A stretch of DNA of 64,000 nucleotides from Clostridia bacterium (lineage in GTDB: Bacteria; Bacillota; Clostridia; TANB77; CAG-508): positions 271,242-335,241 of the forward strand of contig JAFRNM010000001.1 in assembly GCA_017430135.1 (NCBI GenBank), written 5' to 3'. The notes under the pieces were generated by a model. The model searched no databases. It saw only the letters and a program-made list of their open reading frames with translations, and was not told the origin of the DNA. How positions within the stretch are numbered: the stretch's first letter is position 1; every line of letters starts with the position of its first letter. This document shows, piece by piece, positions 1 through 64,000 of the stretch. The position numbers and the translations under genes were made by a program.

Positions 1-9604: not shown

Positions 9605-10099
9605 ATGAGGTATAATAAAATTAGAAAAATGGATATTGCAGATGGTCCAGGAGTTAGAGTTTCAATCTTCATGCAAGGATGCCATTTCCATTGCAAAAAT
9701 TGCTTTAACTCTGATACATGGGACTTTGAAGGTGGAAAAGAATTTACAGACGAAACAATTGATAGAGTTTTAGAATTATGCGAAAATCCAAATATTTCAG
9801 GTTTATCAATATTAGGCGGAGAACCTATGAACCCAGAAAACATAGAAGGAACAACAAAACTTGCAAAATGTTTTAAACAAAAATTTCCAAATAAAACTCT
9901 ATGGTCTTGGTCAGGATACCAATTTGATAAACATTTAAAAGACAAAGAAGTTTGTAAATATTTAGATGTAATTGTTGATGGACAATTTAAAGATGAACTA
10001 AAAAATCCAACACTAAAATGGTGTGGTTCAGAAAACCAAAGAGTAATAGATGTTCAAAAATCTTTAAAACAAGGCGAAGTTATTTTATATAAAGACTAA
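9605..10099 (+). CDS. nrdG: anaerobic ribonucleotide reductase activating protein (radical SAM)
   Basis: CHFHCKNC (CxxxCxxC) radical SAM motif. Immediately downstream of nrdD. AAGGAG RBS. Confidence 0.9.
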   Translation: MRYNKIRKMDIADGPGVRVSIFMQGCHFHCKNCFNSDTWDFEGGKEFTDETIDRVLELCENPNISGLSILGGEPMNPENIEGTTKLAKCFKQKFPNKTLWSWSGYQFDKHLKDKEVCKYLDVIVDGQFKDELKNPTLKWCGSENQRVIDVQKSLKQGEVILYKD

Positions 10100-10105
10100 A
10101 GAACT

Positions 10106-10137
10106 AAAAAAATCTCAATTTCTATTGAGATTTTTTT
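10106..10137 (+). terminator. rho-independent terminator of the nrdDG operon
   Basis: atctcaat ttct attgagat followed by T7. Confidence 0.6.
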
Positions 10138-10180
10138 GTATATAGTGTAAAATAAGAAAGAAAAAAGGAGGAAAAACCTT

Positions 10181-10666
10181 ATGGGAAGTAAAAGAGAAGA
10201 TTACATAAATTGGGACCAATATTTTATGGGAGTAGCAATGCTTTCAGCACAAAGAAGCAAAGATCCAAATACACAAGTAGGAGCCTGTATTGTAAGTAAG
10301 GATAATAAAATACTTTCAGTTGGCTACAATGGCGCTCCAAATGGATATGATGATGATAATATGCCATGGGATAGAGAAGGCGATTTTTTAAATACAAAAT
10401 ATGCTTATGTTTGCCATGCAGAGTTAAATGCAATTTTGAATAATAAAGGCTCAAATTTAGAAGGTGCAAAAATATATGTAGATTTATTTCCATGCAATGA
10501 ATGTGCAAAAGCAATTATTCAATCTGGAATAAAAGAGATAATATATAAATCAGACAAATATAATGGAACAGATGGAAATATTGCATCAAAAAAGATGCTT
10601 GATTATTGCGGTGTAAAGTATACTAAATATAATGAAGCTAACAAAGAAATTAAGTTGGAATTGTAA
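10181..10666 (+). CDS. deoxycytidylate (dCMP) deaminase, CMP/dCMP deaminase zinc-binding family
   Basis: HAELNAI and PCNECAK zinc-binding motifs. AAAGGAGG RBS. 161 aa. Confidence 0.75.
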   Translation: MGSKREDYINWDQYFMGVAMLSAQRSKDPNTQVGACIVSKDNKILSVGYNGAPNGYDDDNMPWDREGDFLNTKYAYVCHAELNAILNNKGSNLEGAKIYVDLFPCNECAKAIIQSGIKEIIYKSDKYNGTDGNIASKKMLDYCGVKYTKYNEANKEIKLEL

Positions 10667-10759
10667 AAATATTATGTGAAAATATGTACAATTTTTTAAT
10701 TATGTGTTACAATATTTAAGTAAAAAATTAGACAAAATTATAGTAAGGAGGAATTTAAA

Positions 10760-11479
10760 ATGTCAGGACATAGTAAATGGCACAATATACAAGCAAAGAA
10801 AGGAAAAGCAGATGCTGCAAGAGGAAAAATATTTACAAAATTAGGAAGAGAATTATTAATTGCAGTTAAAGAAGGTGGAGCAGACCCAGCAGGAAACTCA
10901 AAATTAAAATCAGTTATAGCAAAATGTAAAGCTGCAAACATGCCAAACGATACAATAAACAATGCAATTAAAAAGGCTTCATCAAGTAATGAAAATTATG
11001 AAGAAATCACATACGAAGGTTATGGACCATGCGGAGTTGCAGTTATTGTAGAAGCGGCAACAGATAACAAAAACAGAACAGCAGCAGATGTAAGACACGT
11101 ATTTGATAAAGCAGGAGGAAACCTTGGAACAAGCGGATGCGTATCTTATATGTTCAATAAAAAAGGTGTAATAGTAATAGAAAAAGCTTCAACTACAATG
11201 GACGAAGACGAACTAATGATGTTAGCATTAGATGCTGGAGCAGAAGATTTTAGCGCCGAAGAAGAAATCTATGAAATCACAACAGAACCAGCAGACTTCA
11301 CAGCCGTTAGAGAAAAATTAGAAGAAAGCGGATTAGAATTCTTAGAGGCAGATGTTCAAATGGTTCCAACAACAACAGTTGCACTAGATGAATCAGGATG
11401 CGAAAAAATGGAAAGATTAATTGAAAGACTAGAAGAATTAGATGATGTTGCTAATATTTACCATAACTGGGAAGAATAA
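10760..11479 (+). CDS. yebC: YebC/PmpR family DNA-binding transcriptional regulator
   Basis: [15 protein letters not shown]... is the hallmark N-terminus of the family. 239 aa. Confidence 0.88.
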
Positions 11480-11528
11480 AAAAATAATTCTTTTCCAATT
11501 TAGATAATCTAATGAAAAGGGGAAAATT

Positions 11529-13259
11529 ATGAAGAAAAATAAAAAATTGGTAATTGCTATTGTAATAATTATAGTATTAATTCTTATTGTTGGAGTTGCA
11601 TTAGCATTTGTAATGAAAAAGAATAATAAAGATGCATTTTTCGAAAGTGTATCACAATTATTTGATAGTGAAAATGGTTTTATAGATAATAGAATAGAAA
11701 ACTACAATCAAAAAAAGGCTTCAAATCCTTTTGAAAATACTGGAAAAATAACATTTAATGTACCAACAGAAGGCATGGACACAAAAACAGCAGATGAGAT
11801 AAACAACACATTCAACATCAGTTTTATGGGAAATATAGATGCTCCAAATCAAAAAGCAGAAGAGTTAGTTAAAATAAACTATGATAAAGATAACAATTTC
11901 CCAATTTTATACAAAAAATCAGGAGATATACAAGCTATTAAATTAAGCAAAATCACACCAAAATATCTAGGATTAGATTTTAGTAAAAATATAAATATAA
12001 TTCCATTTGCTGAATTAAATGGAGAAAAACTAAATTCATTTGAAATAACTCAATCAGAAAAAAATAAAATAAAAACCGAATATTTACAAATAATCAAAGA
12101 TAATCTTGAAGATAAAAACTTTACAAAGGTAACAACTGAAGAGTCAAATGGATATGTATTGGAAATATCAAATAAACAATTACAAGATATTATTGTAAAA
12201 CTTATAGAAAGATTAAAACAAGACGATGAGTTTTTAGAAAAGTTTAGTTTAACTGCTGATAGCTTGGATTCAGTATTAGATAATATCAATTTAAATGAAG
12301 GAAAAACAATTATAACAATTTATCAAAAAAATCAAAAAGTTAATAGAATTATATTAGAATTAGATGACTTCATGAAAATTGATGTAAAAAAACTTGAAAA
12401 TGATAACGAACTAAGCTATGATATTAGCTTAACATTTGGCCAAGAAAATAGTAATATTATTGCAAAAGCAGTTATTGGCTTTACTGGATTAGACTCACTT
12501 GAAACTGTAAATGAAAACTATAATATTGGAATAGATTTTAATGGTTATAGTTATACTTATAATATTGAAAACGAAGTAAACTTTACAGATGACATAGAAA
12601 TAAAAGATTTTGTAGATAAAGAGTATGTTGATATAAATACATTATCTCAAACAAATCAAGCAAAACTATTCCAAGCAATTGTAGAAAGATTTAACAAAGC
12701 TAACAATGAGCTAATGCAAAAAGTAAAAATAGATCCTAAAAATTTCTGGTATAATCTTGTACCTAAATATTCTGCATCAGAAATAGATGCAGATAAAAAT
12801 GATTATTCATTGGATTTAGATAATGACGAAGATGACGAGAAAAATACAATATCAAACACAACAAATACTAACAGTACAGCTAATACAACGTCAAACACAA
12901 CAAATACAACTAATATAGCAACAAGTAGTAATACAACAAATACAACAACAAATATCAACGAATCATCTGATGATAACCTTGCAAAATCTTTCACAGAAAC
13001 AGAGAAAAATGTATTCAATTCAAAATATGAAAAATACAAGGGAGACGAAGTAGAAGGAAGCAAAGTAAAACAATTAATAATGAATATAATTGCAAACAAC
13101 ATGGCAGACGAAGAAAGACAAATAAAAGTTACAGGAGATGTAACACTTACCGGAAACGAAGTTCCAGATAGCATAGAAACTACAAAAAAATATTCAGTAG
13201 AATTTAAAAAATCAAAAGAAGGCTATGTAAACGAAGCTGTGATAAAAGAAGTAGAATAG
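11529..13259 (+). CDS. hypothetical membrane-anchored protein with Asn/Thr-rich low-complexity region
   Basis: N-terminal TM helix. NTTNT-rich tract near the C-terminus. RBS AAAGGGGAAAA. Confidence 0.5.
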   Translation: MKKNKKLVIAIVIIIVLILIVGVALAFVMKKNNKDAFFESVSQLFDSENGFIDNRIENYNQKKASNPFENTGKITFNVPTEGMDTKTADEINNTFNISFMGNIDAPNQKAEELVKINYDKDNNFPILYKKSGDIQAIKLSKITPKYLGLDFSKNINIIPFAELNGEKLNSFEITQSEKNKIKTEYLQIIKDNLEDKNFTKVTTEESNGYVLEISNKQLQDIIVKLIERLKQDDEFLEKFSLTADSLDSVLDNINLNEGKTIITIYQKNQKVNRIILELDDFMKIDVKKLENDNELSYDISLTFGQENSNIIAKAVIGFTGLDSLETVNENYNIGIDFNGYSYTYNIENEVNFTDDIEIKDFVDKEYVDINTLSQTNQAKLFQAIVERFNKANNELMQKVKIDPKNFWYNLVPKYSASEIDADKNDYSLDLDNDEDDEKNTISNTTNTNSTANTTSNTTNTTNIATSSNTTNTTTNINESSDDNLAKSFTETEKNVFNSKYEKYKGDEVEGSKVKQLIMNIIANNMADEERQIKVTGDVTLTGNEVPDSIETTKKYSVEFKKSKEGYVNEAVIKEVE

Positions 13260-13272
13260 TTATAAAAAATCA

Positions 13273-13303
13273 AAAAAAGCATATAGTAATATATGCTTTT
13301 TTA
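13273..13303 (+). terminator. rho-independent terminator (aaaagcatata gtaat atatgctttttt)
   Basis: Near-identical hairpin recurs at 16869-16902. Confidence 0.6.
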
Positions 13304-13336
13304 TATTAATCTTTTTAAAAATATCTGCCATTTTTA

Positions 13337-13365
13337 TTGACAATTTTTTAGTAAAAATATACAAT
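13337..13365 (+). promoter_or_regulatory. sigma-A-like promoter (TTGACA, 17 bp spacer, TACAAT) driving the pilin-like gene through a structured leader of about 150 nt
   Basis: Hexamers and spacing read directly from the sequence. Confidence 0.4.
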
Positions 13366-13522
13366 CATTGTAGTTGTTAAGCGTCATAAAGTAATTGATT
13401 TTATGATGAGGTCTTGCTTTACTTGAAATGCAGTGATACCAACGTAATTATACGATATCACATATATGATGTAAAGGAACTAACAATGAAAAAGTACAAA
13501 TGAATGAAAGGAGAAACACATT

Positions 13523-15274
13523 ATGACAAAATTTAACTTAGAAAAATGCAAAAGTGGTAATAAAGGTATAACACTTATTGCATTAATAATTACGATCATT
13601 GTTTTATTAATATTAGCAGGAATAACAATAAATTCATTAACAGGAAGTGATAGTGCACCAGCCAAAGCAAATGAGGCTGCACAAAAAAATGACATAGGTA
13701 CAGCAAAGGACGAAATAAGTTTATTAGCTGTAAATGCAAAAACAGAAGGCTATGAAACAGCCTATGTAGGAAATGGGGTATCAGCTGGAGATGCATCAAA
13801 AACAGTAGGACAAGCTGTAATAGATGCAGTAAAAGCAAAAAACGGAACAAATGTAGGAAAAGCATCAATAAGTGTGGAGCAAACAACAAAGAATGAAAAA
13901 CCAGATGATGCAAAAATAACAATCACAACAAGAGATTTTGAAGTTATAGGAACAATAACTATCAATGATGGAATATTAACTTGGGGAGAAGTTGAGGCAA
14001 ATATTCCAGGAATAAAAGATGTGCCAGAAACTTTAACTATGGATACTGGGGAAACAAAAACAATTAATGCAACACTAAAAGGAATTACAGGTACAATTAC
14101 TTGGACAAGTTCTGATGAGGATGTTGCAACAGTTTCTAATGGTGTTATAAGAGCAGCAGATACTTTAAAAGTTAATGATCAACCAGTAAATACTGCAACT
14201 GTAATTATAACAGCAACATTAGGAAACTATAGTGAGTCTTGTAATGTAACCGTACATAAAGTAGTAGTTGGAGATATTGTTAATTATGCACCAAGTAGAA
14301 CATATGATTGGAATTGCAATTTAGCAGAATCTGGTGATAATGCTAGTACTGCAATAAATACATTAAGTAGTGGAGAAAATGGAGCACATAGAATAACTCA
14401 ATGGAAAATATTAAATTATAATCAAAGCACAAAAATGGTAGAAATGGTTCCAAGTGAAGTTCCAACAAAGAGTAGTACGAACAGGTTGACATTGAGGGGA
14501 GCACAAGGATATAATAATGCTGTATATTTATTAAATAGCGCATGCAATAGTCTTTATGGAAAGGGTACAACAATAACTGCTAGAAGCATAAATGAAGAAG
14601 ATTTTATAAATGCAAGTGCAATAGATAATACTGATACAGACAATGGCGGAAATAAATGGTTAAATTATAGAGAAAAAACTTATGAAAATTCAAGTGTAAA
14701 AAATGCAAATAATACAAATGTTAAATATGGACAACAAAAAAATGGAGCAGCATATACATTATCATCATATAGAAATTATCCAGTAATGTATGCTTATGAT
14801 TATAATTCTGTAATTACACCAGAACCAACATTATCAACAGCTACAGCAAGTTTAGCTAAGAGTTTAGGATTAAGTGTTCAAAATAATCCAATATCAAAAA
14901 CACAAGATAGTGATTCAGGAAAAGATGGTTATAAAAAAGCTTCAACAAGTATTCAGCCATATCAAACATATTATAAAACAGGTAGTAATAGTACAACTAG
15001 AGGATTATTAGATAGTGAAAAAGCTAATGTATTAGTACCAGATGGCAATTCACAATATTGGGTGGCTTCGCGTTGCGTGAATCTGGGCAGCAGCGGTTGT
15101 AGCTTCTATGTTCGCGATGTGAACTCTGGGTACTTGAATGCTACTTGTGTATTCAGCTCTGAAACTAGCACTCACAACCCTGCGTGCGCGCTTTTCCCCG
15201 TAGTTTCTCTAAGCTCTGAACTCTTAGAACCATCATCTGCATCAGGAGTTGCTTGGGAAGTAGATGCAAATTAA
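13523..15274 (+). CDS. large surface protein with pilin-like N-terminal segment (KGITLIALIITIIVLLILAG), Big_2 Ig-like domain and GC-rich variable-region-like C-terminus
   Basis: AAAGGAGAAA RBS. N-terminus resembles the prepilin cleavage/methylation motif but has Ala instead of Glu at +5. ITWTSSDEDVATVSNGVIRA matches the Big_2 signature. Last 70 codons are markedly GC-rich. Confidence 0.6.
   Translation: MTKFNLEKCKSGNKGITLIALIITIIVLLILAGITINSLTGSDSAPAKANEAAQKNDIGTAKDEISLLAVNAKTEGYETAYVGNGVSAGDASKTVGQAVIDAVKAKNGTNVGKASISVEQTTKNEKPDDAKITITTRDFEVIGTITINDGILTWGEVEANIPGIKDVPETLTMDTGETKTINATLKGITGTITWTSSDEDVATVSNGVIRAADTLKVNDQPVNTATVIITATLGNYSESCNVTVHKVVVGDIVNYAPSRTYDWNCNLAESGDNASTAINTLSSGENGAHRITQWKILNYNQSTKMVEMVPSEVPTKSSTNRLTLRGAQGYNNAVYLLNSACNSLYGKGTTITARSINEEDFINASAIDNTDTDNGGNKWLNYREKTYENSSVKNANNTNVKYGQQKNGAAYTLSSYRNYPVMYAYDYNSVITPEPTLSTATASLAKSLGLSVQNNPISKTQDSDSGKDGYKKASTSIQPYQTYYKTGSNSTTRGLLDSEKANVLVPDGNSQYWVASRCVNLGSSGCSFYVRDVNSGYLNATCVFSSETSTHNPACALFPVVSLSSELLEPSSASGVAWEVDAN
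15059..15103 (+). repeat. VR-like segment: 27-nt exact repeat tgggtggcttcgcgttgcgtgaatctg plus GGC AGC AGC GGT TGT AGC, inside the 3' end of the pilin-like gene
   Basis: Pairs with 15348-15392. All five mismatches in the aligned 16 nt are G here versus A in the downstream copy. Confidence 0.5.
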
Positions 15275-15299
15275 TTTTTAGAATAGTGAATAAAAAACA

Positions 15300-15328
15300 T
15301 TCAGCCCGCCCTGTGTGGTCGGGCTGAA
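15300..15328 (+). terminator. GC-rich stem-loop (ttcagcccg ... cgggctgaa) plus A/T run, immediately 3' of the VR-like segment
   Basis: 9-bp stem. Its position matches the hairpin found 3' of DGR variable regions, and it may also terminate the transcript. Confidence 0.45.
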
Positions 15329-15347
15329 AAAATTAGGGCATAATTGA

Positions 15348-15392
15348 TGGGTGGCTTCGCGTTGCGTGAATCTGAACAGCAACAATTGTACT
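15348..15392 (+). repeat. TR-like / ancestral 3'-end copy: same 27-nt repeat followed by AAC AGC AAC AAT TGT ACT (AAC-rich), truncated by a partial GGGACAC element
   Basis: Non-coding. It has A wherever the coding copy differs. Confidence 0.45.
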
Positions 15393-15413
15393 TTTGGGGA
15401 CACTTTCAAAAAG
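15393..15413. repeat. partial or degenerate copy of the GGGACAC palindromic element
   Basis: ttttggggacactttcaaaaagt. Confidence 0.3.
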
Positions 15414-15899
15414 TAAATTGCCTAAAGTTTCTAAAACAAACACCTTCCAGAAACATCAATAAAAAAATTAATAAATAAAAAATATTTACAAAGACTAATA
15501 CCATGTTTGGTAAAAGGGATGTATGATGAAACCATTTTGGAACAAATTAAGAATGGGGAGTTTGATGCTACAGAAAATGAGGGGCAGTACACATTTGTCG
15601 AATTTTGTCGATGAGTTTTTCTTGAATTTTAGCACATTATGTGGTTTAATATATTTATTAAATTGCATAATGTGCAATTATTTATGAGAATTATAAAATT
15701 TTTTTATCAAGATTAATTCTAAATAATTATTTCAAATTTTTATATTATGAGAAATTTATTTATTCAAAGATTATTTCCCAATTGTATTAAATTTATTTTT
15801 TATACCTATAAAAATCCAAGAAAAGAAAAGTTTTAAGAAAGGAGGCCTTCATATAGAAATTATGCAATTTAAAATATATAAACAGAAATGGAGAAATAT

Positions 15900-16817
15900 A
15901 TGAAAGAAAGTATAAAATTATTAAGCCCTAAATTAGATGTGGTGTTTCAAGCGCTATTTGGAGAAGAAGGGAGCGAAAGAATTACAAAAGCTTTTTTGGA
16001 AAAGATTCTAGATACCACAATAGATACAATTGATTTAAATCAAAATGTTATTTTAAGAAGAGATAAAAAAGATGAAAAATTAGGAGTGTTAGATGTTTTG
16101 GCTAAAATCAATAAAAATGAGAATGTAGATATTGAGATGCAAATAGCAGAAAATGAAAATATATTAGATAGAATGGTTTATTATTGGAGTAGGTTATATG
16201 TAAGAAGTATAAAGAAAAAAGAAGATTATACTAAACTAGAAAAGAGTATTGTAATACTTATTTCTAACAAAAAAGTAAAGGGGTTAGAAGAGCTTGAATG
16301 TCATACTGAATGGAAGATATATGAAGATAAATATAAGAAAAAAATCTTGACAGACAAGTTTGAAATACATATAATAGAATTAGAAAAAATAAAAAATAAC
16401 ATTAATAGTGTTAGTGATGGATTATTAGATTGGCTAGCTTTTTTACAGAATCCAAAAACCGAAAGGGGAATCGAGAATATGGATAGTAAAGATTCAACAG
16501 AAAGAATGAAAAATCTTGAAATAATTGAAGAAGCAAGAGAAAAATTAAGAAAATTAAGTGAAGATCCGCAAATGCAACAATTAGCATGGTGGAGAGAAAA
16601 AGGGATTTATGAAGAAAATGAAAGAATAAGTAGAGAAAAGAAAATAGAAGAAGGAGAAAAAAGACTGGAAGAAGGAGAAAAAAGACTAGAAGAAGGAAAG
16701 AAAGAGTTAGAAGATGAGAAGAAAGAATTTGCTAAAAGATTAAAAGAAGGCGGAATTTCTATTGAGGAAATAATAAAATACACACATCTTACGAAAGAAG
16801 AAATAGAAAAGTTATAA
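15900..16817 (+). CDS. Rpn family recombination-promoting nuclease / putative transposase (YhgA-like, PD-(D/E)XK)
   Basis: N-terminus LLSPKLDVVFQALFGEEG... typical of the Transposase_31/Rpn family. GGAG RBS before ATG 15900. C-terminal coiled-coil tandem EEGEKRLEEGEKRLEEGKKELE. Confidence 0.7.
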   Translation: MKESIKLLSPKLDVVFQALFGEEGSERITKAFLEKILDTTIDTIDLNQNVILRRDKKDEKLGVLDVLAKINKNENVDIEMQIAENENILDRMVYYWSRLYVRSIKKKEDYTKLEKSIVILISNKKVKGLEELECHTEWKIYEDKYKKKILTDKFEIHIIELEKIKNNINSVSDGLLDWLAFLQNPKTERGIENMDSKDSTERMKNLEIIEEAREKLRKLSEDPQMQQLAWWREKGIYEENERISREKKIEEGEKRLEEGEKRLEEGKKELEDEKKEFAKRLKEGGISIEEIIKYTHLTKEEIEKL

Positions 16818-16868
16818 AGAACGGATGCATTTGGATGCATTTTCAAAACTACATAGTTATAAAAAATA

Positions 16869-16902
16869 AAAAAAAGCATATAGTAATATATATGCTTTTT
16901 TT
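16869..16902 (+). terminator. rho-independent terminator, near-identical to the one at 13273
   Basis: aaaagcatatagtaatatatatgcttttttt. Confidence 0.55.
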
Positions 16903-16917
16903 GAAAGAGATGAAAAA

Positions 16918-17778
16918 ATGGATTATATTTTAAATGCCTTGCCTAGGCAAATTGCAAATGAAATTATACAAGTTTTTAGTACATATTCAAGTTTAATAAA
17001 CACCTTGCAGGAGATACGAATTAGGGTTTCCAAGCCAATAATTTTAAAGCAAAGAAATAGTGATATAGTATTACAACACATAGTTACAAACGAAGAACTT
17101 TTACATATATTAGAACGATTTTGTGAAAACTCAATATATGCCTATAAAAATCAGATATGTGAAGGCTTTTTAACAATAAAAGGTGGACATAGAATAGGGA
17201 TAACGGGTTCATGTGTAATAGAAAATGGAAAAATAATAAATATAAAATATGTATCAAGTTTGAATATAAGAATAGCAAGAGAAGTTAAAGGTTGTGGTAA
17301 TGCAATAATAAATGAAATAATTGATATTGACAATCAAACAATATTAAACACACTATTAGTATCACCACCAGGAAAAGGAAAAACAACAATGCTAAGAGAT
17401 TTGGTTAGACAAATAAGTAATGGAATAAATGAAATAAAATTCAAAGGGAAAATAGTTGGGCTAATAGACGAAAGAGGAGAACTTGCAGCATGTTACAGAG
17501 GAATTCCACAAAATGATGTAGGAATAAGGACAGATGTAATTGAAAATGTGTCAAAAGAAAAAGGAGTAGAAATATTGCTCCGTTCAATGGCTCCAGAGAT
17601 AATAGCATGTGATGAAATAGGTACTCACGAAGATGTCCAAGCAATAGAAAAAATGTTAATTTCTGGTGTAAAGGGATTATTTACAATGCATGGAAATAAT
17701 CTGGAAGATATTAAGAAAAATACCGAAATTAATAAATTAATTGAAGAAAATCAGATTGAAAAAATTATAGTTCTTTAA
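16918..17778 (+). CDS. spoIIIAA: stage III sporulation protein AA (ATPase)
   Basis: Walker A PPGKGKTTMLRDL. First gene of an eight-gene spoIIIA operon. 286 aa. Confidence 0.85.
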   Translation: MDYILNALPRQIANEIIQVFSTYSSLINTLQEIRIRVSKPIILKQRNSDIVLQHIVTNEELLHILERFCENSIYAYKNQICEGFLTIKGGHRIGITGSCVIENGKIINIKYVSSLNIRIAREVKGCGNAIINEIIDIDNQTILNTLLVSPPGKGKTTMLRDLVRQISNGINEIKFKGKIVGLIDERGELAACYRGIPQNDVGIRTDVIENVSKEKGVEILLRSMAPEIIACDEIGTHEDVQAIEKMLISGVKGLFTMHGNNLEDIKKNTEINKLIEENQIEKIIVL

Positions 17779-17780
17779 AT

Positions 17781-17890
17781 TTTGTGACACTCTTGAATTT
17801 GGGGACACTCTTAAAAATCAAGGCTTTTGAAAAACCTTGATTTTTAAGAGTGTCCCCAAATTCATCCCCAAATTCAAGGGTGTCACAAAA
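17781..17890. repeat. palindromic intergenic element, GGGACACTCTTAAAAA family, copy 2 (about 110-bp nested perfect palindrome)
   Basis: tgtgacactcttgaatttgggg acactcttaaaaatcaagg...ccttgatttttaagagtgt ccccaaattcaagggtgtcaca. Confidence 0.8.
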
Positions 17891-17981
17891 AAGTTTGACA
17901 AAGAGCTTTTAAAAAATGGTTCTAAAACTAAAATATGCTAAATATAATATATTAACATTTTTTAAAGGGAGAGAAATTAGA

Positions 17982-18491
17982 ATGCAAATGATTAAAATTT
18001 TTATATTATTTGTTATTTTTGTTTTGTCTAATTTGATTGGAAAAATGGTTGCTGGGAAATATAGGTATAGACTAGAGGAATTGAAGGAGATGAAAAGCGC
18101 TCTTTCTATTTTTAAAACTAAAATAAAGTTTACCTATGAGCCGATACCAGAGATTTTTGGAGAGATTTCTTCTAATTTACATACTAATATTTCAAAGATT
18201 TTTAAAAGTGCAAATGAAAACATGAAAACACAGAATGCAGGACAAGCGTGGGAAGAAGCGGTAAGAACATCTCAAAACTATATGAACAAAGAAGATAAAA
18301 ACATAATGCAAATGATGGGGAAAATGCTTGGACAATCAGATGTTGAAGGCCAAATTAGCCAGATAGAAATAACTGAAGAATTCTTAAACAAACAACTTGA
18401 AGATGCAGAAAAAGAAAAAACAAAAAATGAAAAATTATATCAAAAATTAGGAACAATTTTGGGGTTAACATTAGTTACTATACTTATATAA
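17982..18491 (+). CDS. spoIIIAB: stage III sporulation protein AB
   Basis: AGGGAGAG RBS before ATG 17982. About 170 aa with N-terminal TM segment. Operon position. Confidence 0.75.
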   Translation: MQMIKIFILFVIFVLSNLIGKMVAGKYRYRLEELKEMKSALSIFKTKIKFTYEPIPEIFGEISSNLHTNISKIFKSANENMKTQNAGQAWEEAVRTSQNYMNKEDKNIMQMMGKMLGQSDVEGQISQIEITEEFLNKQLEDAEKEKTKNEKLYQKLGTILGLTLVTILI

Positions 18492-18512
18492 ATGGAAAGG
18501 AATTTACATATT

Positions 18513-18707
18513 ATGAATATAGATTTATTATTCAAAATTGCTGCGATTGGAATATTAGTTGCGGTGTTACATCAAGTTTTAGTAAGGGCTGGAAGAGAAG
18601 ATCAAGCTATGATGACTACACTTGCAGGGCTTGTAATTGTTTTAACAATGGTAATTAAAGAAATTAGCACATTATTTGATACTGTAAGAAATTTGTTCAA
18701 TTTATAA
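18513..18707 (+). CDS. spoIIIAC: stage III sporulation protein AC (small two-TM protein)
   Basis: 64-aa hydrophobic protein (IAAIGILVAVLHQV...AGLVIVLTMV). Operon position. Confidence 0.75.
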   Translation: MNIDLLFKIAAIGILVAVLHQVLVRAGREDQAMMTTLAGLVIVLTMVIKEISTLFDTVRNLFNL

Positions 18708-18759
18708 CTGATTATAATGGTAAAATATATTTTACTAAATAACAATTGAGGAGTAAAAA

Positions 18760-19146
18760 ATGGAAATTTTAAAAATAATTGGAATAGGACTAATTTCTTT
18801 AATAATCATAATAATGTTAAAACAATACAAGCCAGAATATGCAATATATGTAAGCATTCTTGCAGGAATTCTAATACTTTATCTAGTAATGGACAAGCTA
18901 ACAGGAATAATAAACCTAATCAACTCAATTGCCAATAAAGCATCTGTCAACACAAAATTCATCGCATTACTTATGAAAATAACAGGAATAGCATTTCTAT
19001 CAGAATTTGCAGTAAGCATTTGCAAAGATTCTGGGGAAAGCGCTATTGCGAGCAAAATAGAGCTAGGAAGTAAAATTGTTATTATATCAATGTCAATTCC
19101 AATAATAACAAGCTTACTAGAGCTAATAATAAAAATATTACCATAG
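18760..19146 (+). CDS. spoIIIAD: stage III sporulation protein AD
   Basis: 128-aa polytopic membrane protein. Operon position. Confidence 0.8.
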   Translation: MEILKIIGIGLISLIIIIMLKQYKPEYAIYVSILAGILILYLVMDKLTGIINLINSIANKASVNTKFIALLMKITGIAFLSEFAVSICKDSGESAIASKIELGSKIVIISMSIPIITSLLELIIKILP

Positions 19147-19171
19147 ATTAAATTAAAAGAGTTGAATATAT

Positions 19172-20316
19172 ATGAAAAAATTTATAGTTATTTTTATGAT
19201 TTTTACTTTTATACGGTACAAGCGCTTATGCTTCAAATGAAGAAACAATTGAAGAGCAAAAAAATACATTTGAAATTAAACAATTTATAGAAAATGCAGA
19301 CGAATATGTTGATGGCGAATTTTTAAAAGAAAGTGATTTAAATGACTTATTAAATAGTGCCATAAAAGGACAAGTTGATAACAAAAAAGTTTTAAGCAAG
19401 TTTTATGGACTATTTGGAAAAGAATTCAAAAACACACTAGCAACACTTTCAAGCATATTAGTGATAATTGTAATACATAGCATTTTAAAGTCGATAAGTG
19501 AAAGCTTGGAAAATGACAATATATCGAGACTGATTTTTTATGTGCAATATATTTTAATTGTAACAATTGTTATGAGCAATTTTTCACAAATAATAACGAT
19601 GATAAAAACTTCAACCACAAACATGGTTGGTTTTATAAATATTTTAATACCACTTTTGACTACCCTTATGGTCTTTACAGGAAACCTAACTACAACAAGC
19701 ATGTTACAGCCGGTTATAATGTTTAGCGTGAATTTTATTGGAAACATGATACATTCAGTAATTTTGCCAGTGGTTTTAGTTGCATCAAGTCTAAGTATTG
19801 TTTCAAAGATATCAGATAGAGTTCAAATAGACAGGCTATCTAAAATGTTTAAGTCAGGAATTACATGGTTTTTAGGCATTGCTTTAACAATTTTTGTTGC
19901 AGTGGTTTCATTAGAGGGAACACTATCAAGCAGTGTTGATGGAATAACAGCCAAAACGACTAAAGCAGTTGTAAGTTCTGCAATTCCGATTGTAGGGAAA
20001 ATTTTAGGTGATGCGGTTGACTCTGTTTTAGGTTGTGGAATAATTCTAAAAAATGCAGTAGGAATTGTTGGAGTTGTAGTGATTTTAGGGATATGCATTG
20101 GACCTATTTTAAAACTAGTTTTAGCAATGCTTACCTATAAAATATTGGCACGGCGTATGCCAGCCAATTGCAGACGAAAAGATTTTGAAATTATTTGATG
20201 AACTTTCAGATATTTTTAAAATTTTACTGGCAATACTTGCTTCTGTCGCTGTTCTAGTTATAATTGGCGTCACACTTGTTATAAAGATATCAAATAGTGG
20301 CATGATGTACAGGTGA
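19172..20316 (+). pseudogene. spoIIIAE: stage III sporulation protein AE, two frameshifts
   Basis: Signal peptide MKKFIVIFMIFTF is in frame 2 from ATG 19172. The body runs in frame 0 (19203-20198). The conserved C-terminus QPIADEKILKLFDELSDIFKILLAIL...SNSGMMYR is in frame 1 up to TGA 20316. Deleting C 19214 and C 20151 restores a single ORF of about 380 aa. Confidence 0.7.
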
Positions 20317-20483
20317 TATCTTGAATATAATTTGATTAATTTTGGAATGCCGCGCAGCGCTCAAACGGAGCGAAGCGAAGTGCGTTTGAAGAAGCCGACA
20401 TACTAGTAATTTTTAAATATGGAGGCTTCGACAGCAAGGCTGACAAAATTAATGCAAATTATATAAAAAATATATTTGGAAAG

Positions 20484-21119
20484 ATGAATGCGATGATAAA
20501 TGCTTTAACAAGTTGGGCGAAAGCAATTGTAATGGCAATAATTATAGTGTCAATTTTAGAAATGCTTTTGCCAAATAATAAAACAAAAAAATATATAAAA
20601 ATGGTAATGGGATTATTTATTTTATATAACATAATTTCGCCATTTATAAAGGATAAGAATGCCTTGAAATTTGAAGAAGCCGACCTTCAAACATTTACAT
20701 CTTCAGAAATAAAAAGTATAGAGGTAAACCAAGAATCAATGGATAGAAGGCTGGAAGAATTGTATATTCAGCAAATTGAAAAAGACATTACAAAAAAACT
20801 TGAGAAAAAAGGATATAAAGTTAAATCTTGCAAAGTTCAAGCAAAGATCTCAAATGATGAAGATACAACGGGAATTACTAAAATTAAACTGAAAATTGAA
20901 AAAGGAGAAAAGCAGGAGAGTGAAGACGAAAAGCAAGATGAGGAAATTGAGAACAAACTAATTACAACAATTCAAAGTATAAAAAAGGTCGATACAAGAA
21001 TTTCGAAGGCTGAAAACATGGTGGGTGACGCTCTATTGGAAAAGGTTGATATTCAAAATATTAAACAATTTTTGATAAAGGAATATGAGGTGAATGAAAA
21101 ATGTTTAGAGATAAATTGA
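20484..21119 (+). CDS. spoIIIAF: stage III sporulation protein AF
   Basis: Two N-terminal TM helices followed by a charged domain. Operon position. 211 aa. Confidence 0.75.
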   Translation: MNAMINALTSWAKAIVMAIIIVSILEMLLPNNKTKKYIKMVMGLFILYNIISPFIKDKNALKFEEADLQTFTSSEIKSIEVNQESMDRRLEELYIQQIEKDITKKLEKKGYKVKSCKVQAKISNDEDTTGITKIKLKIEKGEKQESEDEKQDEEIENKLITTIQSIKKVDTRISKAENMVGDALLEKVDIQNIKQFLIKEYEVNEKCLEIN

Positions 21120-21706
21120 AATTTTTAAAGCCCCAGGAAGATGGCAATGACAAAAAGAAAATCGAGAATTTAGTTTTTTTCGTAATTATTTTGATTATTA
21201 CAATAATTGCTATAAATATAGTTTGGAGTGACAACGACAGCAAAAAGAAATCAAAAGATAACATAAATGATACTACCAAACAACTGGCTTCAACTACAAT
21301 GGAAACAAGTAGTGATATTGGACTAGAACAAAAGCTTAAAAATATTTTAGAAACTATTCAAGGAGTTGGAAAAGTAAATGTTTTTATAAACTATTCTGAA
21401 AGTAGTGAAACTGTTGCAATGTTTAATGAAAATTCAAAAACAAGTACAACAGAAGAAACAGATACTTCAGGTGGCAAGCGTATTATAGAACAAAAAGATA
21501 CTCAAAAAGATGTGGTTTATCAGGATAGTAATGGTGATAAAATTCCTATTACACAAAAAACTATTCAACCTAAAATTGAAGGGGCAATTATTACTGCGGA
21601 AGGTGCAGGAAATGCATCAGTTAAGGCTTGCATTATTCAGGCAGTGGAGGCGGCTACGGGGTTGGCTACTCATAAAATTCAGGTTTTTAAATTCTCACAG
21701 AATTGA
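21101..21706 (+). CDS. spoIIIAG: stage III sporulation protein AG
   Basis: N-terminal TM helix. C-terminus IEGAIITAEGAGNASVKACIIQAVEAATGLATHKIQVF matches the SpoIIIAG ring-forming domain. Confidence 0.8.
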   Translation: MFRDKLKFLKPQEDGNDKKKIENLVFFVIILIITIIAINIVWSDNDSKKKSKDNINDTTKQLASTTMETSSDIGLEQKLKNILETIQGVGKVNVFINYSESSETVAMFNENSKTSTTEETDTSGGKRIIEQKDTQKDVVYQDSNGDKIPITQKTIQPKIEGAIITAEGAGNASVKACIIQAVEAATGLATHKIQVFKFSQN

Positions 21707-21754
21707 GTTCTATCAGCGTTAAATTGCGTATTTTATGAAAGGAGTTTGTAGTAT

Positions 21755-22483
21755 ATGAATTTTAAGAATATTTTTAGGAAAAATCAAATGATGATTTATG
21801 CAATGGCGTTTATGCTAGTGGTTGCAGGATATTTTAATTATACAGCGAATATTAAGGAAACTGAAACTGAAGTTGAAACTTCAGTTCAAGAGGTTTCAAA
21901 TGGCGATATTGGAGATGCTGTGACTGAGGAAAATTCAGTTTCGTCTGATGAAAAAAATGAGAAGTCAGCTAATGAAAGCGAAAATAAAACGGCTCTTGTT
22001 CCAAATGAAGAAAGTGTAAAAACAAATTCAGAAAATAGTAAAAATGAGACAAAGAGCTCCGAGTCTGAAATATCAAATAAAGATAAAGTTGCAGCAATAG
22101 GAGATGCTACGCTTGTGAATAGTAATGATGTAGTAGAAGATGACTATTTTGCAAAATCCAAAATAGAAAGAGATGCGATGTATTCACAAATGCAGGAAAC
22201 ATATCAAACTATACTAAATAGCTCAAATTCTTTGGATGCCCAAAAAGAAATGGCAAGTGTAGAAATGGCAAAAATAAATGAAACCAAAAATTGTATAATG
22301 ATTTGCGAAAATTTGCTAGAAACAAAAGGTTTCAAAAACTGCGTTATATTTGTTAATGAAGGAAGTGTAAGCGTAATAGTGGGTAGTAAAGAATTAAAAC
22401 CAGAACAAACAGCACAAATACAAAACATAATATCAAGAGAACTTGGCGCAATAATCGAAAATATTCATATTTCAGTGAAATAG
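21755..22483 (+). CDS. spoIIIAH: stage III sporulation protein AH
   Basis: N-terminal TM helix, acidic linker, C-terminal YscJ/FliF-like domain. Last gene of the operon. 242 aa. Confidence 0.8.
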   Translation: MNFKNIFRKNQMMIYAMAFMLVVAGYFNYTANIKETETEVETSVQEVSNGDIGDAVTEENSVSSDEKNEKSANESENKTALVPNEESVKTNSENSKNETKSSESEISNKDKVAAIGDATLVNSNDVVEDDYFAKSKIERDAMYSQMQETYQTILNSSNSLDAQKEMASVEMAKINETKNCIMICENLLETKGFKNCVIFVNEGSVSVIVGSKELKPEQTAQIQNIISRELGAIIENIHISVK

Positions 22484-22503
22484 AACATTCCGACCTTATG
22501 GGA

Positions 22504-22560
22504 CGACTTTTTGGGACACTCTTAAAAAGTCAAACTTTTTAAGAGTGTCCCAAAAAGTCG
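22504..22560. repeat. palindromic intergenic element, GGGACACTCTTAAAAA family, copy 3 (57-bp perfect palindrome)
   Basis: cgactttttgggacactcttaaaaagt caaa ctttttaagagtgtcccaaaaagtcg. Confidence 0.8.
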
Positions 22561-22636
22561 GAAAAAATTTTATTTTTGTGTTGTAAATTTTTTTATTATT
22601 GGTATAATAAAGAAAAAAACTTAGGAGGAAGATGAA

Positions 22637-23773
22637 ATGATTAAAAAAGTAGCAATTATTACAAATGGAGGAGATGCACCTGGTTTAAATGCTGTAATTA
22701 GAGCAATTGTTAAAACAGCAGAAACTAATGGGATTGAATGTTATGGATATATAGAAGGATATAGAGGGCTTTTAGATAATAACTATGTTAAATTAGATTC
22801 AAACACAAACGCATCAGGTTTATTACATAAAGGAGGAACTATTATTGGTACATCAAATAGTACAAATGTGTTTAATTTAAAATGTGAAGAAAATGGTGAG
22901 ATAGTATATAAAGATATGTCTCAAAAGTGTATAGACAATATAAAAGAGGCAGGATTTGACTGCATATTTACACTTGGAGGAGATGGAACTCAAAAATCAG
23001 GTAGAGATTTTTCAAAAAGAGGTGTAAATGTAATAGGAGTTCCAAAAACAATAGATAATGATGTTGCACATACAGATGTTACATTTGGATATAACACAGC
23101 TGTATCAGTTGCAACAGATGCATTAGATAGACTTCATACAACAGCAGAATCACATCACAGAATTATGGTATTAGAGGTAATGGGAAGATATGCAGGATGG
23201 ATAGCTCTAGAATCTGCAATAGCAGGCGGAGCAGATGTTGCACTTATACCAGAAATTCCTTACGACATAAATAAAGTCGCAGAAAAAATAAATGCAAGAA
23301 AGGCAGCGGGAAAACAATTTAGCATAGTTGTAGTATCAGAAGGCGCTAAACCAAAAGATGGAGATATAGTAATAAAGAAAAAATTAGATGATGGAAAAGG
23401 ATTAGATAATATTAGACTTGGTGGAATAGGAGATCAAGTTGCAGAAGACCTAGAAAAATTAACAGGTTTAGTTTCAAGATGCACAGTTTTAGGATATGTT
23501 CAAAGAGGTGGAACACCAACTGCATTTGATAGAGTTCTTTCAACAAAATATGGTGTTAAAGCAATGGAACTTGCAATGGAAGGAAAGTTCAATGTTTTAG
23601 TAACATATAAAAATGGAAAAATGGATTATGCATCTTTAGAAGATGTAGTAGGTAAAAACAAAGAAATTGGAGCTGCTTCTGGAAATACAGCAAATAGCAA
23701 CATAAGAAAAATTCAAATGGACGACCCATTAATTACTACTGCTAGACATATTGGAATTAATTTAGGGGACTAA
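22637..23773 (+). CDS. 6-phosphofructokinase (PfkA/PFP family)
   Basis: GGDAPGLNAV and TLGGDGTQ motifs. 378 aa. Confidence 0.8.
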   Translation: MIKKVAIITNGGDAPGLNAVIRAIVKTAETNGIECYGYIEGYRGLLDNNYVKLDSNTNASGLLHKGGTIIGTSNSTNVFNLKCEENGEIVYKDMSQKCIDNIKEAGFDCIFTLGGDGTQKSGRDFSKRGVNVIGVPKTIDNDVAHTDVTFGYNTAVSVATDALDRLHTTAESHHRIMVLEVMGRYAGWIALESAIAGGADVALIPEIPYDINKVAEKINARKAAGKQFSIVVVSEGAKPKDGDIVIKKKLDDGKGLDNIRLGGIGDQVAEDLEKLTGLVSRCTVLGYVQRGGTPTAFDRVLSTKYGVKAMELAMEGKFNVLVTYKNGKMDYASLEDVVGKNKEIGAASGNTANSNIRKIQMDDPLITTARHIGINLGD

Positions 23774-23798
23774 AAGGAGAATAAGATTTAATCAACTT

Positions 23799-23873
23799 GG
23801 AATTTTGGGACACTCTTAAAAATCAAGGTTCTGTCTAACAGAACCTTGATTTTTAAGAGTGTCCCAAAATTCC
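23799..23873. repeat. palindromic intergenic element, GGGACACTCTTAAAAA family, copy 4 (75-bp perfect palindrome between convergent genes)
   Basis: ggaattttgggacactcttaaaaatcaaggttctgt ctaa acagaaccttgatttttaagagtgtcccaaaattcc. Confidence 0.8.
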
Positions 23874-23880
23874 AGGTCAA

Positions 23881-26485
23881 TTAAATCCACTCTCCAAATT
23901 TTTTCATATAAATCTTTTTAGCGAATAAAGCTACAAAACAATATAAAATTGGTACAACCAAAATAATTGAAATATATTTAAACTCTAATGGAACAAGTCC
24001 AATTAAATTTCCTAAAAATGTGTAAGGTACTAAAATTCCGATAATACTTAGCATAATTGAAGAAGTATAAACAGCCTTATTAGCATTGCTTTGTACAAAT
24101 GGTATTTTTGCAGTTCTAATAATATGCATACCAATTAAGTTTGAAACTATACTATAACTAAACCAAACTGTTTGGAATGTTGCTGCATCTCTTAAATTAA
24201 ACATGAACCACATTGTAGCAAAAACTATTAAATCAAATAGAGAACTAAGTGGTCCCATAAATAACATGAAGTGTAGCAAACTTTTTACATTAAATTGTTT
24301 TGGTTTATTTAAATATTCTTTATCTACATTATCAAATGGAAGTGTAAGCTGACCAAAGTCGTAAAGTAGACTTTCAACTAAAAGTTGAATAGGAGTTTCG
24401 GGTAAAAATGGTAAAAGCACACTTGCAATTACAATTGAAACAACCTCACCAAAGTTGAAACTTACTGCCATTTTAATATATTTCATTAAATTTCCAAAAG
24501 TTTTTCTTCCGTTCTTTCACTCCATCTAATAATACTTTTAAATCTTTTTCTAGTAATATAATATCTGCAGATTCTTTTGCAATGTCAACAGCTGTATCAA
24601 CTGAAATTCCAACATCAGAATTTGTAAGAGATGGGCTATCATTTATTCCATCACCCATATAGCCAACTACATTTCCTGCTTCTTTTAAAAGTCTAACAAT
24701 TCTAGCTTTTTGAATAGGAGAGAGCTTGGCAAAGATATTAGTTTTTTTCAAAATTCTCATTATAGCAATATCAGGTAATTGTTCAATTTGACTTCCTAAA
24801 ACTATATTTTTAGAATTAATACCAACTTTATCGCATATACATCTTGTTACTTCTGCGTTATCACCAGTTAAAACTATTACACGAACACCAGCTTTATTGA
24901 GTTTTTCAATAGATTCTTTAGCACTTTCTTTTGGTGGATCTAAAAATCCGATAAAGCCCATTAAAACCATATTTTTTTCTGCATTTACATCAAAATTTTC
25001 AATAGAATTTATATCATTTTTTTGGCAAACAGCAACAACTCTTAAACCATTTTTATTTAACTCTTTGCTTATTTTTCTTATATTTTCTTTAATTTCTTTT
25101 GTAATATTTGAAACTTGCCCTTTATAATCTACCATAGAGCAAATGCTTAAAATTTCTTCAACAGCGCCTTTTGTTATAAGTTGTTTCTTGGTACCATCTG
25201 TAACAACAACGGATAAACGTCTTCTAACAAAATCAAAAGGTATTTCATCGATTTTTTTATACCTAGCTTTGTATTCCTCCATATTATTTTGAAGACCTCT
25301 TGCAATTACAGCTTCATCCATATTACTTTTTAATCCTGTTTGGAAGTATGCATTTAAAAAAGCGTGTTTTAAAACTCTTAAATCTTCGTTTCCGTGTATA
25401 TCTAAATATTTTTCTAAAACAATTTTATCTTCTGTCAAGGTACCAGTTTTATCTGTACACAAAATATTCATTCCACCAAGACTTTGTATTGAATCTAGTT
25501 TCTTTACAATAGTTTTCTTTTTACTCATTCTTACTGCACCTTTAGATAAACTAGATGAAAGAATTACAGGGAGAAGAAGTGGAGTTATTCCAATTGCTAT
25601 TGCAACTGCAAAAGTAAATGCTGTTAGGTTATCGTGTTTCCAAGCATTTAGAATAAATACTAGTGGAATTAAGAAAATCATAAACCTTATTAATAATTTA
25701 GAGATTTGCTCAATTCCTTTTTGGAATGAGGTTTTTGGCTTACCTTGAGTAATGTTCTTGGCAATTTTACCAAAGTAAGTAGAATCTGCTGTTTTTATTA
25801 CTACTCCTGTTGCACTACCGCTTATAACATTTGTACCCATAAAGCAAATTGTATCTAAATCTGATATATTATCAATTTCGGAAATGGGAATTTCGGATTC
25901 AGCAAGCTTTTTAACTGCATCAGATTCACCAGTTAAAGAGGATTGACCTACATATAAGTCCTTAGAATTTATAATTCTTAAATCTGCAGGGATCATACTT
26001 CCAGCAGAAAGTTTTACAATATCTCCTAAAACAACTTCTCTAATTGGGATTTCTATTTCTTTATTATCTCTTATTACGGTAGAAGTTGTCGCAACAAGTT
26101 CTTTTAGCTTTTCAGCAGCTTTATTTGAACGAAAAACTTCAAAAAATTCTAAAAAAGTACTGGCCAAAACTAGAACAATAATAGCAATAATATTTGCATA
26201 ACTTGGCTCATCCGGTAATAATACGTCAGTATATAGTAAAATTAGTACAATTCCCATTAAAATACTATTAAAAGGACTAAATAAACTACTAAAGAAATAA
26301 TTATACCATTTCTTAGGCTTTCCTTGTTTAACTTCGTTATAGCCGAATGTACGTAGTAATTCTTCAGCAGTTTGCGAGCTTAAGCCTTCTGCCTTTATTT
26401 TGAATTTCTTAATAAAATCTTCGCATTTTAAAGTACATTCATTTCCATACATTTTTAGCGCTGTATTTTCCTTTGGTTCTTGCAT
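23881..26485 (-). pseudogene. mgtA: magnesium-translocating P-type ATPase MgtA, frameshifted
   Basis: The N-terminal 670-aa ORF carries the P-type motifs (CTDKTGTLT, TGDN, MGDGINDSPSL). The C-terminal 201-aa ORF encodes the last TM helices and begins MKYIKMAVSFNFGEV. The junction GVKE | GRKTFGNLMKYIKM is broken by one extra base at 24511. Confidence 0.7.
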
Positions 26486-26652
26486 TTTATTTCACTTTCC
26501 TTTCTTTAATATAGTATAGCACTTATTAAAAAATAAATTATTACATTTTTGTTACAATATTATTACATTTTGAATACAAATAAAAAACCTTATTGAAATT
26601 AAAAATTTTTTATTTTATAATTAAATTGATGTTTTATCCTGGGAGGAAAATT

Positions 26653-27213
26653 ATGGGGGAGTTACAAACATATTTAATGGATCACAATAAAGATCTATGT
26701 ACTAAAATGGAAATAGTACGTAGACTACAAAAAATCCTTAAAGATAAAAAAGGAGAAAAGATTTTTTTTGATAAATCTGTTGTTTTTAAAACTGAATTAG
26801 CCCGCATGTTTATTGACTACATGCATTTAGATGTTGATAGAGACTTAGTCCTAACAGCTTGTTTATTATGCAATTGTAAAAAGGTTGATAATCCTCAAAA
26901 AAAAGGAAAACTATTCACTTATGCTAAAGAAGGCGCAGATTATTTGTTAAATATTGGCTTTGAACCTAGATTTTGCAAAATATGTGAAGGCGTAAATAGA
27001 TATAGTGGTTTAAAAGATAGAGAACCTGAAAGTGATATACTTGAACTTGTTGATCATTTTGGTGGAATGATGTTAGATAGACCAGAAAGAGCAGGATTTA
27101 ACCCTGAAGAAGCGCTTATTCAAATGGAAAGAGAAAATTTAAAAGGATTAAAAAATAGGTATTTACCTCAATTCCATGATTTTGTATATAAGATGCAGGA
27201 GGTAGAAGTATGA
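26653..27213 (+). CDS. hypothetical protein, 187 aa
   Basis: GGGAGGA RBS before ATG 26653. Coding-like composition. No motif recognised. Confidence 0.5.
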   Translation: MGELQTYLMDHNKDLCTKMEIVRRLQKILKDKKGEKIFFDKSVVFKTELARMFIDYMHLDVDRDLVLTACLLCNCKKVDNPQKKGKLFTYAKEGADYLLNIGFEPRFCKICEGVNRYSGLKDREPESDILELVDHFGGMMLDRPERAGFNPEEALIQMERENLKGLKNRYLPQFHDFVYKMQEVEV

Positions 27214-27509
27214 AAATACAAGGGTTAGTAAAAAATAAAGTATTGCCAAGAACTAAAGCAATTGTAGATGAAAATGATATAGATAAACTTACTATAGGTG
27301 GCGGAATTAGAGAATTAGAAGAATATGTAGACAATCTAATGAGACAAAAAAATAATACTCTGGAAACATTATTTGGCGGTGTAAAAAACCAAACAAACAG
27401 AAATATAGATTCTAATAATAATAGAACACTATTTACAAAAGAAGCTATCCAAGCTGCAAGAATGGCTAGCGGATTCAATCAAAAAAGAGAAGATGAATAT
27501 GATAGATAA
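27210..27509 (+). CDS. hypothetical protein, 99 aa, translationally coupled to the upstream gene (ATGA overlap)
   Basis: 4-nt overlap with the upstream stop. Hairpin terminator follows. Confidence 0.45.
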   Translation: MKIQGLVKNKVLPRTKAIVDENDIDKLTIGGGIRELEEYVDNLMRQKNNTLETLFGGVKNQTNRNIDSNNNRTLFTKEAIQAARMASGFNQKREDEYDR

Positions 27510-27525
27510 TTTTTACAAAAGATAA

Positions 27526-27553
27526 AGCGACTATTTATTAGTCGCTAATTTAT
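27526..27553 (+). terminator. rho-independent terminator (agcgacta ttta ttagtcgct + T-rich)
   Basis: 8-bp stem. Confidence 0.5.
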
Positions 27554-27582
27554 TGATTAAAAAAAAAGAGGAGGAAAAATAA

Positions 27583-28779
27583 ATGTACGAAATTTTTGCA
27601 GATTTACACATACATATTGGGAGAGCAGAAAACGGAAAACCAGTAAAAATTACAGCAGCAAGGTCTTTAAATTTTGCAAACATAGCAAAAGAATGTGCTG
27701 AGAGAAAGGGGATTAATGTTTGCGGAATAATAGATTGTGCTTCACCTTATGTAATAGAAGATATAGAAAACTTCCTAAAAACAGGAGATGCATATGAATT
27801 AGAAGATGGAGGAATTATATACAAAGATAAAGTTTGCATAATATTGGGAAGTGAAGTAGAAACTTCAGAGGTAAGCCGTGATGGCAAAAAAGGTGCAGCT
27901 CATAATCTTTGCTATTTCCCACATTTAAAAGATATAAAAGCATTTTCAAATGAATTAAGCCATCATTTAAAAAATATCACACTAAGCACACAAAGAACAG
28001 ATTTATCTGGATATGACCTAATCGATATGGTAGAAAGATATAATGGGATTTTAGTTCCAGCACATGCGTTTACGCCATTTAAAAGCTATTATGGAAATTG
28101 CGTAGATAGAATGAAAGATATTTTTAAAGAAAAATTTGATAAAATATTTGCAGTTGAGTTAGGATTAAGTTCTGATACATTTTTAGCAGACACAATTTCA
28201 GAACTAGAAGATAAAACATTTTTAACAAATTCAGATGCACACTCTCTTCCAAAAATTGCAAGAGAATACAATAAAATGCAAGTTGAAGACATATCATTTA
28301 AAGAAATAGTAAAAGCTATGAAAGGCGAAGAAGGAAGAAAAATCCTTGCAAACTATGGTTTAGACCCTAAACTTGGAAAATACCACAGAACATTTTGTGA
28401 TAATTGCAATAAAGCAATAGAAACTAAAGAACCTGTAAGTGAATGTCCATATTGCGGAAGCAAAAAAGTTACCTTTGGAGTTTTTGATAGAATTGAACTA
28501 ATAAAAGATAAAAAAGAAACAAAAAGCCCTGCAAATAGGCCTCCATACATATATCAAGTACCACTACAATTCATACCAGGTGTTGGAGGAAAGACAATAG
28601 AAAATTTACTAAAAACATTTGAAACAGAAATGAATATTTTGCACAAATTATCTTATGATGACATAGAAGCAGTTGTAGGAACAAAGGCAGCATTAAATAT
28701 TGAAAATGCCAGAACTGGAAACATGAAAGTACATTCTGGCGGTGGCGGAAACTATGGGAAAGTAGAGGCTAAAAAATAA
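27583..28779 (+). CDS. PHP-domain / endonuclease Q (TIGR00375) family protein
   Basis: N-terminal PHP metal-binding motif ADLHIHIG. C-terminal Zn finger CDNC...CPYCGSKK. 398 aa. Confidence 0.55.
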   Translation: MYEIFADLHIHIGRAENGKPVKITAARSLNFANIAKECAERKGINVCGIIDCASPYVIEDIENFLKTGDAYELEDGGIIYKDKVCIILGSEVETSEVSRDGKKGAAHNLCYFPHLKDIKAFSNELSHHLKNITLSTQRTDLSGYDLIDMVERYNGILVPAHAFTPFKSYYGNCVDRMKDIFKEKFDKIFAVELGLSSDTFLADTISELEDKTFLTNSDAHSLPKIAREYNKMQVEDISFKEIVKAMKGEEGRKILANYGLDPKLGKYHRTFCDNCNKAIETKEPVSECPYCGSKKVTFGVFDRIELIKDKKETKSPANRPPYIYQVPLQFIPGVGGKTIENLLKTFETEMNILHKLSYDDIEAVVGTKAALNIENARTGNMKVHSGGGGNYGKVEAKK

Positions 28780-28876
28780 AACAAAAATGATTATATAAAT
28801 TTATAGAAATGAAAGTTCTAAATCTCCTTATTTTGAATACACATTATGTATAAAAGAATTAAGGAGAAAATTGAAC

Positions 28877-29518
28877 ATGAAAAACTCAAGAAAAACCCAT
28901 AAAATTAAAGAAATGGTACTAAACCATTTAATCACAAACAAAAGAGAATATTTAATAATTTTAATATTATTTATAATAGGAATTTTTTCTGGAGTCTTAT
29001 TTATAAATAATGTAAAAGAAGAACAATTTACCAATATAAGCAATTACATAAATAAATTTATAGAGAAAATAAAAAGCATTGAAGATATCAACAACATGCA
29101 ACTTTTAAAAGCTAGTTTGTGGCAAAATATTGGAGTGGCATTGTTAATATGCTTCTTTGGGACAACTGTGATTGGAATTCCCGTGGTGTTTGGTTTGATT
29201 ATTTATAGAGGATTTTGCTTGGGGTATACAATTTCCAGTTGTATAGCTGTTTTAGGAACATCAAAAGGACTAGCGTTTTTGCTAAGTAATTTGCTATTGC
29301 AAAATATAATTTTTGTGCCTACTATAATTGCAATTGCCGTGAGTGGTTTTAAACTTTATAAATCAATAATAAAAGATAAGCGAAAAGAAAACATAAAACT
29401 GGAGATAATAAGGCATATAGTATTTTGCGGAATTATGGCAATATTGCTAGTTATAGCATCTTTAGTAGAAGTATTTATTTCAAATAATATGCTAAAAATG
29501 GTCGTTAATTATTTTTAA
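28877..29518 (+). CDS. spoIIM: stage II sporulation protein M
   Basis: AAGGAG RBS. About 213-aa polytopic membrane protein with the SpoIIM/DUF95 topology. Lies upstream of xerD. Confidence 0.65.
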   Translation: MKNSRKTHKIKEMVLNHLITNKREYLIILILFIIGIFSGVLFINNVKEEQFTNISNYINKFIEKIKSIEDINNMQLLKASLWQNIGVALLICFFGTTVIGIPVVFGLIIYRGFCLGYTISSCIAVLGTSKGLAFLLSNLLLQNIIFVPTIIAIAVSGFKLYKSIIKDKRKENIKLEIIRHIVFCGIMAILLVIASLVEVFISNNMLKMVVNYF

Positions 29519-29612
29519 GTTTTTTTATAAAAACTATTTACAAAATAGTAAATGTTTGATATAACTATAATAGTTTATGTAAATACAAAATAAAATGAAT
29601 AGGGGTATAGTG

Positions 29613-30494
29613 ATGGAAAAACAATTGAAACTTTATTATGAATTTTTAGAAAACGAAAAAAAATTATCAGATAATACATTACAATCATATAAAAGAGATT
29701 TAAAACAATTTAAAAATTATTTAGATGAAAATGGAAAAAATTATAATAAAATAGAAGAAAAAGAAATAAAAGATTATATAGAATATTTACAAAGTGTTGG
29801 AAAAAAACCATCAACAATATCTAGATGTATTGCATCTATTAGGTCTTTTTATCAATATGAATTAAAAAACAAGAAAGTTAAACAAGACCCAACAGATAGA
29901 ATACAATCTCCAAAAATAGAAAAAAGAATTCCAAGTGTTTTAACATCAAACGAAGTTGCTCTACTTCTTGAACAACCAAGTAATGTTGATTTAAAAGGAA
30001 TTAGAGATAAAGCAATGTTAGAATTTGCTTATGCAACAGGAATGAGAGTTACAGAAATAATTTCTTTAAATATAGAAGATGTAAATCTTGAAGAAGGTTT
30101 TGTTGTTTGTGCAAATGGCAATAAAAAAAGAAACATACCATTAGGAACAATGTCTTTAAAAGCTTTAAAAGAATACATAAAAAATGCAAGAGATATAATT
30201 ATTAAAAATGAAAATGAAACAGCTTTATTTGTAAACATAAATGGAAAAAGATTAACAAGACAAGGATTTTGGAAGATAATAAAATATTATAAAGAACAAG
30301 CTCATATTACAAAAGATATTACACCACATGTTTTAAGACATTCATTTGCAACACATCTTTTACAAAATGGAGCAGACCTAAAAGCAATACAAACAATGCT
30401 AGGACATTCAGACATATCATCAACACAAGTATATATGCAATTCCAAGATGAAAGTCTAAGAAAAGTTTATAAAAATGCTCATCCAAGAGCATAG
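29613..30494 (+). CDS. xerD: site-specific tyrosine recombinase XerD
   Basis: Catalytic motifs ...ATGMRVTEI... and HVLRHSFATHLLQNGADLKAIQTMLGHSDISSTQVY. AGGGG RBS before ATG 29613. Confidence 0.8.
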   Translation: MEKQLKLYYEFLENEKKLSDNTLQSYKRDLKQFKNYLDENGKNYNKIEEKEIKDYIEYLQSVGKKPSTISRCIASIRSFYQYELKNKKVKQDPTDRIQSPKIEKRIPSVLTSNEVALLLEQPSNVDLKGIRDKAMLEFAYATGMRVTEIISLNIEDVNLEEGFVVCANGNKKRNIPLGTMSLKALKEYIKNARDIIIKNENETALFVNINGKRLTRQGFWKIIKYYKEQAHITKDITPHVLRHSFATHLLQNGADLKAIQTMLGHSDISSTQVYMQFQDESLRKVYKNAHPRA

Positions 30495-30502
30495 AAAATA
30501 TT

Positions 30503-30530
30503 AAAATTCGGCAGTAGCCGAATTTTTTTG
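30503..30530 (+). terminator. rho-independent terminator after xerD
   Basis: attcggc agta gccgaat followed by T7. Confidence 0.6.
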
Positions 30531-30545
30531 TGTATACTTTCGAAC

Positions 30546-30597
30546 TTTTTGGGACACTCTTAAAATTCCAGGCTTTTTGGGACACTTAAAAAAGTCA
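30546..30597. repeat. degenerate copy of the GGGACAC element (two direct half-sites, not palindromic)
   Basis: tttttgggacactcttaaaattcc aggc tttttgggacacttaaaaaagtc. Confidence 0.6.
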
Positions 30598-30686
30598 AAA
30601 AAGAAAATTAGTTTTTAAAGAATACTTGCAAAGTATTCTTTTTTCATATAAAATAATTAAAACAGAGGCAATTAGGAGGAAGATAG

Positions 30687-31685
30687 ATGGACGAAAATAA
30701 TCTAATGAGTCCCAATATAGAAAGTACACAAGAAGAGAGACTAGAAAATTCTTTAAGACCGCAAACATTAGAAGAATATATTGGACAAAGTAAAGTAAAA
30801 GAAAATATGAAAATTTATATAGAGGCTGCCAAAAAAAGAGAAGAGGCTTTAGACCATGTTCTTTTATATGGACCTCCAGGGCTTGGAAAAACTACGCTTT
30901 CAAATATTATTGCAAATGAAATGGGGGCAAATATAAAAATAACATCTGGTCCTGCAATAGAAAAACCTGGAGATTTAGCTTCAATTCTAACAAATCTTTC
31001 TGAATATGATATTTTGTTTATAGATGAAATACATAGAATAAATAAGAATGTAGAAGAAATTTTGTATCCCGCAATGGAAGATTACACATTAGATATTATG
31101 ATAGGAAAAGGACCAAGTGCAAGGTCAATAAGACTTGATTTACCGAAGTTTACTTTAATAGGTGCAACAACAAGAGCAGGTTCATTAACAACCCCTCTAA
31201 GAGATAGATTTGGAATTGTACATAGACTTGAATTATATTCAATTGAAGATTTAACAACAATTGTAAAAAGAACAAGCAAAATATTAGAAGTTGAAATAGA
31301 AGAAGATGCGGCAGTAGAAATTGCAAGACGTTCAAGAGGAACACCTAGAATTGCAAATAGGTTATTAAAAAGAGTTCGTGATTATGCAATGGTCTTAGGA
31401 GATGGAAATATTACTCTAAAACTTGCCAAAATGGCTTTAAATAAGCTTGAAATAGATGAACTTGGCTTGGACGAAATAGATAGAAAAATACTAGACACAA
31501 TGATAGTACAATATGCAGGGCGCCCAGTAGGAATAGAAGCATTAGCAGTAACAATAGGAGAAGAAGTTGAAACAATAGAAGATGTATATGAGCCATATCT
31601 AATCCAATTAGGCTTTATTGCAAGAACAATACGAGGAAGACAAGTACTTCCACCAGCATATAAACATTTAGGGTATGAGGAGTAG
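30687..31685 (+). CDS. ruvB: Holliday junction branch migration DNA helicase RuvB
   Basis: [25 protein letters not shown] Walker A, sensor motifs. 332 aa. Confidence 0.88.
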
Positions 31686-31690
31686 TGAAT

Positions 31691-34000
31691 ATGATAACTG
31701 AAGAAAAATTAAAACAAATTTGTGATGAACATAATATTAATTGTAAAAAAATAATTCAAACTAATCCTAATATTTTGGAATATGGCGATACTAATGATAT
31801 TTTATATGTATTAGACTTTTTAAAGCAAAAATTAAATATAGAAAGTAAGAATATAGAAAAATGTCCAAGTATTTTATGCTTGGCAATAGAAAATGTAAAA
31901 AATAATTACATGTTCTTGAAAGAAAAAGAAATAAATGAAAATGATGTTGAAACATGTTTACATATATTATCAACAGAACCTATAGAATTAAGAAAAACGT
32001 ATGAATATATAGAAGAAAATTATGGATTAGAATATTTAAATAAATATACAAGTATTTTAAGAGTTAATGAAGAAAGAATCAAGGATATAGAAAATAGATT
32101 TACAGAGTTTAGTAAAGTTCAAGTGCTTCAAGCATCTATATCAAGAAGAAAAATAGAAGAAATTGAAAAATTAGTAGAAGTATGTAAAAAGAATGAGATA
32201 AAATTAACAGGCTCTGTATTTCCTAAAACAGCAGAAGAAATAGAGAAAATAGTAGAAGTAGCTAAAGAAAATAAAATAGAACTAACAGGTTCAGTGTATC
32301 GAAAGACAGCAGAAGAAATAGAGAAAATAGTAGAAGTATGTAAAGCAAATGAAATAGAACCGAAGGGAAATGTATTTTTAAAAACAGCAGAAGAAATAAA
32401 GAAAATAGTAGAAGTATGTAAAGCAAACGAAATAGAGATAACAGCTTCAGTATTTCTAAAATCAGCCGAAGAAATAGAAAAAATAGTAGAAGTATGCAAA
32501 AAAAATGGAATAGAACCTCAAGGGAATGTATTTAAAAGAACAGCAGAAGAAATAGAGAAAATAGCAGAAGTATGTAAAGCAAATGAAATAGAGCTAACAG
32601 GTTCAGTATTTCGAAAAACAGCAAAAGAAATAAAGGAAATAGTGGAAGCGTGTAAAGAAAATAAAATAGAGCTAACAGGTTCTGCATTTTTAAAAACAGC
32701 AGAAGAAATAGAGGAAATAGTAAAAGTATGTAAAGAAAATAAAATAGAGTTAACAGGTTCAGTATTTCTAAAACCAGCTACAGAAATAGAGAAAATAGTA
32801 GAAGTATGTAAAGCAAATGAAATAGAACTAACAGGTACAATATTTCTAAAAACAGCAGAAGAGATAGAAAAAATAGTAAAAGTATGTAAGCAAAATAAAA
32901 TAGAGCCAAAAGGAAATGTATTTCAAAGAACAGCTGAGGAATTAGAAAAAATAGTAGAAGTATGTAAAGAAAAAAGAATAAAACCTGAAGGATCAGTATT
33001 TAAAAGAACAGCAGAAGAAATAGAGGAAATAGTAGAGGTATGTAAAGAAAATGAGATAGAATTAACAGGATCAGTATTTCTAAAACCAGCAGAGGAAATT
33101 AGGAAAATAGTAGAGGTATGTAAAGAAAATGAGATAGAACTAACAGGTTCAGTATTTAGAAAGACAGCAGAAGAAATAGAGAAAATAGTAAAAGTATGCA
33201 AAGAAAATAAAATAGAGCTAACAGGTTCTGCATTTTTAAAAACAGCAGAAGAAATAGAGGAAATAGTAAAAGTATGTAAAGAAAATGAAATAGAACTAAC
33301 AGGTTCAGTATTTCTAAAATCAGCTACAGAAATAAAGAAAATAGTAAAAGTATGTAAAGAAAATGAAATAGAGCTAACAGGTACAGCATTTCTAAAAACA
33401 TCAGAAGAGATAGAAAGAATAGTAAAAGTATGTAAAGAAAATGAAATAGATATGATAGGCTCTGCATTTTTTAAATCATCCGAAGAAATAGAGAAAATAA
33501 TAGAAGTATGCAAAGAAAATAAAATAGAACTAACAGGTTCTGTATTTTTAAAATCAGCAAAACAGTTAAAAGAAAATGTTGATTATATAAAAGAAGAGTT
33601 TGGAAGTGAGTACTTAATTCCACTTATAGTGTCTAAAAATAATGGAACATTAAAAAAAGTATTGCCATATCTAAAAGAAAAAGGGTATTTAGAATATGTA
33701 AAAGAAAGTGCCTCAATTTTAAGCTTAACATTAGAACAAATACAAGAAAGAGAAAAATTCATAGAACAGCAGGGACAATCGATTATTGATGATAGAGGAA
33801 AATTTAATTCGATATTTGGATTATCAAAAAAGAACTATGAAAAAAGAGTGGCAAAAACAGTAGGAAGGCCTTCAAGCGAACTTGTGGAAGTAATAAAAAA
33901 TGTTCCAGTAAATGAAGTGATAAATGGTAAAAAAGTATTAGATGAAATTACAACAGAAAAAACAAAGGAAGGAGAAACTATAGATGGAGAGAGTCGATAG
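31691..34000 (+). CDS. tandem-repeat protein: about 18 near-identical 26-aa repeats (KTAEEIEKIVEVCKENKIELTGSVFL) flanked by unique N- and C-terminal domains
   Basis: GAGGAG RBS 9 nt before ATG 31691. 78-bp periodicity from about 32150 to 33560 stays in frame. N-terminal domain shows a related motif. Confidence 0.6.
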   Translation: MITEEKLKQICDEHNINCKKIIQTNPNILEYGDTNDILYVLDFLKQKLNIESKNIEKCPSILCLAIENVKNNYMFLKEKEINENDVETCLHILSTEPIELRKTYEYIEENYGLEYLNKYTSILRVNEERIKDIENRFTEFSKVQVLQASISRRKIEEIEKLVEVCKKNEIKLTGSVFPKTAEEIEKIVEVAKENKIELTGSVYRKTAEEIEKIVEVCKANEIEPKGNVFLKTAEEIKKIVEVCKANEIEITASVFLKSAEEIEKIVEVCKKNGIEPQGNVFKRTAEEIEKIAEVCKANEIELTGSVFRKTAKEIKEIVEACKENKIELTGSAFLKTAEEIEEIVKVCKENKIELTGSVFLKPATEIEKIVEVCKANEIELTGTIFLKTAEEIEKIVKVCKQNKIEPKGNVFQRTAEELEKIVEVCKEKRIKPEGSVFKRTAEEIEEIVEVCKENEIELTGSVFLKPAEEIRKIVEVCKENEIELTGSVFRKTAEEIEKIVKVCKENKIELTGSAFLKTAEEIEEIVKVCKENEIELTGSVFLKSATEIKKIVKVCKENEIELTGTAFLKTSEEIERIVKVCKENEIDMIGSAFFKSSEEIEKIIEVCKENKIELTGSVFLKSAKQLKENVDYIKEEFGSEYLIPLIVSKNNGTLKKVLPYLKEKGYLEYVKESASILSLTLEQIQEREKFIEQQGQSIIDDRGKFNSIFGLSKKNYEKRVAKTVGRPSSELVEVIKNVPVNEVINGKKVLDEITTEKTKEGETIDGESR
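32150..33560 (+). repeat. 78-bp tandem repeat array, about 18 units, coding
   Basis: High unit-to-unit nucleotide identity. Generates spurious antisense ORFs. Confidence 0.8.
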
Positions 34001-34442
34001 TAATTATAGAAAAGCATTTGTAGAAGTAGACGCTGTTTTGAATTGCTTGAATACAAATGCTTACAATAAAATTCCTTTAAATGTGATTAATGCAATAAGA
34101 GACAATAAAGATGAAAACTACCAATATGAATATGATGAAAAAATAGAATATTATAAATGGAATTTTATGAATGAAACAAAAGCAATTTTATATAATTTAT
34201 TCAAAAAGTATTTAGCAACAGAAGAACAAATTAAATATTTTATAGAAAAAGAAAGAAAAGAATTATATAAAATTGAAGAAGAAAAAAGAGAAAGATATAA
34301 TGCTGAGGATTTATTTAAAAATAAGAATATACAAAATAATGTGGCTGAAAATGTAAACAGTCAAAATGTAGAAATGATAGCTCGTAAAGAATCTTTAATA
34401 AAAAAGATTTGGAAGAAAATAAAAGCTATATTTAAGAAATAA
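33984..34442 (+). CDS. hypothetical protein, 152 aa, overlapping the repeat-protein gene by 17 nt
   Basis: Lys/Glu-rich. No motif recognised. Confidence 0.4.
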   Translation: MERVDSNYRKAFVEVDAVLNCLNTNAYNKIPLNVINAIRDNKDENYQYEYDEKIEYYKWNFMNETKAILYNLFKKYLATEEQIKYFIEKERKELYKIEEEKRERYNAEDLFKNKNIQNNVAENVNSQNVEMIARKESLIKKIWKKIKAIFKK

Positions 34443-34518
34443 ATTTTATTTTGGGATGGGTAAAAAAATATCTTTTGGTGTTTTTGTGACCCGTTCCCAA
34501 AAATTCCCCTAAAAACCC

Positions 34519-34547
34519 TTGAAATTAAAAAACTATTGTGATACAAT
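34519..34547 (+). promoter_or_regulatory. sigma-A-like promoter (TTGAAA, 17 bp spacer, TACAAT) for eno with a leader of about 200 nt
   Basis: Hexamers read directly from the sequence. Confidence 0.4.
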
Positions 34548-34650
34548 ACATTTTGGTTTTAATAATACCAAATATTATAAGGCTAAATAGCCAAGGGAGA
34601 AGAGTTTGAAAAATAATTGGCGAATTTCGTTGTTGAACTGTACTCAGTAA

Positions 34651-36063
<1,413 letters not shown>

Positions 36064-36069
36064 AATAAC

Positions 36070-36099
36070 AAAAAAACATCCATATTAGGATGTTTTTTG
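36070..36099 (+). terminator. rho-independent terminator after eno
   Basis: aacatccata tta ggatgtt followed by T6. Confidence 0.6.
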
Positions 36100-36148
36100 T
36101 TGTAAAAAAATATTATTTATGATATAAAAACATTGGAGGTAGTTTATT

Positions 36149-36856
36149 ATGAGTTTTGAAAATATAGATTTAGTAATTTTTGATTTGGATGGGACTTTGA
36201 TTGATTCTAATGGAATTCATAATGAAATAGATGTAGATTTAGTGCGATTTCTTGGTGGAAATACAGATTTCGAACAAATAATAGAAGAAAGAAATGATTT
36301 TATAAGAAAAAATCCAGGTGGAGATGCATATTTGAAATATTGCGAATTTCTAAAGGTAAAATATAAATCAACTTTATCAAAAGAAGAAATATTAGAAAAA
36401 AGAAGAAGTATGGCAAAAGAAGCCTTAAAAAAGGTAGAATTTAAACCAAATGCAGATAAGGCAATAAAATTTTTGAAAAATAAAAATTATAAATTAGCAT
36501 TAGCAACAGTTTCAAGAAGAGAAGACATAGATGTATATGTTAATGAAAATGAAAATATGAAAAATAAATGTAATTTAGATGAATATTTTGATTTGATACT
36601 TACAAAATTTGATGTTAAAGAAAAGAAGCCAAATCCAGAGGTTTATAATAAAGTAGTAGAAGCATTCAAAATCACAGACTTATCTAAATGTATTGTAGTA
36701 GAAGACTCATTAACTGGGATAATGGCAGCCAAAAACGCTCATTTAAATGTAATTGCGATGTATGATAAATATGCAGATAAAGATAGAAAACAAATAAATC
36801 AACTTGCAGATTACAAAGTAGACAATTATGAGGAGCTTATAAAATTATTTGAATAA
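36149..36856 (+). CDS. HAD-IA family hydrolase
   Basis: DLDGTL motif I at the N-terminus. 235 aa. Confidence 0.7.
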   Translation: MSFENIDLVIFDLDGTLIDSNGIHNEIDVDLVRFLGGNTDFEQIIEERNDFIRKNPGGDAYLKYCEFLKVKYKSTLSKEEILEKRRSMAKEALKKVEFKPNADKAIKFLKNKNYKLALATVSRREDIDVYVNENENMKNKCNLDEYFDLILTKFDVKEKKPNPEVYNKVVEAFKITDLSKCIVVEDSLTGIMAAKNAHLNVIAMYDKYADKDRKQINQLADYKVDNYEELIKLFE

Positions 36857-36869
36857 TTATTCTGAAATA

Positions 36870-36925
36870 TTTTGGGGACACTTTAGAAAGTATGAAAATA
36901 TGCTTTTTTTAAGTGTCCCAAAAAG
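36870..36925. repeat. imperfect copy of the GGGACAC palindromic element
   Basis: ttttggggacactttagaaagtatg aaaata tgctttttttaagtgtcccaaaa. Confidence 0.6.
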
Positions 36926-37026
36926 TTTTTTAAATTTATAATAAGCTCTTGAAAAGTATAGTTTTTTGTTATAGAATTACATTATCTGGTGAATAATAAA
37001 ATGACTAGATAAGAGGAGGAAATGAA

Positions 37027-38208
37027 ATGAAAAAAACTGTTAAAGACATTGATTTAAAAGGAAAGAAAGTATTGGTAAGATGCGATTTCAATGTACCAAT
37101 GGATGAAGAAAAAAACATTACAGATACAACAAGAATAATTGCAGCAATACCAACAATAAAATATTTATTAGAAAATGAATGTGCAATAATACTTTGCTCA
37201 CATTTAGGAAGACCAAAAGGAGAATTTAAACCAGAATTTTCATTAAAACCTGTAGCAAAAGAATTATCTAAAATATTAGGTAAGGAAGTAGCCATAGCAG
37301 AAGATGTAATAGGAGAAGATGCAAAAACAAAAGCAGCTAACCTAAAATCTGGTGAATTAATGTTATTAGAAAATGTAAGATTCCACAAAGAAGAAACAGA
37401 TAATGACGAAGGATTTGCAAAAGAATTAGCAAGCATGGCAGAAGTATATGTAAATGATGCATTTGGTGCAGCACATAGAGCACATGCTTCAACAGCTGGA
37501 GTTGCAAAATTTTTACCAGCAGTTTCAGGATTCTTAATTGAAAAAGAATTAGAATGCTTAGGAGATGCTATAAACAATCCAGAAAGACCATTTGTAGCAA
37601 TATTAGGTGGTGCAAAGGTTTCTGACAAAATAGGGGTAATAGATAGTTTATTAGAAAAAGTAGATACATTACTAATTGGTGGTGGAATGGCATATACATT
37701 CTTCAAAGCGCAAGGATATGAAGTAGGAAATTCAATTTGCGAATTAGACAAGCTAGACCTAGCAAAAGAAGCAATGGCAAAAGCTAAAGCAAAAGGCGTA
37801 AACTTAGTATTACCAGTAGATACAAAAGTCGGAAAAGAATACAAACCAGATACAGAAAGTAAAACAGTTGCATGGACAGAAATTCCAGCAGATTGGGAAG
37901 GATTTGATATTGGAGAAAAAACAATAGAAATATTTACTGAAGAAATTAAAAAAGCTAAAACAGTAATCTGGAATGGTCCAGTTGGATTATTTGAATTCCC
38001 ACAATTTTCAGTTGGAACTAATGCAATAGCAAGATTATTAGCAACAATAGATGCAAAAACAATAATAGGTGGAGGAGATTCTGCTGCTGCAGTTAAAAAA
38101 GCTGGATTAGAAGATAAAATGACACATATTTCTACTGGTGGTGGAGCTTCTTTAGAATTTTTAGAGGGCAAGAAACTTCCTGGAATCGAATGCTTACTAG
38201 ATAAATAA
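37027..38208 (+). CDS. pgk: phosphoglycerate kinase
   Basis: 393 aa with canonical Pgk motifs. GAGGAGGAA RBS. Confidence 0.95.
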
Positions 38209-38228
38209 TGTAAAGGAGTGTTTAAAAT

Positions 38229-38981
38229 ATGAGAAAAAAAGTAATTGCAGGAAACTGGAAAATGAATATGCTTCCAAATGAAGCAATAAAATTTATAGAT
38301 GAACTTACACCATTAGTAAAAGATACTCAAAACGAAGTAGTTCTTTGTGTACCTTACACAGATTTGTTTTATGCACTTTTAAATGTTCAAGAAACAAATA
38401 TTAAGATAGGTGCACAAAACATGCATTTTGAAGAAAAAGGTGCATATACTGGAGAAATTTCAGCTCAAATGTTGAAATCAATAAATGTTGAATATGTAAT
38501 AATTGGACATTCTGAAAGAAGACAATACTTCAACGAAACAGATGAAACTGTAAATAAAAAAATAAAAGCAGCTTTTGCAAATAGTTTAAAACCAATAGTA
38601 TGCGTTGGAGAAACATTAGAACAAAGAGAAGCTGGTACAACAATAGATGTTATTACAACTCAAACAAAACTTGCATTAGATGGTTTAACAGATGAGCAAG
38701 TAGCCAATACAATAATTGCTTATGAACCAATTTGGGCTATTGGAACAGGAAAAACTGCTACAAGTGGCGATGCACAAGCTTCTATTAAAGCAATTCGTAA
38801 CAAAATTGAAGAAATCTATGGACAAAATGTATCTGAAAGAGTTATAATACAATATGGCGGAAGCGTAAAAAGCTCTAATGCAAAAGAATTATTCCAAATG
38901 CCAGATATCGATGGTGGATTAGTTGGAGGAGCAAGCTTAAAGCCAGATGAATTTGCTAAAATCGTTAACTATGATTTGTAG
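38229..38981 (+). CDS. tpiA: triose-phosphate isomerase
   Basis: [12 protein letters not shown] active-site motif. 250 aa. Confidence 0.95.
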
Positions 38982-39011
38982 TAAATAAATGTTGAAAGAG
39001 GGTATAAAATA

Positions 39012-40553
39012 ATGAAAGACAAACTTACAATGCTAATGATATTAGATGGGTTTGGAGATAACTCAAATGCAGAAGGAAATGCAGTAAAACAAGCAAATAC
39101 ACCTAATATTGATAAACTAATGAAAAAATATGCAAGCACAGATATATTTACAAGTGGGCATTATGTAGGATTACCAGATGGACAAATGGGAAATTCTGAA
39201 GTTGGTCACACAAATATAGGCGCAGGAAGAATTGTATACCAAGAATTAACAAGAATTACAAAATCAATAGAAGATGGAGATTTCTTCTCAAATCAAGAAT
39301 TAATCGCAGCTATTGATAATTGTAAGAAAAATAACTCAAAATTACACATATTGGGGTTAGTATCAGATGGTGGAGTTCACAGCCATGATAGACACCTTTA
39401 TGGTTTATTAGAATTAGCTAAAAGAAGAGATTTTGAAAATGTATATGTTCATTGTTTCTTAGATGGAAGAGATACACCACCAGCATCAGCTGAAAACTAT
39501 ATTGCAAAATTACAAGAAAAAATGAACGAAAAAGGTGTAGGAAAAATAGCTTCAATAAGCGGAAGATTCTATGCAATGGATAGAGATAAAAGATGGCAAA
39601 GAGTTCAAAAAGCATATGATGCAATGGTCAAAGGTGAAGGAATAAAAGCAGCAAATGTAATTAAAGCAATAGAAGATTCATACCAAAAAGAAGTATTTGA
39701 TGAGTTTGTGGAGCCAACAGTAATTTGCAATAATGGCGAACCAATTGCGACAATTGGTAAAAATGATTCTGTAATATGCTTCAACTTTAGACCAGATAGA
39801 GCAAGAGAAATTACTAGAACATTAGTAGATACAGAGTTTAATGAATTTGATACTAAAAAAGATTTAAATCTTTATTATGTATGCTTTACAAATTATGATG
39901 AAACAATGCCAAACGTACACATTGCATTCAAAAAAGAAGCATTAAACAATACATTTGGAGAATATATAAGCAAAAATGGTTTAACACAATTAAGAATAGC
40001 AGAAACAGAAAAATATGCACATGTTACATTCTTCTTTAATGGTGGAGAAGAAAAACAATTCGAAGGAGAAGATAGAATTTTAATACCATCTCCAAAAGTT
40101 GAAACATATGATTTAAAACCTGAAATGAGTGCTTATGAAGTAACAGAAAAAGTATGTGATGCAATTGCAAATGATAGATTTGACAACATTATTCTAAATT
40201 TTGCAAATCCAGACATGGTTGGACACACAGGAAGTCTACCAGCTGCAATAAAAGCGGTAGAAACAGTAGATGAATGCGTAGGAAAAATAGTTTCTTTAAT
40301 TGAAGAAAAGGAAGGAAACTTAATAATAACAGCAGATCATGGTAACTGTGAGCAAATGATAGATTACAAAACAGGAGAACCACACACAGCACATACAACA
40401 AACCCAGTTCCAATCATTGTAATAAATGGTAAAAACAAAATAAAACTAAGAGAAGGCGGAATACTAGCTGATTTAGCGCCAACAATGCTAGATATGATGG
40501 GATTAGAAAAACCTTCAGAAATGACTGGAAGTACTTTAATTGTAAAGGAATAA
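39012..40553 (+). CDS. gpmI: 2,3-bisphosphoglycerate-independent phosphoglycerate mutase
   Basis: 513 aa with iPGM family motifs. Confidence 0.92.
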   Translation: MKDKLTMLMILDGFGDNSNAEGNAVKQANTPNIDKLMKKYASTDIFTSGHYVGLPDGQMGNSEVGHTNIGAGRIVYQELTRITKSIEDGDFFSNQELIAAIDNCKKNNSKLHILGLVSDGGVHSHDRHLYGLLELAKRRDFENVYVHCFLDGRDTPPASAENYIAKLQEKMNEKGVGKIASISGRFYAMDRDKRWQRVQKAYDAMVKGEGIKAANVIKAIEDSYQKEVFDEFVEPTVICNNGEPIATIGKNDSVICFNFRPDRAREITRTLVDTEFNEFDTKKDLNLYYVCFTNYDETMPNVHIAFKKEALNNTFGEYISKNGLTQLRIAETEKYAHVTFFFNGGEEKQFEGEDRILIPSPKVETYDLKPEMSAYEVTEKVCDAIANDRFDNIILNFANPDMVGHTGSLPAAIKAVETVDECVGKIVSLIEEKEGNLIITADHGNCEQMIDYKTGEPHTAHTTNPVPIIVINGKNKIKLREGGILADLAPTMLDMMGLEKPSEMTGSTLIVKE

Positions 40554-40560
40554 ATAAAAA

Positions 40561-40597
40561 TATAGCGAACAAAATAAATTTAAATTTTGTTCGCTAT
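40561..40597 (+). terminator. rho-independent terminator after gpmI
   Basis: tatagcgaacaaaat ... attttgttcgctata. Confidence 0.55.
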
Positions 40598-40627
40598 AAA
40601 TTAAACTATAGAAAAAAAGAGGTAAAA

Positions 40628-41302
40628 ATGTTAAAAACAACTCGAAAAATTAGAGGAATATATGAAGACATTCAAAAAATGTTATTTTACATGATTCCAG
40701 AAAAATGGGAAGAACTATATTTATATGCTTCAGTAATAGAAAGATTTGGAAATGTTGAAACAGGAGAGCTTTTCTTTTACTACATACCAAAAGGAATATT
40801 AAGAAAAAACCCTGTAAATGTATATGAAATTTCCTCTAAGTTTAATCTTGAAGAAGGCGAATATTTAAGACTTGTAGAACTTTTATATGATAAAATAAAA
40901 GAATTACGAAATGAACATAAAAAACAAGAAAGAAAAACATGGAGTAATTTAACAATAATAATAAAAAATATGAAATTTAGAGTAGAATATGATTATGAAG
41001 ATATACAAAATAGCGAATTTGATAGTTTCCAAAGGCATATAATTTGGAGAAGTAAATATTTAAATATTGGAATGGAAAAAGTAAACAAAGCCGAACGCAC
41101 CATTTTAGAGAGATATTATAACATGGATAGAACTTCAATAAAAACAGATGAATATGAGGAAAACATTTATATTAAGGATGTAAAAAATATGGTTGATTAC
41201 CAAACCGAAAATTATGAGACAATACAAAATGTTGAGTATATGGCGAGTAAGAATGATAAAAAAAGAAAGAATCAGATTTTAATGATGGATGAAGAGCAGT
41301 GA
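40628..41302 (+). CDS. DUF600 / YezG-like immunity-family protein with C-terminal extension
   Basis: MIPEKWEELYLYASVIE...FYYIP...WSNLTIIIKNMKFRVEYDYEDI matches the YezG/DUF600 pattern (IPEEWEKLYLYAEV...WTNLTL). No cognate LXG/YeeF toxin gene lies upstream. Confidence 0.55.
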   Translation: MLKTTRKIRGIYEDIQKMLFYMIPEKWEELYLYASVIERFGNVETGELFFYYIPKGILRKNPVNVYEISSKFNLEEGEYLRLVELLYDKIKELRNEHKKQERKTWSNLTIIIKNMKFRVEYDYEDIQNSEFDSFQRHIIWRSKYLNIGMEKVNKAERTILERYYNMDRTSIKTDEYEENIYIKDVKNMVDYQTENYETIQNVEYMASKNDKKRKNQILMMDEEQ

Positions 41303-41512
41303 TTTTATATCATTGTTCTTTATTTTTGGTTTTTTTATTACTATTTCTTTGCTTAATATTATTATTTTCTGCAACTCCCAACTGCATAAGAAAATCTAAA
41401 AAATTTTTCAAAAATTTTAAGATTTTCTAATTTGTCGGTCCCCCCGAATGTTGCTTGAAAATAATAATATTAAGCAAATCAGAAAAAACGAACAAAAATT
41501 TTAAAAAACTAT

Positions 41513-41541
41513 TGACAAATTTAAATTCATGATATAAAATA
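41513..41541 (+). promoter_or_regulatory. sigma-A-like promoter (TTGACA, 17 bp spacer, TAAAAT)
   Basis: Hexamers read directly from the sequence. Confidence 0.35.
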
Positions 41542-41601
41542 ACACCAGAAAGCGAACAAGACTTCGCAAAACAAATAATCGAATAAATGGAGGGTAATAT
41601 T

Positions 41602-42105
41602 ATGAATTTAGTTAGAGTTAAAAGTGTAGTAAAAACAATAGAAAGACATCCAGTTGAAATACTTGGAAATGATTATAGAGTTAGAATAGAATATAAAAAT
41701 GTTAAAGTTATGGAATTAAATGTTTATGAAGATACAATAAGAATTACTCTTCAAAATAAATATAAAAAAGTAAACAATGAAAAGATGTTAGATTTTGCAA
41801 TAAATAAAATGTATAATGCAATAGCTAAAGTAGAAGTAGAAAGAGCAATGGAAAAAACAAGATTAATGCTTGGATTTGCACCAGAGGATTATAAAATAGA
41901 AAAAATAACAGGCCTTGCAAAATGTGAAGATGGGATTATTACAATAAATCCTGAAATAGTAATGTACAATAGAAATATAATAGACTTTATAGTTTTAAAA
42001 CAATATTTACATCTAAGATACAAAACAGAATGCAAAGGCTATATGAAGCTTTTAAAAGAACATTGTAAAAATTATGAAAAATTTGAAAAAGTCTTGAAAT
42101 TTTAA
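41602..42105 (+). CDS. DUF45/YgjP-like protein lacking the HExxH zinc motif
   Basis: GGAGGG RBS. C-terminal block IDFIVLKQYLHLRYKTECKGYMKLLKEHCKNYEKFEKVLK aligns with the DUF45 block I(D)YVIIHELAHLxHxNHSxxFxxLxxxxPDYxxRxKWLK, but with KQ in place of HE. Confidence 0.4.
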   Translation: MNLVRVKSVVKTIERHPVEILGNDYRVRIEYKNVKVMELNVYEDTIRITLQNKYKKVNNEKMLDFAINKMYNAIAKVEVERAMEKTRLMLGFAPEDYKIEKITGLAKCEDGIITINPEIVMYNRNIIDFIVLKQYLHLRYKTECKGYMKLLKEHCKNYEKFEKVLKF

Positions 42106-42170
42106 TAAGAAATTTGCTATAATAACAATAGCAAATTTTTTTATTATTCGTGACTATAAATTAAATATAT

Positions 42171-42245
42171 TGGGGTGTCGCCAAGCGGTAAGGCATCGGA
42201 CTCTGACTCCGACATTCGTGTGTTCGAATCACACCACCCCAGCCA
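42171..42245 (+). tRNA. tRNA-Gln (anticodon CTG)
   Basis: Cloverleaf with 7-bp acceptor stem tggggtg/cacccca, anticodon loop cuCUGac, T-loop ttcgaat, 3' CCA encoded. Confidence 0.85.
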
Positions 42246-42287
42246 AAAAGAAATCTGTTCGAACTAATAATTCGAGCAGATTTTTTA
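42246..42287 (+). terminator. rho-independent terminator (atctgttcgaa ... ttcgagcagat + T6); member of a repeated terminator family
   Basis: Same arms recur at about 45840 and about 46880. Confidence 0.55.
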
Positions 42288-42314
42288 TTGTGCAAAAAAA
42301 GGTTCGCAAAAGTC

Positions 42315-42343
42315 TTGCTTTTGTTGGTGGAATTTGCTATAAT
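42315..42343 (+). promoter_or_regulatory. sigma-A-like promoter (TTGCTT, 17 bp spacer, TATAAT)
   Basis: Consensus -10 element. Drives the MazF-like gene. Confidence 0.45.
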
Positions 42344-42429
42344 CATGTTAAAAATATCACAATTGTGAAAGTAAGAAAAGTAGAAGATAATAATATTTAG
42401 AAAAAAAATATGTAAAAGGAGAAATGAAC

Positions 42430-42960
42430 ATGGAACCAAACGGACAAGGAACAAATGAAATAGAAAATGATGATAATTCTGCATATGAAGAAGAAAAAGG
42501 AAATGCAGTAGCACATAAAGATAATGCGTTGCAAAAATTAAATGCTTTATTATTAAAATATATTAATAATCCTGAAACTATAGCAAAATCAGATAAATTA
42601 TCATATTGGTTGGAAGACTATTGTAGATATTTAGATTTAGAAGATAAATTTAATCCAAAATTTATGAAGAAATATGAAAGAGGAGATGTAATAAAAGTTA
42701 ATTTAGGATATAACATAGGAAATGAGGAAGGTGGATTACATTATTGTATTGTTGTAGATAAGCATAATTCAAATTTATCTGGAGTTGTAACAGTTATTCC
42801 ACTTACTTCTGATAAAGAAAAAACACCGCGTTTTGCAGATGTAGCGTTAGGAAAAGAAATATACATTAAATTAAATGAAAAATTAGATGCAATAAAATTA
42901 ATAGTTTCAAAAAATATAAATGAAATTAATAAAAATGAAAATGAAACAACTATTTTTTAA
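42430..42960 (+). CDS. MazF/PemK-like endoribonuclease domain protein with about 80-aa N-terminal extension
   Basis: AAGGAG RBS 8 nt before ATG 42430. C-terminal half RGDVIKVNLGYNIGNEEGGLHYCIVVDKHNSNLSGVVTVIPLTS aligns with MazF [26 protein letters not shown]...PTAIVAAIT. Confidence 0.55.
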   Translation: MEPNGQGTNEIENDDNSAYEEEKGNAVAHKDNALQKLNALLLKYINNPETIAKSDKLSYWLEDYCRYLDLEDKFNPKFMKKYERGDVIKVNLGYNIGNEEGGLHYCIVVDKHNSNLSGVVTVIPLTSDKEKTPRFADVALGKEIYIKLNEKLDAIKLIVSKNINEINKNENETTIF

Positions 42961-43286
42961 ATGAAAAATTTTATGAATTTATATGAATTTTGTTTGACAA
43001 AATTCATATAATATATTATAATGTAATTACAAGGTTGGGCGACTTATGTTGACCGCAACATAAATAGAAGACAAAAAGATGACTCGAAAGAGTCATCTTT
43101 TTAATTTCACAACAGAAAAATGCACCAACTGGTGCATTTTTCGTTATATTTATAGAAAACCTTTTAGACAAGAGTAAAGTTATGAAAATAAAAATAATTT
43201 AAATTGCGCAACAGCTGTTGCGCAATTATAGTTAGAATAATAATATGAAAATATAATAAAACCATATCAAAATAAAGTCAGTTAAA

Positions 43287-43508
43287 TTACTTTATTTTAG
43301 GATATGGTTTTTTCTCATCTGTTAATTTAGCAATATAATCAATTGAAGTTTTATAATAATTAGCAAAAATTTTCATAGTATCTAAAGGAATCATTCTTTC
43401 ATCTTTTTCATATCTAATATAAGAATTTTTGGAAATATAAGCTAATTTTGCACAAAAATCTTGAGTTAAATCATTATCTTCTCTTAATTCTTTCAATCTT
43501 GTTTGCAT
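43287..43508 (-). CDS. XRE-family helix-turn-helix transcriptional regulator
   Basis: MQTRLKELREDNDLTQDFCAKLAYISKNSYIRYE is an HTH_XRE motif. GAGGTGA RBS. Confidence 0.7.
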   Translation of the reverse strand: MQTRLKELREDNDLTQDFCAKLAYISKNSYIRYEKDERMIPLDTMKIFANYYKTSIDYIAKLTDEKKPYPKIK

Positions 43509-43552
43509 TAAATTCACCTCAAAAATATTATATAAAAGTTCTCCATATGGGG

Positions 43553-43581
43553 TTGACAAAATACTCCATTTAGGGTATTAT
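43553..43581 (+). promoter_or_regulatory. sigma-A-like promoter (TTGACA, 17 bp spacer, TATTAT) for the second pilin-like gene
   Basis: Hexamers read directly from the sequence. Confidence 0.4.
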
Positions 43582-43618
43582 TTTTATAGAATTTATATAA
43601 ATATGGGGGAATATACAA

Positions 43619-45526
43619 ATGGTAAAAAATGAGAGAAACAAAGGAATAACTTTAATTGCTTTAATCGTAACAATAGTGGTTTTATTGATTTTAGCGGGAG
43701 TAACAATAAATGCAATAACGGGTAGTGAAAGTGCAATGGAGAAAGCAACAGAGGCAAGAGAAAAAAATATACAAGGGTCAGAATTGGAACAAATAAAATT
43801 ATGTGTAGTAAATGCTATGGCTCAGGGGCTAGATGGAAAAGTAAGTGAAACAAATTTAAAAACAGCTTTGAATGGTGTTGTTGCACAATCAGAAATCAAT
43901 AAAATTACTGGAGCAGGTCCTTGGACTATTCAAGGAAATTCTGGTAAAAAATATAGAATTACTAATAGTGGTTTAGTTGATATACTAGATGTTATTACAA
44001 GCGGATTTGATTTTAAATGGCAAGCAGCAACCTTGGATTCATCTAATGGTGTGATTAATACTAATGTATTGAGTGGTTATCCTTTAAATAATTATTTATC
44101 TGACATTTTTTATTTTGATAAAATAAAAATAAATATTTCTGATAATATATTAATTAAAATTGCTTACTATGATGCAAATGGTAATTTTATATCTGCTGAA
44201 CCATGGAAAAGTAAAAGCCAAACAAATTGGTCAAATGGTGGAATAGAAAAAATTACTATAGAAGATTCATATATTAGAATATGTATAGCGGATACAACAG
44301 TAAATAGTACAGGTGCTTATACATTAACATCTGAAGAAATTGCTTCTCGTTTTTCCTATGAAATATATAAAAATAAATTAGAAGAAAATGTTGAAGTGAT
44401 TTCAAGTGGTTTTTATTTTAACTGGAAAACAGCAACTTTAGATTCATCTAATGGTAATATAAATTATAGTGCTAGCAGTGGGGCTACTTTGAATAATTAT
44501 TTATCTGATGTTTTTCATTTTGAAAAAATCAAACTTAATATTTCGGATAATTTATTGATAAAAATTGCTTACTATGATAAAAATGATAACTTTATATCTG
44601 CTGATCCATGGAAAAGTAAAAACCAAACAAATTGGTCAAGCGGTGGAACAGAGCAGATAATAATAGAAGATTCATATATTAGAATATGTATAGCAGATAC
44701 AACAGTAAATAGTACAGGTGCTTATACGTTAACAGATGAGCAATTATCTTCTCGTTTTACTTATGAAATATATGGAAGTGAATATGAACAAAAATCTAAA
44801 ATTGTTTTGCCTGATGTTGAAAAAGGTGAAACAGGTAAAGGATTTACCTGTACAGGATTAACTTACGACGAGACTGATAAATGTTTTTATGTGGGGAATT
44901 ATGGAAAAATGCTACCATCAGATTCTACAATATATAATACTATAGTAAAATTATCTGCAGATGGTAATACAGTTTTAGGAGAGATAAAACTATACGATAC
45001 TATTCCAACAATGACGGGAGATATCCAAGGATTAACAGTTGATTATAGTGATAATACAATTTGGGTTGTAGCATATGCAGAAGGAAAAATATATCATATA
45101 AATAAAAGTGGTACATTAATAGGAACTGTAAATCATACTGGAGCAAATGGAATTGCTTATGATAATCGTACAGATACACTTTGGGTTCTTGCTATTACTA
45201 ATAATGGTGGAAATATAAAAAATATCACTAAATCAGGTGAAACTAATAAAACAATTACTTTTACTGGAATTAGTGCAGTAGACCAAATGTATTTAGATAC
45301 ACAAAGTAATACAATATATTTTTCAGCAGGAGCGAATTACAATTCTAATAATTATATTTATAAAGCTAATTTAAATACAGATGAAATTTCATTATATAAG
45401 ACTTTAGAGGATTCATATGCAATAGAAGGAATATGGATTAAAGACAATTTGCTTTATGTAATGAATGATGGATATTACCATTCAGCAAAATATAGATATA
45501 ACTATATGATGATATATAGTTTATAA
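43619..45526 (+). CDS. large surface protein, paralog of 13523-15274 in the N-terminus (NKGITLIALIVTIVVLLILAG), with two about 130-aa internal repeats and a C-terminal beta-propeller-like domain
   Basis: GGGGGA RBS. N-terminal 45 aa closely similar to the other pilin-like protein. Internal duplication from about 43970 to 44760. Confidence 0.6.
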   Translation: MVKNERNKGITLIALIVTIVVLLILAGVTINAITGSESAMEKATEAREKNIQGSELEQIKLCVVNAMAQGLDGKVSETNLKTALNGVVAQSEINKITGAGPWTIQGNSGKKYRITNSGLVDILDVITSGFDFKWQAATLDSSNGVINTNVLSGYPLNNYLSDIFYFDKIKINISDNILIKIAYYDANGNFISAEPWKSKSQTNWSNGGIEKITIEDSYIRICIADTTVNSTGAYTLTSEEIASRFSYEIYKNKLEENVEVISSGFYFNWKTATLDSSNGNINYSASSGATLNNYLSDVFHFEKIKLNISDNLLIKIAYYDKNDNFISADPWKSKNQTNWSSGGTEQIIIEDSYIRICIADTTVNSTGAYTLTDEQLSSRFTYEIYGSEYEQKSKIVLPDVEKGETGKGFTCTGLTYDETDKCFYVGNYGKMLPSDSTIYNTIVKLSADGNTVLGEIKLYDTIPTMTGDIQGLTVDYSDNTIWVVAYAEGKIYHINKSGTLIGTVNHTGANGIAYDNRTDTLWVLAITNNGGNIKNITKSGETNKTITFTGISAVDQMYLDTQSNTIYFSAGANYNSNNYIYKANLNTDEISLYKTLEDSYAIEGIWIKDNLLYVMNDGYYHSAKYRYNYMMIYSL

Positions 45527-45536
45527 TGATAAGATT

Positions 45537-45571
45537 AAAGGATATCGTTTTACAAAAGATATCCTTTAATT
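45537..45571 (+). terminator. rho-independent terminator
   Basis: aaaggatatc gttttacaaaa gatatccttt. Confidence 0.5.
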
Positions 45572-45993
45572 ATATCATTATTTTTTGCAACATCAATTTT
45601 CATACAATTTTTTTTGAGAAAATTTTAATAATACTTGTTTCAGTAAAAAAGGCAAAATATATTTAAAAGCACTTGCTAAATCAAAAAAATTATGTTAAAT
45701 TATAACCATAGTAAATAGCAAAAAAATACACCAATACTCCCACATTTACAAAAATATTGCTATTGCTACATTTGAAACGGAAATTAGGAACTTTTTGCAA
45801 GGTAGAGTTTTCGCAAACGTCTATCTTGCAGGAGCCAAAAAGAAATCTGTTCGAACTAATAATTCGAGCAGTTTTTATATTATTAGCCTCATATACTTGA
45901 GGAAAAGTAGGAGTTATGGTATGATAGCAATAGTTAAACAAATAAAAGTAGCAAAAGAAATCTTAATGATAATATAAAAAGTGGAGGAATTAT

Positions 45994-46854
45994 ATGGAAA
46001 TAGTAGTAGGAAAAACAGCAGGTTTTTGCTATGGAGTAAAAAATGCTGTAACCAAAACAGAAAAAATGCTAACAGAAAATGAAAATATTTTTTGTTTAGG
46101 AGAATTAGTTCATAATGGTGAAGTGATAAAAAAACTAGAAAAAATGGGGTTAAAGGTAATAAATGATATTGAGGATGCAAATGATAAGGTAATTATAAGA
46201 GCTCATGGAATTCCAAGAGAAATATATACCAAGGCTAAAAAAAGAAATATAGAGATTTGTGACTATACATGCCCTATGGTTCTTAAAATACATAATATAG
46301 CAGAAGAATATGCCCAAAAAGGTTATTTCATTTTTTTAATTGGAAAGAAAGAACACCCAGAAATAATAGGAACTTTTAGTTTTTGCGGTAAAAATGCATA
46401 TGTATTAGAAAAAGTAGATGAAATTCAAGAGGCTATGGAAAATTTCAATAAAAGTAATACAAACAAAATACTAATAATAGCACAGACTACATTTAACTTA
46501 GAAAAATTTGAAATAATTGCACAAGCTATAAAAAAAGAAATAAATAGTAATGTTGAATTAGAAATAAAAAATACCATTTGTAATGCAACAAAGATAAGGC
46601 AAGAAGAAACCAATCAAATATCAAAAGAAGTACAATGTATGATAATTATTGGTGGCAAGAATAGTTCAAATACTCAAAAATTATACGATATTGCAAAGAA
46701 AAATTGCCAAAATGCTTTTGTAGTAGAAAATAAGGAAGAATTGCCGATAGATAGAATTAAAAATTTTAGAAAAATAGGAATAATGGCAGGAGCTTCAACT
46801 CCAAATGAAAGTATAAATGATATAATCAAACTAATAGAAGATAAGTTGTGTTAA
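45994..46854 (+). CDS. ispH: 4-hydroxy-3-methylbut-2-enyl diphosphate reductase
   Basis: Three conserved Cys (CYGV, CPMV, CNAT). 286 aa. LytB family. Confidence 0.9.
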   Translation: MEIVVGKTAGFCYGVKNAVTKTEKMLTENENIFCLGELVHNGEVIKKLEKMGLKVINDIEDANDKVIIRAHGIPREIYTKAKKRNIEICDYTCPMVLKIHNIAEEYAQKGYFIFLIGKKEHPEIIGTFSFCGKNAYVLEKVDEIQEAMENFNKSNTNKILIIAQTTFNLEKFEIIAQAIKKEINSNVELEIKNTICNATKIRQEETNQISKEVQCMIIIGGKNSSNTQKLYDIAKKNCQNAFVVENKEELPIDRIKNFRKIGIMAGASTPNESINDIIKLIEDKLC

Positions 46855-46930
46855 TACATTATGATAGACTATATTGTTAAATCTGTTCAAACAGATAATT
46901 CGAGCAGATTTTTAAATATTAAAAAAATTC

Positions 46931-46959
46931 TTGATAAAATAAATCAAACATTATATAAT
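46931..46959 (+). promoter_or_regulatory. sigma-A-like promoter (TTGATA, 17 bp spacer, TATAAT) for the pta-ackA operon
   Basis: Hexamers read directly from the sequence. Confidence 0.45.
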
Positions 46960-47057
46960 ACAATTGGAAATAAAAATGAAAAGATGATTTTAAAATAATA
47001 CTTGTAATTTTTTAAAAGTTTCTATATAATTGCTATGTAGAATTTGGAGGTGTACAA

Positions 47058-48056
47058 ATGAATTTTATTGAAAGCGTAAAAAATAGAGCGAAAGCTAATG
47101 TTAAGACAATAGTTCTTCCAGAAGCGGATGATTTAAGAGTTTTAGAAGCAACTCAAACAATTTTAAATGAAAAATTTGCAAATGTTGTTTTAGTTGGAGA
47201 TGAAGAAGCGATTTTTAATAAAGCCAAAGAAAACAACATAACTATTGAAGGCGCAAAAATTGTTAATCCTGCAAAATCTGAAAAATATGAAGAATATGTA
47301 AATTTATTAGTAGAGCTTAGAAAAAATAAAGGGATGACTGAGGAAGAAGCTAAAAAACTAGTTTTAGATCCAGTGTATTATGGAACAATGATGGTTAAAT
47401 CTGGAGAAGCTGATGGATTAGTATCAGGAGCAGCACATTCAACTGCGGATACATTAAGACCAGCACTTCAAATTTTAAAAACAGCTCCAAATACCAAACT
47501 TGTATCAGCATTTTTCGTTATGGTTGTACCAGATTGTGAATATGGGGAAAACGGAACATTTATATTTGCTGATAGTGGTTTAAACCCTAATCCAGATGTA
47601 GATGGATTAGAGGCAATAGCAACGGCTTCAGCAAAAAGTTTTGAATTATTAGTTGAAAAAAAAGCTAAAATTGCAATGCTTTCTTATTCAACATATGGAA
47701 GTGCAAAATCAGATTTAACTCAAAAAATGATAGATGCTACAAATCAAATTAAGGCTAATAACCCAAATTTAATGGTTGATGGAGAATTGCAATTAGATGC
47801 TGCAATAATTCCGGAAGTTGCTAAAATGAAGGCACCAGAAAGTAAGGTGGCTGGACAAGCCAATGTACTTATATTCCCAGACTTAAATGCTGGAAACATA
47901 GGATATAAATTAGTACAAAGATTAGCAAAAGCAGAAGCTTATGGCCCACTTTGCCAAGGCATTGCAAAACCAGTAAATGATTTATCTCGAGGATGTAGCG
48001 CACAAGATATTGTTGGTGTTGTTGCAATTACGGCATTGCAAGCTCAGAACTTATAA
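47058..48056 (+). CDS. pta: phosphate acetyltransferase
   Basis: 332-aa Pta catalytic domain. Confidence 0.9.
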
Positions 48057-48072
48057 TAGAAAGGATATAATT

Positions 48073-49260
48073 ATGAAGATTTTAGTCTTAAATTCAGGTA
48101 GTTCATCTTTAAAATACCAAGTAATAGATATGGAAAATGAACAAACAATTGCTAAAGGATATTTTGAAAGAATTGGGCAGCCAAATTCATTTCTATCACA
48201 TAAAGTAAATGGAATGAAGCATAAATTTGAAAGAGAAGCTAAAGACCATGAGGAAGCTATTTCATTTGTTCTAGACAGGCTTACAAATGACCACTATGGG
48301 GTTATTAAAGATTTAAGCGAGCTTAGTGGAATAGGACACAGAATAGTTCATGGTGGAGAAAAATTTGCAGATAGTGTTTTAATTACAGACGAAGTAATAG
48401 AAGAAATAAGAAAATGTAGTGATTTAGCGCCTCTTCATAATCCAGCTGCAATACTTGGAATAGAAGCATGTAAAAAAGTAGTACCTAACATGAAAATGGT
48501 TGCAGTATTTGATACAGCATTCCATCAAACTATACCAAAATCAAGATACATTTATCCAATACCATATAAATATTATGAAAATTATTCGGTTCGTAAATAT
48601 GGATTCCATGGCACGTCACATCAATATGTAGCAAACAGAGTAGCTGAAATGCTTGGAAAAGATGTAAAAGATTTAAAAATTGTTAGTTGTCATTTGGGAC
48701 AAGGTGCAAGTATTTGCGCTGTTCAAAATGGAAAATCTGTTGAAACAAGCATGGGGTTAACACCGCTTGGTGGAATTCCAATGGGAACAAGAAGCGGAGA
48801 TTTAGATCCATCTGTGCTAACTTATGTTATGAAAAAGGAAAATCTATCAGCAGATGAAATGGAAGAAATATTAAATAAAAAATCAGGCGTTTACGGTGTT
48901 TCTCGTGTTTCTATGGATTTTAGAGATATTGAATTTGAAGCACTTGTGGGAGGAACACATGCAAAACTTTCTTTAGATATTTTCTGTTATTTAATAGCAG
49001 GTTATATAATGAAATGTGCAGTTGCAATGGGCGGTATTGATGTACTTACATTCACAGCAGGTGTAGGTGAAAAAAGCCCATATTGCAGAGAACACATTTG
49101 CAAAAACTTGGAGTTCATGGGAGCAAAACTTGATTTAACAAAAAATGAAGTAAAAGGGGAAGAAGCAATTATTTCTAAAGATAATTCTTCTATCCAAATT
49201 TGCGTAGTTCCTACAAATGAGGAGCTTATGATAGCAAGAGAAACTATGAAATTAATATAA
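48073..49260 (+). CDS. ackA: acetate kinase (paralog 1)
   Basis: [20 protein letters not shown], and the ATP-binding motifs. AAAGGA RBS before ATG 48073, so the longer upstream extension is rejected. Confidence 0.88.
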
Positions 49261-49279
49261 TTAAAGGAGAGGTTTAAAT

Positions 49280-50479
49280 ATGAAAATTTTAGTACTAAAC
49301 TGTGGTAGTTCATCATTAAAATACCAATTAATCAACATGGAAACAGAAGAAGTTATGGCTTCTGGAAAATATGAGAGAATAGGAGAAGAAGAAGCATACA
49401 TTACACACAAAGTAAATGGGCAAAAAATTGAAATAAAACATCCAGCATATAATCATGAAGAAGCAATAGACTTTACTTTAAAACAATTAGTAAACCCAGA
49501 ATACAAAGTTGTAGATTCATTAGACGAAGTAAATGCAATTGGACACAGAGTTGTTCATGGTGGAGAATATTTCTCAACACCAGTTCTAATTACAGAAGAT
49601 GTAATAAACAAAGTAGAATTAGCAGCAGAACTTGCACCATTACACAATAAAGCAGCTGCTCAAGGAATGAGAGCTTGCCAAGCTGTTATGCCTGGTAAAC
49701 CAATGGTAGTTGTATTTGATACAGCATTCCATCAATCAATTCCAAAAGAAAGATACATTTACCCAATTCCTTATGAATATTACAAAAAATATGGAATTAG
49801 AAAATATGGATTCCATGGTACATCACATCAATATGTAGCAAATAGATTAGCAGAAATTGAAAATAAATCAATTGAAGATTTAAAAATAGTAACATGTCAT
49901 TTAGGACAAGGTTCAAGTATATGTGCTGTTAAAGGTGGAAAATCAGTTGATACAAGTATGGGATTAACACCACTTGCAGGTATACCAATGGTTACAAGAA
50001 GTGGGGATTTAGACCCATCTGTTGTAACATACATTATGAAAAAAGAAAATATGTCAGCAGAAGAAGTTGAAAACATGTTAAACAAAGAATCTGGAGTAAT
50101 GGGAATTTCAGGTCTAGCACCAGATTTTAGAGTAATAGAATCAGCTTCTTATGAAGACAATGAAAGAGCTGCTTTAGCAATGGATGCCTTCAAATATGCA
50201 ATAGCAGGATTTATAGCAAAATATGCAGTTGCAATGAATGGAATAGATGCAGTAGTATTCACAGGTGGAGTTGGAGAAAATCAAATAAATATTAGAAAAG
50301 GAATTTGTAAACAATTAGAATTCATGGGCTTAATTATAGATGAAGAAGCAAATAACATTAGAAGTGAAGAAAGATTAATAACAAAACCAGAATCTAAAAT
50401 TAGAGCCTATATAATTCCAACAAACGAAGAATTAATGATAGCTAAAGAAACTGAAAAATTAGTAAAATATATCAAATAA
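49280..50479 (+). CDS. ackA: acetate kinase (paralog 2)
   Basis: [16 protein letters not shown]. Roughly 55-60% identical to paralog 1. GGAGAGG RBS. Confidence 0.85.
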   Translation: MKILVLNCGSSSLKYQLINMETEEVMASGKYERIGEEEAYITHKVNGQKIEIKHPAYNHEEAIDFTLKQLVNPEYKVVDSLDEVNAIGHRVVHGGEYFSTPVLITEDVINKVELAAELAPLHNKAAAQGMRACQAVMPGKPMVVVFDTAFHQSIPKERYIYPIPYEYYKKYGIRKYGFHGTSHQYVANRLAEIENKSIEDLKIVTCHLGQGSSICAVKGGKSVDTSMGLTPLAGIPMVTRSGDLDPSVVTYIMKKENMSAEEVENMLNKESGVMGISGLAPDFRVIESASYEDNERAALAMDAFKYAIAGFIAKYAVAMNGIDAVVFTGGVGENQINIRKGICKQLEFMGLIIDEEANNIRSEERLITKPESKIRAYIIPTNEELMIAKETEKLVKYIK

Positions 50480-50490
50480 AAATAGTATAA

Positions 50491-50519
50491 AAATGATGGC
50501 AAAAGCCATCATTTTTATT
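50491..50519 (+). terminator. rho-independent terminator
   Basis: aaatgatggc aaaa gccatcattt followed by a T-run. Confidence 0.6.
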
Positions 50520-50578
50520 GACAAATTAAAATCAAAAATATATAATACAGGAAATTGTTTTTAAAGAGGAGGGATAAT

Positions 50579-51580
50579 ATGAAAAAACAAATACTAAGTG
50601 GAATTCAACCATCTGGAATTTTAACATTAGGAAATTATCTGGGGGCGTTAAGAAATTGGGTGAAAATTCAAGATGATGAGGAATATGACTGCAAATTCTT
50701 TGTTGCAGATTTACACGCAATAACAGTTAGCCAAGATCCAGAAACATTAAGAAACAACATTAAAAGCATAATTATGCAATATTTAGCATGTGGGTTAGAT
50801 CCAGAAAAAAATACAATATTTATTCAATCTCATGTACATGAACATGCTGAACTAGGCTGGCTATTAAACAATTATACATATATGGGTGAACTTAGCAGAA
50901 TGACACAATTTAAAGATAAATCTAAAAAACAAGAAAATGTAAAAGTAGGTTTGTTTGATTATCCAGTTTTAATGGCAGCAGATATTTTACTATATGATGC
51001 AGACTTTGTGCCAGTAGGTCAGGACCAAAAACAACATATAGAAATAACAAGAGATATTGCACAAAGATTTAACTCTTTATATAAAAAGGATATATTTAAG
51101 TTACCAGACCCATATATAACAAAAAGTACAGCTAAAATAATGAGCTTACAAGAACCAACAAAGAAAATGTCTAAATCAGATGAAAACAAAGAAGCTACAA
51201 TATTCTTGCTAGATTCAAGAGAAGTAATAACAAAGAAAATAAAAAAAGCAGTTACAGATTCAGAAAATGTAGTAAGATATTCAGATGATAAACCAGGTAT
51301 TAAGAATTTAATAAATATTTATTCAGCAGTAACGGATAAAGAAATTCCAGAAATTGAAGAAGAATTTAAAGATGTAGGATATGGCAAGTTTAAACAAGCA
51401 GTAGCAGATGCTGTAGCAGACCTTTTAGAACCAATTCAAGCAAAATATGCAAAACTTGCTTTACCAGAAAATGAAGAATATTTAAAACAAATTTGCCAAA
51501 AAGGTGCAGCAGTAGCACATGAAATTGCTTCTAAAAAACTTAAAGAAGTTCAGGAAGCTATTGGATTTAGAACAATGTAA
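50579..51580 (+). CDS. trpS: tryptophan--tRNA ligase
   Basis: Class I HIGH (LHAIT variant) and KMSKS motifs. GAGGAGGG RBS before ATG 50579. Confidence 0.9.
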   Translation: MKKQILSGIQPSGILTLGNYLGALRNWVKIQDDEEYDCKFFVADLHAITVSQDPETLRNNIKSIIMQYLACGLDPEKNTIFIQSHVHEHAELGWLLNNYTYMGELSRMTQFKDKSKKQENVKVGLFDYPVLMAADILLYDADFVPVGQDQKQHIEITRDIAQRFNSLYKKDIFKLPDPYITKSTAKIMSLQEPTKKMSKSDENKEATIFLLDSREVITKKIKKAVTDSENVVRYSDDKPGIKNLINIYSAVTDKEIPEIEEEFKDVGYGKFKQAVADAVADLLEPIQAKYAKLALPENEEYLKQICQKGAAVAHEIASKKLKEVQEAIGFRTM

Positions 51581-51661
51581 AAAATATTTATTTAACTATT
51601 GCCAAATTTTTTTATAAATGATAAAATTTGTAAGGAAATTTTTGAAAGGATGGTAATAGTA

Positions 51662-52531
51662 ATGAATATTTTAAAATTAGCAGATTTAGAAGTAAAAGAA
51701 ATTGAAGAAATTTTAGATCAAGCAGCTGCTTTTAAAAGTGGCACTAAAAAGATTAACTATAATGGAGATAAAATTATAGCTAATCTTTTTTTTGAGCCAT
51801 CAACAAGAACTCATTATAGTTTTGAAACAGCAGAGTTAAAGCTTGGTTGTAAAACTATAGATTTTGCACCTGAATCATCAAGTATGAAGAAAGGTGAAAC
51901 TTTATATGATACTGTAAAAACTTTTGAAAGTCTTGGCGTTGACGCAGTTGTTATAAGGCATAGAGAGGATGAGTATTATAAACAGTTAGAAAATATTAAA
52001 ATTCCAATTTTAAATGGAGGAGATGGTACAAAAGACCATCCATCACAATCTCTTTTAGATTTGTATACAATAAAAGAGGAATTTGGCCATTTTGAAGGTT
52101 TAAAGGTGTTGATAGTAGGAGATATTAAACATTCAAGAGTTGCTCATTCAAATATTAAAGTTATGGAAAGATTAGGCATGAAAGTATATACTTCTGGTCC
52201 AGAAGAATTTAGAGATGATAATCTTGAGTTTGTAAATTTTGAAGAATATCTTCCAAAAGTAGATGTAGTAATGCTACTAAGAATTCAACTTGAAAGACAT
52301 AATGAAAAAGTTGCAATAGATGCAAAAGAATATAATAGTAAATACGGCTTAAATGCAACAAATGTATCAAAGATGAAAGACAATGCAATAATTATGCATC
52401 CAGCACCATTTAATAGAAATGTAGAAATTTCAGATGATGTTGTAGAGTGCAGTAAGTCTAGAATTTTTAAACAAATAACAAATGGAGTATATGTTAGAAT
52501 GGCGATGATAGAAAAAGCTTTAAACATATAA
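51662..52531 (+). CDS. pyrB: aspartate carbamoyltransferase catalytic subunit
   Basis: FFEPSTRTHYSFE (STRT motif) and HPAP motif. AAAGGATGG RBS before ATG 51662. Confidence 0.85.
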   Translation: MNILKLADLEVKEIEEILDQAAAFKSGTKKINYNGDKIIANLFFEPSTRTHYSFETAELKLGCKTIDFAPESSSMKKGETLYDTVKTFESLGVDAVVIRHREDEYYKQLENIKIPILNGGDGTKDHPSQSLLDLYTIKEEFGHFEGLKVLIVGDIKHSRVAHSNIKVMERLGMKVYTSGPEEFRDDNLEFVNFEEYLPKVDVVMLLRIQLERHNEKVAIDAKEYNSKYGLNATNVSKMKDNAIIMHPAPFNRNVEISDDVVECSKSRIFKQITNGVYVRMAMIEKALNI

Positions 52532-52541
52532 AAATTTTTCC

Positions 52542-52603
52542 GACTTTTTGGGACACTCTTAAAATTCAAGGTTTTCGACTTTTTAAGAGTGTCCCAAAAA
52601 GTC
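52542..52603. repeat. palindromic intergenic element, GGGACACTCTTAAAAA family, copy 7
   Basis: gactttttgggacactcttaaaa ttcaaggttttc gactttttaagagtgtcccaaaaagtc. Confidence 0.8.
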
Positions 52604-52631
52604 ATAAATTCTTGTCCACCCAAAATATACG

Positions 52632-52660
52632 TTGACTATTGAAACAATCGGTGCTATAAT
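52632..52660 (+). promoter_or_regulatory. consensus sigma-A promoter (TTGACT, 17 bp spacer, TATAAT) in front of the GC-rich purA-like gene
   Basis: Hexamers read directly from the sequence. Confidence 0.5.
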
Positions 52661-52722
52661 GCCTTTGTAAGTTTTTTGTAGCTAAACCAATAATTTAATA
52701 ATTATGGACGGAGGTAAAAACT

Positions 52723-64000: not shown

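Follow-up and report, generated by a model that had tools for sequence, protein, structure and literature searches.

The window, i.e. the whole 64-kb stretch of DNA that was analyzed, carries a gene for a 583-aa pilin-like protein whose 3′ end holds one copy of a repeat; a second, shorter copy lies downstream of the stop codon, and an Rpn-family gene follows it. With reference to an intact relative of the locus (L002), to the same chromosomal site in a sister genome (L017) and to an unrelated MAG (L011/L013), the following features were delimited. DGR stands for diversity-generating retroelement, VR for variable repeat, TR for template repeat and RT for reverse transcriptase.

13256-13302, plus strand: terminator-like direct repeat of ~48 nt (ATAGTTATAAAAAAT-AAAAAAAGCATATAGTAATATATGCTTTTTT), left copy bounding the cassette; one of just two copies in the window.
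13523-15274, plus strand: target gene, 583 aa, intact reading frame.
15059-15203, plus strand: VR of 145 nt ending in CCCCGTAG, delimited by comparison with the L002 TR; now very probably frozen.
15204-15235, plus strand: VR-specific 3′ flank (TTTCTCTAAGCTCTGAACTCTTAGAACC...), the point of VR/TR divergence, in the position of an IMH-like element.
15300-15328, plus strand: GC-rich hairpin with a 9-bp stem (TTCAGCCCG/CGGGCTGAA) and an 11-nt loop, from folding and conservation in L002.
15348-15390, plus strand: TR stump, the first 40-43 nt of a ~145-nt TR, identical to L002 TR positions 1-41.
15388-15419, plus strand: putative deletion or illegitimate-recombination junction with one half only (TTTTGGGGACACT) of a palindromic repeat that is dispersed in the window; native intergenic, non-DGR DNA.
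15505-15574, plus strand: probable rearrangement scars, two short fragments (15505-15528 = L017 5950-5973, 100%; 15522-15574 = L017 6584-6636, 96%).
15617-15690, plus strand: imperfect 35-nt palindrome, left edge of the Rpn unit, conserved upstream of the L011 Rpn gene.
15888-16817, plus strand: gene for an Rpn-family (PD-(D/E)XK, PDDEXK_2) recombination-promoting nuclease/putative transposase (Pfam and TIGR01784).
16853-16901, plus strand: second (right) copy of the ~48-nt terminator-like direct repeat, immediately before spoIIIAA (16918).

The target protein begins with a pilin-like hydrophobic N-terminus (KGITLIALIITIIVLLILAG), followed by an Ig-like region; the VR forms the end of its large C-terminal domain. 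The family consensus GITLIALVxTIIxLLIL is also present at its N-terminus, and N_methyl (PF07963) was matched by 20 of the 65 members of the pilin-like family. For the 583-aa protein itself there was no N_methyl match at E ≤ 0.01 and Big_2 scored below threshold (18.1 bits vs. a cutoff of 22.8; Pfam), so that the pilin-like N-terminus and the Big_2 domain of the original prediction call for more cautious wording. Pilin matches in a profile search of PDB sequences were weak (E ~0.1), Foldseek gave no significant fold match in PDB or BFVD, and 13000-17200 matched no RNA family in Rfam. The GC-rich island described at the 3′ end of the gene was recovered, with a GC content of 0.44-0.50 at 15000-15249 vs. 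~0.21-0.37 in the rest of the gene.

Exactly two copies of the 27-mer TGGGTGGCTTCGCGTTGCGTGAATCTG occur in the window, at 15059 and 15348 as had been reported, where 0 were expected (100 shuffles). The repeat pair reaches 43 nt at 88% identity. At each of its five mismatches (repeat positions 28, 29, 35, 37 and 38) the coding copy has G where the downstream copy has A, as originally read, and with 10 adenines in the 43-nt downstream copy the chance of 5/5 mismatches on A is C(10,5)/C(43,5) = 2.6e-4 (hypergeometric). The downstream copy had been taken to run for ~45 nt; it ends after 40-43 nt (15387-15390), and the further AGC TTC vs. ACT TTT differences that had been noticed are located beyond the junction.

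The closest homologue of the 583-aa protein was P0002 (71% identical), and its locus (L001/L002/L003; here mostly L002) is a complete DGR on a conjugative element, arranged as target, MutS_I, bAvd, RVT_1 and MutS_I (Pfam). The VR of L002 lies at 11486-11630 and its TR at 11776-11920 (145 nt), a start-to-start spacing of 290 nt vs. 289 nt in the window. Window positions 13577-15388 aligned with L002 10037-11816 at 80.7% identity, with a near-perfect match in the intergenic part that contains the hairpin and the TR stump, and homology ended at 15388, at about TR position 43. The RT of L002 is encoded on the strand opposite to the TR, with two MSL (MutS-like) genes flanking it; in the L001 element, the DGR module lies between ParB and the coupling protein. 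Used as a query, the L002 RT matched 2582 homologues.

This relative served as a matched positive control, in which otherwise identical copies vary at the TR-adenine positions of the VR alone. Differences between VR and TR were at A in 18/18 cases in both L002 and L019, and all 21 differences between these two loci (4288 nt compared) fell inside the VR. Three different VRs were carried by P0002, P0125 and P0124 (a 171-aa fragment), which were otherwise identical over the aligned residues except for the first residues of P0124. The identity of the stump to positions 1-41 of the relative's TR, in the same layout, bears out the proposal that the window holds a DGR variable region and a truncated TR-like copy.

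Against the 145-nt L002 TR, the window VR differed at 20 positions, of which 16 are adenines and 4 are C in the TR, and over 153 nt 18 of the 22 differences were at A (Fisher p = 1e-8); measured on this heterologous TR, the adenine bias holds over the full length. By reading frame, the TR adenines sit in 16 AAY codons, and it is at those codons that the window VR departs from the L002 TR. Of the non-A differences, three (positions 81, 87 and 105) may reflect either TR-lineage divergence or drift after inactivation; the window's own TR is lost past position 43. At position 42 the TR stump has a T, the same base as in the window's own VR.

Downstream of the VR, the same 3′ flank was present in L002 and L011, and its start (TTTCTCTA) follows the L017 VR; the TRs differ from it in their continuation (ATTCTATATCACTG). 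By analogy with the BPP-1 DGR (Mtd), in which target recognition involves the IMH and a hairpin/cruciform (Guo et al., 2011; PMC3240598), this flank may function as an IMH-like element. The hairpin at 15300-15328 folded at -12.5 kcal/mol (z = -4.26), and 0/200 shuffles folded as well; its sequence is identical in L002, and analogous GC-rich inverted repeats were found downstream of the L011 and L017 VRs. As in BPP-1, VR/TR homology stops at a GC-rich 3′ end, and the VR-specific flank is followed by a GC-rich inverted repeat. The characterized phage-type (BPP-1) hairpins have a 7-10 bp stem and a 4-nt GRNA loop 4-34 bp from the VR (PMC3240598), whereas the hairpin here, which falls between the stop codon and the TR stump, has a loop of 11 nt on its 9-bp stem, at a distance of ~96 nt from the end of the VR and 19 nt ahead of the TR. 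A hairpin is thus present and stable where one of the DGR kind had been predicted, but it departs from the phage type in loop and distance, and it may instead act as a terminator or as a 5′ element of the TR transcript. Both cis elements of a recipient VR, the 3′ flank and the hairpin, are still intact, and this was counted against reading the DGR as dead.

The search for DGR machinery covered ~80 kb, namely the 64-kb window and 16.5 kb to its right, ending within a conjugative element. Queries with RT, Avd and MSL gave a best E of 0.89 against the window (tblastn), and RVT was absent from 41 of the larger window ORFs (Pfam). In the 16.5 kb beyond the right end, which belongs to the adjacent conjugative element of the same strain, there was no RT, Avd or MSL match and no TR 21-mer; this element has no DGR module between ParB and the coupling protein. 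The reported lack of an RT at the locus accordingly extends to all ~80 kb inspected, and to Avd and MSL. No DGR-clade RT, complete TR, avd or MSL was found there, VR hypervariability was not seen among the recovered copies, and the gene itself has the form of a DGR target, with a 3′-end VR in register with the VR of an active DGR and variable sites that are AAY codons. The 21-mer TGGGTGGCTTCGCGTTGCGTG, common to VRs and TRs of this DGR family, was scanned in collections of genome, viral and metagenome contigs, from which the window's own locus was absent. It occurred at two loci in genome contigs, L011 (a rabbit Clostridia MAG) and L010 (Vicinamibacterales; probably a chance match), at 0 in viral contigs, and at one in metagenome contigs, L012, which had no similarity to window 13001-17200.

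Past the breakpoint, 15389-15419 matched L017 11150-11180 at 93.5%, which in L017 lies ~40 nt after a DUF234 gene. L017, 98.9% identical to the window over spoIIIA, also has the DNA found to the right of the breakpoint, as a plain intergenic stretch preceding the Rpn gene and spoIIIAA; the junction is therefore best read as a deletion or illegitimate-recombination scar. A partial GGGGACAC element had been read as cutting off the TR-like copy. The motif does follow the repeat, but it is native DNA, one isolated half of a palindromic repeat dispersed over intergenic regions (16 half-sites in the window vs. 1.15 expected). The idea that a mobile element severed the TR here was rejected, since this isolated half was already at the same position in L017. 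The downstream gene was correctly assigned to the Rpn family, scoring above both curated cutoffs (PF12784, 135.3 bits vs. 27.4; TIGR01784, 113.5 vs. 52.1). It takes the place that MSL, avd and RT have in the intact relative; in L011/L013, a full-length TR is followed by a copy 75% identical to it. A recent insertion of this gene into the TR was likewise discarded, the gene being ancestral at the site and deleted in L017, where its last ~60 nt only are kept.

At the same site L017 has a decayed DGR (target, hairpin, MSL, half avd and an IS200-like fragment), with three copies of the ~48-nt repeat (6735, 9884 and 11275) bounding cassettes. In L017, the counterparts of the scar fragments at 15505-15574 lie on either side of an ADH-like gene that precedes the target gene. 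As the L017 target has a different, shorter C-terminal VR, descent in situ from one ancestral cassette is plausible rather than proven.

Variation was compared among the recovered window-type copies. A single VR state was found in P0001, P0121, P0122 and loci L004-L009; elsewhere, these copies showed a G-to-W change (P0001) and 1 mismatch in 4200 nt (L005). They are 99.98-100% identical and belong to one near-clonal strain, so the invariance of their VR, set beside the VR variation of the intact relative, has limited power. The hypervariability at adenine positions that an across-strain comparison had been expected to reveal was not seen, all recovered copies of this one strain sharing one VR. 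The window-specific VR flank had 0 matches in metagenome contigs, and no sample was common to the window type and the L002-type element.

Taken together, the locus is very probably an inactivated (fossil) DGR of the Avd + MutS-like (MSL) architecture with a frozen VR. In the intact form, the RNA of a ~145-nt TR, 290 nt downstream of the VR, would be reverse-transcribed by the DGR RT with Avd and MSL, with errors at template adenines, and the cDNA would then replace the VR; 16 AAY codons would thereby be recoded in the putatively C-type-lectin-like tip at the C-terminus of a pilin-like surface protein. In the window, about position 43 of the TR appears to have been joined to the native intergenic DNA that precedes the Rpn gene through ~2 nt of microhomology (TA), with loss of the TR from position 44 to its end, the post-TR spacer, MSL, avd and RT. 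With template and enzyme gone, the VR would be fixed in one state (…NLGSSGCSFYVRDVNSGYLNATCVFSSETSTHNPAC…), and the intact gene presumably makes a surface or adhesin protein of fixed specificity. The direction and mechanism of loss, expression of the gene and its adhesin role, and the lack of a helper DGR in the rest of the genome are what we infer from these comparisons. On this reading, fossilization is recent, and it is the ordinary decay of a known system of known architecture.

Three other explanations were weighed. The original prediction had left open whether the target was decayed or served in trans, and the missing machinery in ~80 kb together with the identical VR in every copy favors decay. 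Service in trans would mean that an intact DGR of the same family (RT and full TR), for example on a mobile element elsewhere in the genome, still diversifies the VR, the local stump being irrelevant. DGRs with remote targets are known, e.g. in Treponema denticola. The window shares its VR 3′ flank and hairpin with the active L002 element, an L002-type TR fits the window VR except at 4 non-A positions, a conjugative element lies just past the right end, and the ~80 kb inspected leave most of the genome outside. Set against these points are the one VR in every recovered copy, where otherwise identical contigs of the intact relative vary, the lack of any RT, Avd, MSL or TR 21-mer in the window and the 16.5 kb of adjacent element, the absence of samples shared with the L002-type element, and a family 21-mer that is missing from viral contigs and nearly so from the genome and metagenome collections; we consider such service unlikely. 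A still weaker case can be made for the 27/43-nt repeat as a chance or slippage duplication with a coincidental G/A pattern. The downstream copy is short, and nothing else speaks for this explanation, which is refuted by the expectation of 0 repeat matches by chance, by the identity of the stump to a genuine TR whose register and adjacent hairpin it shares, and by the A-bias of both the stump and the full-length comparison; its probability is negligible.

It is also conceivable, though doubtful, that a fragment from a DGR on an ICE, comprising most of the target gene and 43 nt of TR, replaced the 3′ part of a resident paralogue at a site that never held this working cassette, the left end by homologous recombination in the conserved 5′ part of the gene and the right by illegitimate recombination, possibly Rpn-promoted; the VR would be inactive and frozen here too. 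The gene is indeed a mosaic, its promoter and first ~490 nt being 88% identical to the resident gene of L017 and the remainder resembling L002 with an identity that swings from 52% to 98% per 100 nt. The L017 gene has a different type of C-terminal VR, the right junction shows ~2 nt of microhomology and abuts the repeat half-site, and an Rpn unit also follows a DGR without MSL, avd and RT in L011/L013. Yet MSL and half avd persist at this site in L017, which must therefore once have carried a full DGR there; the Rpn gene and the half-repeat, being common to L017, pre-date the event; no donor-recipient pair was found; and a part for Rpn is pure conjecture.

In DGR terms, the intact relative corresponds to 'architecture D', which combines Avd with the accessory gene MSL (Wu et al., 2018, NAR 46:11; PMC5758913). 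L002 shares with it the TR, avd, a DGR-type RT, small MutS domain-I proteins, adenine-specific changes and a VR at the 3′ end of the target ORF, and differs in having the RT opposite to the TR strand and two flanking MSL genes; of such a cassette the window has retained the target with its VR and a TR cut down to its first 43 nt; RT, avd and MSL are missing. Bacteroides ICE-borne Avd + Msl DGRs diversify type V pilin tips (bioRxiv 10.1101/2024.11.15.621889). Carriage on a conjugative element, Msl, diversification of the C-terminal, here putatively C-type-lectin-like head of a pilus-type surface protein and horizontal transfer of the cassette are alike, but the present locus comes from an uncultured Clostridia bacterium, its target has an N-terminus resembling the type IV pilin/N-methylation kind rather than a type V pilin, and the window copy is chromosomal and, on the preferred reading, dead. 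Comparators for the putative C-type-lectin fold are Treponema denticola TvpA (PDB 2y3c) and the C-terminal domain of Legionella Lcl (PDB 8q4e). The neighboring gene at 15888-16817 belongs to the Rpn family (TIGR01784/PF12784) and is not a part of the DGR; its role in the truncation is conjectural.

If so read, the locus would be a clean natural example of DGR death, in which one junction inside the TR removes both template and enzyme and a diversified, ligand-binding tip stays fixed as a single variant; the DGR mechanism as known is unchanged by it. There is a slim prospect that the gene is a dormant acceptor, in that an L002-type DGR gained on an ICE by conjugation could restart diversification of the chromosomal gene in trans, because the ORF, the VR 3′ flank and the hairpin are intact and the VR fits the L002 TR bar 4 non-A positions. 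Many stand-alone pilin-like paralogues have VR-shaped ends with mostly A-position differences, and these may represent a pool of genes that once were, or now and then are, DGR targets and that RT-first surveys overlook; since DGR surveys normally start from the RT, RT-less remnants go uncounted. Within the pilin-like family, a gradient runs from active (L002) through freshly frozen (the window, with its TR stump kept) to older fossils with 10-16 non-adenine differences, which suggests that DGR loss and fixation of one variant are a recurrent fate.

The 27-mer TGGGTGGCTTCGCGTTGCGTGAATCTG is present at exactly two places in the window, as the original prediction had it: within the 583-aa pilin-like target gene and 74 nt beyond its stop codon. 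No further copies were found elsewhere in the window with up to 3 mismatches tolerated (chance expectation = 0). The repeat pair extends to 43 nt (88% identity), and at each of the five mismatches the gene has G and the downstream copy A; with 10 adenines in the 43 positions of that copy, the chance of an all-A mismatch pattern is 2.6e-4 (our own arithmetic). The GC-rich island expected at the gene's 3' end covered its last ~250 nt (0.44-0.50 vs about 0.3), the predicted hairpin folded with a GC-rich 9-bp stem (z = -4.26), and the next gene was assigned, as proposed, to the Rpn/PDDEXK_2 family.

Features of the target locus, its intact relative (L002) and the sister genome (L017)
Window 13256-13302 and 16853-16901: ~48-nt terminator-like direct repeat, bracketing the target and Rpn cassette
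Window 13523-15274 (+): target gene, 583-aa ORF
Window 15059: 27-mer, exact repeat, copy in the variable repeat (VR) inside the target ORF
Window 15300-15328: hairpin
Window 15348: 27-mer, downstream copy, opening the template repeat (TR) stump (15348-15390)
Window 15505-15574: rearrangement scar, two short fragments (100% and 96%) matching L017 5950-5973 and 6584-6636
Window 15617-16817: Rpn/PDDEXK_2 unit, 75% nt identical to rabbit-gut L011 6912-7983 (= L013 12076-13147)
Window 15888-16817: Rpn gene
Window 61443-62738: tyrosine integrase next to a GH30 gene, start of an integrated conjugative element
L002 from 11486: VR, 145-153 nt
L002 from 11776: TR, 145-153 nt, 290 nt from the VR
L017 6735-6781, 9884-9930 and 11275-11323: ~48-nt terminator-like repeat, each at the edge of a cassette immediately upstream of spoIIIAA

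The protein has >1000 homologues. The nearest outside its own cluster (P0002, 71% identity) is encoded on 200-kb contigs within a conjugative element that also carries ParB, a T4SS coupling protein, TrbL and a T4SS pilin. After its gene come, by Pfam, one MutS-domain-I protein, bAvd, an RVT_1 reverse transcriptase (RT) encoded on the other strand, and another MutS-domain-I protein. At this locus (L002) the TR-to-VR differences all fall at TR adenines (18/18 over 145 nt, 20/20 over 153 nt), the TR read in frame holds 16 AAY codons, and the VR-TR spacing is 290 nt, vs 289 nt between the window copies. L002 has the Avd and MutS-like (MSL) make-up of 'architecture D' diversity-generating retroelements (DGRs) and is a textbook example (Wu et al., 2018; PMC5758913). 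A further parallel comes from Bacteroides, where ICE-borne Avd+Msl DGRs diversify pilins (bioRxiv 10.1101/2024.11.15.621889). Across L002 11776-14288 the RT (12906-13871) lies on the opposite strand to the TR and avd, and the avd-RT pair is flanked by the two small MSL genes; in the L001/L020 annotation the RT is merged or extended and avd dropped, a gene-calling difference only.

Window 13577-15388 aligns to L002 10037-11816 at 80.7% identity, and the alignment ends there. Almost no differences separate the two loci in the stop codon region, hairpin, spacer and TR positions 1-41, and from 15388-15390 on the window sequence is unrelated to the TR. On this alignment the window copy appears to be an L002-type cassette cut within its TR. 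Position 42 is T in both the stump and the window VR and C in L002, so the stump is a remnant of the window's own TR rather than a recent L002 copy. Compared with the full L002 TR, the window VR differed at 20 of 145 nt, the TR base being adenine at 16 of these and C at 4; over 153 nt, 18/22 were at adenines (Fisher p = 1e-8). Of the four C differences, the one at position 42 belongs to the TR lineage; the other three lie beyond position 43, where the window's TR is lost, and may be either lineage divergence or later drift. The original prediction of a DGR VR beside a cut-down TR, lacking an RT, is supported.

No homologue of the L002 RT, Avd or either MSL protein was found in the window by tblastn (best E 0.89), and no RVT domain was found by Pfam on 41 of the larger window ORFs, which returned housekeeping genes (Clp ATPase, NrdD/G, YebC, spoIIIA, glycolysis, acetate kinase, others) and three tyrosine recombinases. 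The adjacent conjugative element was traced for 16.5 kb in same-strain contigs L029 (100% identical to window 61412-64000) and L030 (99.7% identical to L029). Its order is HTH, replication protein, TopA, FtsK-gamma, ParB, 146-aa protein, relaxase, coupling protein, TrbL, T4SS pilin, PrgI, TraC-like, VirB4-like and M23 peptidase. In the L001-type element the DGR sits between ParB and the coupling protein; the corresponding segment here contains just the 146-aa protein and relaxase, and no RT, Avd, MSL, target homologue or TR 21-mer was found in the 16.5 kb. The element is a distant relative of the DGR-bearing L001 element (146-aa protein and ParB about 30-50% identical), and related strains (L026, L028) carry it at the same site.

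At this chromosomal site the sister genome (L017/L018), 98.9% identical across the spoIIIA operon, has a decayed cassette that differs from the window's. Its L017 layout runs: 48-nt repeat, target paralogue ending in another short, GC-rich, VR-like stretch, hairpin, MSL gene, N-terminal half of avd, IS200-like fragment, 48-nt repeat, DUF234 gene, TACTTTTGGGGACA…, last 60 nt of the Rpn gene, third repeat copy, spoIIIAA. The IS200-like (Y1_Tnp) fragment lies at about L017 9687-9830. Directly right of the break, window 15389-15419 matches L017 11150-11180 (93.5%), and window 16754 onward matches L017 11176 onward. Because L017 carries this matching DNA at the same site, the GGGGACAC motif and the Rpn gene are old residents of the intergenic region, most of the Rpn gene having since been deleted in L017. 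Insertion into the TR was rejected, as the DNA right of the break is already resident in L017; its matches there make the join of TR to resident DNA, at a TA/TAC microhomology, a putative deletion or illegitimate-recombination junction. The scar fragments between the stump and the Rpn gene correspond to sequences flanking an ADH-like gene upstream of the L017 target gene, and point to repeated rearrangement of the region. The ~48-nt repeat looks like a recombination hot spot or cassette-boundary sequence. GGGGACAC is an unpaired half-site of the dispersed, palindromic intergenic repeat TTTTGGGACACT, which has 16 half-sites in the window vs 1.15 expected. Most of them form inverted pairs, spaced 35-55 nt apart and lying 3' of genes in a REP-like or terminator-like manner; copies are at 7021-7102, 15392-15404 (the solo half), 17797-17861, 22508-22556, 23802-23870, 30546-30586, 36870-36924 and 52545-52600.

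Clustering at 90% identity placed three proteins with the intact relative's type. Their VRs all differ, and outside the VR they agree over aligned residues, except the first residues of a 171-aa fragment (P0124). At the DNA level, L002 and a further copy (L019) differ at 21/4288 positions, all within 11507-11603, and each VR differs from the common TR at adenines only. In contrast, the window-type proteins (P0001, P0121, P0122) share one single VR with six contigs (L004-L009) that come from different samples, with changes outside it (G-to-W in P0001; 1 mismatch in 4200 nt in L005). An invariant VR beside a varying intact element is consistent with a dead DGR, a comparison of limited power because the window-type copies represent one near-clonal strain.

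The locus is thus very probably an inactivated DGR with a frozen VR. The original prediction had left decay and service in trans side by side: decay is supported, with the machinery absent from the window and the following 16.5 kb and one VR throughout, and service by an unseen DGR is improbable. For the loss itself, in-situ deletion is favoured over import of a truncated fragment, since remnants of MSL and avd persist at this site in the sister genome. The kind of system is already known, and nothing new on DGR mechanism emerges; the locus is of modest interest for its clean breakpoint and matched active control.

For many homologues no RT lies nearby; these occur singly among housekeeping genes or as members of paralogue arrays. 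Aligned to the L002 and L011 TRs, their C-terminal ends differ mostly at TR-adenine positions, with 10-16 non-adenine differences in addition and, in one, a 3-nt indel; they are read as older fossils, hinting that fossil targets lacking an RT are common in the pilin-like family. In the rabbit-gut contigs (L011/L013) the TR is full-length, and after part of the post-TR spacer comes the Rpn unit instead of MSL, avd and RT; an imperfect 35-nt palindrome upstream of Rpn is kept in both units. The Rpn unit lies directly 3' of an RT-less DGR (target and TR) in two diverged genomes. The rabbit-gut Clostridia MAG (GCA_947630545.1) has at least 4 target paralogues (P0007-P0010), two each preceded by a 302-aa tyrosine integrase, and a tandem array of related genes (loci L013 8928-9836, L016 5838-6746, L022 86-7963).

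The target N-terminus KGITLIALIITIIVLLILAG fits the family consensus; Pfam N_methyl was matched by 20/65 family members, the window protein falling short of E 0.01. The predicted Ig-like Big_2 domain was sub-threshold in the window protein itself and recorded for several homologues. The last 329 aa were modelled at pLDDT 93, and Foldseek (PDB, BFVD) gave no significant match to this model; the protein data may be weakly consistent with CLec-like display of the VR. Elsewhere in the window, a 771-aa ORF (31685-34000) had only scattered Pfam hits, none of them over a stretch significant by itself, and is probably a compositionally biased or repetitive protein, and tandem full-length acetate kinase genes (47977-49260 and 49280-50479) directly follow a phosphotransacetylase gene.

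Follow-up and report, generated by a model that had tools for sequence, protein, structure and literature searches.

Two large Clostridia proteins with an Ala5 prepilin-type N-terminus are probably modular type IV pilins, one of them the target of a decayed DGR

Here we report that two genes in a 64-kb stretch of Clostridia DNA (the window, meaning all 64,000 nucleotides that were analysed) probably encode modular type IV pilins from a site outside the pil locus. The products, protein 1 (ORF 13523-15274, 583 aa) and protein 2 (ORF 43619-45526, 635 aa), each combine a pilin module with domains that are not particular to type IV pilus (T4P) biology, which is the combination that makes a pilin modular (Raynaud et al. 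2021). Like all window features described below, both genes lie on the + strand, and both proteins have exact matches at NCBI under the name ‘hypothetical protein’ (MBR0490686.1, a MAG protein, for protein 1 and MBR0490717.1 for protein 2), with AF2 pLDDT of 91.3 and 83.3, respectively. The shared N-terminal module is homologous to the pilins of pil operons and is linked to the T4P machinery in relatives, and because residues 13-154 of protein 1 align with a whole pilin, we consider that the two proteins are best read as modular pilins. Furthermore, the sequence of protein 1 and its homologs identify it as the variable protein of a diversity-generating retroelement (DGR): it is a DGR target, with a variable region (VR) at the 3′ end and a template repeat (TR) that differs from it at adenines.

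The shared N-terminal module and its family

Proteins 1 and 2 are 63% identical over 64 aa (BLASTP, E = 2e-19), with residues 13-76 of the former aligned to residues 7-70 of the latter, and BLASTP found no alignment beyond this N-terminal stretch. A preliminary description of this DNA had called the two proteins paralogous, which holds for about 64 N-terminal residues and not for the remainder, where nothing else aligns; the paralogy is confined to the N-terminal module. Scanning all six frames of the window gave four occurrences of a G-x-T-L-I-x-L type motif, only two of which are followed by a long hydrophobic helix, and these two are the N-termini of proteins 1 and 2 (codons starting 13565 and 43643). 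Both ORFs and their prepilin-like N-termini are present as that description had them, and Ala is indeed found in place of Glu at +5 in both proteins.

In the layout common to both, a basic leader and Gly(-1) precede ITLIAL, whose +5 residue is Ala, and a long helix comes next; neither protein has the Glu5 that is typical of type IV pilins. The leaders are MTKFNLEKCKSGNKG| in protein 1 (M1-G15, 13523..13567) and MVKNERNKG| in protein 2 (M1-G9, 43619..43645), and residues +1 to +21 are hydrophobic in each, as is the case for class III signal peptides. Cleavage is predicted after Gly15 in protein 1, on the basis of the family-wide Gly(-1) and of the register with PDB pilins, and after Gly9 in protein 2, on the basis of the register with protein 1. 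At the DNA level, the two copies of the module show many synonymous differences. Because synonymous sites differ so widely between the two window copies, the peptide of the module is under purifying selection; recent gene conversion, considered as a source of the common N-terminus, is ruled out by the same differences.

The comparison with HMM profiles that had been proposed earlier gave a weak outcome: Pfam N_methyl (PF07963) matches both proteins, with 14.5 and 16.7 bits, below its cutoff of 21.2, and TIGR02532 gave no match to either at E<=1. No dedicated NCBIfam model matched the module, for which there were weak GspG and FliL-type matches only, and a literature search on the motif ‘GITLIAL’ found no paper. 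When 54 N-modules of the family were compared, 51 matched Pfam N_methyl at E<0.1 and 42 matched GspG, while 52 matched, weakly, the N-terminus of FliL, a plain TM anchor. HMM similarity alone is therefore not decisive between a pilin and a plain anchor, because TM anchors such as FliL also match. A profile search of the PDB with the N-module returned type IV pilins only (geopilin at 2e-4, MshA, PilA and PilE1), in alignments that place KG|ITLIAL in register with the KG|FTLIEL of solved pilins at the cleavage site.

A profile of the N-module matched 24,337 cluster representatives at E<=1e-10, and at least 425 loci were confirmed in a scan of genomes, 80 of which are listed; all 80 listed loci come from MAGs of uncultured gut or rumen Clostridia. 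Among 261 unique family members, Gly(-1) is present in 98%, preceded by K/R/N-rich residues, and Ala is found at +5 in 98%. Gly(-1), Thr2 and Leu3 are conserved at 98-100%, and the leader varies from 6 to 33 residues in length. Positions 1-21 (alpha1N) are mostly 97-100% conserved, a figure that is inflated, since members were picked by similarity.

The lengths of N-module ORFs are bimodal, with 132-180 aa in pil clusters and, elsewhere, full-length products of mostly ~250-1487 aa (median of all 118 ORFs, 393 aa). The passenger modules of the family include LRR_5, DUF285, FGE-sulfatase, Big_2, Laminin_G_3 and GDSL lipase, and are typical of surface or binding proteins. We found ~25 extra N-module copies per Mb of flanking DNA, and two in the 64-kb window, with most copies scattered among housekeeping genes; N-module genes are probably dispersed, with dozens per genome. 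Two short members of 94-120 aa (P0224 and P0218) were considered as stand-alone pilins and rejected, as they have housekeeping neighbours, no pilus linkage and, directly after each, an ORF without Pfam match. These two may be split genes.

Ala5 pilins in the pil clusters of relatives

A conserved pilus cluster with the same N-terminus is present in 12 of the 80 listed loci, in different MAG assemblies. The order of genes is pilM/N-like, two TM proteins, one to three tandem Ala5 pilins, a PilD-like gene, two minor pilins, pilB, pilT and pilC, with Pfam matches to A24_N_bact (1.4e-32), T2SSE (3.9e-104 for PilB and 1.9e-41 for PilT) and T2SSF (7.3e-27). The tandem pilins (132-180 aa) begin with G|IT[LV][IV]AL and carry Ala5, and no Glu5 pilin was found at the major-pilin position in the 12 clusters. 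According to a rough estimate, chance would bring the module and pil genes together within 10 kb at less than one locus. One of the pil-locus pilins scores above the Pfam N_methyl cutoff (21.8 bits), and in one locus (L013) a protein-1-like gene is located 3 kb downstream of pilC. The pilin directly after the PilD-like gene (‘minor1’) has an acidic residue at +5 wherever it was found, Asp in nine cases and Glu in one, and of this acidic-5 pilin there is a single copy, conserved between species. In another locus (L029), a palindromic hairpin is found 3′ of the Ala5 pilins.

Over its residues 13-154, protein 1 can be aligned along the full length of a 167-aa pil-locus pilin (L013:377-880; 157 columns, 46% identity, E = 1e-30), and residues 5-66 of protein 2 match pil-locus pilins with up to 55% identity.

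In the PilD-like protein of the clusters, the A24 N-terminal domain is present, and the A24 catalytic domain and GxGD motif were not detected; an E. coli GspO probe did not detect the PilD-like genes of the pil clusters. Because Pfam gives the A24 N-terminal domain only, we do not call these genes prepilin peptidases. A canonical A24 peptidase gene (PF01478 1.5e-16, GLGDVKL motif) is present in at least two related genomes.

Around proteins 1 and 2, we found no pil genes among the 42 other ORFs scanned (7.3-55.8 kb except 54170-54481), and for these ORFs the earlier statement that no pilus assembly genes are nearby holds. This absence is local only, and linkage to the pilus machinery is seen in relatives. 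A prophage or plasmid origin of the window was rejected in view of the chromosomal housekeeping and sporulation genes around the two genes.

Architecture of the two proteins and possible display on pili

The AF2 secondary structure of both proteins has a pilin-like layout, in which a long alpha1 leads into a small beta-sheet. The pilin module of protein 1 (residues 16-150, 13568..13972) starts with alpha1N ITLIALIITIIVLLILAG, in which Ala20 is the +5 residue, and continues with a long alpha1C, a second helix and a four-stranded sheet (AF2 helices 16-31, 45-82 and 88-104, strands 114-145). An Ig-like (Big_2) spacer domain follows (13973..14260), and a whole-chain fold search of protein 1 is dominated by this Ig domain. 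The C-terminal domain (residues 250-583, 14270..15271), which is of ligand-binding type and holds the VR, has a confident AF2 model and no Pfam or PDB sequence match, and it also occurs behind a different N-terminus in other proteins.

The pilin moiety of protein 2 is short (residues 10-125, 43646..43993), and consists of alpha1 with Ala14 at +5, two short helices and a small three-stranded sheet (AF2 helices 12-34 and 37-70, strands 102-126). It is followed by two tandem beta-sandwich repeats (residues 126-260 and 261-385, 43994..44773), which are identical at 95 of 125 positions (76%) in a self-alignment and are seen as strands in the AF2 model, and by a six-bladed beta-propeller of SdiA-regulated/YjiK-like, NHL-like type (44801..45523), presumed to be the binding module. 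The propeller scores 22.3 bits with Pfam PF06977 (cutoff 21), and in a Foldseek search with the AF2 model, in which it dominates the whole chain, it matches YjiK (3qqz, TMt 0.69) as well as NHL and YWTD propellers, bearing out the beta-propeller-like C-terminus of the preliminary description.

We propose that this Clostridia lineage uses the module in its own T4P as class III signal peptide plus alpha1. It comprises, in full, a short basic leader, Gly(-1), Ile1-Thr2-Leu3-Ile4-Ala5-Leu6, ~20 hydrophobic residues and an amphipathic helix. The preproteins would enter the membrane via alpha1N, an A24 prepilin peptidase would cut protein 1 behind Gly15 and protein 2 behind Gly9, with presumed N-methylation, and PilB/PilC/PilT, presumed to be encoded elsewhere in this genome, would load the mature subunits into pili. 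Because the subunits are bulky, a tip or near-tip position seems most likely. The C-terminal modules would thereby be carried past the cell wall as putative adhesins, with protein 1 displaying an Ig-like spacer and a variable domain, and protein 2 two beta-sandwiches and a beta-propeller; the binding domain of protein 1 was hypermutated by the DGR in the past.

The number of such genes counts against the modular-pilin reading, as dozens of bulky modular pilins per genome are, to our knowledge, far more than any characterised T4P displays. It is conceivable, if unlikely, that the proteins are processed and do not enter pili, alpha1N keeping them in the membrane or in short pseudopilus-like assemblies while the long pili stay undecorated. 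Such an outcome would fit the very high copy number (two per 64-kb window, ~25 extra per Mb of flanks), the dispersal of most copies among housekeeping genes and the great diversity of the passengers, enzymes included (GDSL lipase), as well as the class III signal peptides reportedly found on diverse archaeal non-pilin proteins (Szabo et al. 2007). However, the conservation of alpha1N (97-100%, inflated) exceeds the needs of anchoring or peptidase recognition and points to packing among identical helices within a filament core or on a conserved platform; protein 1, furthermore, keeps a complete pilin globular module, and the clusters include the retraction ATPase PilT. Far less probable still is that the N-termini are ordinary Sec signal anchors that resemble prepilins by coincidence. 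While the sub-threshold HMM scores and the weak matches to unrelated TM anchors (FliL) could be taken in this sense, the same N-terminus is found on pilin-sized genes in 12 pil-cluster loci, a linkage by which the Sec anchor looks refuted; in addition, a near-invariant Gly(-1) (98%) stands behind variable leaders, protein 1 shows homology to a pil-locus pilin over the whole length of that pilin, and the PDB matches are exclusively pilins, in register.

The Ala5 itself bears on how such subunits would assemble. For bacterial T4P, Glu5 is reported to be conserved absolutely (PMC10710030), and it makes a salt bridge to the N-terminus of the neighbouring subunit (PMC10710030, PMC10191384), and because of this inter-subunit bridge an Ala5 subunit may assemble differently or not at all. 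Since known tip pilins are also without Glu5 (PMC9934059), the residue is typical and not strictly defining. Possibly, although we find it rather doubtful, Ala5 subunits, small or modular, take no subunit above them and serve only as alternative tip or initiator pilins, in the manner of GspK/PilK or S. sanguinis PilA, in which case the shaft would be polymerised from the single acidic-5 minor1 pilin and the window proteins would count among many interchangeable caps. The acidic +5 of every minor1 found (Asp in nine, Glu in one) agrees with such a role, as do the tip position of known Glu5-less pilins, for which lack of Glu5 has been given as the reason (PMC9934059, PMC10191384), and the tip being the best fit for bulky modules (PMC8179133). 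Against it, the cluster Ala5 pilins are major-like, with one to three divergent copies that stand in tandem upstream of the PilD-like gene, and the acidic-5 pilin, single-copy and conserved across species, is like core minor pilins; the L029 hairpin after the Ala5 pilins is a weak sign of a separately expressed major pilin.

The modular-pilin reading, which we favour, has precedents. Streptococcus sanguinis has T4P that display the modular pilins PilB, with a vWA module, and PilC, with Ig-like and ConA-lectin modules (PMC8179133, PMC9934059). Like the window proteins, these come from a monoderm host and have a class III signal peptide ahead of a short pilin module, then either a linker or an Ig-like domain, and then a binding module. 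The proposed role is also shared, with adhesins that a T4P presents, probably tip-located, and protein 2 is similar to PilC, whose pilin moiety has been called ‘unusually short’, in that its own is short as well. In contrast, PilB and PilC have the canonical Glu5, belong to the pil operon and number two per genome, whereas the window proteins have Ala5 and dispersed genes, and the Clostridia family is very large and includes some DGR targets. Large pilins with grafted modules are thus already known, the unusual features here being the Ala5 variant and how large the family is. The Ala5 prepilin-type N-terminus on adhesin-like proteins that had been pointed out before gains support from the pil-cluster pilins, while the suggestion that it marks a distinct class is wrong. 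Since most members escape the InterPro N_methyl signature, the published modular-pilin survey probably overlooked the family.

GspK/PilK of the T2SS and T4aP, and S. sanguinis PilA, are tip pilins that are also without an acidic +5, and GspK is the largest of its set. These are, however, single conserved core minor pilins encoded in the operon, whereas Ala5 in Clostridia is also found at the major-pilin position, and an E. coli GspK query gave no match, with no sequence similarity to GspK. Archaeal type IV pilins have no Glu5 requirement (PMC10710030), and archaeal class III signal peptides serve many non-pilin surface proteins. Because such signal peptides are widely used there and Glu5 is not required, the arrangement in Clostridia may work similarly. 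Unlike in archaea, the Clostridia machinery is bacterial (PilB, PilT, PilC and the A24 N-terminal domain), as is the G|xTLI register with Thr2, and we do not count the family among the archaeal proteins.

A broader hypothesis, which we hold only tentatively and place somewhat short of an even chance, is that this gut/rumen Clostridia lineage builds its T4P filaments from Ala5 pilins with an archaeal-like, salt-bridge-free core, and that alpha1 serves as a universal ‘plug’ for dozens of modular pilins per genome (lectin-like, LRR, propeller, enzyme), some of them hypermutated by DGRs, as a programmable, hypervariable adhesin repertoire borne on the pilus. The split between the PilD-like protein, with its A24 N-terminal domain only, and the stand-alone A24 peptidase may belong to the same adaptation. 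If this is true, the Glu5 rule for bacterial type IV pili (PMC10710030) would have a large natural exception, and the need for the salt bridge from Glu5 to the N-terminus could be tested directly. Furthermore, tens of thousands of ‘hypothetical proteins’ of uncultured gut and rumen Clostridia could be annotated as pilus-displayed surface proteins, and DGR hypermutation would be tied to type IV pilins, so that targeted evolution of proteins in the gut would act on pilus adhesins. The Ala5 family largely escapes motif-based pilin finders as well as the Pfam N_methyl cutoff.

The decayed DGR of protein 1

The VR of protein 1 (residues 513-563, 15059..15211) is GC-rich in a genome of 29% GC, and aligns with the VR/TR pair of a homolog in another locus (L002) that is 71% identical to protein 1. 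The L002 homolog has the full 153-nt VR/TR pair, with 20/20 mismatches on TR adenines. In the window we found a truncated TR, with the first 43 nt only (15348..15390), that is 88% identical to VR 15059-15101 and has all of its mismatches (5/5) at adenines of the TR; its homology with the TR of L002 ends at 15390. A GC-rich hairpin (15300..15328; -12.5 kcal/mol, z = -4.0) is located between the stop codon and the TR, and the identical hairpin sequence is found at the same place in the intact L002 DGR. In line with what is generally known of DGRs, we consider it a candidate target-recognition hairpin. In DGRs beside four independent family members, the VR/TR mismatches are adenine-specific (20/20, 32/39, 22/25 and 23/24 on TR adenines).

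A PD-(D/E)XK family transposase (15888..16817; Pfam PDDEXK_2, 3.5e-39) stands where the intact L002 has MutS_I-like, Avd and RT genes, and no RT or Avd homologs were found among the window ORFs, on which ground a DGR at protein 2 was rejected too. L001-L003 have intact RT and Avd genes, and L062, L070 and L077 have RTs. With the TR cut to 43 nt and Avd and RT lost, the DGR of protein 1 is dead and its VR is frozen. The preliminary description had overlooked this decayed DGR with protein 1 as its target, of which the VR, the hairpin and the 43-nt TR remain.

Known DGR variable proteins include Mtd of a Bordetella phage, TvpA of Treponema and cellular ‘membrane-anchored’ targets (PMC8144416, PMC5758913). 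Protein 1 shares with them a VR at the extreme 3′ end, a TR downstream, adenine-specific differences, an N-terminal membrane segment and adhesion-type domains, and its intact relatives also share the presence of Avd and RT. It differs from the known targets in its anchor, which is a pilin module and not a generic TM helix or signal peptide.

The protein 1 island is flanked by a direct repeat with a terminator-like hairpin, found by a repeat search (left copy 13256..13339, right copy 16853-16936), and the cassettes at this site differ among conspecific strains.

A shared N-terminus on two large proteins

The two ORFs at the centre of the preliminary description are real, with the positions and sizes it reported: protein 1 (13523-15274, 583 aa, MBR0490686.1) and protein 2 (43619-45526, 635 aa, MBR0490717.1), both annotated as 'hypothetical protein'. 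These accessions are from a 'Clostridia bacterium' MAG to which all seven proteins compared are exact matches. Each starts, as described, like a prepilin, with a short basic leader followed by Gly, ITLIAL and an extended run of hydrophobic residues, a layout that a six-frame motif scan of the window found only at these two N-termini. Their proposed paralogy holds for this N-terminal module (N-module; residues 13-76 of protein 1 against 7-70 of protein 2, 63% identity, E = 2e-19) and not for the remainder, where BLASTP gave no alignment. Because the DNA of the two N-modules differs at many synonymous positions, the peptide is under purifying selection and is not a recent copy.

We found that each protein as query has more than 1,000 matches, most of which share the N-terminus only. 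Across 261 unique family sequences, conservation is 97-100% at Gly(-1), Ile1, Thr2, Leu3, Leu6 and at most of the positions up to +21, and residue +5 is Ala in 98% (Ala5) and acidic in none, figures that are inflated by the choice of sequences by similarity. The leader has 6-33 residues and an amphipathic helix follows the hydrophobic stretch. Among 1.84 billion 50%-identity clusters, 24,337 have a representative that matches a profile built from 54 diverse N-modules (alignment A3) at E<=1e-10, and at least 425 loci with the N-module were confirmed when one genome per species was scanned. Among the matches listed, all 80 loci, to which one genome may contribute several, lie in MAGs of uncultured bacteria labelled 'Clostridia bacterium' or 'Clostridium sp.', which derive from rumen and from the guts of rabbit, chicken and human. 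Their flanks contain about 25 further copies per Mb which, together with the two in this 64-kb window, makes dozens of N-module genes per genome plausible. The N-module is joined to domains of kinds typically seen on surface proteins (LRR_5, DUF285, FGE-sulfatase, Big_2, Laminin_G_3, GDSL lipase).

Pilins of the family in pil clusters of relatives

Next we considered whether the N-terminus is a prepilin signal or a plain signal anchor that happens to resemble one. The Pfam N_methyl profile scored 14.5 and 16.7 bits for proteins 1 and 2, below its cutoff of 21.2, and TIGR02532, the other profile proposed for this check, matched neither. Across the family N_methyl matches 51 of the 54 N-modules and GspG 42 (E<0.1); the plain TM anchor of FliL also matches 52, and the HMM evidence is only suggestive of a prepilin signal. 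Searched against all PDB sequences, the N-module profile retrieved type IV pilins only (geopilin at 2e-4, then MshA, PilA and PilE1), with KG|ITLIAL in register over KG|FTLIEL.

The genomic evidence is decisive. Querying the ORFs of the retrieved loci with E. coli HofB, GspE, GspF and GspO, and then with the Clostridial genes, we found a conserved pil cluster in 12 of the 80 listed loci, from 12 different MAG assemblies. It starts with a pilM/N-like gene, two small TM proteins and 1-3 tandem pilins (132-180 aa), and continues with a PilD-like gene, two minor pilins, pilB, pilT and pilC (Pfam T2SSE 3.9e-104 for PilB and 1.9e-41 for PilT, T2SSF 7.3e-27, A24_N_bact 1.4e-32). The tandem pilins carry the exact family N-terminus, Ala5 included, and one pilin of the cluster exceeds the N_methyl cutoff (21.8 bits). 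Within pil clusters N-module ORFs are pilin-sized; outside, most have 250-1487 aa. Furthermore, residues 13-154 of protein 1 cover an entire 167-aa pilin of one pil locus (L013), C-terminal strands included (46% identity, E = 1e-30), and a protein-1-like gene lies 3 kb downstream of pilC in that locus; protein 2 aligns to pil-locus pilins in alpha1 only. This supports the prepilin-like reading and makes a plain signal anchor very unlikely.

The PilD-like protein (L029:10564-11376, L013:1012-1824 and 9 other loci) has the Cys-rich bacterial A24 N-terminal domain only; the A24 catalytic domain was not detected even at E<=10, nor was a GxGD motif. Two genomes encode a separate canonical A24 peptidase (L028:5478-6230, L058:713-1493; PF01478 1.5e-16, GLGDVKL motif), adjoining aminopeptidase-like and EF-P-like genes that we identified by eye from sequence. 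Cleavage and N-domain function may be divided between these two proteins. In two other loci, a short N-module ORF (94-120 aa) stands directly before an ORF of 286-305 aa that lacks a Pfam match (L004:9920-11305, L006:10001-11246); each pair may be a single modular pilin gene broken by a frameshift or stop codon, either a pseudogene or a phase-variable gene.

Probable modular pilins and the position of Ala5

In its AF2 model (pLDDT 83.3), protein 2 has alpha1 at 12-70, a small sheet extending to around residue 126, a pair of beta-sandwich repeats with 76% mutual identity and, as had been suggested, a beta-propeller-like C-terminus, six-bladed and similar to YjiK and NHL/YWTD propellers. The layouts of both proteins match the 'modular pilin' architecture of S. 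sanguinis PilB and PilC (PMC8179133, PMC9934059), and both probably belong to the modular type IV pilins. The 'distinct class' of the preliminary description is then a known kind; what is new is the Ala5 variant, which is very large, spans the lineage and is diversified in part by diversity-generating retroelements (DGRs). For proteins 1 and 2 themselves we infer cleavage, methylation, incorporation into a filament, at its tip or in its shaft, and a pil cluster in this genome.

Known pilins without the usual acidic residue at +5 (Glu5) are tip subunits only, for example GspK/PilK and PilA (PMC9934059). Unlike these, Ala5 sits here on pilins at the major-pilin position. The motif scan of these loci returned no canonical Glu5 pilin, passing over one minor pilin with Glu at +5 (L061). 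The one pilin that directly follows the PilD-like gene always has an acidic +5 residue (Asp in 9 clusters, Glu in 1; L029:11437-11880 and counterparts in 9 other clusters), and the pilin after it has Ser or Thr there. Ala5 at the major-pilin position and an acidic residue in the single downstream pilin lead to two models. The filament itself may be built of Ala5 pilins, which is favoured by their tandem, divergent copies; alternatively, the Asp5 pilin would make the shaft and every Ala5 protein an alternative cap, which we consider less likely.

A dead DGR and a variable site at protein 1

Protein 1 is a DGR target. Downstream of its 71%-identical homolog P0002 (L001-L003) come a MutS_I-like gene, bAvd and a reverse transcriptase (RT), and all 20 mismatches of the 153-nt variable region/template repeat (VR/TR) pair at that locus fall on TR adenines. 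RTs and adenine-specific VR/TR pairs also follow other family members (32/39 mismatches on TR adenines in L077, 22/25 in L062, 23/24 in L070), and intact DGRs beside homologs in other contigs (L002:11486-13871) lie in an ICE-like region with ParB, integrase, VirD4/TraG and TrbL. In the window, the VR (15059-15211) encodes protein 1 residues 513-563 and is followed by the GC-rich hairpin of the intact-DGR relative (15300-15328, z = -4.0) and the first 43 nt of the TR (15348-15390; 5/5 mismatches on TR adenines). There homology ends and a PD-(D/E)XK transposase comes next; Avd and the rest of the TR are missing, and no window ORF resembles a DGR RT. With only these parts kept, the DGR is dead and the VR frozen.

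Protein 1, the TR remnant and the transposase form a 3.5-kb island flanked by a direct repeat of about 47-84 nt with a terminator-like hairpin (13256-13339 and 16853-16936). In conspecific strains with identical YebC (L090-L097), this site holds cassettes with different modular pilins (583, 474, 469 and 447 aa), which have the leader and pilin module in common and differ in their C-terminal modules; one lies beside a frameshifted RT. The site can also hold glycosyltransferase genes or an inverted partial copy. Directly upstream, all strains seen conserve a 576-aa signal-anchored protein (11529-13259) that includes a low-complexity stretch rich in Asn and Thr and matches nothing in Pfam. A different N-terminus can also precede the C-terminal domain of protein 1 (P0027-P0036 and similar matches); it consists of a lysine-rich leader, a TM helix and the conserved motif '...GNGTA.VAKWSFKVNG'. 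This binding module is thus shuffled between two kinds of surface-anchoring N-termini.

The surrounding window is chromosomal (29% GC, spore-forming Clostridia member), with the spoIIIA operon, nrdD, glycolysis genes and pta-ackA. Pilus machinery is absent from the 42 other ORFs scanned (7.3-55.8 kb), as first noted. Upstream of protein 2, between iPGM and LytB, an accessory island with GC a little under the window average (40628-43559) encodes a YezG-like immunity protein, a YgjP-like metallopeptidase, a MazF/PemK-like toxin and a divergent HTH_3 regulator (43287-43559, minus strand). Just after ruvB, a strong purine-skew outlier (31685-34000; GC skew 0.40, AT skew 0.40) encodes a 771-aa protein in which a 30-aa unit is repeated in tandem about 19 times (consensus ELTGSVFLKTAEEIEKIVEVCKENKI), with spurious low-complexity Pfam matches only. 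At 47058-50479, pta precedes two genes of the acetate/butyrate-kinase family in tandem (427 and 399 aa); the start called for the first overlaps pta by about 80 nt and is therefore probably wrong.

Follow-up and report, generated by a model that had tools for sequence, protein, structure and literature searches.

The genome of a metagenome-assembled 'Clostridia bacterium' (locus tag prefix IJJ82) carries, directly downstream of ruvB, an open reading frame dominated by a long tandem repeat. What kind of protein does such a gene encode, and what might that protein do? We addressed these questions for the gene, here called gene X, within a window of 64,000 nucleotides, by which we mean the whole stretch of DNA that was analysed (Table 1). 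The ATG at 31691 is the likely start because GAGGAG lies upstream of it and homologues begin with MITEE... or MI...; an alternative GTG at 31685 on the plus strand would yield 771 residues with the same end at 34000. The initial annotation had placed the gene between ruvB and eno. This holds for the ruvB side, where the stop codon (TAG, 31683-31685) falls 5 nt before the ATG, but not for direct adjacency to eno, since p152 intervenes. This third gene has a ribosome-binding site of its own (AAGGAG, 33969-33974). The promoter-like site upstream of ruvB is preceded by a terminator-like hairpin (30503-30526), while no terminator-like sites were found between ruvB, gene X, and p152. With their ribosome-binding sites, abutting or overlapping reading frames, and the lack of an internal terminator, the genes are probably co-expressed as a ruvB-X-p152 operon. 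An Rfam scan of the window returned only three tRNAs, with nothing near the gene X locus. Antisense reading frames within the array (32128-32499 and 32923-33513, minus strand) were discarded as unsupported by-products of the repeat.

Table 1. Features of the gene X locus, with positions counted from the first nucleotide of the window.
Feature	Position	Strand	Basis and remarks
Promoter-like site, candidate promoter of the ruvB-X-p152 operon	30626-30654	+	Consensus scan only; upstream of ruvB
ruvB (332 aa), upstream of gene X	30687-31685	+	ORF list; identical gene in contig L083 with Pfam RuvB_N, AAA_lid_4, WHD_RuvB
Shine-Dalgarno-like GAGGAG	31677-31682	+	Seen by inspection of the sequence, 8 nt before ATG 31691
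Gene X	31691-34000	+	769-aa repeat protein from ATG 31691; predicted all-alpha solenoid
N-terminal cap domain, aa 1-151	31691-32143	+	mTERF-homologous; motifs NIEKCPSIL, ETCLHILSTEP
Repeat array, 18 x 78 bp, aa 152-619	32144-33547	+	Codon phase; unit table, identity matrix, DSSP on the model, family logo
A8 homopolymer in unit 5	32498-32505	+	Related contig L086 frameshifted here; sequencing error in the short contig possible
C-terminal cap domain, aa 620-720	33548-33850	+	Family-conserved; opens with a degenerate 19th unit; motifs SASILSLTLEQIQERE, FNSIFG
Acidic lineage-specific C-terminal tail, aa 721-769	33851-33997	+	pLDDT 48-73 over the last blocks (low-confidence model)
p152, conserved gene (152 aa)	33984-34442	+	Overlaps the 3' end of gene X by 17 nt
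eno	34759-36063		Downstream side of gene X

Our results support the view that the array is a genuine protein-coding feature. Tandem Repeats Finder recovered a period of 78 bp with 18.0 copies (32155-33559; score, 1668), and when the array was read in codon phase, all 18 units were spaced by exactly 26 residues, which upholds the earlier description of the unit and its copy number. The units are more divergent than that description allowed. They had been called nearly identical at the DNA level, yet their mean pairwise identity is 80.1% (range, 68 to 96%), and only one pair, units 8 and 15, reaches 96%. Similarly, two residue patterns thought to be invariant turned out to vary: the cysteine is found in 17 of the 18 units, with alanine in unit 2, and the TGS motif occurs in about 12 of the 18, with PKGN, ITAS, PQGN, TGT, PEGS, and MIGS in others. 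At the level of the family, a logo built from 1572 units revealed Cys at 99%, G23 at 90%, and F26 at 98%, with the core positions E6, I10, C14, and F26 fixed at 95 to 99%. Across the same units, position 1 had by far the highest entropy (3.26 bits), being occupied by Leu, Arg, Lys, Tyr, Asn, Gln, Met, and other residues. This hypervariable site is followed by Lys or Arg at position 2 (87%) and by Thr or Ser at position 3 (82%).

Gene X is part of a multi-copy family that carries no annotation and is found in uncultured Bacillota of the gut and rumen. More than 288 homologues share the same architecture, and the number of units ranges from 3 to about 33. All 77 related loci come from metagenome-assembled Bacillota genomes of the gut or rumen. 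An argument can be made that the array is an assembly artefact, or that the gene is decaying and has no function of its own: many related contigs stop inside the array, and, among contigs of this species, L085 carries a nonsense SNP in gene X (E613*) and L086 is frameshifted. We consider this explanation extremely improbable. Contig L083, which may come from the very sample that yielded the window, reproduces a 4114-bp stretch of ruvB, gene X, and p152 at 100% identity, and L085, which derives from a different sample, matches without gaps over the part that it covers. Furthermore, the frame stays uninterrupted across all 18 units despite their 20% divergence in DNA, synonymous differences are common at fixed residues, and both the conservation of the core and the shared architecture of the homologues speak against decay.

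The initial annotation had also predicted that the array would be polymorphic in length. In support of this, metagenomic alleles whose flanks are 100% identical vary in length by entire 26-residue units (e.g., 426, 452, 478, 504, and 530 aa), although repeat collapse during short-read assembly may explain any such difference. With the same reservation, the gene X locus of L086, which represents a 95%-identical strain, lacks exactly seven units (11 instead of 18), and the deletion junction joins units 8 and 15, which resemble each other more than any other pair in the array. Contigs L083 and L085 retain 18 units.

Does the repeat belong to a known family? Searches of the whole protein against Pfam and NCBIfam returned no TPR, Sel1, ankyrin, LRR, or PPR matches, and these families were likewise absent among the structural neighbours. 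A profile of the 26-residue unit found nothing significant in the PDB, and its sequence similarity to mTERF or TALE repeats was not significant. The suggestion that the unit lies outside the known solenoid repeat families is therefore only partly sustained: the unit profile matches none of them, whereas the whole protein falls into a known solenoid structural class. Sub-threshold whole-protein matches to DUF1980_C, SAP_new25, FAD_binding_4, ribosomal S10, and others were rejected as artefacts because one short segment was scored 18 times. EtpA, the sole match when the whole protein was searched by sequence against the PDB, was rejected as low-complexity repeat matching.

The N-terminal cap provides a link to the mTERF family. 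When searched alone, this domain matched Pfam mTERF (PF02536) with 20.6 bits (E=2.4e-4), which is below the gathering threshold of 23.1 bits; the full-length protein has no such match because repeat-inflated spurious matches dominate. Elsewhere in the family, 18 of 42 N-domains matched mTERF at E<=0.01, with a best value of 5e-5. A profile of the N-domain retrieved MTERF3 (3m66; E=8.6e-6) and MTERF4 (E=0.005) from the PDB, along with MTERFD2 and MTERF1, while AvrBs3 (E=0.0064) was the only, and weak, TALE match by sequence. In addition, a phmmer search with the 151-residue domain against 1.84 billion representatives identified P0356 (E=1.6e-8) as well as P0383, P0384, P0389, P0395, and P0396 (E=1.3e-6 to 9.4e-6), all of which score 34 to 132 bits on Pfam mTERF. 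By sequence comparison, then, the N-domain is a statistically supported homologue of accepted mTERF members. Together with a fold that resembles mTERF and TALE proteins, these matches of the cap reverse the earlier exclusion of mTERF. The kinship once proposed between an N-terminal motif and the repeat proved weak (hhalign probability, 8.5%).

Structural modelling adds to this picture. Based on DSSP assignments, each modelled unit has a helix at positions 4 to 16 (13 residues), a loop at positions 17 to 22, a second helix of five residues that starts at position 23 and ends at position 1 of the following unit, and, at positions 2 and 3, a turn. Positions 1 to 3 thus sit between the short helix and the long helix, which we take to be the place of the base-reading loop in a TALE repeat. 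In the model, the two-helix units are stacked into a superhelix, as in TALE-like proteins, and the overall fold is superhelical and all-alpha like stacked mTERF motifs. The top 40 Foldseek matches were all TALEs, with E values down to 2.4e-6 and 7 to 13% identity in the structural alignments. TM-scores against DNA-bound TALEs were low (0.15 to 0.25), and therefore the modelled superhelix as a whole is unlike that of a TALE wrapped around DNA. The C-terminal cap is basic (pI 9.0) and shows weak internal similarity to the N-domain; the tail that follows is shared solely with the closest relatives, among them P0031, a protein of 430 residues and five units. Neither a signal peptide nor a membrane segment was seen in the gene X sequence. 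Taken together, gene X is predicted to encode a cytoplasmic alpha-solenoid made of an mTERF-homologous N-cap, a tandem array of 18 two-helix units of 26 residues each, and a C-cap conserved in the family.

Prokaryotes are widely described as lacking mTERF proteins (PMC12977773), and the only mTERF-like proteins reported from them before are those of one small family published in 2024. Its members pTERF1 and pTERF2 are tandem-repeat proteins that bind particular dsDNA motifs (Kd, ~2 nM); unit number in this family is 3 to 11 (Hu et al., Nucleic Acids Res 2024, PMC11417379). Judging from their description, the pTERF proteins appear to be the closest published relatives of gene X, and they are the best functional precedent because of their nanomolar binding of specific dsDNA. 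The two families share an origin in gut or rumen metagenome assemblies that bear the label 'Clostridia bacterium' or Bacillota, homogenised tandem helical repeats, mTERF-like features, variable unit number, and a predicted solenoid, which for pTERF comes from AlphaFold. They are set apart, again by description, by size: about 47 homologues are reported for pTERF (PMC11417379), compared with the larger number and the longer arrays found here. Moreover, mTERF motifs are annotated within the pTERF repeats, whereas in gene X the mTERF signal resides in the nonrepeated N-cap. The pTERF1 unit, going by the naming scheme behind its identifier (TR_35_C32_2), has 35 residues, with three helices, in contrast to 26 residues and two helices in gene X.

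Gene X also differs from classical mTERF and TALE proteins. An mTERF motif spans ~30 residues and consists of two helices and a 3-10 helix, with Pro near position 8 and leucine-zipper-like heptads (PMC11417379). Such motifs are degenerate and non-identical, whereas the gene X array is built from homogenised units that lack a conserved Pro. While the cap carries CPSIL-type motifs, the 18 array units depart from the mTERF definition in length, helices, and Pro. TALE units are longer (33 to 35 aa) and vary at a di-residue (positions 12/13) rather than at a single position. TALE and TALE-like proteins (AvrBs3, PthXo1, dHax3; BurrH/Bat) have no sequence similarity to the 26-residue unit, and their superhelix is different. 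The secretion signal, nuclear localisation signal, and activation domain of TALEs were not seen in gene X, and its caps are mTERF-like, not TALE-like. Our analysis points to a second prokaryotic mTERF-like family that is larger and more regular than the first, combining mTERF-homologous caps with homogenised units.

Any account of function must accommodate what is established about gene X, namely its architecture, the homology of its cap to mTERF, its fold class, the distribution of the family, and variation in unit number and at specific positions. We infer that the product binds nucleic acid, and by analogy with pTERF, mTERF, and TALE proteins we see an even chance that it reads nucleic-acid sequence as they do. 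The stacked units would form a superhelix lying along the nucleic acid, most likely dsDNA but possibly RNA, in a register in which each unit would correspond to about one base or base pair. Hypervariable position 1 would make the specific contact, while Lys or Arg at position 2 and Thr or Ser at position 3, together with the N-terminal end of the long helix, would hold the backbone. Unequal recombination could then add, remove, or reshuffle whole units, changing both the length and the sequence of the site that is read.

The juxtaposition of a variable position 1 and a conserved basic residue favors sequence reading, as do the mTERF-homologous cap, the TALE structural matches, and the pTERF precedent. 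The gain and loss of units, the lack of a signal peptide or membrane segment, and the lack of defence-system or phage matches also fit this reading. Other observations run counter to it. With a pI of 5.15 and a net charge of -26 (-19 for the repeat region alone), the product of gene X is acidic, in a family whose median pI is 5.96, and such acidity is unusual for a nucleic-acid binder. In addition, 9 of its 18 position-1 residues are Leu, which is poorly suited to reading bases. The low TM-scores against DNA-bound TALEs and the lack of significant similarity between the unit and mTERF or TALE repeats also weigh against sequence reading.

Alternatively, gene X may bind RNA rather than DNA, with paralogues that serve ribosome biogenesis or particular transcripts, much as rRNA or introns are the targets of MTERF3, MTERF4, and a number of plant mTERFs. 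This strikes us as rather improbable given that pTERF1 and pTERF2, the only prokaryotic relatives that have been tested, bind dsDNA (PMC11417379). A fast-changing unit number and multi-copy paralogues are also better suited to variable targets than to conserved rRNA, and acidity disfavors RNA as much as it does DNA.

Many alpha-solenoids behave as scaffolds, and the acidic surface of gene X, along with a superhelix unlike that of DNA-bound TALEs, would fit an adaptor that makes no contact with nucleic acid and binds other proteins or small partners (s92 elsewhere, p152 here). The conserved 90-residue protein s92 is very acidic (pI about 4.3), is carried by most loci, adjoins the gene in 62 of the loci retrieved, and is related to two N-domain motifs (hhalign E=3.6e-5). 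Other recurrent small neighbours of family loci are p116 and p152, a helical protein with a Lys-rich, amphipathic C-terminal helix whose structure returned no fold match. Nevertheless, we regard a scaffold role as unlikely. The closest structural and sequence relatives are all nucleic-acid binders, and one hypervariable position per unit beside a conserved basic residue points to read-out, not to a surface for docking in general. Furthermore, s92 is absent from the window, where gene X is intact, as it is in L083, which carries an identical copy.

The same acidity could indicate a nucleic-acid mimic or decoy, that is, a charged rod that occupies DNA-binding enzymes in the manner of ArdA, Ocr, and pentapeptide-repeat proteins. 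Consistent with this, Glu recurs regularly at unit positions 5, 6, 8, 12, 16, and 20, and DNA-repair genes recur near family loci (ruvB here; mutL, uvrD-like, holA, and addB elsewhere). Yet acidity is not a conserved feature, because pI within the family reaches 9.0, and the DNA-repair neighbours are lineage-specific and of a kind common in small genomes. PADLOC and PHROGs searches with gene X, p152, s92, and p116 gave no defence-system or phage matches, and to our knowledge the known DNA mimics have different folds. A mimic is thus highly improbable. The DNA-repair genes were set aside as a functional clue because they differ in each lineage; more generally, neighbouring genes vary between species, and therefore gene context lends no functional support.

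A bolder form of the sequence-reading proposal, which we consider doubtful, is that the 26-residue unit is the smallest natural one-unit-per-base module, with a position-1 code for DNA or RNA that gut Bacillota retarget by shuffling, adding, and deleting units. If so, bacteria would possess a second TALE-like code, independent of the first and derived from the mTERF lineage, with a scaffold that is shorter than that of TALEs by about a quarter per base. A per-unit code would turn the protein into a new, compact scaffold with which DNA or RNA could be targeted programmably, would bear on the origin of the mTERF fold, and would imply fast-evolving regulators in abundant uncultured gut bacteria. 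Even if it does not bind nucleic acid, gene X would stand out among natural alpha-solenoids for its unusually short repeat and its polymorphism in unit number.

The surroundings of the gene in relatives, where the order is ruvB..X-s92-X-p152..eno, raise the question of whether gene X is a recombinant of two tandem paralogues that lost s92. Identities to the two paralogues (75.5% versus 79.5% for the N-domain and 87% versus 86% for the C-domain) are too similar to decide the matter. Tandem paralogues are found in the family at large, and its sister branches carry units of 28, 29, and 30 residues.

The repeat protein encoded by gene X, downstream of ruvB, is not an orphan: with its two-helix unit of 26 amino acids (26 aa), it is a new form of the mTERF-like/TALE-like tandem-repeat proteins that have recently been recognised in prokaryotes. 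The initial annotation was correct in outline, and the feature it described is real. It had placed about 18 tandem 26-aa units between ruvB and eno, and we found 18 at perfectly regular spacing; Tandem Repeats Finder reported a 78-bp period with 18.0 copies (32155-33559, 80% matches, score 1668). The units had been called near-identical, but their pairwise DNA identity averages 80.1% (range, 68 to 96%), and only units 8 and 15 are nearly so (96%). Likewise, the cysteine and the TGS motif, described as invariant, occur in 17 and about 12 of the 18 units, respectively. The probable start codon is ATG 31691: a GAGGAG precedes it by 8 nt, and the N-termini of homologues read MI(T/E)E. Two antisense ORFs across the array, repetitive themselves, have no support as genes and seem to arise from the repeat and from AT-rich codon usage. 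The window has a G+C content of 28.9%.

The gene order given in the initial annotation holds, except that p152, a gene for a 152-aa protein, intervenes before eno. Its product is 100% identical to MBR0490707.1, which belongs to the metagenome-assembled genome of the window organism ("Clostridia bacterium", locus tag prefix IJJ82). The p152 gene adjoins relatives of X in 9 loci and has 167 homologues, all unnamed. On sequence grounds, ruvB, X, and p152 appear to constitute an operon, and a consensus scan found no terminator between them. The 316-bp spacer ahead of eno (34443-34758) contains a promoter-like site and a G+C-richer stretch (about 34620-34700), and Rfam returned no known RNA family within it.

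Coordinates of gene X, its surroundings, and selected features at related loci
Feature	Position	Strand	Remarks
Terminator-like hairpin	30503-30526		consensus match only
Promoter-like site	30626-30654		consensus match only
GAGGAG	31677-31682	+	
ruvB stop codon	31683-31685	+	
Gene X ORF	31685 (GTG) or 31691 (ATG) to 34000	+	from ORF list
Array in codon phase	32144-33547	+	aa 152-619; 18 units, spacing exactly 26 aa
Antisense ORF	32128-32499	-	123 aa
Antisense ORF	32923-33513	-	196 aa
p152	33984-34442	+	overlaps 3' end of X by 17 nt; between X and eno
Extended -10 promoter-like site of eno	34519-34547		consensus match only
s92 (acidic partner), example	L006:10341-10610		
s92 (acidic partner), example	L001:5705-5974		
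p116 (small neighbour)			L004, L005, L015, L016, L026, L049, L056, L061
Fusion-like ORF	L019:1598-7543		1981 aa

Gene X belongs to a sizeable family that is unannotated in Pfam and NCBIfam; whole-protein scans of X against both yielded only repeat-inflated matches under curated cut-offs. A search of 5.8 billion proteins recovered at least 288 homologues; every one is either unnamed or called "hypothetical", and almost all derive from metagenomes. They share an N-domain of about 150 aa (motifs NIEKCPSI and ETCLHILST-P), a variable number of 26-aa units, and a C-domain of about 100 aa (motifs SASILxLTLEEIxER and FNSIFG). Furthermore, a scan of one genome per species located 132 relatives in 77 loci, all in uncultured gut or rumen genomes labelled Bacilli, Clostridia, Mycoplasmatota/Tenericutes, or Erysipelotrichaceae, including "Clostridium sp. 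CAG:302" and "Mycoplasma sp. CAG:877". By our own ORF calling and clustering on these 77 loci, the family is multi-copy, with 2 to 4 tandem paralogues common, and carries from 3 to about 33 units. In 62 loci, family genes are adjoined on the same strand by s92, which encodes a highly acidic protein about 90 aa long (pI about 4.3; motif EIYG...LGFxDxEDIFER...FKxKxNKLIxxLGxNYVxIIEND) that is distantly related to two N-domain motifs (hhalign profile comparison, E=3.6e-5, probability 71%). A protein scaffold acting with s92 and p152 is an unlikely but credible role for X. Because no s92 gene occurs anywhere in the 64-kb window, while relatives have the order ruvB..X-s92-X-p152..eno, X may be a recombinant of two paralogues.

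The N-cap shows homology to mTERF. The N-domain of X alone scores 20.6 bits against Pfam mTERF (E=2.4e-4; cut-off, 23.1), and 18 of 42 family N-domains match mTERF at E<=0.01. Against PDB sequences, the N-domain profile matches MTERF3 (3m66, E=8.6e-6), MTERF4 (E=0.005), and AvrBs3 (E=0.0064), with weaker matches to MTERFD2 and MTERF1. In addition, a phmmer search of 1.84 billion representatives with the window N-domain matched only 174 proteins at E<=0.001, its distant matches including P0356 (E=1.6e-8), P0383, P0384, P0389, P0395, and P0396. Because these proteins score 34 to 132 bits on Pfam mTERF, the N-cap is an mTERF homologue, though X itself falls slightly under the curated threshold. 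The initial annotation could not assign the unit to a known repeat type, mTERF included, and the unit itself has no significant sequence match in PDB. The related motif that had been noted in the N-domain has only a weak profile match to the 26-aa unit.

One of the distant matches, P0356 (MBI1969848.1), is a 711-aa protein of a Candidatus Woesearchaeota archaeon with 81.6 bits on Pfam mTERF. This score and the N-domain match indicate that mTERF-type proteins also occur in DPANN (small-genome) archaea, which contradicts claims of prokaryotic absence; according to a 2026 survey, neither fungi nor prokaryotes have them (PMC12977773). Other distant matches of the N-domain combine the N- and C-caps found in X with units of 28 aa (P0298, P0364), 29 aa (P0371), and 30 aa (P0355, P0391) that have quite different consensus sequences, e.g., LLTPxIWxKxAxQIxDILxLDVWKEEKF. 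The 26-aa family is therefore one branch of a wider superfamily, defined by its caps, whose repeat unit has been replaced or remodelled several times.

The AlphaFold2 model of X (56 sequences; mean pLDDT, 86.5) is all-alpha. Each modelled unit comprises a 13-residue helix (positions 4-16), a six-residue loop (17-22), a five-residue helix (23 to position 1 of the next unit), and a two-residue turn (2-3). Structural neighbours of the model are dTALE2 (11.0; 304 residues aligned), MTERF1 (10.9), BurrH (10.1), MTERF3 (10.1), mS93 (9.1), MTERF4 (8.4), and, at 5.9-7.8, TOD6, MTERFD2, AvrBs3, PthXo1, and mL121. Across 1572 units from 206 family proteins, the conserved residues are Glu6 (95%), Ile7 (88%), Ile10 (96%), Cys14 (99%), Ile19 (89%), Gly23 (90%), and Phe26 (98%). 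The cysteine lies mid long helix among hydrophobic positions and is presumably a packing residue. Position 1 is the most variable (3.26 bits; Leu, Arg, Lys, Tyr, Asn, Gln, Met, and others) and is followed by Lys/Arg (87%) and Thr/Ser (82%); in the model, these three residues link the short helix to the long one. In TALE repeats, a variable di-residue loop is followed by residues that contact the backbone where the long helix begins. We infer that positions 1-3 correspond to this loop, an analogy drawn from secondary-structure order rather than residue-level superposition.

The closest published comparison is with pTERF, a group of prokaryotic tandem-repeat proteins with mTERF-like features that Hu et al. 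(2024, PMC11417379) described from the genome of a rumen "Clostridia bacterium". In that work, SELEX, EMSA, and bio-layer interferometry showed that pTERF1 (TR_35_C32_2, an identifier that encodes a 35-aa period) binds ACTNNNAGTC at a Kd of 1.87 nM, whereas pTERF2 recognises a different motif. The pTERF proteins contain 3-11 units, to each of which the authors assign three helices, and about 47 homologues were reported (PMC11417379), a far smaller family than that of X. By the published description, they also differ in that the X unit has 26 aa and two helices, and in that the mTERF signal lies in the caps in the X family but in the repeats in pTERF, which may or may not fall inside the cap superfamily.

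The best-supported reading, to which we give about an even chance, is that X is a nucleic acid-reading solenoid of the pTERF/mTERF/TALE type, in which position 1 would act as the specificity residue and turnover of units would retarget the protein. RNA is a rather unlikely target. Against nucleic acid reading, Leu occupies 9 of the 18 position-1 residues in X, global TM-scores to DNA-bound TALEs are low, and X is acidic (pI 5.15; net charge -26, repeats -19; family median pI 5.96). That X is instead an acidic DNA mimic seems improbable. Gene context does not discriminate between the proposed functions, because neighbours differ in each lineage (ruvB in the window; mutL plus Fic, a UvrD-like helicase, or holA plus addB elsewhere), and searches against defence-system and phage families returned nothing for X or its small neighbours.

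Length polymorphism, which the initial annotation had anticipated, is supported by whole-unit alleles. In 275 homologue pairs, N- and C-flanks are at least 95% (often 100%) identical while lengths differ by multiples of 26 aa, including series of 426/452/478/504/530 aa and 445/471/497/523 aa. A strain about 95% identical (L086) lacks exactly 546 bp, or 7 units (window 32701-33246), the breakpoint falling between units 8 and 15, which resemble each other more than any other two. The simplest explanation is recombination between units. Short-read assembly could produce the same pattern by collapsing repeats, and many related contigs do end inside arrays. Contig L083, possibly from the sample that also yielded the window, shows 100% identity across the 4114 bp that were compared (ruvB, X, and p152), including all 18 units. 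A contig of the same species from another sample (L085) matches in length but carries a single nonsense change, G33527T (E613*, last unit), either a natural null allele or a sequencing error. L086 is also frameshifted in an A8 tract inside unit 5 (window 32498-32505); the tract could be a slippage site, or the frameshift could be an error in a short contig. That X itself is an artefact or pseudogene is very improbable.

Two further observations concern related loci. The L019 ORF joins about 1500 unrelated N-terminal residues, a sampled stretch of which looks Cna-B/adhesin-type, in frame to the last third of an N-domain, 11 units, and the C-domain of a family member; it is either a real fusion or a mis-assembly. 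In one clade, the paralogues are separated by p116 (112-125 aa), the third small neighbour that recurs, and its N-terminus carries a Lys-rich amphipathic segment (GIFYKILLKIKQIFRRKK) like the C-terminal helix of p152.

Follow-up and report, generated by a model that had tools for sequence, protein, structure and literature searches.

The textbook type II toxin MazF has, to our knowledge, always been described with a protein antitoxin, and a MazF-like gene that stands without one raises the question of what, if anything, keeps its product in check. Such a gene lies in a 64,000-nt stretch of a Clostridia bacterium contig (JAFRNM010000001.1; the whole stretch is referred to here as the window). 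A sequence-only reading of this DNA had proposed a MazF/PemK-like domain fused to an acidic N-terminal extension of about 80 aa, which could be a fused antitoxin or a targeting domain, with no separate antitoxin gene. The features that define the gene are as follows.

42315..42343, + strand: probable promoter of the MazF-like gene, TTGCTT-N17-TATAAT with a TGn extended −10 (inferred from sequence)
42430..42960, + strand: truncated long-MazF gene, 176 aa (ORF list, Pfam and comparison with the intact protein P0001)
42937..42946, + strand: deletion scar, the sole remaining copy of GAAAATGAAA, a 10-nt microhomology (blastn and junction sequences)

The proposed domain is genuine. Specifically, the Pfam profile PemK_toxin matched residues 85 to 168 of the 178-aa ORF counted from ATG 42424 (E = 1.6e-9), and the motif GNEEGGLHYC carries His-Tyr in place of the Arg-Pro of MazF, as had been read from the letters. 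The likely start codon is ATG 42430, with AAGGAG (42416–42421) sitting 8 nt upstream, while the alternative, ATG 42424, lies only 2 nt from this site. The gene had also been credited with its own consensus promoter and ribosome-binding site, and here the AAGGAG site stands, but the promoter at 42315–42343 is not a consensus one, and the perfect promoter of this region follows the gene; our consensus scan omitted 42315–42343 because its −35 matches at 3/6 positions only. The N-terminal 84 residues are indeed acidic (17 D/E versus 11 K/R by sequence count).

The reported alignment of the C-terminal part with MazF is likewise real, but it covers only positions 1–81 of the 109 in the profile. Using blastn of the window against three related loci (L001, L002, and L003) together with the junction sequences, we mapped a loss of 218 nt (~72 codons), and of the reading frame, relative to intact relatives, between two copies of GAAAATGAAA. 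Residues 1–172 of the window protein align with its nearest intact relative, P0001 (97% identity, 250 aa), the last four (TTIF) are out of frame, and the true C-terminus, MKQLFFK followed by a stop codon, is found in a second reading frame of the window; homologs are nearly all 240 to 280 aa long. These data show that a 218-nt microhomology deletion destroyed the window protein. The ORF is a real gene, but a deletion-damaged remnant (pseudogene), and the identical truncated allele, MBR0490715.1, is present on 16 public contigs. Because the missing part comprises the final third of the fold and, with it, the invariant QITTISKQRIYDP segment, the window protein is very likely non-functional, which comes close to the catalytically dead C-terminus that had been named in advance as grounds against a MazF-based interpretation.

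The surroundings of the gene include the following features.

42171..42245, + strand: tRNA-Gln, anticodon CTG, directly upstream of the module (ARAGORN; Rfam tRNA, 62.6 bits)
42241..42289, + strand: first copy of a 49-nt direct repeat (repeat search and pattern search)
43287..43508, − strand: XRE/HTH_3 regulator, 73 aa from ATG 43508 (Pfam HTH_3, E = 5.7e-10; NCBIfam RstR-like)

The MazF-like gene does come right after tRNA-Gln, and between the two we found no + strand ORF of at least 40 aa except one overlapping the tRNA. The lack of a separate protein antitoxin gene, suspected from this one locus, extends from the window to ~170 related loci. Clustering of the neighbors of 88 loci revealed no conserved protein neighbor and no co-transcribed MazE/PemI; some of these loci have repressors upstream and recombinases downstream, with unrelated genes in the rest. 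The XRE regulator had been placed divergently at 330 bp; the distance holds (327 nt), but the gene is tail to tail (convergent) with the MazF-like gene and is divergent only relative to a pilin-like gene at 43619. Its mechanical ORF extends to 43559. We rejected this regulator as a module partner, given that it is convergent and neighbors the MazF-like gene in no loci beyond the three closest (L001, L020, and the window). The other accessory neighbors had been recognized correctly, with Pfam matches to YezG-like (DUF600; E = 2.8e-27) and YgjP-like (DUF45; E = 3.9e-11) proteins; HExxH is absent from the YgjP-like protein.

The 49-nt repeat, whose first copy contains a 33-nt palindromic terminator-like element (42251–42283), recurs at 45833–45881 and 46869–46917 (three matches in the pattern search versus 0 expected). 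A tRNA-borne integrative island bounded by these repeats was considered and rejected, since repeat and tRNA overlap by only 5 nt and an integrase is absent; the terminator-like palindrome and the presence of three copies also disfavor the repeats as island ends, and the element is better seen as a recombination-prone repeat.

The 327-nt spacer between the MazF-like and XRE genes contains a conserved small RNA gene with a near-consensus promoter, ~14 nt past the stop, that the sequence-only reading overlooked.

42994..43022, + strand: small RNA promoter, TTGACA-N17-TATAAT, 12/12 (promoter consensus scan)
43029..43108, + strand: small structured RNA gene, class A (folding, RNAalifold, and covariance model R1)
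43110..43277, no strand assigned: 168-nt segment outside the conserved module, with two terminator-like hairpins, missing from the intact relative L001

This promoter is the sole perfect match within the scanned 5.7 kb (40400–46100). The RNA begins with ACAAGG and contains a stem-loop (43034–43059), an unpaired AGAAGAC (43066–43072), and, as its 3′ part, an intrinsic terminator hairpin (~43073–43103) followed by a U-tract; its class combines a single hairpin with that of the terminator and lacks two clear repeats. Folding yielded a minimum free energy of −28.2 kcal/mol (z = −6.9), and covariance model R1 gave it as the only strong match in the window (98 bits, E = 4e-17). Both the RNA gene and its perfect promoter are shown to be intact. 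The hairpins of the adjoining 168-nt segment lie at 43115–43142 on the (+) strand and at 43202–43227 on the (−) strand. A small peptide inside the RNA was also considered and rejected, as the short ATG frame is not kept among class A members.

We found this RNA in 133 of 163 related loci with a strict detector, compared with 0.0038 expected per equal stretch per strand, and by eye in 29 of the 30 loci that the detector missed (162/163 in total). In the related loci, a promoter scoring 10 to 12 of 12 lies at a median of 14 nt past the stop codon, the RNA comes next, and the covariance models match immediately 3′ of the MazF-like gene. The RNA is 80 to 100 nt long and comprises one or two covarying hairpins, an unpaired AAGAC-type motif, and a terminator, with most variants displaying two hairpin pseudo-repeats and AA(A/G)AC before each. 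The class A alignment (RNAalifold) contains 21 pairs, 9 of them with compensatory changes. In the two-hairpin class, 99.1% of cells are paired and 9/12 pairs are compensatory, while 0/500 shuffles were as good and slid controls paired at 22 to 52%. At three loci (L073, L082, and L086) the RNA is encoded on the opposite strand and is therefore an independent gene rather than a 3′ UTR. To judge from these comparisons, nearly every long-MazF copy is followed by a structured RNA gene that is probably its RNA antitoxin.

The RNA is absent from Rfam and PADLOC, and a search of ten loci with Rfam 15 returned no relevant match (E up to 1–10), on which basis the known RNAs pemK motif (RF02913), SprX, and Spy779816 were rejected as identities. 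The RF02913 model, which from its name we take to describe an RNA motif near pemK genes in Firmicutes, matched neither the window RNA nor one class C RNA (E up to 10), nor did it match at the eight other loci (E up to 1–10).

These structural data also bear on whether there is an RNA gene at all, or only transcription punctuation, i.e., a terminator for the MazF-like gene combined with a promoter for the gene downstream. The terminator hairpin in the window is bidirectional, and in prophage loci an integrase comes next in the same direction, as such punctuation might have it, but the promoter precedes the terminator, and the predicted transcript stops at the intrinsic terminator ahead of any ORF. 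Moreover, the separate stem in between (class A stem 1) covaries, with 6/10 pairs compensatory and 0/10 broken, the linker motif is conserved, the next gene in the window is convergent, and the element is on the opposite strand in some loci, all of which makes this explanation extremely improbable.

A type I-like arrangement, in which the small RNA would act as an antisense regulator, preventing translation of the MazF-like mRNA or hastening its decay, also appears very improbable. As in many type I loci, the RNA has its own strong promoter beside the toxin gene, but it usually lies on the same strand without overlapping the gene, and the known toxins of type I systems are short hydrophobic peptides without a MazF fold. 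Comparing the cognate 5′ region or whole mRNA with non-cognate mRNAs, we found that cognate RNA–mRNA duplexes are no better than non-cognate ones (−17.8 versus −17.5 kcal/mol, P = 0.45), which largely refutes antisense pairing. A possible self-target, with the conserved GAAGAC mirrored in the WLEDY codons of the protein, was considered and rejected, since most members have GAAGAT and there is no enrichment.

In intact members of the long-MazF family, PemK_toxin spans the protein end to end, and the AF2 model (pLDDT 86.8) has the PemK/MazF barrel fold, with an N-terminal helical hairpin followed by a barrel into which a second helical hairpin of ~55 residues is inserted. H104 is the same in all 91 sequences compared, and T126 in at least 90% of them; the two residues occupy the positions of the Arg and the Thr in Bacillus MazF. 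The catalytic Arg of the GG-x-R-P loop, which we take to be R25 in B. subtilis and R29 in E. coli, is replaced by His in Staphylococcus and Streptococcus phage homologs as well. A long-MazF protein with His for Arg may cleave RNA by another chemistry or may bind RNA alone. PADLOC assigned the protein to no known defense system, and neither Pfam nor PADLOC gave a match to ToxN, CptN, or TenpN.

The N-terminal extension is conserved throughout the family, with an invariant aromatic/acidic patch, SYWLEDY, which presumably resembles the Trp-containing acidic tail of MazE. This patch, the acidity of the 84 residues around it, and the absence of a protein antitoxin gene from every locus would suit a self-contained toxin–antitoxin fusion, in which the MazF groove is covered by the acidic helical domain at the N-terminus of the same polypeptide and the RNA is unrelated or merely regulatory. 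However, a phmmer search with the N-terminal domain alone against 1.84 billion representatives retrieved only N-termini of the same family or broken fragments, and in the same search the domain was found neither as a stand-alone antitoxin-like gene nor with another partner. This outcome gives no indication that the domain started out as an antitoxin, and we rejected the idea of a former stand-alone antitoxin on these family-confined matches; the fused antitoxin proposed from the sequence thus gained no positive evidence. The domain is also predicted to be a rigid and confident helical hairpin (pLDDT 90–98 in the AF2 model) rather than a labile tail, and a fusion leaves unexplained both the near-universal linked small RNA and the retention of the RNA beside a destroyed protein. 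We consider such a fusion distinctly unlikely, although the N-terminal or the inserted helical hairpin may act as an autoinhibitor.

The long-MazF family is common in temperate phages of Gram-positive bacteria. In temperate phages and prophages of Clostridia, Streptococcus, and Staphylococcus, the module is located in the lysogeny region (repressor – module – integrase), and its carriers include S. aureus phietaviruses and Streptococcus Javan prophages. In many prophage loci the integrase gene is next in the same direction, and there the RNA might conceivably influence int expression. The module is also found on its own between housekeeping genes (gltX/RNase J in L009, L011, L033, and L056), as well as in the window; protein and RNA travel as a unit.

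This distribution can be viewed in terms of a protein–RNA pair that is not a toxin–antitoxin system, whose altered MazF fold would bind or process the small RNA and regulate lysogeny, integration/excision, superinfection exclusion, or host genes. The typical position between repressor and integrase in prophages, the loss of the catalytic Arg, and the strong constitutive-type RNA promoter, fitting a regulator expressed in lysogens, are all consistent with such a pair. Yet the module also occurs as a solitary unit among housekeeping genes with phage genes absent nearby, and the RNA has no complementarity to the mRNA of its own gene, the one candidate target examined. The pattern of decay argues against it too: loss of the protein first, retention of the RNA, and orphan RNAs are what a toxic protein predicts. 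Different deletions removed the protein in the window and in L020, a syntenic MAG locus, and each has kept the RNA and its promoter; L056 hosts an orphan class A RNA (covariance model R1), and L011 has an additional L056-type RNA, recognized by eye. With the protein destroyed and the RNA and promoter intact, the order of decay is the one expected of a toxin and its antitoxin. A non-toxic pair is a possibility that we regard as rather unlikely.

The reading that we prefer, with a probability of roughly 0.5, is a type III-like toxin/RNA-antitoxin or abortive-infection module, of which the window would contain the dead toxin and the surviving RNA. The window would then hold what is left of a mobile module of two parts, namely a long MazF of ~245 aa and a separately transcribed small RNA. 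The association of the two genes, the way in which the module decays, and the missing antisense signal suggest that the RNA, presumably made in abundance, would attach directly to the dimeric MazF-like ribonuclease, with the single-stranded AAGAC linker possibly occupying the substrate groove, where it would serve as a pseudo-substrate or be processed. The enzyme would stay inactive until the RNA supply drops, e.g., upon phage infection or loss of the element. More tentatively, and as less likely than not, we propose a previously undescribed, widespread class of type III-like toxin–antitoxin or abortive-infection systems in temperate phages of Firmicutes, in which a dedicated two-hairpin small RNA with its own promoter, rather than MazE, would restrain a genuine MazF-family protein that has a His-based active site and an accessory helical domain. 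In open-access papers and preprints, we found no description of a MazF-family toxin with an RNA antitoxin, although an earlier one may exist.

If true, this would establish a connection between RNA antitoxins and the classical type II MazF family, and a large MazF branch consistently paired with a small RNA would blur the boundary between type II and type III systems. The RNA would be a new class for the catalogs and would help resolve the contradictory annotation of the long-MazF branch as ‘type II toxin’, ‘antitoxin mazE-like’, ‘repressor’, or ‘hypothetical’. In the window, the unannotated small RNA gene is the only part of the module that is likely functional. The branch is carried in lysogeny modules of S. 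aureus, streptococcal, and gut Clostridia phages, and the idea is testable in cultivable hosts, namely those of Phietavirus vB_SauS_Mh15, S. aureus phages 92, SA12, and SA13, and Streptococcus phage Javan166.

Compared with the MazF/PemK/Kid type II toxins (PF02452; B. subtilis EndoA and S. aureus MazF), the long-MazF protein is about twice as long, adds the N-terminal helical hairpin and the ~55-residue helical hairpin in the barrel, has an invariant His instead of the catalytic Arg, and is accompanied by a downstream small RNA gene in place of a MazE/PemI gene. The phage protein family phrog_1412 (‘antitoxin mazE-like’) proved to be the same family: P0001 matches its positions 8–235 of 237 (E = 6.2e-50), and long-MazF proteins of S. 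aureus and Streptococcus phages match it as well. Although named as an antitoxin, the family has the sequence and fold of MazF, a toxin, and the RNA partner is unrecorded there.

Type III toxin–antitoxin systems comprise three families, ToxIN, CptIN, and TenpIN (PMC8860590). The long-MazF module resembles them in combining a presumed endoribonuclease with a structured non-coding RNA, in being carried by mobile elements and by phages, and, in most variants though not in the class of the window, in an RNA of two similar hairpin units. ToxN is said to share a Kid/MazF-like fold. The long-MazF protein, however, belongs to the MazF family proper, not to ToxN/AbiQ, CptN, or TenpN, and whereas known type III systems encode a repeat array ahead of the toxin, with one promoter for both and a terminator in between, its RNA lies downstream, has its own promoter, and contains at most two units, with RNA processing being putative.

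The AbiF protein of a C. difficile prophage, which is toxic and dimeric, is neutralized in trans by the non-coding RNA RCd22, which has two hairpin motifs, a single-stranded linker modeled in the groove of the AbiF dimer, and a terminator end, is located upstream of abiF, and also attenuates abiF transcription (bioRxiv 10.1101/2025.04.15.648962). The fold of AbiF_Cd is Abi_2/HEPN-like and unrelated to that of MazF, and the RCd22 motif, unlike the long-MazF RNA, is in Rfam (RF03085). AbiF_Cd/RCd22 provides a precedent for an RNA that neutralizes a prophage-borne toxic protein.

ORF calling confirmed the (+) strand ORF ending at 42960, and ATG 42430 is its likely start, since AAGGAG (42416–42421) lies eight nt 5′ of this codon and only 2 nt from the mechanical start at 42424; MEQNGQG is also the N-terminus of the closest homologue. 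The sequence-only reading had proposed a MazF/PemK-like C-terminal part, and Pfam PemK_toxin indeed matches residues 85–168 of the 178-aa ORF (E = 1.6e-9), but the match covers only profile positions 1–81 of 109. Its further points, namely the replacement of RP by HY (GNEEGGLHYC, with His-Tyr at the Arg-Pro position of MazF), the upstream tRNA-Gln and the lack of an upstream mazE-like ORF, were borne out: between the tRNA and the gene, (+) strand ORFs of at least 40 aa are absent except for one overlapping the tRNA. The neighbors also agree with that reading (YezG-like/DUF600, YgjP-like/DUF45 lacking HExxH, and HTH_3/XRE proteins), except that the XRE gene, previously called divergent, is convergent with the MazF-like gene.

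Features around the MazF-like gene (window positions)
42171–42245, tRNA-Gln(CTG)
42430 (likely start)–42960, (+) strand, MazF-like gene
43287–43508, (−) strand, XRE/HTH_3 gene (Pfam)
43619–45526, (+) strand, gene for a pilin-like 635-aa protein, divergent from the XRE gene

A database search returned 549 relatives of the MazF-like protein, almost all of 240–280 aa, with P0001 (250 aa, 97% identity) as the best match. In a second frame, the translation reads ...KMKMKQLFFK* exactly where the window ORF ends (...NENETTIF*), and MKQLFFK is the C-terminus of P0001. We mapped the junction by DNA alignment to three P0001-encoding contigs. Specifically, window 42241–42946 corresponds to 1135–1839 of contig L002 and window 42937–43109 to 2048–2221; therefore, a 218-nt segment between two copies of GAAAATGAAA has been deleted from the window, with a shift of the reading frame. 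Because the deleted part encodes the second helix of an inserted hairpin, the last barrel strands and most of the C-terminal helix, including the invariant KMKKGS...QITTISKQRIYDP block, the truncated protein is, judging from the family alignment and the predicted fold, very probably non-functional. The deletion reflects a real allele rather than misassembly, since the exact 176-aa allele is public (MBR0490715.1, from a Clostridia MAG) and occurs on 16 contigs; in its 90% cluster, most of the other proteins have 250 aa. We are thus nearly certain that the window gene is a remnant of an intact family gene.

A second copy has degraded independently. Locus L020 (goat-ileum MAG RGIG2424), which shares gpmI, the YezG-like and YgjP-like genes and tRNA-Gln with the window in synteny, carries this copy at 4978–5490; the protein gene, now coding for 122 aa (MBR0351087.1), has lost the first ~84 and last ~55 codons. 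Since synteny is kept for the YezG-like and YgjP-like genes (window 40628–42105; the former is an immunity-type protein with a 70-aa C-terminal extension), both lie outside the variable segment. This segment differs between strains: in contigs L002 and L003, the pilin-like gene connects at its 3′ end straight to the MazF-like gene through a 49-nt repeat. Gene order is therefore not the same in all strains, probably owing to recombination across that repeat. The related contig L001 has different genes in place of the pilin-like gene. The window contains three copies of a 33-nt palindromic terminator-like element (42251–42283, 45843–45875 and 46879–46911; 0 expected), two of them within 49-nt direct repeats flanking the MazF-like/XRE/pilin-like segment. 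The pilin-like protein has a weak N-terminal prepilin-type methylation motif and C-terminal SdiA-regulated/SGL propeller-like matches, and its gene contains two 405-nt tandem repeats (43952–44251 and 44357–44656, 77% identical).

The intact family was analyzed in an alignment of 91 members, in which W60, E71, F74, Y82, G-x-N-x-G-x-EEGGLHY (93–105), T121, P124-L-T-S-x-K (124–129), M198, Q208, S213, K214, I217, P220 and D225 are invariant or nearly so. The AlphaFold2 model is confident (pLDDT 86.8, pTM 0.78) and places helices at 11–45 and 48–73, strands at 86–141, helices at 143–166 and 173–197, strands at 202–213 and a helix at 234–248. A profile search of PDB sequences aligned GGLhY to GGvRP and SialvsQitTisKqRi to SviLleQirTidKqRl of Bacillus MazF, which indicates that the family retains the substrate-binding segment and active-site Thr of MazF, while the catalytic Arg is always His, also in distant phage homologues. 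The latter were aligned with the B. subtilis MazF sequence, and the PDB profile search is the database-based equivalent of that alignment. In PHROGs, the family is phrog_1412, 'antitoxin mazE-like' (E = 6e-50, full length), an annotation that looks wrong because both the family sequence and its predicted fold correspond to the toxin MazF; PADLOC has no model for the protein. The family is also represented in RefSeq phage records (e.g., NC_007064, phage 92; NC_021801, SA12; NC_021863, SA13), and single records label it 'repressor protein' or 'hypothetical protein'.

The N-terminal extension, suggested earlier as a fused antitoxin, is real and conserved across the family. A search with this part alone against 1.84 billion representative proteins found it only in family N-termini or in frameshifted fragments running into the RGD...GNEEGG core; thus, a stand-alone antitoxin ancestor leaves no trace. 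AlphaFold2 predicts a rigid helical hairpin, which might act in autoinhibition, a role less supported than that of a small RNA encoded just beyond the stop codon, which is the better-supported partner.

In the window, TTGACA-N17-TATAAT (42994–43022), the sole 12/12 sigma-70 match in the scanned region, lies 34 nt past the stop codon, with a terminator ~80 nt further on. Identity to L004–L008 is 90% over this promoter/RNA stretch and 83% over the coding sequence. We read 230–260 nt past the stop codon in all loci and found almost everywhere a promoter (10–12 of 12 matches; median 14 nt past the stop codon), one or two hairpins at the start of the transcript, an unpaired conserved motif, A(G/A)AAGAC (AGAAUAC or AGAAGAU in some clades), and an intrinsic terminator. 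A strict automatic detector requiring promoter, 5′ hairpin, motif and terminator was positive in 133 of the 163 loci with enough downstream sequence (background elsewhere in the loci, 0.0038 per equal window per strand); 29 of the 30 misses carry the element by eye, failing on detector details only, which leaves L043 as the single locus without it. The RNA is an independent gene, as in L073, L082 and L086 it is encoded on the other strand, in convergent orientation to the protein gene.

Covariation supports the RNA structure. The window RNA (43029–43108, −28.2 kcal/mol, z = −6.9) belongs to a class that RNAalifold (12 sequences) folds into a 10-bp interrupted stem followed by the terminator, with compensatory double changes in 6 of 10 pairs and 0 broken. 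In the two-hairpin class (31 distinct sequences), 99.1% of cells are paired and 9 of 12 pairs are compensatory; 0 of 500 shuffles attained these values, and sliding the partners cut pairing to 22–52%. This RNA is a two-unit pseudo-repeat, because its units are alike (ACA-NN-G-stem-loop-stem-C-A-GUAU), each with AA(A/G)AC in front. The covariance model of the window class, R1, gave a single strong match in the window (98 bits) and 18 in 735 kb of genome loci, all directly 3′ of the gene bar one orphan copy; model R2 found the two-hairpin form directly 3′ of the gene in 62 of 82 viral or phage loci, with one extra copy upstream in L151. Rfam 15, including pemK RF02913, yielded no matching family on ten loci spanning all variants (E up to 1–10). 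Separately, Rfam Spy779816, a S. pyogenes small RNA, matches Streptococcus phage Javan166 (L169 3232–3318, (−) strand; 76 bits, above the gathering score) on the opposite strand, between the module RNA and the integrase gene. Between the window RNA terminator and the XRE stop codon, 43110–43277 (168 nt) contains two extra GC-rich hairpins (43115–43142 and 43202–43227). The window and L020 share this segment, which L001 lacks; it may represent stacked terminators or a small insertion.

The loci collected were 88 from assemblies and species-representative genomes, 80 viral contigs and two cultured phages. Protein-coding neighbors are not conserved. Often, the family gene directly follows a cI/LexA-like or XRE repressor gene and precedes a tyrosine or serine recombinase gene, an arrangement corresponding to the lysogeny end of a prophage. 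In Javan166, the order is repressor–gene–integrase, with an RNA of the two-hairpin design; S. aureus phage vB_SauS_Mh15 shows HTH–ImmA–PH-domain protein–gene–integrase, and its RNA has the same design and different sequence. By tblastn, 39 Staphylococcus and 7 Streptococcus phage records carry the gene. The hosts belong to the Clostridia and Lachnospiraceae of gut and rumen, among them Coprococcus, Muricomes, Velocimicrobium and Anaerostipes. Solitary copies lie between housekeeping genes, as between those for glutamyl-tRNA synthetase and RNase J in L009, L011, L033 and L056, four MAGs with differing module variants at this one site. L011 (~2836–3060) and L056 (~5790–6050) each pair one protein gene with two different tandem RNA genes, cognate and orphan, which suggests that modules are replaced there while the old RNA stays.

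Protein and RNA are thus inherited together across unrelated genomic contexts, and we put the probability that they exist as a pair at about 0.9. The RNA is structured and has its own strong promoter; it is intact in both the window and L020 (there with a perfect promoter and a compensatory change in the terminator stem), where different deletions have decayed the protein gene, and orphan RNAs persist beside a different module variant in L056 (model R1) and L011 (by eye). Predicted duplexes showed no preferential pairing of the RNA with its cognate mRNA. On these sequence patterns, a toxin/RNA-antitoxin mechanism has an even chance of being correct: the protein would act as a MazF-like ribonuclease or RNA binder and do harm in its free state, and direct binding of the RNA would neutralize it. 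MazF dimers accommodate single-stranded RNA in a groove between the subunits. The conserved AAGAC linker, as a pseudo-substrate or processing site, is the natural candidate to occupy this groove. The fold of ToxN is likewise Kid/MazF-like.

Among open-access papers and preprints, the closest experimental precedent for this pair is AbiF/RCd22 of a C. difficile prophage, in which the toxin dimer is the target of an ncRNA that joins two hairpin motifs by a single-stranded linker (bioRxiv 10.1101/2025.04.15.648962). The Arg-to-His replacement, the helical accessory domains and the downstream RNA with a separate promoter distinguish the present family from type II MazEF as well as from the type III systems, of which three families are known (PMC8860590).
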